Assembly (NCBI GenBank): GCA_037444385.1
Contig: JBBIMN010000001.1
Coordinates: forward strand, 1-25,915
Direction of reading: 5' to 3'
Origin: Acidobacteriota bacterium
GTDB taxonomy: Bacteria; Acidobacteriota; UBA4820; DSQY01
Length of the DNA: 25,915 bases
Part shown: positions 1 through 25,915 of the stretch, one piece after another
How the letters are laid out: each line of letters starts with the position of its first letter
Numbering within the stretch: position 1 is the first letter of the stretch
The notes under the pieces: model-generated
Database searches by the model: none
What the model saw: only the letters and a program-made list of their open reading frames with translations
What the model was told of the DNA's origin: nothing
Program-made: the position numbers and the translations under genes

Positions 1-55
1 CGAACCGGTGATGAGGGCTTTGCAGGCCCCTGCCTTACCGCTTGGCTACGGCGCC
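1..55 (-). tRNA. tRNA-Cys(GCA), 5' part (3' end lies beyond the window edge)
   Basis: Minus strand reads GGCGCCGTAGCCAAGCGGTAAGGCAGGGGC-CT-GCA-AA-GCCCT-CATCACCGGTTCG: acceptor 5' strand, D arm, anticodon stem GGGGC/GCCCT around GCA (plus-strand 21-23), and T-loop GGTTCG at the edge. Confidence 0.93.
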
Positions 56-64
56 GGGCTTTTT

Positions 65-93
65 ATTATCCCTCAACCGGCTCGAAGTGTCAA
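65..93 (-). promoter_or_regulatory. sigma70-type promoter for tRNA-Cys
   Basis: Minus strand TTGACA (93-88), 17 nt, GATAAT (70-65); predicted start near 58, about 3 nt before the tRNA 5' end. Confidence 0.75.
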
Positions 94-184
94 ACCAATA
101 TGGCGCCCCGCTTTCCGCAACGCACCCGCAAGGAACCCCGCGGCGGAAATTCGGCCGGCGATTCCGGTTGGCGGCTTCTGGAGC

Positions 185-213
185 TTGACAACCACGCGCA
201 AAGCGTGTATTAT
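185..213 (+). promoter_or_regulatory. sigma70-type promoter for rpsT
   Basis: TTGACA (185-190), 17 nt, TATTAT (208-213); SD GGAGG at 226-230 before GTG 236. Confidence 0.85.
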
Positions 214-235
214 CGCCTCTTGTTTGGAGGTTTGA

Positions 236-505
236 GTGGCTAACCACAAGTCAGCTTTGAAGAGGGTGAGGCAAACCGAGAGGCGCAGGCTGCGCAACAA
301 GTCCGCCGTCGGCCAGATGCGCACGGTGGTGAAGCGGTTCCGCGCTCTGGTGGCCGAAAAAAAGGCCGGGGAGGCGCGCACCATGCTGCCGTCCGTCTAT
401 GCCATGATTGACAGAACGCGCAAAAAGGGCGTCATTCATTCCAACGCCGCGGCACGCTACAAGTCTCGCCTGACCACCGTCCTTTCCACCCTACAGGAAA
501 AATAG
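236..505 (+). CDS. rpsT: 30S ribosomal protein S20
   Basis: 89 aa basic protein starting MANHKSALKRVRQ with KKGVIHSNAAARYKSRL, the S20 signature; GTG start with GGAGG SD. Confidence 0.98.
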   Translation: MANHKSALKRVRQTERRRLRNKSAVGQMRTVVKRFRALVAEKKAGEARTMLPSVYAMIDRTRKKGVIHSNAAARYKSRLTTVLSTLQEK

Positions 506-526
506 GTTAAATCCGCGGTTGATCGG

Positions 527-563
527 CGGCGGGAGGCGGAAGCTTCCCGCCGTTTCGCCTTTT
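527..563 (+). terminator. probable intrinsic terminator after rpsT
   Basis: Stem CGGCGGGA (527-534) / TCCCGCCG (545-552) followed by TTTCGCCTTTT. Confidence 0.6.
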
Positions 564-625
564 GCCCTGCAAGCGAACTGGTGGTAAACTTGCACCTTCG
601 GTTCCCGCGTTAGGAGGAGGGACAA

Positions 626-3292
626 ATGACCATCGCGAAGGCTGGCTGGCTGGAGGAACGTTATTTCGGGGGTGCTTCCAACTCTGGCAGGTCCTCTGCC
701 CCGCCTCCCGAGCTTCTAGAACAAAGACGGTACGCCCCTGACAAAGCGGCGGACATCTTGCACATTAAGATAGAGTTGAACTTTGACCTTGGCTCCAAGG
801 CGGTGATGGGGCGCTGTACCACCTCCTTTTCTCCCCTTTCCGATGGACTTTCCAGACTGGAACTGGACTGCGCGGAGCTTACCGTGGACGCGGTGGCCGA
901 CGGAGAGGGCCGCAGGCTGGCTTTCGACCACGATGGCAACCGGCTGGCCGTTCTCTTTCCCAGGCCTCTTCCGAAAGACAAGCCGTCTCAAATCGTCGTC
1001 GCCTACCACGGGCGGACACGAGCCGGCCTCTATTTCACCGGCCCCACGAAGGAAAATCCGCGCAAGGCGGTGCAGGTTTGGTCTCAGGGGCAGGACGAGG
1101 ATTCGCGCCACTGGTTTCCCTGCTTTGATTACCCCAATGAAAAGGCCACTTCCGAGACGATCGTGACCGTTCCAGAAAACTGGACGGTCGTTGGGAACGG
1201 CGAGCTCGTCCAGGTAGTCCATGACAAGGCGCGGAAGGAAAAGCGGTGGCACCACCGGATGAATGTTCCTCACGTAAGCTACCTGATATCAATAGCCTGT
1301 GGAGACTTTTTGAAGATCGAGCAACTATGGCGGAACAAGCCGGTCCAATACTTCGTCAAACCGGGACAGGAGGCCGCCGCGCGCCGCGCTTTCGCTCGCA
1401 CTCCCGACATGCTGGAGTTCTTTTCGGAAAGGTTTGGCGTGGAGTACCCCTACCCGAAGTATAGCCAAGTCGTGGTCGAGGACTTCATCTTCGGCGGCAT
1501 GGAGAACATCAGCGCCACGACGCTGATTGACAGGGCGCTGCCCGACATTCGAGCCTCCCTTGACTACGAGCCGGAGGATCTTGTTTCGCATGAACTGGCC
1601 CACCAGTGGTTCGGCGACCTGGTTACTTGCAAGGACTGGTCCCATGCATGGCTGAACGAGGGGTTCGCCTCATATGCCGAGGTTCTGTACCGCGAGCACT
1701 GGAAAGGCGAGGAAGATGCCACGCGCCACCGGCTGGACCAGATGCAGTTGTTTCTCACGCGCGACAAGGCGGTCCGCCGCCCAACCGTTACCCGCGAATA
1801 CGCCATGCCGATGCAGCTTTTCGACGCCCACATATACGAGAAAGGCAGCCTTATCCTCCACATGCTGCGCCGTTTCCTTGGAGAAGCCGAATTCTGGGCA
1901 GTGGTCACGGCCTATCTCAAGGCTTTCGCGGAAAAGACCGCACAGACCGAAGACCTGATCGCCGTCATCGAGCGCGTCACGGGCAAGAACCTCGAATGGT
2001 TCTTCGACCAGTGGGTCTTCGGCGCCGGCTACCCTGAGCTCGAAGTCAAGAGCGACTGGGACGACACCCGCCGCTGCGCCGTCATCAGCGTGGACCAGAA
2101 GCAGAAGCTAGAAAACGGCAAGGGGCTTTTCAGGCTGCCGTTCATTGTTCGGTTCCACGGCAAGAAGAAGGCGGAAGAGCGCTCCATAGAGGTGAGCGAA
2201 GTGCACCACCAGTTCACCTTCCCGCTCGAAGAGAAGCCCGATTTCGTCCGCTTTGACCCGGGGTGCCAGCTTCTCAAAAAGACGGCGCTCAAGATGCCTG
2301 TTTCCATGCTCAAGGCGCAGCTTGAACGCGACCCCGATTGGATGGGCCGCGCGGAGGCCGCCCACGCGCTTGCGAAAGAAGGGTCCTACGATGCAATCGA
2401 AGCCCTTGGCGCCGCACTGCTGAAGGAGCCCTTCTGGGGCGCCGCCGCGGAAATCGCGCCGGCCCTTGGAGAGAACGGTTCTTTACAGGCGCGCGACGCC
2501 CTCATTGCCGCGCTCTCACTGGAAAATCCGAGGACGCGAAGGGCCGTTATAAAAGCCCTGGGGACGTTCAAGGATGAAGTGGCCGCCAAGGCGCTGGCGC
2601 CGCTGGCGCGGCGCGACGCGTCCTACTTTGTCGAGGCCGAAGCCAACCTGGCTTTAGGCGCCACGCGCCACTTTTCGGCCCTAGCCATCCTGAGCGCTTC
2701 CGCGAAGAAAGAGAGCCACGGTGACGTGATTCGCGAGTTCGCCTACGCGGGCCTTGCGCGCCTTCGCGACGACCGCGCCCTGCCGGTTTTGCGCGCCGGG
2801 GCGGCGCCGGGTGGAAAGCCGCGCGGCCGGATGTCCGCCATGCGCGCCCTCGCAACCCTGGCAAAAGGCCGCGACCCGCTTCGCGATGAGGTGCGGCAGG
2901 AGCTTGAGGAGTATCTTCGCGACGCCGATTTCTTCGCCAAAATGGGCGCGCTCGCCGCGTTGGAGGTTCTTGGCGAGCCCGCCGCCGCCGAGGCCGCCGA
3001 CAACCTGCGCTCCCGCGAAGTTGACGGCCGCCTTGCCCTGAACAGCAGAGACGTCGCCCGCCGCTTGCGAGAAAGCACGGCCAAGAGCGACGAGGTCACC
3101 TCGCTGCGCTCCGACTTCGAAAAGCTTCGCGAGGAAAACCGTTCCCTGCGCGACCGGGTTGAAAGGATGGAGAGGCTCGCCCCGCCTGGCAAGAAAAATT
3201 TCGGCAACCCAAAAGCTCTGCCAAAGGCCAAGGCAAAGGTGAAAGCGCCGGCGAAGGTTAAGGCCAAGGCAAAAGCGAAGAAGGCGAAATAG
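626..3292 (+). CDS. pepN: M1 family zinc aminopeptidase (PepN-like) with C-terminal HEAT repeats, coiled coil and Lys/Ala-rich tail
   Basis: GGMEN exopeptidase motif, HELAH...(18 aa)...E zinc motif (HELAHQWFGDLVTCKDWSHAWLNEGFA), YEKG motif; HEAT-like repeats (RAEAAHALA, RRAVIKALG); strong SD AGGAGG upstream. Confidence 0.92.
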   Translation: MTIAKAGWLEERYFGGASNSGRSSAPPPELLEQRRYAPDKAADILHIKIELNFDLGSKAVMGRCTTSFSPLSDGLSRLELDCAELTVDAVADGEGRRLAFDHDGNRLAVLFPRPLPKDKPSQIVVAYHGRTRAGLYFTGPTKENPRKAVQVWSQGQDEDSRHWFPCFDYPNEKATSETIVTVPENWTVVGNGELVQVVHDKARKEKRWHHRMNVPHVSYLISIACGDFLKIEQLWRNKPVQYFVKPGQEAAARRAFARTPDMLEFFSERFGVEYPYPKYSQVVVEDFIFGGMENISATTLIDRALPDIRASLDYEPEDLVSHELAHQWFGDLVTCKDWSHAWLNEGFASYAEVLYREHWKGEEDATRHRLDQMQLFLTRDKAVRRPTVTREYAMPMQLFDAHIYEKGSLILHMLRRFLGEAEFWAVVTAYLKAFAEKTAQTEDLIAVIERVTGKNLEWFFDQWVFGAGYPELEVKSDWDDTRRCAVISVDQKQKLENGKGLFRLPFIVRFHGKKKAEERSIEVSEVHHQFTFPLEEKPDFVRFDPGCQLLKKTALKMPVSMLKAQLERDPDWMGRAEAAHALAKEGSYDAIEALGAALLKEPFWGAAAEIAPALGENGSLQARDALIAALSLENPRTRRAVIKALGTFKDEVAAKALAPLARRDASYFVEAEANLALGATRHFSALAILSASAKKESHGDVIREFAYAGLARLRDDRALPVLRAGAAPGGKPRGRMSAMRALATLAKGRDPLRDEVRQELEEYLRDADFFAKMGALAALEVLGEPAAAEAADNLRSREVDGRLALNSRDVARRLRESTAKSDEVTSLRSDFEKLREENRSLRDRVERMERLAPPGKKNFGNPKALPKAKAKVKAPAKVKAKAKAKKAK

Positions 3293-3346
3293 ATGAGAGG
3301 CGGGTTGAAGGCGCTCGTCCGCCATCCATCATCCAAATGATGGCGA

Positions 3347-3919
3347 ATGGACGACTCTCGGATGAAGGACCACGAACTGCATGAACGAAGGTTTAACGGC
3401 GGAGCCGAGCGGCTGCGCTCGCCCGAGAGAATAGCCCGTCTCGAAATTGGCCGCGTGGTCGCTTTGAGCCTTGAAGGCCTCGCCGTAAAAAGCGTTCTCG
3501 ACGTCGGAACCGGCGCGGGCGTCTTCGCCGAGGCTTTCTCCAAGTCAGCCGCAAGCGTGGCCGGCATAGACGTCAGCGCCGAGCTTCTCGCGGCCGCGAG
3601 AAAGCACGTTCCCAACGCCCTCTTTCTTGAAGCCCCGGCCGAGAAACTTCCCTTCGCCGACGGCTCCTTCGACCTGCTCTTCCTTGGCAGCGTTCTTCAT
3701 GAGACCGATGATCCACTCAAAGCATTGGAGGAGGCCCGGCGGGTGGCCATCAGCAGGGTCGCCGTCCTCGAATGGCCGTACAAAGAAGAAGAGGCAGGGC
3801 CGCCGATCCACCACCGCCTAGGGCTTGAAGCAATCGCAGAACTCGCTATCAGGGCGGGTTTTGAAGCCGTCGAGCACATCGCCCTTGCCCGCATGGATTT
3901 GTACAGGCTGACGCCATAA
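3347..3919 (+). CDS. class I SAM-dependent methyltransferase
   Basis: VLDVGTGAG motif I, GIDVS, AEKLPFADGSFDL and VLHE motifs; start could instead be ATG 3362. Confidence 0.88.
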   Translation: MDDSRMKDHELHERRFNGGAERLRSPERIARLEIGRVVALSLEGLAVKSVLDVGTGAGVFAEAFSKSAASVAGIDVSAELLAAARKHVPNALFLEAPAEKLPFADGSFDLLFLGSVLHETDDPLKALEEARRVAISRVAVLEWPYKEEEAGPPIHHRLGLEAIAELAIRAGFEAVEHIALARMDLYRLTP

Positions 3920-3982
3920 CGCCAGAGACAAGCACATTCCTCCCGTCAGCCCGTTGACTCATCAACTCATCAACGGCATCGC

Positions 3983-4315
3983 TTAATGGCCCGACGCCTC
4001 TCGCGATTTCTGGCGGGTGATGTTCATCACCCTGAGCGCGACGTTGGTCCCGCCTTGGGCGCGGTATGCGAGGCGCAACTGGTCCCCAACGGCCGGCTCC
4101 GCGCCGATCTCGGCGCTGCTTATGTCAAATGTCTGGGGCCGGGCCTCCGGATTTGCCTCGTCCTTCAAGGCAATGGTTTTGCCATCCGTGGCCACGGAGA
4201 CGACGGTCCCTTGAACGACCGGCGCGGGCGGCGAACAGGCGGCGAAGAGAAGCATGATCGCCATGAATGCAAGCGCGGCGGCACATTTCAGTTGCAATGG
4301 TCCGCTGTTTTTCAT
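3983..4315 (-). CDS. small lipoprotein, 110 aa (MKNSGPLQLK...), possible OB-fold-like beta domain
   Basis: True start inferred at the ATG overlapping the TSUP stop (ATGA, 4315-4312) with SD GAGGAGG upstream; hydrophobic signal ending in lipobox LFAA-C; the longer ORF-track N-terminus overlaps the TSUP gene out of frame. Confidence 0.8.
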   Translation of the reverse strand: MKNSGPLQLKCAAALAFMAIMLLFAACSPPAPVVQGTVVSVATDGKTIALKDEANPEARPQTFDISSAEIGAEPAVGDQLRLAYRAQGGTNVALRVMNITRQKSREASGH

Positions 4316-5334
4316 CTCAACGCCCTCCTCGCCCTGAGCTCCTTGGCGGCGCCTTTCACCATTCCCGCGATGACCACCAGCGTCATCGCCGAAACTGCCG
4401 TCATTACGACCCAGGAGGCGGCTGTCGTCATCTTTAATTGTTTGAGAATGACGGAAATCATGGCGAAAAACACGGTGCAGCCGAACATGAGCCTGATGCC
4501 GTAGCCGCGGATGTACTTTGTGGCGATGGTACCAACCTGCGCGCCGGGCGCCGCGCCAAGAAGCATGATGATGACGGCCAGAAGCTCTATCCTCCCCTTC
4601 ATGCCGTAAGTGAAAGCGCCGTAGAAACCGGCGAGCATGACCGTGAAGAGGTCTGTTCCCACGGCAACGTACGTCGGGCAGCCGATGAGGTATACAAGCG
4701 CCGGCATCATTAAGAGGCCGCCGCCGATCCCCAACAGTCCCGCCAGGAAACCGACAAGAAAGCCCACGCTGGCGGGAAGCCAGAGCGAGCACTCGACCTG
4801 CGCGACGTTGAAACGCACGATGGGAGGAATCTTGATCTTGTGGAGCGTCTCGTGCCAGTGCACCGCCGAGCCCGAAGGCGCGCCGCCTTCGGTGGCGGAC
4901 TTTTCGAGAGACCGTTTTTTGAAGAAGTCGTAGAAAACCAGAAGGCCGATCAGAAAAAGGAAGACCACGTAGACCCAGCGGATGACCGGCCCGGCAAGCC
5001 CCAACCTTTCAAGGTACATGACGAGCCTCGCCCCAAGCTCGATGCCGATGACGTCGAACACCAGCATGGCAAGCCCCAGCTTGGCGTCCACGTTGCCGAA
5101 CTTGGCGTGGCGGCGCGTCGAAATGATTGACTTGCCAGCCATGTGGCACAGGTCGGTCCCGACCGCGAAGGGCATTGGAAAGCCGAAAATGTTCAAGGCC
5201 GGGGTCACCATCCAGGCGCCGCCCATTCCAAAGAAGCCGCCCAGGACGCCCACGGCGACGCCCAAGAGAACGAGCAGCAGCGGATTAATTGAGACGCCGG
5301 AAATCGGAAGCGTAATGGTCAGCCATTCGTGCAT
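4312..5334 (-). CDS. sulfite exporter TauE/SafE (TSUP) family membrane protein
   Basis: Two internal repeats with GFFGMGGAW...AVGTDL and GLLGIGGG...AVGTDL; multiple TM helices; SD AGGAG upstream. Confidence 0.92.
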   Translation of the reverse strand: MHEWLTITLPISGVSINPLLLVLLGVAVGVLGGFFGMGGAWMVTPALNIFGFPMPFAVGTDLCHMAGKSIISTRRHAKFGNVDAKLGLAMLVFDVIGIELGARLVMYLERLGLAGPVIRWVYVVFLFLIGLLVFYDFFKKRSLEKSATEGGAPSGSAVHWHETLHKIKIPPIVRFNVAQVECSLWLPASVGFLVGFLAGLLGIGGGLLMMPALVYLIGCPTYVAVGTDLFTVMLAGFYGAFTYGMKGRIELLAVIIMLLGAAPGAQVGTIATKYIRGYGIRLMFGCTVFFAMISVILKQLKMTTAASWVVMTAVSAMTLVVIAGMVKGAAKELRARRALR

Positions 5335-5343
5335 TGCAGCCTC

Positions 5344-5640
5344 CTACTCCTGGCCTTCGTGCTTGCTCAGGTCCAGCCCGATGGCGCCGACAAGAAAATC
5401 CATCAATAGGCCAAGACAGAGCCCCATCAAAGCCGTTATGGCCACGGCCTCGATGGTGAACAGGAGCCTGTTGGTGTTGTACAGATCGGCGATGTAGAGG
5501 TTGAACCCGCTCAGGTGGCGCGTGTCGGCCACGTGTACAAGCTTGCCCTCTTTCTCTCCAGAGGCCAACGCTCCGAGAGGCAACACGAACAGGGCCGCCG
5601 CCGTGGCCAGCGCCCGTATGACCGGGAATCTCTTTTTCAT
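5344..5640 (-). CDS. small membrane protein, DVU0150-family-like (98 aa)
   Basis: MKKRF start with GGAGG SD; hydrophobic N-terminus, then VADTR...LYN...TM...G-D-L tail, which matches my recollection of the Desulfovibrio DVU0150 family that sits next to TSUP genes (needs an HMM check). Confidence 0.72.
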   Translation of the reverse strand: MKKRFPVIRALATAAALFVLPLGALASGEKEGKLVHVADTRHLSGFNLYIADLYNTNRLLFTIEAVAITALMGLCLGLLMDFLVGAIGLDLSKHEGQE

Positions 5641-5655
5641 TGGCCCCTCCACTTT

Positions 5656-6974
5656 TCAGAATACTATCTGGTACTGCAGCCGGTACTCGTAGCCGTGGTA
5701 ACGGGACGCGTCGTTCCGAATCTTTCGGCAGTCGGCCTGAAGTTTAGAGTTGAACCCGCTGAAGTACCAGTTGGCGCCGATTCCAGTTTCGGTCTGCCGG
5801 TCCATCAACTTCGCGTCGTTTGGGTCGTAGCCCCATCGGCCCGCGAAAAGTTCCAGCCTCTTGGGGATTAAGAGAAAGCCCAACTGCGCGTTGAGGCCGT
5901 TCGATGCCGTCAGATTGCCCTTGACGTCGAAACTGTGGCGGCCGAAGTATTCGCCGTAGGCGGTGAACCACTTGCACTTGAACATCAGGTCGTAACCGGC
6001 CGTGTGGTACATCGCGCCCGAGGCCGGCGTGCCGTTTTGCGCCGGAACGCGCCTGTCGTTGTGCTCGTATTCGAAGCCCAAGGAGAGTTTCGGTTTGGCG
6101 CTCCCGAATGGATTCGCCTCATCGTATCCCGCGCTGCCCCACGGGCTCGGGGCCGTGGGGGTAGACGCCAGTCCCGCTGGTACTTGTTGTCGGCGTTGGT
6201 GTAAACGCTGCGGCCTCCGCCGTTGTATAGACCCACGCTGTACTCGAACATGTCCTTAACGGAAGATGGGCCGAATTGGCCGGTCGCCATTATGCCCACG
6301 TCGCGGATGCTGCAAAATTGCGTCGTGACGAAGGAGCGGTCAGCGAACTGGTCCGTTCTGGTCGAAGCGATGCTTTGCCGGCCGAAAGGCGTTTTGCCCT
6401 GGCCCGCCCGAATCTGAAAGAGCCCCTTGCCGTGCGTGAAGTCATATTGGATGTAAGCATCGTCCAAAACGCCCAACGCGGTATTGGCGTTTGCCCAATC
6501 GGCCTGAAAACGGAACGTCAGGTCTGGCGTGTAGGCCCAACCCGTTACCTGCGTCTTGAACCGTCTCACGGCGAAGGCCCCTTGGTCAACAGGGGCGGGA
6601 TCCTGATAGTGATCATCCGTCCATCTGTACTGAAGGCGGTTGGTGACGTTGATCTGCGCGTTTGGGAACTTGAAGGTGGTCTGGCCGTCCTTCCAGGAAA
6701 CCGATACGGGGGTGGGCGCGGCCGGAGTTTGAGCGCTCGCTTGCAAGGCGGACTGGGGCGCCTGAGGCGCGGCCTTGCTCTTTTCCAGTTGATCCAATCG
6801 CTTCTGGAGCGATTCAATGACGGACTGCTGCTTCTGGAGCGCTTCCTGTGCCTGCCGAAGCTGAAGCTTCAGCTCCTCGATCGGGTCTTGGGGTGTTTGG
6901 GCGAGGCAGAGCAAGCCGGACAGAACCATAACAGCCACGAACGGTGGTGCAAACAAGAGATGCGCGTGTTTCAT
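5656..6974 (-). pseudogene. phosphate/anion-selective porin (OprO/OprP-like), split by a frameshift near 6135-6175 (genuine lesion or sequence error)
   Basis: N-half: signal peptide, coiled coil, FAVRRFKT, LDDAYIQY, GQGKTPFG. C-half in another frame, open from a stop at 6256-6258: SPWGSAGYDE...YRLQYQIVF, ending in an outer-membrane beta-barrel C-terminal Phe motif. Confidence 0.8.
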
Positions 6975-7020
6975 CCTCCCCCCCCTTCGCGAGGCCGGAC
7001 TTTGCCCCACGGTACATTGA

Positions 7021-7098
7021 TGCGTCATTTTGGCTGGTTGTGTCAAGCGGCCTTTGGCGTCCTCATGCCGTTAGGGTTAAATGACCCATTTTGGGCTG
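7021..7098. promoter_or_regulatory. two related 17-bp sites in the divergent intergenic region (putative operator/UAS pair)
   Basis: TGCGTCA-TTT-TGGCTGG (7021-7037) and TGACCCA-TTT-TGGGCTG (7082-7098), 61 bp apart. Confidence 0.4.
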
Positions 7099-7138
7099 CA
7101 TGAAAGGCGATGACTTGAAGGCGGAGCGGCCGGCTGGG

Positions 7139-7147
7139 TGTTACAAT
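7139..7147 (+). promoter_or_regulatory. extended -10 promoter element for the kinase operon
   Basis: TG-T-TACAAT, 24 nt upstream of GTG 7171. Confidence 0.5.
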
Positions 7148-7170
7148 AGTGGCGGGGCGGGAAGAGGGCC

Positions 7171-8202
7171 GTGAAAAAAAGAGACCGGCAAGGAGAGGTG
7201 CCGCCAGCGGCAAGGCCGATGCTTCAGAACGGCTGGCCGATTTTATGCCTGGGTCCCGCTTGCCTTCTGCTATTCGCGTCGGGGGTATGGCTTCTTAATG
7301 CCACCCGCGTTATCACGTTTGCCGCACTTCTCTTGGCCGTTCTTCTTCTCTACGGCATTCTGGTGTGGCCTTTTTGGGTACTGCGTCGGCGCCGGATGTC
7401 GAAGCTGGAGCAGGAGCGAGACGCCTTCTACCAGGAGTTGCTAAGAAATTCAAAGGCCGCTGGCCTCGGCGAGATGGCGTCAAGCATAGCCCACGACATC
7501 AACAACCCGCTTGCTATAATGCACGAGGAGGCCGGATGGATAGAGGATCTGCTTCGCAAGCCCGAGGCCAAGAACCAGTCCACGCTTGATGAGATCGCCA
7601 ATTCCGCGGCGCAGATCGAAATACAGATCCGCCGCTCCAGGGACATTACGTCGCGCATTCTGAACTGGACTCGCGAGAGCGGCGGCCCGGCCAGCCAGAC
7701 GGACGCCAACCTCCTCTTCAACAAGACTCTCTACCTGCTGGAGGGCGATCTGCAAGCGAGCGGCGTGAAGGTCGTCAAGAGTTTCGCCGAGGGGTTGCCG
7801 CCGGTGCGCGGCGCCGCTTGCGAATGGCAGCAGGTCTTTTTGAACCTGATGAAGAACGCCCTGGATGCCATGCGCCCGTCAGGCGGGGTTTTGACGCTTT
7901 CCACGAGAGACGCCGGCGCCTGGGTCCGTGCCACCGTGGGCGACACGGGCCGCGGAATCCCTCCTGGCGATCTGGCACGCATTTTCGATCCCTTTTTTAC
8001 GACCAAGCCCCCCGGCGAAGGCACCGGCCTCGGCCTTCCAATCAGCCGGTGGATAGCGGAAAAACAGGGCGGCAAGATAGAGGTGGAGTGCCTTTTGGGC
8101 CAGGGCACCGCGTTCCACGTTTTTGCCCCCAAGGCCGTTGCGGATTGCGGAGGTGAAGGATGGAGGAGTCATGACAAGGCTGATCCGCCTGCTCATCGTT
8201 GA
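7171..8202 (+). CDS. sensor histidine kinase with 2 TM helices and no extracytoplasmic sensor domain
   Basis: H-box SIAHDINNP, N-box QVFLNLMKNALDA, G1 DTGRGI, F-box IFDPFFTTK, G2 GEGTGLGL; start uncertain (7171, 7198 or 7219). Confidence 0.92.
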   Translation: MKKRDRQGEVPPAARPMLQNGWPILCLGPACLLLFASGVWLLNATRVITFAALLLAVLLLYGILVWPFWVLRRRRMSKLEQERDAFYQELLRNSKAAGLGEMASSIAHDINNPLAIMHEEAGWIEDLLRKPEAKNQSTLDEIANSAAQIEIQIRRSRDITSRILNWTRESGGPASQTDANLLFNKTLYLLEGDLQASGVKVVKSFAEGLPPVRGAACEWQQVFLNLMKNALDAMRPSGGVLTLSTRDAGAWVRATVGDTGRGIPPGDLARIFDPFFTTKPPGEGTGLGLPISRWIAEKQGGKIEVECLLGQGTAFHVFAPKAVADCGGEGWRSHDKADPPAHR

Positions 8203-8581
8203 TGACGAGGAGCGTTTCGTGGAAACCCTTTCCAAAAGGTTTGCCGCCAGGGGCTTTTATGTCGAGGGCGCCAACAGCGGCCCTGATGCCCTGGCCATTC
8301 TCAACCAGAAGCCTTTCGACGTCGTGCTTTTGGATCTGAGAATGCCCGGGATGGACGGGCTTCAGACGCTTAGAGAGATTCGCTCGGCGCAGCCTCTGTT
8401 GCAGACCGTCATGCTCAGCGGGAACGCATCCATCAACGCCGCCGTGGAGGGGATGCGCCTCGGCGCGTCGGATTACCTTTTGAAACCGGCGGACATCGAG
8501 GAGGTAATCGCGAAAGTAGAAGAGGCGTTTGAAAAGAAACGCTTAAAAGAGAAGGATTTGTCTGGCCGAAATGAAGCGTAG
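8171..8581 (+). CDS. stand-alone response regulator (REC only, 136 aa)
   Basis: ATG 8171 after GGAGGAG; LIVDDEE, LLDLRMPGMDG (phospho-Asp), YLLKP; no output domain. Confidence 0.92.
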   Translation: MTRLIRLLIVDDEERFVETLSKRFAARGFYVEGANSGPDALAILNQKPFDVVLLDLRMPGMDGLQTLREIRSAQPLLQTVMLSGNASINAAVEGMRLGASDYLLKPADIEEVIAKVEEAFEKKRLKEKDLSGRNEA

Positions 8582-8591
8582 AAGCCGGTTC

Positions 8592-8615
8592 GGGCGCGCG
8601 GCCGCGCCCTATTTA
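8592..8615 (+). terminator. GC hairpin between the first REC gene and the PEP-utilizer genes (weak terminator or stabilising stem)
   Basis: GGGCGCG-CGGC-CGCGCCC followed by TATTTA. Confidence 0.35.
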
Positions 8616-8638
8616 CGGATAGGCCATAAGGACGGACC

Positions 8639-11266
8639 ATGAAGTTGAGCGGTTTTATCCGCAAGGTTTTCGGCCTCGGGCAGTGGCGCCCGGTGGAAGC
8701 CCGCCTTAATCCTCAGGCGGCGCTGCACTTGCGGTACCTCAATTTCAAAGAACTTACAACCTCCAACGACGAGATACTGGAGGTCGTCGCCGGCCTGGAA
8801 CGAAGACTGGACTCCGACTCGCTCTTTGGGATGGGCTACGTCCGGTCCAGGTGCGTTACGGCGGCGACGCACGCCTACCGGATGGTCCAGAACCTGAACG
8901 CCATTTCCAGCCGCCGCTATCCAGAGCTTCTGCTGGTTTTCGGAGACGTTCAACGCGCGATGGAGAGGGCTCTCGACCGCGGACGCGCGCGAAGCGAGGG
9001 GCCGCTCACCTATTCATTAAGAGCCGTGGACCTCTCCCTTGCCGAAAACGTTGGAGGCAAAAGCGCCAACCTCGGGGAACTGAAGAACGGAGCCAAGCTG
9101 CCCGTACCGGAAGGCTTCGCCATTTCCACCAGCGCTTACCATAGCTTCCTGGAAGCCAACCAGTTGGGCGACGAGATTCGCGTCCGCCTTTTGAGCCTTG
9201 ATATTGACGACCTCGAGAACCTCGACCACACGAGCGGCTCCATCCGGCGCCTCATCAGGAAAACGCCGCTTCCCGAAACGCTCGAGGCGGCCATACAGGG
9301 GGCCTACCAGGAACTTTGCGCTTCGCTTGGCCATTCTCCCAGAGTCGCTCTGCGGTCAAGCGCCATCGGCGAGGACGGCCATCTCTCTTTCGCTGGACAG
9401 TACGTGAGCCTGTTGAACGTTATTCCCTCCAAAATCATTGACGCCTACCGCGAAGTCATTGCCGGGCTATACACTCCTCAGGCGATCTACTACCGCGCCA
9501 TCAACGGTATACCAAACGAGGATATTCCAATGGGCGTCGCCTGTTTGGCGATGGTAGAGGCTTCCGCCAGCGGAGTCGCCTGTTCGCTCGACCCCAATCA
9601 TCCCGCTTCGGGGAACATGGTTATAAACGGCGCCTGGGGCTTGGGCGTAGCCACGGTGGGGGGGTCGGTGAGCCCGGACACCTGGGATGTCGCAAAAGGG
9701 CCGGAGCCTTCAATCAAACGAGCCTCCCTCGGGGCCAAGGAGACCTGCATGGAACCTCTTCAGGAGGGCGGCATAGCCCCGCGGCCCCTTCCTGAAAACC
9801 TCCAAACGGCTTTCTGCCTTACTTCTGGCCAGGTGAAAGACCTGGCGCTTCTGATAATGGCGGTTAGAGCGCACTATGACGCGGAACAGGAAGTGGAGTG
9901 GGCGCTCGATTCAAGCGGCCGCTTCTTTCTGATGCAGAGCCGTCCGCTGCATTTTTCCGTGAAGGCCGAGAGCGGCAACGAGCCGGCTCTCGAAGCCGAT
10001 GGCCACCCTCTCGTGCTGCGGGGCGCCTCCGCGGCAACCGGTTGCAGGTGCGGGCCGGTATTTATCTCCATGCGCCCTGACGACATAGGCGGTTTTCCGG
10101 AGGGCGCCGTTCTCGTTGCGCGCCACTCCTCGCCCGAATACGTCAAAGTAATGAACCGCGCCGCCGCGATAGTCACGGACGTAGGCGCCATTGCGGGACA
10201 CATGGCCTCCTTGGCCCGCGAGTTCGCCATTCCGGCCGTTTTTGACGCGAAAGAGGCCACAACGATACTGGCCGACGGAGAGATCGTAACCGTTGACGGC
10301 ACAAGAGGGGCCGTCTACCGCGGGCGAGCTGAAAGCCTGCTTGACGACCCCGGCCAAAGGCGCCCGCGCAAGATGACGGGCACCCCTGTCTACAAGGTCC
10401 TTCAGGAAGTGGCAAGTTTCATCGTTCCGCTGAACCTGACGGACCCGCGATCGCCGGATTTTTTTCCGCGCGGATGCAAAACGATTCACGACATAGCGCG
10501 CTTCGCGCACGAACGCGCCTTCGAGGAGATGTTCCGCCTCAGCGACCGCGTCTCCAAGAACGCTTACCAGGCGATGGTTTTGGAGGCGCGCCTGCCGTTC
10601 GAGCTTTGTCTGATTGACCTGGGCGGAGGACTTTCGCGTCCTTTTGGATCCGGCCGCGTGAAGCCCTCCGAAGTGATTTCGCGTCCAACGGCGGCGTTGT
10701 TAAAGGGCATGTCGGACGCCAAGCTTCGCTGGTGGGAGCCGAAACCGGTCAGCGTGCGCGGGCTTGTATCCGTCGCAACCGAATCGCTCCTTGGCCCCGG
10801 TGACGAGTTCGGCCAGCGGAGGCTTGGGGACCGCAGCTACGCCATAATCGCCGATGCTTATTGCAATTTCAACTCCCGCATCGGCTACCACTTCACGGCG
10901 GTGGACGCCTACTGCTGCGATACGGCCAGCCGAAACTATATAAGCTTCCGGTTCAAGGGGGGCGCCGCGGACGAATTCCGCAGAGCCAACCGCTGTCTGC
11001 TCATTGAAAAAATACTCCACCGTCTCGACTTTCAGGTGGAACGCCAGGGAGATCTGGTAAACGCGAGGTTCAGGAAGTTTCCGCCCGAGGCGCTTTTGAA
11101 ACGGCTGGAGGAGTTGGGGCGGCTGGTTGTCGCCACGCGGCAGCTCGACATGCGGATGGGAGCAAGCGCGGCAATAGAATGGTACGTGGAGGCATTTTTC
11201 AAAGGCAACTATCTGTTTGATCCTGGCGCGGCCGAGGAAAACGGCTCCAAAGGGGCGCCGCCATGA
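8639..11266 (+). CDS. PEP/pyruvate-binding-domain family protein 1 (PPDK_N ATP-grasp + His-swivel domain + uncharacterised C-terminal domain)
   Basis: VGGKSANLGEL, RSSAIGED..SFAGQY, WGLG, EVEWA..QSRP; phospho-His motif GAIAGH(521)MASLAREF; lacks the PEP-utilizers C-terminal TIM barrel motifs. Confidence 0.9.
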   Translation: MKLSGFIRKVFGLGQWRPVEARLNPQAALHLRYLNFKELTTSNDEILEVVAGLERRLDSDSLFGMGYVRSRCVTAATHAYRMVQNLNAISSRRYPELLLVFGDVQRAMERALDRGRARSEGPLTYSLRAVDLSLAENVGGKSANLGELKNGAKLPVPEGFAISTSAYHSFLEANQLGDEIRVRLLSLDIDDLENLDHTSGSIRRLIRKTPLPETLEAAIQGAYQELCASLGHSPRVALRSSAIGEDGHLSFAGQYVSLLNVIPSKIIDAYREVIAGLYTPQAIYYRAINGIPNEDIPMGVACLAMVEASASGVACSLDPNHPASGNMVINGAWGLGVATVGGSVSPDTWDVAKGPEPSIKRASLGAKETCMEPLQEGGIAPRPLPENLQTAFCLTSGQVKDLALLIMAVRAHYDAEQEVEWALDSSGRFFLMQSRPLHFSVKAESGNEPALEADGHPLVLRGASAATGCRCGPVFISMRPDDIGGFPEGAVLVARHSSPEYVKVMNRAAAIVTDVGAIAGHMASLAREFAIPAVFDAKEATTILADGEIVTVDGTRGAVYRGRAESLLDDPGQRRPRKMTGTPVYKVLQEVASFIVPLNLTDPRSPDFFPRGCKTIHDIARFAHERAFEEMFRLSDRVSKNAYQAMVLEARLPFELCLIDLGGGLSRPFGSGRVKPSEVISRPTAALLKGMSDAKLRWWEPKPVSVRGLVSVATESLLGPGDEFGQRRLGDRSYAIIADAYCNFNSRIGYHFTAVDAYCCDTASRNYISFRFKGGAADEFRRANRCLLIEKILHRLDFQVERQGDLVNARFRKFPPEALLKRLEELGRLVVATRQLDMRMGASAAIEWYVEAFFKGNYLFDPGAAEENGSKGAPP

Positions 11267-13851
11267 CCGCTGGCGGCTTTCTGGACTCTTTGAGAAGGCG
11301 CATCCATGGCCGCCATGGGGATGCCAGTGGCATGGATGGATTGCAGGCGAAGTATAACGCCTTCAGCCAGCTGGTGGAGGCTAACACCAGTGCGCTGGAG
11401 ACCGTCTCCGACTTGCAGGCCAAAGTTTCAGGCGACTACGTCTTTGACCGTGTCTATCTCGAAAGCGCAACACGCAAGGCACTGGCTCTTGGGGGCGAAG
11501 TGGCTGGCTTGCTTCAGGAGGTCTCAGGCGGGCGTTACGCCGCGCTGAAGAAAGCGCACTCAAGGTTGGCTGAAGAGGTTGGGGCGGCGCTGAAAGCTTC
11601 ACCGGCAAAGCCTTCGGGGCCTCTGGTGATTGGCCTTGATATGGCGCCAAAATATGCGGAGGAGCTATGCGGCGCCAAAGTTGGCCACTTGGCGAAGATT
11701 CTCGTGGGAGCGGCCCTTCCGGTGCCGGATGGTTTCTGCGTCACGAGCGCCGCCTGCTTTACCTTCCTTGAACAGGGCGGGTTGCTTGAAGCCGCCTCGG
11801 ATATCGTGGAGGGGCTTTCCGTCGTTGACGGGCCGGCTTTGCGTCTGGCCAGCGCGAAGCTCAGAGAGCGCATTCTGTCCACGCCGTGGCCAAAGGACAT
11901 GGCTCAAGCGATTCTACTTGCCTTCGGCCAGCTTGAAGAGCGGCTCGGTGGAAACCTTTTGGTTTCCGTGCGCTCCAGCGCCGCGGGCGAGGATGGCGCA
12001 TTCAGCTTCGCTGGACAGTTCGGAACGCTCCTGAACATAGGGCGCGACGGTCTCTTGAACGCATGCTCCGAAGTGGTGGCCAGCCAGTTCTCCCCGCGGG
12101 CACTCGTCTACTACAAGTCCAAGGGCGTGGCGGAGGGCATCCTGCCGATGGCCATAGGCGTAATCAGCATGGTGGACGCAAGGGCCAGCGGCGTTCTTTA
12201 CACCAGGGACCCGAAGGACCCTCAAAGCGGCGCGATGACTGTAGCCGCTCAGTGGGGCCTTGGCACGCTTACCGTAGACGGCTCTGGAACGCCCGATCTT
12301 TTTTCCGTCAGCCGTAATGAGGGAACCGTCCTTGAAGCGCGCGTGGCGCGCAAGGAGCGAATGGTCCTGTGCAGGGAGGGGGTGGGGCTGACGGAAGTCT
12401 CCGTTCCCGGATGGATGCAAACAAGCCCCTCGCTCACCAACGGCGAGCTGGCTTCGCTCGCTACGTACGGCAACCGGCTGGAAGCCTTCTTCGATGGGCC
12501 GCAAGACGTGGAGTGGGCGCTTGATTCGAGAGGCGTCCTGTACGTTTTACAGTCGCGTCCTTTGAGGTTAAAGGTTCTGGAAACCCCGGTTCTGGATCCA
12601 GCCGCCTTGAGGCGCGGGCTGGCGCCTCTCGTCAGGGAAGGCGTCATAGCAAGCCGCGGCTGCGCGGCCGGCCAAGTCTTTCTCCTTGAAAGCGAAGCGC
12701 GGCTGCCGGAGGTTCCGGCGGGCGCGATATTGGTCGCGAAGACGGCCTCGCCCCGCCTCGCCGAAGCGGTGGGCCGTGTGGCGGGCATTATCTGCGACAC
12801 GGGTTCCTCGGCCAGCCACCTGGGCACCGTCGCCCGGGAGTTCAATATCCCAGCTCTCTTTGATACACGGGCCGCGACACAACTTCTGCGCCACGGTTCC
12901 ACGGTGACGCTTGACGCTGAAATGGGCCACGTCTATTCAGGGACGCTGCCGGAGATCGTGGCGGCGGCCTCGCAACGAAAGGCGAAAGACGGCGCGGCGG
13001 AGCCGCCGCTCCTTCGGCGCGCGAGGGCGGCCGTGTCCCTGCTGGCGCCTCTCAATTTGACCGATCCGCAAAGCCCCGCTTTCAAACCCTCCAAGTGCCG
13101 GTCGCTTAACGACATTTTACGGTTCGCCCACGAAAAGGCCGTGGAGGAAATATTTCTCGCTGGAAGCCGCTTCAGCCGGTCCGGCGGGAGCACCCGCCGC
13201 CTTGCCTCTTCACTGCCCCTGGACTTTCGCTTCATTGACTTGGGAGGAGGGCTCGCGCCTCCGAAAAAGAAGCGTTGCGTCACGCCGGAAGAGTTCCTCT
13301 GCCGGCCTCTGCTTTCGCTTTGGCGAGGGATTGCCGAAGTTCCATGGCCGTCCGGCGCCGCCGCCAGCGCGGGACAGGCGGCGTCTCTGATGATGACAGC
13401 CCTTACTGACACGAGGGGGGACGCTTGGGCGCCAAGCCCCAACTATGCTATTGTCTCCTCTGACGCGCTGAACCTCAGCTTCAGGCTTGGCTACCATTTC
13501 TCCCGCGTGGACGCGCGCATGAGCGAAAACAAAGATAAGAACTACGCCAGTTTCCTCTTTCAGGGAGGCGCCGCGAACGCATCCGGAAAGGCGAGGCGCG
13601 TGGCATTGATCGCCAAGGTTTTGGAAAGAAGCGGCTTTCACGTGACGGCGAAAGGTGACGCCCTCTTCGCCCGAACCGAGCGGGACGGGGAAGAAGAGAT
13701 TGAGGAGAAGCTGAAGGTTCTGGGCAGATTGCTGGCCGCGACGCGGCAGGCCGACACGCTGCTTGGCGATGACGCCTCCGTCGAGGCGGCCCTTGCGGCC
13801 TACCTCGCCGGAGATTTAACGCTTGGATTCGGCAACTCGAAGGAGCTTTAA
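11263..13851 (+). CDS. PEP/pyruvate-binding-domain family protein 2 (paralogue of 8639-11266)
   Basis: CGAKVGHL, RSSAAGED..SFAGQF, WGLG, DVEWA..QSRP; GSSASH(519)LGTVAREF; ATGA overlap with protein 1. Confidence 0.9.
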   Translation: MTAGGFLDSLRRRIHGRHGDASGMDGLQAKYNAFSQLVEANTSALETVSDLQAKVSGDYVFDRVYLESATRKALALGGEVAGLLQEVSGGRYAALKKAHSRLAEEVGAALKASPAKPSGPLVIGLDMAPKYAEELCGAKVGHLAKILVGAALPVPDGFCVTSAACFTFLEQGGLLEAASDIVEGLSVVDGPALRLASAKLRERILSTPWPKDMAQAILLAFGQLEERLGGNLLVSVRSSAAGEDGAFSFAGQFGTLLNIGRDGLLNACSEVVASQFSPRALVYYKSKGVAEGILPMAIGVISMVDARASGVLYTRDPKDPQSGAMTVAAQWGLGTLTVDGSGTPDLFSVSRNEGTVLEARVARKERMVLCREGVGLTEVSVPGWMQTSPSLTNGELASLATYGNRLEAFFDGPQDVEWALDSRGVLYVLQSRPLRLKVLETPVLDPAALRRGLAPLVREGVIASRGCAAGQVFLLESEARLPEVPAGAILVAKTASPRLAEAVGRVAGIICDTGSSASHLGTVAREFNIPALFDTRAATQLLRHGSTVTLDAEMGHVYSGTLPEIVAAASQRKAKDGAAEPPLLRRARAAVSLLAPLNLTDPQSPAFKPSKCRSLNDILRFAHEKAVEEIFLAGSRFSRSGGSTRRLASSLPLDFRFIDLGGGLAPPKKKRCVTPEEFLCRPLLSLWRGIAEVPWPSGAAASAGQAASLMMTALTDTRGDAWAPSPNYAIVSSDALNLSFRLGYHFSRVDARMSENKDKNYASFLFQGGAANASGKARRVALIAKVLERSGFHVTAKGDALFARTERDGEEEIEEKLKVLGRLLAATRQADTLLGDDASVEAALAAYLAGDLTLGFGNSKEL

Positions 13852-15689
13852 TGCCCGCCGGCCTTGCCAAGACCAGAAAAATAGTGCCCCTCGCGGGAAT
13901 GGCGGCCACGACCCTCTTGCTTATCGCGGCCTTCGTGCTGGGCCTCGTCTCCTTCGGCAAGATGCGCCAGGTGGTTACGGAGGAGTTCAACCAGCAACAA
14001 CTCGTCCTGGCGAAAAACCTCTCGGCCCTGATACACCAGGACTTGGATTTTCTTCGCCGGGAGCTCATGGTCTTGAACAGCTCGCCATCCATCCAATACT
14101 CGGAATCGCCATCCTGGCGAAGCCGGATTAAGGTGACGATCGGCTCCATCCAGGGCGAAGAGCTTCTTGAAGTCTGGCGCTGGGAGCCGCTGGATAATAA
14201 TGTGCTCGTCATGGACAGGAACGGCAGCGTGCGCGGCGAGGCATGGCCGTTCGCGAAGGACAAATTGGCGGCCTGGGCGAAGGACGAATCGCACCGCAAC
14301 AAGATCATGCTGGTTGCCGTTCCAGACTCTATTGGCGCGCGTTACAAAGGGAAGGCGCTGCTGTTGATGGTGGTCCCAAACTACCAGGTGTCTCCCGATG
14401 AAGCGCACGCCTTCCCTTCCGGCCGTTTCTCCGGCGCGCTGGCCTTTCTTCTGGACGCCTCAGCCGTGGCGTCGCGCTTCGTTGACGATGCGCGTTCGGG
14501 CGGCACCGGCTACGCGTGGGTGATTGACGGCCAGGGGACATTTCTGGCCCATCCAAAGCGCGAGTTCATCGGGCGCAACGCCTTCACGGCGCGGCGAGAG
14601 GAGTATCCCTCCCTGGGTTTCGAGCGGATCAATGAAATCATGCGCGACCAAATGCTGAAAGGGCGAGAGGGAACTGGCGAGTACGTTTCGGGCTGGCACC
14701 GGGATGTAGCGGGGCCGGTCGAGAAGCTGATCGCCTATTCGCCGGTGGAGGTTGACAACGGCCCGCCGGGCCTCTTCTGGTCCGTTGCCGTCGTCGCGCC
14801 TACAAGCGAGGTGCAAGGCCTGGTGCGCGCTCTCTTCATGCGCCAATTCTTCATTCAGGCGGCAATATTTTTGGCCATCGTGGCGGGCGCATTTTCGGTC
14901 GTGCGCCTCGAGCGCTACTGGTCGCGCTTGCAGAAGCAGAAGGAGCGGGAGATAAATCTCTCCAGCCGCCTGGCCGCACTTGGAACGCTTGCCGCCGGAG
15001 TGGCTCACGAGATCAACAATCCCGTGGCGATCATACTTGGCTTCACGGACCTGCTTTTGGAAAAGTTCCCGGAAGGGGCCGAGGGACACGACCAGCTCAA
15101 GATCATCGAGCGTCAGGGGTTGGCGTGCAAGAAGATCGTGGAGAACCTGGGCCGCTTCGCGCGCATTCCAGAGCAGCGCGACGAAACCAGCGACGTGAAC
15201 GAGGAGGTCCGCCGCGTGGTGGCCATGGTCAACAACACTCTTCTCACGGAGAAGATCGTTTGCAAGACCGAGCTGGAAGACGGGTTGCCGAAGGCCATGG
15301 GCGATCCGCAGGGGCTCGGACAGGTCCTTCTCAATCTCATCACGAACGCGCGGGCGGCGATGAAAAGCGGAGGCGCGCTTACCATAGGAACCCGTCTTGA
15401 TGGCGCCTTCGTGGAACTGCGGGTGAGCGACACCGGAAGCGGGATACGCAAACGCGACCTGGCCCACATTTTCGACCCCTTCTTTACGACGAAGGCCCCG
15501 GGAGAGGGCACCGGGCTTGGTCTTTCGATCAGCCACGGCATCATCGAAAGGGCGGGAGGCACCATGGCGGTCCAAAGCCGCCACGAGGAGGCGGCGGCGG
15601 GCGAATCCAGCGGAACGACATTCGCGGTAAGGCTTCCGGTGGCGGACACAATACGCCGGGATGGCCAATCAAAAGGAGAATTACAATGA
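13851..15689 (+). CDS. membrane sensor histidine kinase with periplasmic dCache-type domain
   Basis: TM - about 300 aa periplasmic region (GYAWVIDGQGTFLAHP Cache motif) - TM; GVAHEINNP, DTGSGI, GEGTGLGL; TAATG overlap with the upstream stop. Confidence 0.92.
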   Translation: MPAGLAKTRKIVPLAGMAATTLLLIAAFVLGLVSFGKMRQVVTEEFNQQQLVLAKNLSALIHQDLDFLRRELMVLNSSPSIQYSESPSWRSRIKVTIGSIQGEELLEVWRWEPLDNNVLVMDRNGSVRGEAWPFAKDKLAAWAKDESHRNKIMLVAVPDSIGARYKGKALLLMVVPNYQVSPDEAHAFPSGRFSGALAFLLDASAVASRFVDDARSGGTGYAWVIDGQGTFLAHPKREFIGRNAFTARREEYPSLGFERINEIMRDQMLKGREGTGEYVSGWHRDVAGPVEKLIAYSPVEVDNGPPGLFWSVAVVAPTSEVQGLVRALFMRQFFIQAAIFLAIVAGAFSVVRLERYWSRLQKQKEREINLSSRLAALGTLAAGVAHEINNPVAIILGFTDLLLEKFPEGAEGHDQLKIIERQGLACKKIVENLGRFARIPEQRDETSDVNEEVRRVVAMVNNTLLTEKIVCKTELEDGLPKAMGDPQGLGQVLLNLITNARAAMKSGGALTIGTRLDGAFVELRVSDTGSGIRKRDLAHIFDPFFTTKAPGEGTGLGLSISHGIIERAGGTMAVQSRHEEAAAGESSGTTFAVRLPVADTIRRDGQSKGELQ

Positions 15690-16102
15690 GCGCTAAACTC
15701 TTGGTCCTTGACGACGAAGTGGACATGCTAAGCCTGCTTGAGGCGATCATAACCGGGCGGACCGGCCACGAGGTCGTCGCTTCCAATAACCCGCTCGAGC
15801 TGGAGGATCTGATGGAAGCCAACAATTTCGACCTTGTCATAACCGATCTCAAGATGCTTGGCAGAGACGGGCTTGAGGTGATGGAAAAGGTCCGCCAAAA
15901 GGACGATACCATCCCCGTGGTGATCATCACCGCTTACGGCAGCCTCGAATCCGCGCAGGAAGCGGTCCGAAAGGGCGCTTACGACTACATCGCCAAGCCG
16001 TTCAGGAAAGAACAGGTGCTGTTAGCCGTCGAGAGGGCGCTTGAATGGCGGCGCATCACGCTGGAGAACCGGCGGCTCAAAAGCGAAAAGGGGCGGACTT
16101 GA
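15686..16102 (+). CDS. stand-alone response regulator (NtrC-type REC plus linker helix, no AAA+ domain)
   Basis: LVLDDE, VITDLKM, YIAKPF; ends ALEWRRITLENRRLK shortly after REC; ATGA overlap with the kinase. Confidence 0.92.
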   Translation: MSAKLLVLDDEVDMLSLLEAIITGRTGHEVVASNNPLELEDLMEANNFDLVITDLKMLGRDGLEVMEKVRQKDDTIPVVIITAYGSLESAQEAVRKGAYDYIAKPFRKEQVLLAVERALEWRRITLENRRLKSEKGRT

Positions 16103-16154
16103 CCTTATGGCCCTGCCAACTTGTGAACTTGTCTCCTGATGAAGGAACCCTTCC

Positions 16155-17543
16155 ATGAAGATGGCTTCGTTTCCGAGGCTTGTGGTGGCTGGTCTCTCGG
16201 GAGATTCCGGTAAAACGGTTCTCGGCCTTGGTATGCTCCTGCTGGCGCGCGAGCGCGGCATGGCCGTAGCGGCCTTCAAGAAGGGGCCCGATTACATTGA
16301 CGCCGCGTGGCTGCGCTGGGCATCAGGAAACAAGGCGCGAAACCTGGATACCTATCTCATGGGCTTCGACAAGGCCCAAGCCTCATTCGCCCGCCACGCG
16401 CTTCAAGACGGGCTCAACGTCATCGAAGGGAACCGCGGACTTTACGACGGCTTCGACGCCAAAGGGACCCACAGCACGGCGGAGCTTGCGAAGGCATTGG
16501 GCGCGCCGGTTCTCTTGGTGATCAACGCCACCAAGGTTACCAGGACGGTAGCCGCCATGGTTCTTGGCTGCCAGCGATTCGATTCTGGCGTGGCTTTTGC
16601 GGGGGTTGTCCTGAATCAGGTGAGCGGGAAACGCCACGAGCGGGTCATCAGGGAGGCGATTGAGGCGTCGTGCGGCTTGAAGGTCCTGGGGGCGCTGCCG
16701 CGCGGGGCCGGAAATGTTCTGCTGCCCTGGCGGCATTTAGGGCTCGTGACGCCGGAGGAGCATCCGCATCTGGCCGATCTATCATCTTCGGTGCTGGCTC
16801 TTTGCCGAGATCATCTTGATTGGGGGGCCATCCTCGCCGCGTCCGAAAAGGCCGCCCCGATTGAGGTTCTGGCTGAACCGAAGCCCCGGGCGCATTCGGC
16901 GGAGCGAGTCAGGATAGGGGTCGTGATGGATTCGGCCTTTACCTTTTACTATCCGGAGAACATCGAAGCGCTTGAGGATGGCGGGGCTGAAATCGTGCCG
17001 GTTTCGCCATTGCGTGACGTGATTTTTCCCATGGGCATTCAAGCCCTTTACGCCGGAGGCGGGTTCCCCGAGACGCACGCTCACGCGCTTTCGGCAAACA
17101 GTGCGTGGCTCAATGGCCTGCGCGTGGCCTGCGAGAATGGCCTTCCGGTCTACGCCGAGTGCGGCGGGCTGATGCTTCTTTCAAAAGCGATCCATTGGGA
17201 AGGCCGCCGGTATCCTATGGCCGGGGCGCTGCCGGTGGAGGTGGCGGTCCATCCCTCGCCCCAGGGCCACGGTTACGCCGAGTTGAAGGTTGACCGCGAG
17301 AATCCTTTCTTCCCCGCCGGCTCGCGGATAATGGGCCACGAGTTTCACTACTCGGCCCTCGCGCCTTCAGAAACTCCCGTCGCCACGGCATGCCGCGTCG
17401 TCAGAGGTACCGGTGTTGGAGAGGGCCGTGACGCGATAATCGCCAACAACGTCTGGGCCTCATACACCCACGTTCACGCCGCGGGAACACCCGAATGGAG
17501 CCGCGGCCTGCTCTCCGCCGCCCGCGCTGCGCCAAAGCGATAG
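16155..17543 (+). CDS. cobyrinate a,c-diamide synthase family amidotransferase (CbiA/CobB; possibly DsrN-type siroheme amidase)
   Basis: GDSGKT P-loop, FKKGPDYID, IEGNRGLYDG, RHLGL, glutaminase YAECGG, GHEFHYS and YTHVH. Confidence 0.9.
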   Translation: MKMASFPRLVVAGLSGDSGKTVLGLGMLLLARERGMAVAAFKKGPDYIDAAWLRWASGNKARNLDTYLMGFDKAQASFARHALQDGLNVIEGNRGLYDGFDAKGTHSTAELAKALGAPVLLVINATKVTRTVAAMVLGCQRFDSGVAFAGVVLNQVSGKRHERVIREAIEASCGLKVLGALPRGAGNVLLPWRHLGLVTPEEHPHLADLSSSVLALCRDHLDWGAILAASEKAAPIEVLAEPKPRAHSAERVRIGVVMDSAFTFYYPENIEALEDGGAEIVPVSPLRDVIFPMGIQALYAGGGFPETHAHALSANSAWLNGLRVACENGLPVYAECGGLMLLSKAIHWEGRRYPMAGALPVEVAVHPSPQGHGYAELKVDRENPFFPAGSRIMGHEFHYSALAPSETPVATACRVVRGTGVGEGRDAIIANNVWASYTHVHAAGTPEWSRGLLSAARAAPKR

Positions 17544-17548
17544 ATACA

Positions 17549-18697
17549 TCACGCGCCGGGCAGGGTGAGCCTCACCTCCGCGCCTTTTTCCCCGACCGGC
17601 CTGGCCGCCATCTGGCCGTGGACGAGGGAAGCGAGGTAGCGCGCGGCTGCAAACCCCAGCCGGTACTGGACGTGTTCGGTGTTTCCAGGCTCGGGCTGCG
17701 GCAGAGCGAAGAAAATGGTCAAGAGGCGCTGGACCGGAGGGCGTTCCTCGTGCTGCTCCGGCATGGCCACCATGAGGTGCGCCTTGCTGCCGCCGGTCTC
17801 TCCGCTAAAGGCAACCTCGCCCCCCTCCGCGCATAGAAATATGGCGTTGCGGACGATGTATTCCAGCAGCGGCTCCAGCACCACTTGAGAAACGCTGGTG
17901 AGGACCTCCTTTTCAACCGCGCCCGTGATGCGCACCTTGCGCTGCCTTGCCTCCTTGACCAGCCTGTCCTGAACCCTCGCTAGGACCGCGTTCAACGGAT
18001 ATGGAGGAACCGGCGCAAGGTCAAGGTTGCGCAAAAAACGCGAGAAGTCGAGGAGAAGTTCAAGCATCTCGGCCAATTGGGCGGTGTTTCTGTGAATCGC
18101 CCTCAACGGCCGCTCCTGTTCGGGATTCATCGAGCCGTAGCGGCCGCGGAGCAACAACTCGCAAAAGCCGAGAACGACGCCGGGGGGGGTTTTGAGGTCG
18201 TGGCCCAGGGCCGAGAGCAGGTCCTCCTGCACGTGCGAGCGGGCGTGAAGCCACTCATTGGCAACCCGGAGCTTCTCCACGAGCTGCTTCTGCTGCCTGG
18301 CTTGCTCCATTTGGTCGCTCACGTCGCGAAAGACGCCTTCGTACCCCAAAGGCTCGCCATTGGGCCCGGCAAGGCGCCTCAAGCTCCACTCGGCGTAGAA
18401 AACAAAACCGTCCCTGCGGCGGGTTGGCGAAACGAACGAAGAGACGACCCCCTCCGCGTCGGCCTGACGCCTCAGTTTCTCGCGGTACTCGGCGCTGACG
18501 TTGGTGTCAAGCGTGGTGACGCGGCCTATCATCTCCGAGGGCGTATACCCCAGCATCGCGGCGCCGCATTTGTTTATCTCAACGAACCCGCCCGCGTTGT
18601 CGCTGCGGTAATATCCGATGCCCAGCCCTTCCAGCGTTTCCAGCGACTGCGGGTCGGGCTTTTTCACCGTCCGTCTGTTTGGCACAACCGCCTCCAT
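17549..18697 (-). CDS. PAS-domain histidine kinase-like protein with degenerate HATPase domain
   Basis: PAS region (INKCGAAMLGY...RRRDG...RDVS), H-box LGHDLKTP, N-box IVRNAI; no DxGxG or GxGxG boxes. Start may be GTG 18685, since GGAGG at 18695-18691 is a good SD. Confidence 0.82.
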   Translation of the reverse strand: MEAVVPNRRTVKKPDPQSLETLEGLGIGYYRSDNAGGFVEINKCGAAMLGYTPSEMIGRVTTLDTNVSAEYREKLRRQADAEGVVSSFVSPTRRRDGFVFYAEWSLRRLAGPNGEPLGYEGVFRDVSDQMEQARQQKQLVEKLRVANEWLHARSHVQEDLLSALGHDLKTPPGVVLGFCELLLRGRYGSMNPEQERPLRAIHRNTAQLAEMLELLLDFSRFLRNLDLAPVPPYPLNAVLARVQDRLVKEARQRKVRITGAVEKEVLTSVSQVVLEPLLEYIVRNAIFLCAEGGEVAFSGETGGSKAHLMVAMPEQHEERPPVQRLLTIFFALPQPEPGNTEHVQYRLGFAAARYLASLVHGQMAARPVGEKGAEVRLTLPGA

Positions 18698-18701
18698 TTT
18701 A

Positions 18702-18729
18702 AGTATACCAAAAACGGTTCATAGCGCAA
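18702..18729 (-). promoter_or_regulatory. sigma70-type promoter for the PAS kinase
   Basis: TTGCGC (18729-18724), 16 nt, TATACT (18707-18702) preceded by TG-G (extended -10); predicted +1 near 18695 is the first G of the GGAGG SD. Confidence 0.55.
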
Positions 18730-18789
18730 AAGACAAGGAAGTTCCATGAATCCGCGATGGCGGATTGGGAGCTTTCCCGGGAAGCGCGC

Positions 18790-19091
18790 GGGGAGCACAG
18801 CGAGAACCGGATCGAGGAGCGGAAGCGTGACTTTGCCGTGGAGCCTGTCTGCCGCCTGCCTGGCCGCCAGGCAGGCCAGGCGGGCGGATGCCGTGCGGGC
18901 AGTTTGAGGCGAACGCCTCCTTCTTCGCCACCGGCGTGCTGGCCTGCAACCTGTTCAAGCTGCTTGATCGGCGTGCGCTCCCCGGCGGCTACAGAAGAGC
19001 CCGCTCGGGCACCGTCCGCCACCGCCTCTATCGCGTGGCCGGCAGAGCCGCGCGAACGGGACGACCGCTGGTGCTATACAGAGCGTCATAA
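18790..19091 (+). mobile_element. IS1380-family-like transposase remnant (C-terminal fragment, disrupted)
   Basis: RGEHSENRIEERKRDFAVE in one frame and RMPCGQFEANASFFATGVLACNLFKLL...TVRHRLYRVAGRAARTGR in another resemble IS1380 DDE C-terminal motifs (family recognised from memory); left boundary approximate. Confidence 0.75.
18844..18884. repeat. 41-nt nested palindromic insertion
   Basis: Perfect 11-bp inverted repeat GCCTGCCTGGC-C-GCCAGGCAGGC (18854-18876) inside an imperfect outer hairpin CCTGTCTG.../...CAGGCGGG. Confidence 0.8.
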
Positions 19092-19128
19092 ATATACGAC
19101 GTCACGAGGATGTGTGACGCTCTGTATA
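19075..19128. repeat. perfect 14-bp inverted repeat with 26-nt spacer
   Basis: TATACAGAGCGTCA (19075-19088) and TGACGCTCTGTATA (19115-19128). Confidence 0.9.
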
Positions 19129-19153
19129 ACAGCCTCTCTTTCCCCCCAACCCT

Positions 19154-19549
19154 TCACTCTTCACCCTCCGCTCCTTTGAGACACTCCTCCACTTCCTGCG
19201 GGAAGGTCTTGACCTTGATCGGTTTGGCGATGTAGCCGTTGAAGCCGGCGGCGAGAAAGCGCTCGCGGTCTCCGCGCATTGCGTGGGCGGTAAGGGCAAT
19301 GACGGGAAGCTTGGCGAAGCCGGGCCGCAGGCGAAGTTCGGCGAGAAGCGTGACGCCATCGCATCCGGGAAGCTGCACGTCCAGCAAAATAAGGTCGGGG
19401 GGCGGCCCCTTCAGCGCATCGAGCGCCTCCTGCGCGTTCATGGCGGTCAAGGTTTTCCAGCCGGCGTGCTCCAGCACGTAAACGGTGAGGTCGAGGTTGG
19501 CTTTGTTGTCCTCCACTATGAGAACCGTCTTGGGCTGGCCGCTCATCAT
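19154..19549 (-). CDS. single-domain response regulator (DivK/CheY-like)
   Basis: LIVEDNKAN, ILLDVQLPGCDG, IALTAHAMRGDRE, YIAKPI; ATGA overlap with the hybrid kinase stop. Confidence 0.92.
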   Translation of the reverse strand: MMSGQPKTVLIVEDNKANLDLTVYVLEHAGWKTLTAMNAQEALDALKGPPPDLILLDVQLPGCDGVTLLAELRLRPGFAKLPVIALTAHAMRGDRERFLAAGFNGYIAKPIKVKTFPQEVEECLKGAEGEE

Positions 19550-21744
19550 GTTCTCCTCGTATTGCGCTTCAGCGCTCCCTGGATCATTTCAACTAGCGCG
19601 GCCGGAGTGACCGTTCCCTTGCGGGCCACCGCGGTCACTTTCCCAAGGAGCTTCTGGTGGTCATTGAGGTTGATCTCTTTGGCGGTCAGCACGAGTATCG
19701 GGACCGACTCGCCGCCCGGCGCCGCGCGCAGCCGCGTCGCGGCCTCGAAGCCGTCCATGCCTTCCATCATCAGATCGAGGATCACGAGGTCGTAGGGGGC
19801 TTGCGCGGCCTTGGCCACGCCCTCCGCGCCCGTGAGCGCGTGGTCGAGGACCCAGCCGCGGGGGGCGAGCATCGCCTCCAACAGGTCGTGGAACTTGGGA
19901 TCGTCGTCCACCACCAAAAGGCGCGCGGGTTGTGGCCCGCCTCCGGGCAATAGCTGCATGAGGCGCTGAACCAGCGCGGCGCTCTCGATCGGTTTCAGGA
20001 AATAGTCGTCGGCGCCGAGAGCCAGTCCCAGCTCCTTATTATCCAGCATTGAGACTATCACGACCGGCAAGGACCTGGCCCCGGCGCCCTCCTTGAGCTG
20101 TTGGAGCACCTTGAAACCGTCCATGTCGGGAAGAATCAGGTCCAGCGTTACCGCGCTCGGCTTGTCATCGAGGACGAGCTTGAGGGCTTCCGCTCCGGTT
20201 CGCGCGCGAACCGGAACGAGGCCGGCCCTGGTCAGCGCGCGAGCGATCACTTCGTAGGCGGTAGGATCATCTTCAACGACGAGGATTCGCGTCCCCCGGC
20301 CAGCCGGCTCTCCGATGGTCTCTGTAGAAGCACCTATGGCCTGGCCCGAGAAGGCCAGCGGGACAACCACCGTGAAGGTGCTTCCCTTGCCGGGGGCGCT
20401 CTCCAGCGAAACGGTGCCCCCGTGAAGTTCCACGAAACGCTTTACCAGAGCGAGCCCCAGTCCGGTTCCGCCGTACGGGCGGCTCGACGAATCGTCAACT
20501 TGGCGGAACTCCTCGAAGACGGCGCCGTGAAAGCGCGGGTCTATCCCCACGCCCTGGTCCTCAACGGAGAGGCTTACGCTTTCACGCCTCAAAGTGCTTT
20601 CGGCGGCGCCGAGCGCACGCGCCGTGACGCGCACCGTGGAGCCGTCCGGGGAAAACTTGACGGCGTTGGAGAGCAGGTTGTAGAGAATCTGCTTCACCCT
20701 CACGGGGTCGGCCGACAGGTCGGGAAGGTCCTGGGGAATGTCGGCTTTCACCGCGATCCGGCGCTTGTCGGTGATTCCTTTCATCACCGTCGCGACGCCG
20801 GCGACTATTTCGGAGAGGCGGACCTGTTCCGGGACGAGTTCCATCTTGTCGGCTTCGATCTTGGAGAGGTCGAGGATATCGTTGATTACCCCCAAGAGGT
20901 GCTCCCCCGAAGTGTGGATGTGTTCAAGGAAACCGAGGTCTCTCTCCCCGAGCCGCCCTTCAAGGCGCTGCTCCAGCACCTCGGAAAAACCGATGATGGA
21001 AGTGAGCGGCGTGCGAAGCTCGTGGCTCATGTTCGCCAGGAACTGGCTCTTGAGGCGGTCCGCCTGGCGCACCTGCAAGTTCGCTTCGGTCAGGTCGCGC
21101 GTCCGCTGGTCCAGCGCTTCGGTCAGCCTCGTCAGCTCGGCCACTTTGCGGCTCTCGTTCTCCTTGAGTTGCTTGATAAGGATCCGTTTCTTTTGCGAGT
21201 CCACCGTCCCCCAAAGAAAGAACGCGGGGGCGCAAAAAAGCGAAATGGCGACCGTGAGGTAGTGAAAAAAGTCGGCGTCGGGGAAATGGACCTGCCCCAT
21301 GACCGTCAAGACCGCCATGTAGGCCGTCAGGTTAAGGAGGGCCATGATGACCGCCCACTCGAAACCGCCCGCCACGGCGGCACCGCCCATGCTCGCGACG
21401 TACCATGGAAACCATGGACTGTGCGCTCCGCCGGTCATGTAAACGGCCAACGTGACCAGGGCGGCGTCCAGCAAGAACCAGACGGGATCGAGGGCCAAAC
21501 GCCACCATCTCGCGTAAACCGCGCGCAGGGCGTAAGCCGAACCTATGGCAATGGCCCAAACGCCGATGATCACCGAATAGTTGACGTGAAAGGCGCCGAT
21601 AAGCTTGAAGAGGAGGGCGACCCCGGAGGCAAAGGTGTAGAAGATTATTCTATTGCGCTGAACGGCCAGCTTGAAGCGCTGCAGGGGTTCGCGGCCACCG
21701 GCTCCCGAAGGACCATGGCCGGGGCCATGTCCCATTTCCTGCAT
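19546..21744 (-). CDS. hybrid sensor histidine kinase (multi-TM sensor, HisKA, HATPase, two REC domains)
   Basis: About 6 TM helices; FLANMSHELRTPL, QILYNLLSNAVKF, DQGVGI, GGTGLGL; REC1 (VTLDLILP) and REC2 (VILDLMM), both with the phospho-Asp. Confidence 0.93.
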   Translation of the reverse strand: MQEMGHGPGHGPSGAGGREPLQRFKLAVQRNRIIFYTFASGVALLFKLIGAFHVNYSVIIGVWAIAIGSAYALRAVYARWWRLALDPVWFLLDAALVTLAVYMTGGAHSPWFPWYVASMGGAAVAGGFEWAVIMALLNLTAYMAVLTVMGQVHFPDADFFHYLTVAISLFCAPAFFLWGTVDSQKKRILIKQLKENESRKVAELTRLTEALDQRTRDLTEANLQVRQADRLKSQFLANMSHELRTPLTSIIGFSEVLEQRLEGRLGERDLGFLEHIHTSGEHLLGVINDILDLSKIEADKMELVPEQVRLSEIVAGVATVMKGITDKRRIAVKADIPQDLPDLSADPVRVKQILYNLLSNAVKFSPDGSTVRVTARALGAAESTLRRESVSLSVEDQGVGIDPRFHGAVFEEFRQVDDSSSRPYGGTGLGLALVKRFVELHGGTVSLESAPGKGSTFTVVVPLAFSGQAIGASTETIGEPAGRGTRILVVEDDPTAYEVIARALTRAGLVPVRARTGAEALKLVLDDKPSAVTLDLILPDMDGFKVLQQLKEGAGARSLPVVIVSMLDNKELGLALGADDYFLKPIESAALVQRLMQLLPGGGPQPARLLVVDDDPKFHDLLEAMLAPRGWVLDHALTGAEGVAKAAQAPYDLVILDLMMEGMDGFEAATRLRAAPGGESVPILVLTAKEINLNDHQKLLGKVTAVARKGTVTPAALVEMIQGALKRNTRRT

Positions 21745-21852
21745 GGCCTTCCCTCCCTATCGCGGCGGGGCCGTAAAGCGCTCGTTCCTCTAGCCGGGCG
21801 TTTTCGTCTCGCGCGCTTCGCGGACGCATCGCGCCCATGGCTTTACGCTTTG

Positions 21853-21881
21853 AATCTATGCTTCGCCGTTCGCCTTGTCAA
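21853..21881 (-). promoter_or_regulatory. sigma70-type promoter for the hybrid kinase operon
   Basis: Minus strand TTGACA (21881-21876), 17 nt, TAGATT (21858-21853). Confidence 0.6.
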
Positions 21882-21895
21882 TAGGCGAAACGGAG

Positions 21896-21924
21896 TTGAC
21901 CAGCCCCGCTCGCGCCGCTATACT
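21896..21924 (+). promoter_or_regulatory. sigma70-type promoter for the ABC operon (predicted leaderless start)
   Basis: TTGACC (21896-21901), 17 nt, TATACT (21919-21924); ATG begins 7 nt later. Confidence 0.75.
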
Positions 21925-21930
21925 TCGCTT

Positions 21931-23076
21931 ATGGCGAAGAAATCAAAATGGCTGATCTTTGGAGGGCTTCTGGTGGCGGCGGTGATCGCGTTGCGCTTTG
22001 TCGTTTTCAGGCCCAAACCGGTTCTCGTGACGGTGGCGGCGGTGGGCAGGGGCGCCGTCGAAGATGTGGTGACAAACACCCGCGCCGGCACGATCAAGGC
22101 GCACCTCAGGACCCGCCTCTCTCCGCAGACAGGAGGCCGCGTCACGAAGCTTCCATACAAGAAGGGCCAGCTCGTCCCCAAGGACGCGCTGCTGCTGCAA
22201 CTGGACGATGCCATCCAGCGGGCGCAGTTGGACGATGCGCGCCGGAACGTCGAGAGAAGTCAGGCCGAGGTGGAGCGCCTCGCGCTGGCGGCAAAACTCG
22301 CCGAGAGCGACTGGAAACGTTCCCGAAAACTGGCGCAGGACGGGATCATCAGCGCCCAGGACCGCGACACGCTCAAGAGCCGGGAGGAGCAGGCCCAGGC
22401 CGCGCTGAAGTCGGCTCGCGCCGCACGGAACCAGGCGTCGGCGGAAAAGAACCTCGCCATAGCCCAGGAGGCGCTGACGCAGATCCGCGCTCCCTTCGGC
22501 GGCATCCTCGCCGACTGCACGACCGAAGTGGGCGAGTTCATCACGCCGGCCCCGCCAGGGGTGCCGATTCCTCCGATCATGGACCTGCTGGACCAATCTT
22601 CCATCTACGTCTCCGCGCCCATTGACGAAGTGGATTCCGAACAGATCCGTTCTGGGCAAGCGGTTCGCGTCACGGTTGATTCCCGCCCCGGTGATTCCTT
22701 CGCCGGAAAGGTGACGCGCGTCGCGCCCTACGTCAACGACCTGGTTGGACAGAACCGGACCGTGGAGGTGGAGGTCGGGTTCGACGACCCGGCGAAGGCC
22801 GGCGGGCTCCTGCCTGGCACCTCGGCCAACGTGGAGATCATACTTTCGAGGCGCGCCGACGTGGTGCGCGTTCCGACCGACGCGGTGGCGGAGGGAGAAA
22901 AAGTGCTGGTCCTGGAGGCGGGACGGCTCTCGGAAAGGGCCATCCAGACGGGGCTGCACAACTGGCAATTCACTGAAGTGACTGGCGGCTTGAAGGCCGG
23001 CGATTTCGTGGTCACGGCGCGGGACATCCCGGAGATCAAGCCCGGCGCGCGCGCCGAAGCCGGCGCGAAACCGTGA
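21931..23076 (+). CDS. periplasmic adaptor (membrane fusion) protein, MacA/HlyD-like, 381 aa
   Basis: MAKKSKWLIFGG N-terminal TM anchor, lipoyl half-motifs (LSPQTGGRVTKL; IRAPFGGIL), alpha-hairpin, beta-barrel (GLLPGTSANVEI); this is the C-terminal part of the 991-aa ORF-track entry. Confidence 0.9.
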   Translation: MAKKSKWLIFGGLLVAAVIALRFVVFRPKPVLVTVAAVGRGAVEDVVTNTRAGTIKAHLRTRLSPQTGGRVTKLPYKKGQLVPKDALLLQLDDAIQRAQLDDARRNVERSQAEVERLALAAKLAESDWKRSRKLAQDGIISAQDRDTLKSREEQAQAALKSARAARNQASAEKNLAIAQEALTQIRAPFGGILADCTTEVGEFITPAPPGVPIPPIMDLLDQSSIYVSAPIDEVDSEQIRSGQAVRVTVDSRPGDSFAGKVTRVAPYVNDLVGQNRTVEVEVGFDDPAKAGGLLPGTSANVEIILSRRADVVRVPTDAVAEGEKVLVLEAGRLSERAIQTGLHNWQFTEVTGGLKAGDFVVTARDIPEIKPGARAEAGAKP

Positions 23077-23744
23077 TCCGCCTGGATGGAATCACCCGCG
23101 ATTTCGCGGTCGGCGACAGCGTCGTCCACGCGCTGAAGTCGGTGGCCATGGACATAGGCGCGGGCGAACACGTTTCGCTCGTTGGGCCGTCTGGGTCAGG
23201 AAAGTCAACGCTTCTCCACATCCTCGGCTGTCTCGACCATCCGACCGGGGGAAACTATCTCTTTGACGGAAGGGACGTCGGCGCGATGTCCGAGAACGGG
23301 CGGGCGCGCCTGCGGCAGATGGAGATTGGCTTCGTTTTCCAATTCTTCCACCTGCTTCCGCGCCTGACGGCGCAGGCCAATGTGGAACTGCCGATGTTCC
23401 TGGCGGGCGCGGAACCCGGCGAGCGCCACGCGAGGGCGCGCGAAGTGCTCGAGAAGATCGGATTGGGCAAGCGCCTCTCCCACAAGCCGGAACAACTCTC
23501 GGGAGGCGAGCGCCAGCGCGTAGCCATCGCTCGCGCCGTGGTCATGGGGCCAAAGGTTCTTCTGGCGGACGAACCAACCGGCAATCTCGACCGGGCGTCG
23601 GCGGAAGGGATCATGTCCCTACTGGAAAGCCTCAGCCGCGAAGGGCTGACTCTCGTCGTCGTCACGCACGATCCCGGCATCGCCGCGCGCGGGAGGCGCA
23701 TCCTGCGAATGGACGACGGGGCATTGAGCGAGGAGGCGCCATGA
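23073..23744 (+). CDS. ABC transporter ATP-binding protein (MacB/LolD-like)
   Basis: Walker A GPSGSGKST, Q-loop GFVFQ, signature LSGGERQ, Walker B LLADEPTGNLD, H-loop VVTHD. Confidence 0.95.
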   Translation: MIRLDGITRDFAVGDSVVHALKSVAMDIGAGEHVSLVGPSGSGKSTLLHILGCLDHPTGGNYLFDGRDVGAMSENGRARLRQMEIGFVFQFFHLLPRLTAQANVELPMFLAGAEPGERHARAREVLEKIGLGKRLSHKPEQLSGGERQRVAIARAVVMGPKVLLADEPTGNLDRASAEGIMSLLESLSREGLTLVVVTHDPGIAARGRRILRMDDGALSEEAP

Positions 23745-24933
23745 GGCCCCTGGACATCGCGGCTTACGGCCTCGGGGCGTGGCGCGGTCACAGGCTCAGA
23801 ACAGCGCTGACGCTTGGAAGCGTAGCCATAGGGATCGCCGCTGTCGTGTCGCTGACCGGAATGGGGGAGGGCGCCCGCTTATACGTCCAGCAGGAGTTCA
23901 TGTCACAAACCTCGTGATAGTGATCCCGGGCAAGGTGGAGACGACGGGAGGACTGCCGTTCGGCGGCGTCACGCACGACCTGACGCTTGAGGACTTCGAC
24001 GCCATGGTGAAGCGGATCCCGCAGGTGAGTAAAGCCACGCCGCTCGTTGTCGGGTCGGACACGCTTCAGTCGGAGGAGCGTTCACGCGGCGCCTCGATCC
24101 TCGGCACTACGGCGGAGTTTTACGACGTACGCAACCTGAACATGGCCTCCGGGCGATTTCTCGCCGAGGCGCCGGGCCGCGGAGGGCGACAGGAGATGGT
24201 CCTAGGGGCGACGATGGCGCGTGAACTTTTTCCCGCGGGCGGGGCGCTGGGCTCGATCGTGCGAATGGGCGCTTACCGCTTCAGGGTGGCCGGAGTGCTC
24301 GCCGCGACCGGCCAGAACCTTGGTGTCAACATTGACGAGGTGGCCATCATGCCGGTGCAGACCGCAATGCGGATATGGGACAAGCACTCTCTTTTCAGAG
24401 TCCTCGCCAGGGCCAGATCCAACGAGGCCATGTCGGAGACGAAGCGGGCGATTCTAGCCCTCATGAAAGAGCGCCACAGGGCCGAGGACGTGACGGTTTT
24501 CACACAGGACAGCGTCTCTTCGGCCTTTTCGGCGATCTTCCAGGCACTCACGCTCGCGCTGGTGGGAATCGCCTCCATCTCTCTCGCGGTGGCCGGCGTC
24601 GGGATAATGAACGTGATGCTCGTTTCGGTCACGGAGCGGCGCGCCGAAATAGGGCTGCTAAAGGCACTTGGGGCAACGCGCGCCCAGGTGCTGCGGATTT
24701 TTCTGGCCGAGACGATCCTGCTGGCCTTCACGGGCGGCGCCGCGGGCCTCGCCCTGGGCCTCTTTGCAGTGCGCCTCCTGCGTGGCATCTACCCCACATT
24801 TCCCGCCGCCCCCCCTCTCTGGGCCATTTTCGCGGCGCTGGGCCTCTCCGCCGCCGTGGGCATCCTGTTCGGCCTATGGCCCGCGTATCGCGCCACGCGC
24901 CTCGATCCGGTGGCGTGTCTCATGAGGAGATGA
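23741..24933 (+). pseudogene. ABC permease (MacB/FtsX family) with a frameshift at about 23904
   Basis: ATG 23741 frame gives MRPLDIAAY...RTALTLGSVAIGIAAVV...EFMS then stops at 23915-23917; TNLVIVIPGK...VSVTERRAEIGLLKALGA...LDPVACLMRR continues in the next frame. Confidence 0.85.
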
Positions 24934-24937
24934 GGCG

Positions 24938-25915
24938 GTGAGAAAAGCGGACGCCGTGCGCTTTGTCTTCGACGCCCTTGCCTACCATAAGGGAAGGACC
25001 GCGCTCTCCGCGTTAGGCGTCGCGATGGGCGTCTTCGCGGTGATCATGCTGACATCTCTCGGCGAGGGCACGCGCCAGTACATCGTCTCGCAATTCACGC
25101 AGTTCGGCACCAACCTCATCGGGATCAATCCTGGCAAAACCAAGACCATGGGGATCCCCGGCGTCTTCAGCGGAACTACGCACAAACTGACCGTGGACGA
25201 CGCCGAGGCGCTGCGAAGGTTGGCCGGCGTCGAGGCGGTCGTCCCGGTCTCCTTCGGACAGGCGCGTGTCAGTTACGGAAAACAGGGGCGGTCCGTCTAC
25301 ATTTACGGCGTGAACAGCGAACTTCCGCGCGTCTGGCGCTTCGAGGTCGCCCAGGGCTCATTCATCCCGGAGATGGACCCGCACCGCGGCGCCCCAGCCG
25401 CCGTCATCGGCCCTAAGCTGGCCGGGGAGATCTTCGGCAGCGAGCCGCCTTTAGGTAAACGGATCAGTATCGGTGACCGGCGGTTCCTCGTCGTCGGGAT
25501 CCTTGCCGCCAAGGGCCGGCTGCTCGGATTTGACGTGGATGACACGGCCTACATCCCAGTCGCATCGGCCTTCGAGCTTTTCAACCAGGACGAGCTCCAG
25601 GAGATTGACGTGCTGGCTTCGAAGAGCGAGGGGGTGGACGCCGTCGTGGCCAAGGTGCGGCGCCAACTTGTGGCGCGCCACGACAATGACGAGGACTTCA
25701 CGATCACGACGCAGAACGACATGCTCGTCTCGTTCGGCAAGATCATGACCATTATCACGGTGTCCGTCACGGCCATCGCCGGCATCTCGCTTTTGGTGGG
25801 CGCGATGGGAATCCTCACGATCATGTGGATCTCCGTCCACGAGAGGACGGCGGAGATCGGACTGCTGCGCGCGCTTGGCCTCACCTCCCGGACGATTAAC
25901 TTTCTCTTTCTTCTG
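24938..25915 (+). CDS. ABC permease (MacB/FtsX family), 3'-truncated by the window edge
   Basis: GTG start; RTALSALGVAMGVFAVI, FGTNLIGINPG, ISVHERTAEIGLLRALG; frame is open to the last base (absent from the ORF track because it has no stop). Confidence 0.92.
   Translation, partial: MRKADAVRFVFDALAYHKGRTALSALGVAMGVFAVIMLTSLGEGTRQYIVSQFTQFGTNLIGINPGKTKTMGIPGVFSGTTHKLTVDDAEALRRLAGVEAVVPVSFGQARVSYGKQGRSVYIYGVNSELPRVWRFEVAQGSFIPEMDPHRGAPAAVIGPKLAGEIFGSEPPLGKRISIGDRRFLVVGILAAKGRLLGFDVDDTAYIPVASAFELFNQDELQEIDVLASKSEGVDAVVAKVRRQLVARHDNDEDFTITTQNDMLVSFGKIMTIITVSVTAIAGISLLVGAMGILTIMWISVHERTAEIGLLRALGLTSRTINFLFLL

Follow-up and report, generated by a model that had tools for sequence, protein, structure and literature searches.

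Two overlapping genes in the 25,915-nucleotide stretch of DNA analysed here (the window) encode PEP-synthase-like proteins, and the locus raises the question of what their last third does, since it stands where the pyruvate-binding domain of a PEP synthase would be expected. The two proteins, A and B, and their parts are located as follows.

8639-11266, + strand: protein A (P0001), 875 aa, with an N-terminal helical domain (residues 1-~134), an ATP-grasp PPDK_N domain (136-448), a swivel His domain (486-557) and the C-terminal domain (C-dom)
8639-9040, + strand: N-terminal helical domain of protein A (homologous region in mini proteins; AF2 model of a mini)
10199-10201, + strand: codon of the catalytic His521 of protein A
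10391-11263, + strand: C-dom of protein A, residues 585-875 (conservation from 291 sequences; alpha+beta by AF2)
10499-10510, + strand: codons R621-F-A-H624 of the RFAHE motif, protein A
10886-10891, + strand: codons Y750-H751 of the GYHF motif, protein A
11263-13851, + strand: protein B (P0002), 862 aa, with the architecture of protein A
12817-12819, + strand: codon of the catalytic His519 of protein B
12997-13848, + strand: C-dom of protein B, residues 579-862 (37% identity to the C-dom of A)

The stop codon of protein A overlaps the start of protein B (ATGA), and the two proteins align end to end with 35% identity (E 4e-155). In protein B, Pfam places PPDK_N at residues 134-435 and the PEP-utilizers swivel domain at 485-555. 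PF01326 (PPDK_N) was matched with E values of 1.5e-83 in A and 8.8e-75 in B, and PF00391 (the swivel phospho-His domain) with 2.5e-21 and 7.6e-17, respectively; His521 lies in the context AGHMASLARE and His519 in SASHLGTVARE. As judged from these matches, the ATP-grasp and swivel-His front end is intact in both paralogues. The genome holds a third paralogue with a seeming frameshift, which was rejected as a mutation because it sits at a run of N in the assembly.

The first-pass annotation had claimed that both proteins end in the same domain, and the comparison bears this out: the C-doms extend over about 285 aa and share 37% identity over 275 residues (E 3e-56). Every motif quoted for the domain was found in both paralogues, namely PLNLTDP (A597/B596), RFAHE (A621/B620), IDLGGGL (A659/B658), GYHF (A749/B743), GGAA (A774/B768) and ATRQ (A832/B826). 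The domain starts proposed at ~10420 and ~13040 coincide with PLNLTDP, which lies at nt 10427 and 13048. The span assigned to the feature, 10420-13851, does contain both C-doms, but it also sweeps in the front two thirds of protein B.

We assessed whether the C-dom is a diverged PEP/pyruvate TIM barrel, which would make A and B ordinary but divergent PEP synthases. The automatic database names read 'pyruvate, water dikinase', and the C-dom matches the barrel in approximate length and in its position in the protein. However, Pfam gave no match to the last ~285 residues of A and B, even at E<=1 and with PF02896 (PEP-utilizers_C) included, and NCBIfam gave none to the same residues. Extending the Pfam search to both C-doms, all 40 alignment members, the minis and the N-termini returned nothing recurrent, and a PDB profile search with the C-dom gave one chance match (E 0.7). 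Direct hhalign comparison of the C-dom with 12 genuine PEP-utilizers_C barrels gave a probability of 0.3%. The AF2 model of the C-dom of protein A (pLDDT 80) is alpha+beta, and its secondary structure consists of antiparallel beta strands and helices, not (beta/alpha)8. The NCBIfam PpsA models, the best NCBIfam matches, cover only profile positions 10-469 of 798, and their equivalog cut-offs were missed by A (342 vs 598 bits for NF005057; 323 vs 740 for TIGR01418) and by B (288 vs 598). In addition, the same genome encodes a separate PPDK and Enzyme I with true barrels, which the same HMM found. Thus sequence, profile and fold searches, which had been set beforehand as the check on this point, gave no confident match to the PEP-utilizers_C barrel, and the reading is effectively refuted. 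The C-dom is not a pyruvate/PEP site; it is a distinct conserved domain where PpsA and PPDK carry the TIM barrel, as had been proposed. Members of this family cannot make PEP, and correcting their names clears a systematic error from metabolic reconstructions.

The fold searches with the C-dom returned no TIM barrel and no confident match to any solved fold. Foldseek of the C-dom model against the PDB gave nothing at E<=0.001, with RecJ, the AlaRS C-Ala domain and PPX1 in the top rows (TM ~0.2). A DHHA1-like fold, suggested by the resemblance of the GG-AA loop to GGGH, was rejected as noise (VIA Z 3.8-5.0 over ~85 residues). The best VIA-wide matches were coproporphyrinogen oxidase (Z 6.5) and bilin reductases (6.3-5.3), against a noise level of 7-8, which they do not reach; a link from a tetrapyrrole-enzyme fold to the CbiA-like gene downstream was rejected. 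A feature-based search of the protein atlas led only to clusters of the family itself, and literature searches brought up no work on the biochemistry or structure of the C-dom. The C-dom is so far undescribed, having neither a Pfam model nor a solved structure.

The domain is nevertheless widespread. It forms 1207 clusters at 50% identity and occurs at no fewer than 584 loci in species-representative genomes, far above chance. Genes of this family, named 'PEP synthase' or 'pyruvate, water dikinase', are present in one to eight copies in hundreds of anaerobes, among them Desulfobacterota and Acidobacteriota, and also Planctomycetota, Binatia and others. The aligned C-dom sequences span 34-82% identity. 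The conserved residues in protein A are those of the HDxxRxxHE helix (H617, D618, R621, H624, E625), D660-GGG, N743, R747, Y750-H751, N766, G774-G775, R785, D805 and D837; the C-dom of B departs from the conserved residues only at H617N, S681C and Y741A (protein A numbering). H751, D618, R785 and D837 are invariant in every member, with or without the dikinase, as is G775 in the C-dom sequences, in which G774, D660, D805 and R747 are near-invariant.

The two histidines singled out in the first-pass annotation as candidate catalytic or phospho-acceptor sites proved strongly conserved among 291 sequences, H624 in 99% and H751 in all of them, minis included. Not one of the 257 dikinase-bearing members deviates at R621 or H624. 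Among members without the ATP-grasp domain, R621 is changed in 2/7 (Fisher p 6e-4) and H624 in 3/7 (p 1e-5), in a post hoc test on few reduced-architecture sequences that are not independent of one another. The strict conservation of both residues is confined to members with the dikinase module, which fits a role in handling phosphate. Taken together, some 15 invariant polar residues and a pair of glycine-rich loops look like a small-ligand or oxyanion site, a point against the regulatory reading that we prefer below. Such a site could make the family small-molecule dikinases, the C-dom being the catalytic site where a small anion, such as a sulfur oxyanion or the cargo of a transporter, accepts the phosphate. 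The enzyme-like conservation of His, Asp, Arg and Asn argues for this, as do the strand/Gly-rich-loop/helix motifs (IDLGGGL, FKGGAA), which are typical for anion binding.

The C-dom had been described as a C-terminal domain, and this description needs correcting: it is half of a discontinuous module that includes the ~130-aa N-terminal helices. In protein A, these helices are predicted to pack with the first helix of the C-dom, forming one module. Minis, which lack the ATP-grasp and His domains, recur in the family (P0197, P0249, P0253, P0264, P0122 and an ORF of locus L052). The AF2 model of the mini P0197, 389 aa of N-terminal helices and C-dom, has a pLDDT of 87 and a pTM of 0.81, and an independent ESM model of a full-length member (865 aa) can be superposed on it over 367 residues (TM 0.82, rmsd 3.3). 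The ATP-grasp and swivel-His parts can accordingly be read, from these models, as an insertion into a module made of the N-terminal helices and the C-dom. The minis are found in two gene orders, a receiver followed by an overlapping mini, and a divergent TauE gene followed by a mini and then a receiver. Since the module also occurs in these gene surroundings with no dikinase attached, presenting an acceptor to the swivel His is not its only task. The domain is also fused to other proteins, a point raised in the first-pass annotation: a receiver directly follows the C-dom in the protein of locus L046, and P0265 bears an LMWPc phosphatase at its N-terminus. One Atlas cluster has a C-dom-like fold alongside a PhoU_div domain (TM 0.52, a single weak structural row).

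The genes that flank A and B in the window are the following.

4312-5334, - strand: TauE/TSUP-family anion permease, in a divergent operon
5344-5652, - strand: small protein, homologue of genes with a match to PF28216 (DVU0150 family)
5985-7046, - strand: Porin_O_P-like (phosphate-selective porin family) outer-membrane protein, first gene of the divergent arm
7171-8202, + strand: histidine kinase 1 (HisKA + HATPase_c)
8171-8581, + strand: stand-alone receiver REC1 (the ATG at 8171, preceded by GGAGGAG, is the likely true start; the longest ORF begins at 8123)
13851-15689, + strand: dCache histidine kinase 2, whose start overlaps the stop of protein B
15686-16102, + strand: stand-alone receiver REC2, whose start overlaps the stop of kinase 2 (ATGA)

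REC1 has the canonical DD, D55, K105 and P106 residues. The small protein matches a PF28216-annotated gene of locus L005 (phmmer 1e-29) and is present in 31/44 loci, and the Porin_O_P-like gene also occurs in L039 and L045. Across the 44 loci with full flanks, full-length C-dom genes are accompanied by a kinase in 42, a stand-alone receiver in 40, a TauE gene at most 8 kb away in 36 and a second C-dom gene in 26. The genome-wide baseline, obtained with the same seeds across the whole 2.25-Mb genome that contains the window, is 18 receiver-only, 29 kinase and 3 TauE ORFs; these counts replaced a random-window control, for which only 16 contigs of the same genome were long enough, with the window dominating. 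No conserved metabolic enzyme was found beside C-dom genes in the examined loci. The gene context points to signalling and permease control rather than to metabolism. The family unites AMP-forming His-dikinases, stand-alone two-component receivers and TSUP/TauE anion permeases, which are not known to work together.

By its sequence, one member of the family has already been studied genetically, the Desulfovibrio nitrate-cluster dikinase DVU0246/Dde_0604. A and B carry the motif set of the family (HDxxRxxHE, GYH, FxFxGG and D837-type motifs). The Oleidesulfovibrio locus L168 has the order DUF169, TauE, hypothetical protein, phosphonate-binding protein, PAS/HAMP kinase, 119-aa receiver, dikinase and DSP phosphatase, and it reproduces one by one the genes annotated in Table 3 of PMC4001038 for the nitrate cluster of G20. 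The dikinase of L168 carries the C-dom and can be aligned with that of protein A at 35% identity (E 2e-45). The AFDB entry Q72FG7 (744 aa, C-dom at 472-736) is probably DVU0246, judging from its match to the published 2235 bp. Korte et al. (2014) report nitrate resistance for mutants in TauE, the receiver and the dikinase alike, nitrate sensitivity for the phosphatase mutant of DvH, and mild sickness on thiosulfate for nitrate-cluster mutants of G20 (PMC4001038). In G20, the phenotype of the phosphatase mutant has the same sign as that of the other cluster mutants (PMC4001038), which weakens an antagonism of kinase and phosphatase. Loss-of-function phenotypes on nitrate and thiosulfate are published only for D. 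vulgaris and D. alaskensis, and the published account of the cluster is genetic only, the C-dom not being recognised there (PMC4001038). The only studied member of the family decides the nitrate sensitivity of sulfate reducers, which is relevant to controlling the souring of oil fields.

In Nitratidesulfovibrio and Oleidesulfovibrio (L163 and L168), the dikinase gene is directly followed by a gene for a DSP phosphatase. Pfam searches detected neither a DSP phosphatase nor a phosphonate-binding protein among the ten ORFs flanking A and B in the window (626-8581 and 13851-18697), and a scan of 100 protein-A-type loci, the window included, found no PTP loop (HCxxGxxR), which confines the phosphatase link to particular subfamilies. 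The absence of a phosphatase gene from the window counts against the regulatory reading that we prefer below.

These loci also bear on the small-molecule dikinase reading, in which the His-borne phosphate would trap or activate the cargo of a TauE, CHR or MFS neighbour and the receivers would be merely an on/off switch. PpsA, PPDK, PigC and glucan water dikinase act on non-protein acceptors. So does rifampin phosphotransferase (RPH), the precedent being documented in part in PMC4844700. Besides TauE, Chromate_transp and MFS transporters adjoin C-dom genes, so that the neighbours come from three anion-carrying transporter families, and nitrate toxicity needs both the permease and the dikinase (PMC4001038), which would be in line with an analogue being phosphorylated in a futile cycle. 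Against this, the dikinase-less minis retain the site together with the receiver/TauE context, no conserved downstream enzyme could use a phosphorylated product, and the associated phosphatases belong to protein-phosphatase superfamilies, although some of their relatives act on small molecules. We regard this reading as possible but on the unlikely side.

We prefer, tentatively and at somewhat less than an even chance, a regulatory reading, in which the family would be receiver-coupled dikinases that control an anion permease, with the C-dom as their acceptor and output module. The N-terminal helices and C-dom would be the constant part of the family, a receiver-coupled regulator of a TauE-type anion permease, into which the dikinase (ATP-grasp plus swivel His521/His519) would be inserted in A and B. 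The histidine kinases would load the stand-alone receivers, and the dikinase would move the beta-phosphate of ATP onto the swivel His. The swivel His would then pass the phosphate into a putative second site on the module, formed by R621/H624 on the HDxxRxxHE helix beside the invariant H751, D618, R785, D837 and G775 and near D660, D805, G774 and R747. The phosphate would end on a protein-borne acceptor, not a metabolite, and so set the activity of the permease; this acceptor could be the receiver, the permease complex or the module itself, in which H624 is the strongest candidate residue. A phosphatase of the DSP or low-molecular-weight PTP kind would undo this step in some subfamilies. All phosphotransfer past His521, the identity of the acceptor and the control of the permease are what we infer. 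To our knowledge, nearly all characterised ATP-grasp dikinases of the superfamily act on small molecules or glucans, which counts against a protein acceptor. The dikinase-less minis and the R621/H624 pattern offer handles on finding the acceptor.

The minis and fusions could also reflect a non-catalytic scaffold, with the N-terminal helices and C-dom only docking or oligomerising (receiver binding, an A/B heterodimer or a permease tether) and the swivel-His phosphate merely hydrolysed or serving as a purely conformational switch. The C-terminal domain of PpsA and PPDK also mediates oligomerisation, tandem A/B pairs are common (26/44 loci hold a second copy, and several tandem pairs were seen), minis occur without the dikinase, and in one protein a receiver is fused to the C-dom. 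However, the invariance of H751, D618, R785, D837 and G775 exceeds the usual polar conservation of a pure interface, and R621/H624 vary only where the dikinase is missing, which suggests chemistry with phosphate; we consider a scaffold unlikely.

A more specific proposal is an HPt-like relay, in which the N-terminal helices and the HDxxRxxHE helix would form a four-helix bundle passing phosphate from ATP via His521 and His624 to Asp55 of the receiver, so that a two-component receiver would have the dikinase as an alternative phosphodonor. In a fold search, the segment 17-177 of the mini model gave four-helix bundles (Z 10-12), and the matches include the CheA P1 (HPt) domain complexed with CheY6 (Z 8.2); an invariant His lies on the last bundle helix, canonical receivers are adjacent or fused, and H624 is lost only in members without the dikinase. 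These bundle Z values nevertheless fall under the helical noise bar (about 13), with the HPt row at rank 39, and no Hpt Pfam match was found in A, B, the minis or the N-termini. The conserved polar residues appear to share a helix face with the conserved Phe628/Phe632, suggesting a pocket rather than an exposed His, and the invariant beta-part stays unexplained. A complex prediction of the His domain and C-dom with REC1 scored 0.00, which speaks neither for nor against binding. Such a relay seems very unlikely. The wider proposal, that the bundle and C-dom are a new phosphotransfer/output module through which an ATP-to-AMP dikinase feeds two-component signalling via His624 or the receiver, is also improbable, if less so; if true, it would give the receiver pathway gating TauE-type oxyanion permeases a second, kinase-independent energy input, and the dikinase-less minis would be the ancestral regulator.

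Compared with known dikinases, A and B share with PpsA and PPDK the ATP-grasp PPDK_N domain followed by the swivel phospho-His domain. They differ in having an unrelated alpha+beta domain in place of the PEP-utilizers_C barrel and an extra N-terminal helical domain that packs with it, and in sitting among signalling and permease genes rather than those of central metabolism. The first-pass annotation had likened them to RPH and PigC. The idea of an ATP-grasp and swivel His serving a non-pyruvate acceptor domain is indeed common to RPH, PigC, RedH and the present proteins, but the layout is not: RPH has its ATP-grasp domain at 1-314, its acceptor domain in the centre at 327-754 and its swivel domain C-terminal at 767-865 (PMC4844700), whereas in A the swivel domain (486-557) comes before the new one (585-875). 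Because the order differs, A and B represent a different architectural solution. The cut-offs of RPH/PigC-type NCBIfam models were missed (219 vs 999 for NF041857, 207 vs 1300 for NF052631 and 212 vs 1350 for NF052632), and PDB fold searches with the C-dom gave no match to RPH chains.

In the PTS, the swivel-type phospho-His domain of Enzyme I hands phosphate to a protein, HPr, in a transport-tied regulatory cascade. The swivel domains of A and B give weak NCBIfam matches to PtsI; however, Enzyme I takes PEP via a TIM barrel and has no ATP-grasp domain, and its HPr-binding subdomain is unrelated to the C-dom. PhoU (Pst) and PII/GlnK (AmtB), soluble signal integrators encoded beside the permease they control, offer an analogy of working only, as they have no sequence or confident structural relationship to the C-dom. 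The closest comparison is with the nitrate-cluster dikinase, which has the same PPDK_N, PEP-utilizers and C-dom parts and the same association with receiver, kinase and TauE. It belongs to a different subfamily from A, as reflected in the 35% identity and the replacement of IDLGGGL there. Its cluster includes a DSP phosphatase and a phosphonate-binding protein, whereas the window has neither and instead holds the tandem A/B pair and a DVU0150-type small protein, resembling an arm of the DVU0146-0150 type.

Proteins A (P0001) and B (P0002) are neighbouring PEP-synthase-like paralogues encoded by translationally coupled genes that overlap in an ATGA, and they can be aligned end to end with 35% identity (E 4e-155). 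The dikinase front end of both proteins is intact. Conserved residues are numbered as in protein A.

8639-11266, + strand, protein A, 875 aa
11263-13851, + strand, protein B, 862 aa
A136-448 and B134-435, PPDK_N ATP-grasp domain (Pfam)
A486-557 and B485-555, PEP-utilizers swivel domain (Pfam)

The last ~285 residues of A and B, hereafter the C-domain, had no Pfam match, even at E≤1. The best NCBIfam models were those of PpsA, which covered only profile positions 10-469 of 798 and, at 342 bits, stayed below the cut-off of 598. Aligned alone, the C-terminal parts of A and B are 37% identical across 275 residues (E 3e-56), confirming the common C-terminal domain proposed in the first-pass annotation, and all the motifs that it had quoted for both paralogues were found in place.

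A match to the pyruvate-binding barrel had been named beforehand as the result that would speak against a different domain, and none was obtained by sequence, profile or fold. An alignment of 40 C-domains of the family found nothing in the PDB by sequence, and no Pfam family recurred among its members. Genuine PEP-utilizers_C proteins exist elsewhere in the genome of the window (one Enzyme-I-sized, one PPDK-sized); when the alignment was compared by hhalign with 12 PEP-utilizers_C barrels taken from the same genome and related ones, the probability was 0.3%. AlphaFold2 run on the same alignment (pLDDT 80, pTM 0.71) predicted one long helix and, after it, antiparallel beta-hairpins together with two beta-alpha-beta-beta-alpha units, which is not a (beta/alpha)8 arrangement. 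Foldseek of the C-domain model against the PDB gave no match at E≤0.001, and VIA-align against 48,161 chains gave a top Z of 6.5, under the tool's stated noise level, with a top Z of 6.2 in a second look. In AFDB and the ESM Atlas, the good matches were members of the family itself only. The probability of a degenerate barrel is thus close to negligible, and the C-domain is an undescribed domain. Assignment of A and B to PpsA or PPDK was ruled out, since the barrel that defines those enzymes was looked for and was not found.

The C-domain was found in 1207 clusters (50% identity), almost always as the C-terminal end of ~860-aa proteins, and at no fewer than 584 loci in species-representative genomes (Acidobacteriota, Desulfobacterota, Planctomycetota, Binatia and others); cultured carriers include Desulfobulbus elongatus, Pseudodesulfovibrio pelocollis and Nitratidesulfovibrio. 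Its distribution is patchy in the phylum of the window (17/201 genomes), with 12 of the 14 genomes of the window's own family carrying it. The copy number per genome is 1-6, often with tandem pairs. Conservation was scored on 291 sequences sharing 34-82% identity with A: D618, H751, G775, R785 and D837 are 100% conserved, H617, H624, D805 and G774 99%, R621 and N766 98%, and D660 97%. This pattern appears to be that of an enzyme or a ligand site; set beside it, a non-catalytic module serving for docking or oligomerisation is improbable. In all nine Nitratidesulfovibrio genomes, the HMM match to the copy of protein-A type runs past the stop codon of the gene (TGA, TAG or TAA), giving one apparent internal stop near the match end; these copies are probably a few residues shorter than the model.

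The C-domain of protein B (12997-13848) has Asn at the H617 position and further differs at S681 (Cys) and Y741 (Ala). Since P0002 and P0219 are the only sequences without this His among the 291 (289/291 retain it), a set that includes second copies from tandem pairs of other genomes, the H617N change may be private to the genome of the window. A third paralogue with the same C-domain was located on another contig (G000 contig C8, L004:20-2694, + strand), adjoined by a GGDEF diguanylate cyclase gene on the minus strand (L004:2834-3652). A frameshift just past its catalytic His motif was considered and rejected: what looks like a break is a stretch of N in the assembly, so an intact gene is possible.

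Several family members, here called minis, consist of an N-terminal helical region joined straight to the C-domain (P0197, P0249, P0253, P0264, P0122 and an ORF at locus L052). They have neither the ATP-grasp domain nor the catalytic swivel region and are short proteins, not fragments. Three other members (P0127, P0257 and P0238) have the N-terminus, the swivel and the C-domain and are without ATP-grasp. A model of P0197, made with a 68-sequence alignment, was confident (pLDDT 87, pTM 0.81), with predicted long helices at 2-56, 61-85, 92-109 and 118-129 followed by the C-domain, the first helix of which (150-171) would carry the HDxxRxxHE motif. Residues 17-177 of the model superpose on generic four-helix bundles with Z of 10-12, and, judging from the reported ranges and aligned lengths, this predicted bundle must include the HDxxRxxHE helix. 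An HPt-like relay onto the receiver, to which such a bundle may be compared, is a reading that we regard as more improbable still than docking or oligomerisation. The whole P0197 model superposed, over 367 residues (TM 0.82, rmsd 3.3), on a full-length member of 865 aa that had been modelled independently with ESM, both structures being predicted; the N-terminal helices and the C-domain are thus predicted to lie together in full-length proteins as they do in minis. The C-domain is accordingly predicted to be one half of a discontinuous module, made up of the N-terminal helices and the C-domain, and the dikinase reads as an insertion in it.

The minis retain D618, D660, N743, R747, H751, the GG pair, R785, D805 and D837, and the GYHF histidine (H751) would, as sequence comparison indicates, belong to the intrinsic function of the module. 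R621 and H624, both in the RFAHE motif, are invariant in 257/257 members bearing ATP-grasp. Among the members with the N-terminus and without ATP-grasp, R621 was changed in 2/7 and H624 in 3/7 (Fisher p 6e-4 and 1e-5, a post hoc test on small numbers of related sequences), and R621 was also changed in 4 of 27 further short sequences of ambiguous architecture. Even so, this contrast is the first evidence for a tie between the RFAHE histidine and the phosphate-carrying machinery.

The gene order in the window is kinase 1, receiver 1, A, B, dCache kinase 2 and receiver 2, the last four overlapping start to stop, and a divergent arm carries a porin, a DVU0150-type small protein and a TauE permease.

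8123-8581, longest ORF of receiver 1, overlapping kinase 1 by 80 nt

The in-frame ATG at 8171, preceded by GGAGGAG and giving 136 aa, is the more likely start of receiver 1. The receivers are canonical (DD, D55, K105-P106). Loci in Acidobacteriota and Desulfobacterota have the same parts as that of the window. Of the 44 loci with full 8-kb flanks, 42 have a kinase near the C-domain gene, 40 a stand-alone receiver, 36 TauE, 31 a DVU0150-type gene and 26 a second C-domain gene; with the same seeds, the whole 2.25-Mb genome of the window yielded no more than 18 receiver-only ORFs, 29 kinase ORFs and 3 for TauE. Mini loci keep this context: in one, the receiver overlaps the start of the mini, and in another, the mini and, after it, a receiver come next to divergent TauE and Alph_Pro_TM genes. 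The module is tightly linked to receivers, kinases and anion permeases. The search for C-domain fusions, suggested by the first-pass annotation, was also productive. The L046 protein has a receiver three residues past the C-domain, and P0265 has an N-terminal low-molecular-weight PTP domain, with MFS and chromate-type transporters as neighbours. In one AFDB entry, whose name refers to a tyrosine-phosphatase domain, the C-domain is N-terminal (PTP by entry name), and a Nitratidesulfovibrio operon has receiver, dikinase and DSP phosphatase in that order.

Further architectures were recorded. A 1248-aa member (L167:2636-8938) has an N-terminal LMWPc domain and, beyond the C-domain, an extension of ~210 aa; 3' of its gene lie an MFS transporter, a gene of the chromate-ion-transporter family and a GGDEF protein, the anion transporter being of a family other than TauE. 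The protein at L043:9002-12634 (minus strand) has a ~470-aa N-terminal extension, and P0245 and two AFDB entries have ~200-aa C-terminal extensions, all without a Pfam match. In the window, a CbiA/CobB-type amidotransferase (16155-17543) follows receiver 2; a close homologue (L054:14679-16241, E 8e-181) lies near a C-domain gene in a second genus of the window's family (G104). The weak top fold matches of the C-domain model, at noise level (Z 6.5), are tetrapyrrole enzymes, and this combination is probably a coincidence. A further two-component pair lies downstream of the A/B system (19154-21744, minus strand): a hybrid histidine kinase that includes a receiver domain (19546-21744), then a stand-alone receiver (19154-19549).

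Korte et al. (2014, PMC4001038) described a 'nitrate cluster' (D. vulgaris DVU0251-0245; D. alaskensis G20 Dde_0597-0605) that encodes DUF169 and TauE, hypothetical and phosphonate-binding proteins, a PAS/HAMP kinase and a receiver, together with a dual-specificity phosphatase and a protein annotated as 'PPDK/PEP-utilizing'. In D. vulgaris, TauE is DVU0251, the receiver DVU0247, the dikinase DVU0246 and the phosphatase DVU0245. Growth in 100 mM nitrate was seen for transposon mutants of the hypothetical gene and of the TauE, receiver and dikinase genes. The D. vulgaris phosphatase mutant was still nitrate-sensitive, with negative fitness; the G20 cluster mutants were mildly sick on thiosulfate, and the authors proposed that nitrate leaks in via a thiosulfate transporter (PMC4001038). 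An Oleidesulfovibrio locus (L168) matches the annotated genes of the G20 cluster gene for gene, and its 828-aa dikinase aligns to the C-domain of protein A (35% identity, E 2e-45) and retains HDxxRFAHE, GYH and FRFKGG. By this alignment, the nitrate-cluster dikinase was verified as a member of the C-domain family; permease, receiver and dikinase mutants share one phenotype in the cluster of this family member. The DUF169 and periplasmic phosphonate-binding-type genes of this subtype (L168:2921-3694 and L168:6239-7225) are both absent from the window. The DVU0150-type small protein of the window relates to another cluster, DVU0145-0150, which is described as sigma-54-controlled 'transmembrane transport' (PMC4641369) and is up-regulated in syntrophy (PMC4265775).

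Tentatively, and with slightly less than even confidence in the whole, we propose that the module regulates the permease and is itself coupled to the receiver. The dikinase inserted into A and B would pass the phosphate borne by His521 or His519, the catalytic swivel histidines, to a site in which R621 and H624 take part. A protein would bear the final acceptor, and PTP-superfamily phosphatases would undo the phosphate step in some subfamilies. A small-molecule acceptor, an oxyanion or metabolite supplied by the transporter, is unlikely, yet carries more weight than docking or a relay. Complex prediction with receiver 1 gave no verdict and counts neither way.

The literature searched held no paper on the C-domain itself, and the domain, the split architecture, the minis and the receiver/permease coupling are undescribed there. 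Dikinases in which the acceptor side has been exchanged are known as a theme. A and B are not of the RPH/PigC type, since their domain order is different. Compared with the nitrate-cluster dikinase, they belong to the same uncharacterised family but to another subtype, with a tandem pair and without the phosphatase.

Follow-up and report, generated by a model that had tools for sequence, protein, structure and literature searches.

The window, meaning the whole stretch of 25,915 nucleotides that was analysed, contains two minus-strand genes of a two-component operon, separated by a spacer of 456 nt (18698-19153). The spacer is bordered on its left by a histidine kinase gene, the start of which lies upstream of, and on the opposite strand to, a transposase remnant, and on its right by a response regulator gene. 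The plus strand of the spacer holds about 97 codons of an IS1380-family transposase, split over two frames, and between the two parts lies an insert of 41 nt (18844-18884), which is composed of a 20-nt imperfect palindrome with a perfect 21-nt palindrome in its loop. In order along the window, the features are:

17549-18697, minus strand: histidine kinase gene, PAS type, left border of the spacer
18757-18843, plus strand: IS1380-family transposase remnant, part before the insert, reading ...ENRIEERKRDFAVE
18844-18854, plus strand: left half of the outer 20-nt element, CCTGTCTGCCG
18855-18875, no strand assigned: inner 21-nt perfect palindrome, in the 4-nt loop of the outer element
18876-18884, plus strand: right half of the outer 20-nt element, CCAGGCGGG, with one private A-to-G change
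18885-19074, plus strand: IS1380-family transposase remnant, part after the insert, reading RMPCGQFEANASFF...GRPLVL
19154-19549, minus strand: response regulator gene, right border of the spacer

When position 18843 is joined to 18885, a single frame results that reads ...ENRIEERKRDFAVERMPCGQFEANASFF..., and the joined peptide matches both Pfam PF13701 (positions 328-411 of 435 in a profile search) and the NCBIfam IS1380 transposase NF033539 (positions 330-413 of 419, E 4.5e-20), the score for the latter remaining under the full-length cut-off because just a fragment of the gene is left. With only some 97 codons remaining, a complete DDE catalytic domain and terminal inverted repeats are absent from the remnant, which is the C-terminal quarter of an IS1380-family gene that was dead independently of the insert. 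A protein search detected the remnant stretch in 8 of 41 related genomes, this MAG included. Seven aligned relatives, from six other genomes, are uninterrupted at the junction, where the protein reads D-F-x-(M/V/L)-E-R-M-P-C-G-Q and the DNA ...GAG CGN ATG CC.... Since all seven relatives are contiguous at this point, the 41 nt represent a true insertion, both flanks of which are ancestral transposase codons; the frame that is restored by joining them sets its borders. No target duplication is present at the borders of 18844-18884. An empty allele at the orthologous locus was not found in four same-genus genomes, in which the histidine kinase gene has 70-76% protein identity and a non-syntenic upstream neighbourhood, and the data examined contain none for this exact site.

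Other repeats occur near this site and elsewhere in the MAG. Positions 19075-19130 are occupied by a 55-nt MITE/REP-like palindromic repeat with the arms TATACAGAGCGTCAT and ATGACGCTCTGTATA, of which there are 11 copies with unrelated flanks in this MAG and further copies on other contigs of the same run. The remnant frame reads into this repeat (..PLVLYRAS stop), which therefore bounds or truncates the remnant, and the TA found at each end of the repeat may be a target duplication. Two further words are highly repeated in the MAG, CCCCAATCCCGCGAT with about 35 occurrences and GAAATACGCTGGCATTC with 18; they probably represent CRISPR arrays or some other type of repeat.

The inner palindrome of the insert has the form CCTGCCTGGC-C-GCCAGGCAGG (10-1-10) and is found at one locus in the window, where 0 were expected from 100 shuffles; owing to a shared C, the split between outer and inner unit can be moved by one base. 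Both units resemble a sequence family that recurs in metagenomes. The outer unit is 19/20 identical to the family core, CCTGCCTGGCGGCAGACAGG, the reverse complement of which is displayed on the plus strand, and on the element's own strand the single difference is a T-to-C change. The inner unit is 19/21 identical to the 21-nt form of the family, CCTGCCTGGCCGGCAGACAGG, and both of its differences turn stem mismatches into pairs. Its perfect symmetry is most simply explained by a later hairpin-templated correction of these two mismatches, although this is an inference. The two G-T pairs of the outer stem differ in origin, one being the family's conserved C.A mismatch seen on the other strand and the other a private substitution; the conserved mismatch defines an orientation for the element. 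As free DNA the segment folds with -20.3 kcal/mol (z = -1.9 relative to GC-rich shuffles), and fold energy by itself is not what sets 18844-18884 apart. The local flanks hold no template for the insert. A scan of the spacer called no intrinsic terminator at the insert, where neither strand has a T-run following the stem, and matched no Rfam family there.

The original prediction had claimed that removal of 18844-18884 restores one frame, and both the IS1380 profile matches and the contiguous relatives bear this out; intact IS1380 relatives that already contain the 41-nt segment, which it had named as grounds for refutation, did not turn up, as the seven relatives lack it. The nested arrangement of a 20-nt outer and a perfect 21-nt inner unit has the coordinates and sequence that had been described, the two G-T pairs of the outer stem are present, with the separate origins given above, and the absence of a target duplication holds at the window borders.

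Within the MAG (2.25 Mb, 331 contigs, 73.5% complete) the family is easily overlooked: the strict motif is single-copy, and a census of perfect hairpins and k-mers did not reveal the family. Three more diverged copies emerge once mismatches are allowed, at C42:1510-1529 and C142:5941-5978, both found by searching with the C376 locus of a same-genus genome (G003), and at C238:252-271, found by a mismatch-tolerant scan. This amounts to 4 loci in the MAG, and copy number is low in most relatives too. Single occurrence in the genome had been put forward as an outcome that would refute a mobile family; it applies to the strict pattern, and it does not apply to the family as recognised with mismatches. 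When 2 mismatches at most are allowed, the inner 21-mer does not exceed a reversed control in number in 25 genomes of the taxonomic family, and in its perfect form it has 7 scattered exact matches in 185,579 species genomes. Two of these seven (L017 and L021, on Anaerolineae contigs) carry the perfect 21-mer as plain coding sequence for a DNA-methylase motif, ..GSGTT-CLAARQ-GR..., and are therefore uninformative; CLAARQ-like peptides can thus arise from ordinary genes and not just from inserts.

Across 401 genomes of the phylum, matches to a degenerate pattern were near chance overall, the exceptions being G013, of the same taxonomic family (22-24 matches, control 0), and G003 (two matches). 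The G003 copy at C376:651-670 is 19/20 identical to the outer unit of the window, and the two have flanking bases in common. The copies in G003, C42 and C142 are located within a small hairpin, which is a repeat in its own right and is termed the host repeat here. In G003 this host repeat is filled at C376 and empty at C404 and C8, with a difference of exactly 20 nt: the empty form reads ...GCTTCG^CTCCAGCGGG... and the filled form ...GCTTCG(20 nt)CTCCAGCGGG..., the latter being found also in C42 of the window's own MAG. The filled copies may descend from one insertion. By this comparison, the outer unit is a discrete insertion module. The C142 copy, whose 20-mer has 18 additional nt in its loop, is a second complex or nested case in the same MAG. 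Most copies seen in the window's taxonomic family are preceded by T(T/C)CG, as opposed to 3/79 metagenome copies among the matches listed. Next to the G003 element lies a repeat of about 135 nt (L041:931-1065, on G003:C376), with 18 copies in G004 and 7 in G001.

The G013 genome holds about 28 copies, mostly carried by larger repeats. It contains a 19-nt relative, CCTGCCTGC-N-GCAGGCAGG, located at the junction of two larger repeat modules (loci L051-L070 and G013:C70:994-1214). More than 40 partial copies exist, many of them at contig ends and beside ordinary genes (mutL, grpE), with no transposase adjacent to the copies, and some copies of the right-hand module are without the 19-mer. Six copies of a 20-mer variant, CCTGCCCGGCGGCAGACAGG, in the same genome (L090, L093, L095, L098, L100 and L101) are all preceded by a conserved left arm, ..CCTAACCGAGGACCGAGGGCGG, that is shared with the 19-mer in another repeat family; one module has thus been combined with different hairpins.

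A much wider distribution became apparent in metagenomes. The family core, CCTGCCTGG(N)CGGCAGACAGG, was searched with a query that required both core arms and left a free spacer of 0-24 nt, the other spacings serving as an internal control. At least 120 metagenome contigs were matched, and letter-for-letter identity between contigs is partly imposed by the search pattern. A spacer of 0, which corresponds to the 20-nt form, accounted for at least 64 occurrences and a spacer of 1, the 21-nt form, for at least 18, against 1-5 occurrences for every other spacer length found (2-23) among the matches listed. The core sequence was not found in the literature searched. The element was found in 5 IMG/VR viral contigs, and no enrichment was detected in 72,556 plasmids of cultured bacteria. 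Hints as to the host taxa are weak: the window's own MAG was placed near Thermodesulfobacteriota, a contig with a copy in an Obg gene near Patescibacteria, and eight contigs among the matches listed have proteins related to one that bears a type-IX-secretion sorting tail, a feature typical of Bacteroidota.

The recurrence is difficult to reconcile with a one-off local event, such as a repair scar, a quasi-palindrome duplication or filler DNA in a decaying pseudogene. In favour of such an event are the single strict motif in the MAG, the inner 21-mer at control level in the 25 family genomes and the merely 7 scattered matches among the species genomes. Nevertheless, both layers of the insert match a core that recurs dozens of times at other sites with exactly these borders, and the local flanks template no part of it, which makes this explanation very improbable.

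Flank statistics rest on 79 non-redundant 20/21-nt copies among the matches listed. The flanks of these copies are mutually unrelated, the GC content of their contigs ranges from 30 to 71% (median 43%), and target duplications of 2-5 nt show no excess over shuffled partners. Also among the matches listed, a G is found at position -1 in 46 of the 79 copies (58%), against 17.7 expected, and an A almost never stands directly after the element. The flanks pair as a stem of at least 5 in 13.9% of these listed copies, compared with 4.6% in shuffled partners (maximum 11.4% in 200 shuffles). In the hairpin-hosted copies among them the element is at the 3' end of the loop in 10 cases versus 4, which is suggestive only. 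Siting in hairpin loops and a G at -1 are thus above chance, and a copy's own loop is used repeatedly.

The last property is seen most clearly in three of the listed loci, L194, L209 and L162, in which a full 20-mer lies in the 4-nt loop of another 20-mer, a case of clean self-nesting whose position equals that of the window when the border ambiguity is allowed for. L209 and L162 carry a nearly identical 40-nt composite of outer and inner unit in unrelated flanks, and composites may therefore travel as units. This lends some support to the possibility that the composite of the window was nested beforehand elsewhere and entered the remnant in one event rather than by two successive insertions. 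Against this, the MAG contains no second example of the exact composite, a donor copy is not known, and the departures from the core are not the same in the outer as in the inner copy; entry in one event is possible, though less likely than not. The recurrence of such elements in metagenomes, which the original prediction had mentioned, is real, with occurrence numbers for both forms as given above, and its inference of an ultra-small mobile family that can target its own copies is supported by the filled and empty host repeats of G003 and by these three self-nested loci.

The two forms of the element differ in their relation to genes. Among the matches listed, long open frames contain 9/23 copies of the 21-nt form and 3/64 of the 20-nt form. 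The hosts of in-frame copies include the Obg GTPase, a hybrid sensor kinase, a Y-family polymerase-like protein and, on a viral contig, a capsule-synthesis gene. The excess of the 21-nt form in open frames is the pattern that purifying selection on a real insertion would give. It also bears on two other explanations. If the hairpin were a selected functional site, such as a terminator, an RNA-stability hairpin or a protein-binding palindrome that arose by convergence and is not mobile, its location in a 456-nt spacer within a two-component operon and the many copies in intergenic hairpins would be readily accounted for. However, there is no T-run, terminator call or Rfam family at the insert, and convergence cannot yield identical 20-mers with exact presence/absence borders or in-frame gene copies, leaving a functional site of this kind with very little to recommend it. 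An assembly or library artefact has to be considered because the metagenome is of low coverage and because metagenome assemblies, and not plasmids of cultured strains, are the main source of copies. A Logan contig, assembled independently from the sole public run with this DNA, a run of a subsurface metagenome, agrees with the window at every position of 18500-19300; its depth is about 6, and it represents contigs of one run only, in which population variants are not visible. Apart from this agreement of a second assembler, the copies carry substitutions and have been amplified together with host repeats, and an artefact could not know of open frames, in which the 3n form is enriched. An artefact is therefore the least credible of the explanations weighed here.

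A different kind of explanation dispenses with a dedicated transposase: at stalled hairpin tips the element would be copied by short-patch conversion or by template switching guided by microhomology, the donor for the window being a copy in the host repeat. Written on the element's strand, the window site is CCG^CTCCA and the host-repeat site TCG^CTCCA, so that 7/8 flanking bases are equal, and in the window these bases belong to ancestral transposase codons. The absence of target duplication and the location of the sites at hairpin tips, where replication stalls, are also in keeping with copying. That both sites have CG^CTCCA may be due to such template switching or else to a preference for this target. 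Yet most of the 79 metagenome copies among the matches listed have no flank similarity except for the G at -1, the borders are base-exact in very different contexts, and an identical core on contigs of 30-71% GC requires transfer between lineages, which goes beyond copying within a genome. Copying without a dedicated enzyme is, on balance, improbable.

Which enzyme might move the element has remained unclear. The original prediction had proposed a search for co-occurring nuclease or transposase families, and this gave no association for either Y1/RAYT or GIY-YIG genes. Y1_Tnp genes do not track the element, being present in 23/25 family genomes whether the element is present or absent. The two Y1_Tnp genes of the window's own MAG have no flanking perfect hairpins of at least 8 bp, and one of them is located on contig C42, 8.5 kb from a copy. 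Among the matches listed, a Y1-like ORF was found on 1/120 metagenome contigs, and no gene family recurs beside the copies on these 120 contigs except generic ones. Small stand-alone GIY-YIG genes were seen only in family genomes in which the 20-nt family was not found, and the own MAG, at 73.5% completeness, gave no GIY-YIG match. No mobilising enzyme is linked to the element in the data examined.

By analogy, the nearest described systems appear to be the small dispersed repeats (SDRs) of Nostocaceae and the REPs/REPINs, and the resemblance to SDRs would be one of behaviour only. Small dispersed repeats SDR4-6, especially SDR5, were reportedly described in Nostocaceae cyanobacteria by Elhai and colleagues in 2008. 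We know of no mobilising enzyme for them. As in the family described here, SDRs are gene-less hairpin units of 21-27 nt that insert as exact blocks, also into palindromes and other repeats. SDR5 enters the HIP1 palindrome, and no SDR is reported outside Nostocaceae (PMC5861425), whereas the core sequence of the present family appears unrelated and is found in contigs of 30-71% GC with very different gene content. A further difference is the low copy number per genome of the 20/21-nt element. REPs and REPINs are short GC-rich imperfect palindromes associated with RAYT transposases (TnpA-REP, HUH Y1; PMC3116915, PMC6006769). They share with the element that they are non-autonomous, are thought to move as folded single strands and leave no target duplication. 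Unlike REPs, the element has no GTAG/CGTC head, the flank tables revealing just the G at -1, is not arranged as inverted doublets, flanks no RAYT gene and is present in few copies in each genome, with about 28 in G013, as opposed to hundreds; nor are Y1 genes co-distributed with it. Membership in the REP/RAYT system was rejected on the basis of copy number, head, Y1 flanking and co-distribution.

IS200/IS605 elements and their derivatives without genes, the PATEs, also show hairpin-defined ends, substrates that are single-stranded, as is inferred for the element, insertion that duplicates nothing, and a conserved base on the 5' side. They are longer than 100 nt and have two different subterminal hairpins along with guide and cleavage tetranucleotides, whereas the element is one 20-nt hairpin with only a preference for G at -1. 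Ssn GIY-YIG single-strand nucleases operate with the hairpin repeats NTS/SRM (PMC11893778). These are likewise short oriented hairpin repeats that are recognised as single-stranded DNA, as is inferred for the element, and occur in distant bacteria. SRMs, in contrast to the element, have an HGTCWY head and flank the nuclease gene; membership in this system was rejected as there is no such head and no GIY-YIG match in the own, incomplete MAG. A DDE-type MITE was ruled out by the lack of target-site duplication, with none at the window and no excess in the metagenome copies listed. Rickettsia palindromic elements, which are 100-150 nt long and confined to one genus, resemble the 21-nt form in being palindromic repeats tolerated in frame in protein genes. 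Yeast mitochondrial GC clusters and Volvox organelle palindromes are GC-rich mini-palindromes that accumulate by mutual insertion; they differ in being organellar, in having other sequences and in their very high copy number in one genome.

Taking these observations together, the 41 nt are probably two members of one gene-less, ultra-small (20-21 nt) family of hairpin elements, whose movement in trans and joining to single-stranded loops are inferred. Both layers match the core, the insertion occurred into a known ancestral state, and the 20-nt unit is present or absent as an exact block in paralogous host repeats of G003, a sister species. The exact blocks, the lack of duplication, the G at -1, the loop preference and the defined orientation lead us to infer a single-strand, structure-recognising cut-and-join activity that acts in trans. 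A trans-acting protein would recognise the element as a folded single strand and, with no staggered cutting involved, join it to hairpin loops that are themselves single-stranded, as could happen at replication forks. The best guess as to this protein, to which we would give clearly less than even weight, is an HUH/Y1-type or other single-strand-specific nuclease-ligase. Because the element is itself a hairpin, its own loop would be a target, and the Russian-doll structure of the window is inferred to result from this. The frame-breaking pair of 20 + 21 nt could persist since the host gene was already a fragment, and the insertion has no functional consequence in the window. A broader reading can be offered only tentatively: the hairpin of 20-21 nt would be an independent mobile element, one of the smallest known, that spreads horizontally and homes to single-stranded hairpin loops, including its own, in distant bacterial phyla and some phages, moved either in trans by a class of enzyme so far unconnected with repeat families or by a universal host replication/repair activity. 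The kind of element to which the window copies belong is already known, though little understood, and no mover has been identified.

The locus provides an unusually clean proof of insertion for a 20-21-nt element, combining a conserved ancestral frame with base-exact borders, and a doubly nested copy that breaks the frame was able to survive there owing to the pseudogene context. When the filled and empty paralogues and the metagenome census are added, the core is defined, as are a size rule (21 nt within genes, 20 nt elsewhere), a preference as to sites and the absence of duplication. The size rule, the preference for hairpin loops and G at -1 and the lack of duplication are constraints for finding the mobilising activity, and a protein able to recognise a folded single strand of 20 nt and to join it would have practical interest. 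For the genomes that harbour such elements, the possible effects are seven extra residues in essential proteins, the disruption of genes and the formation of long hairpins at the junctions of operons.
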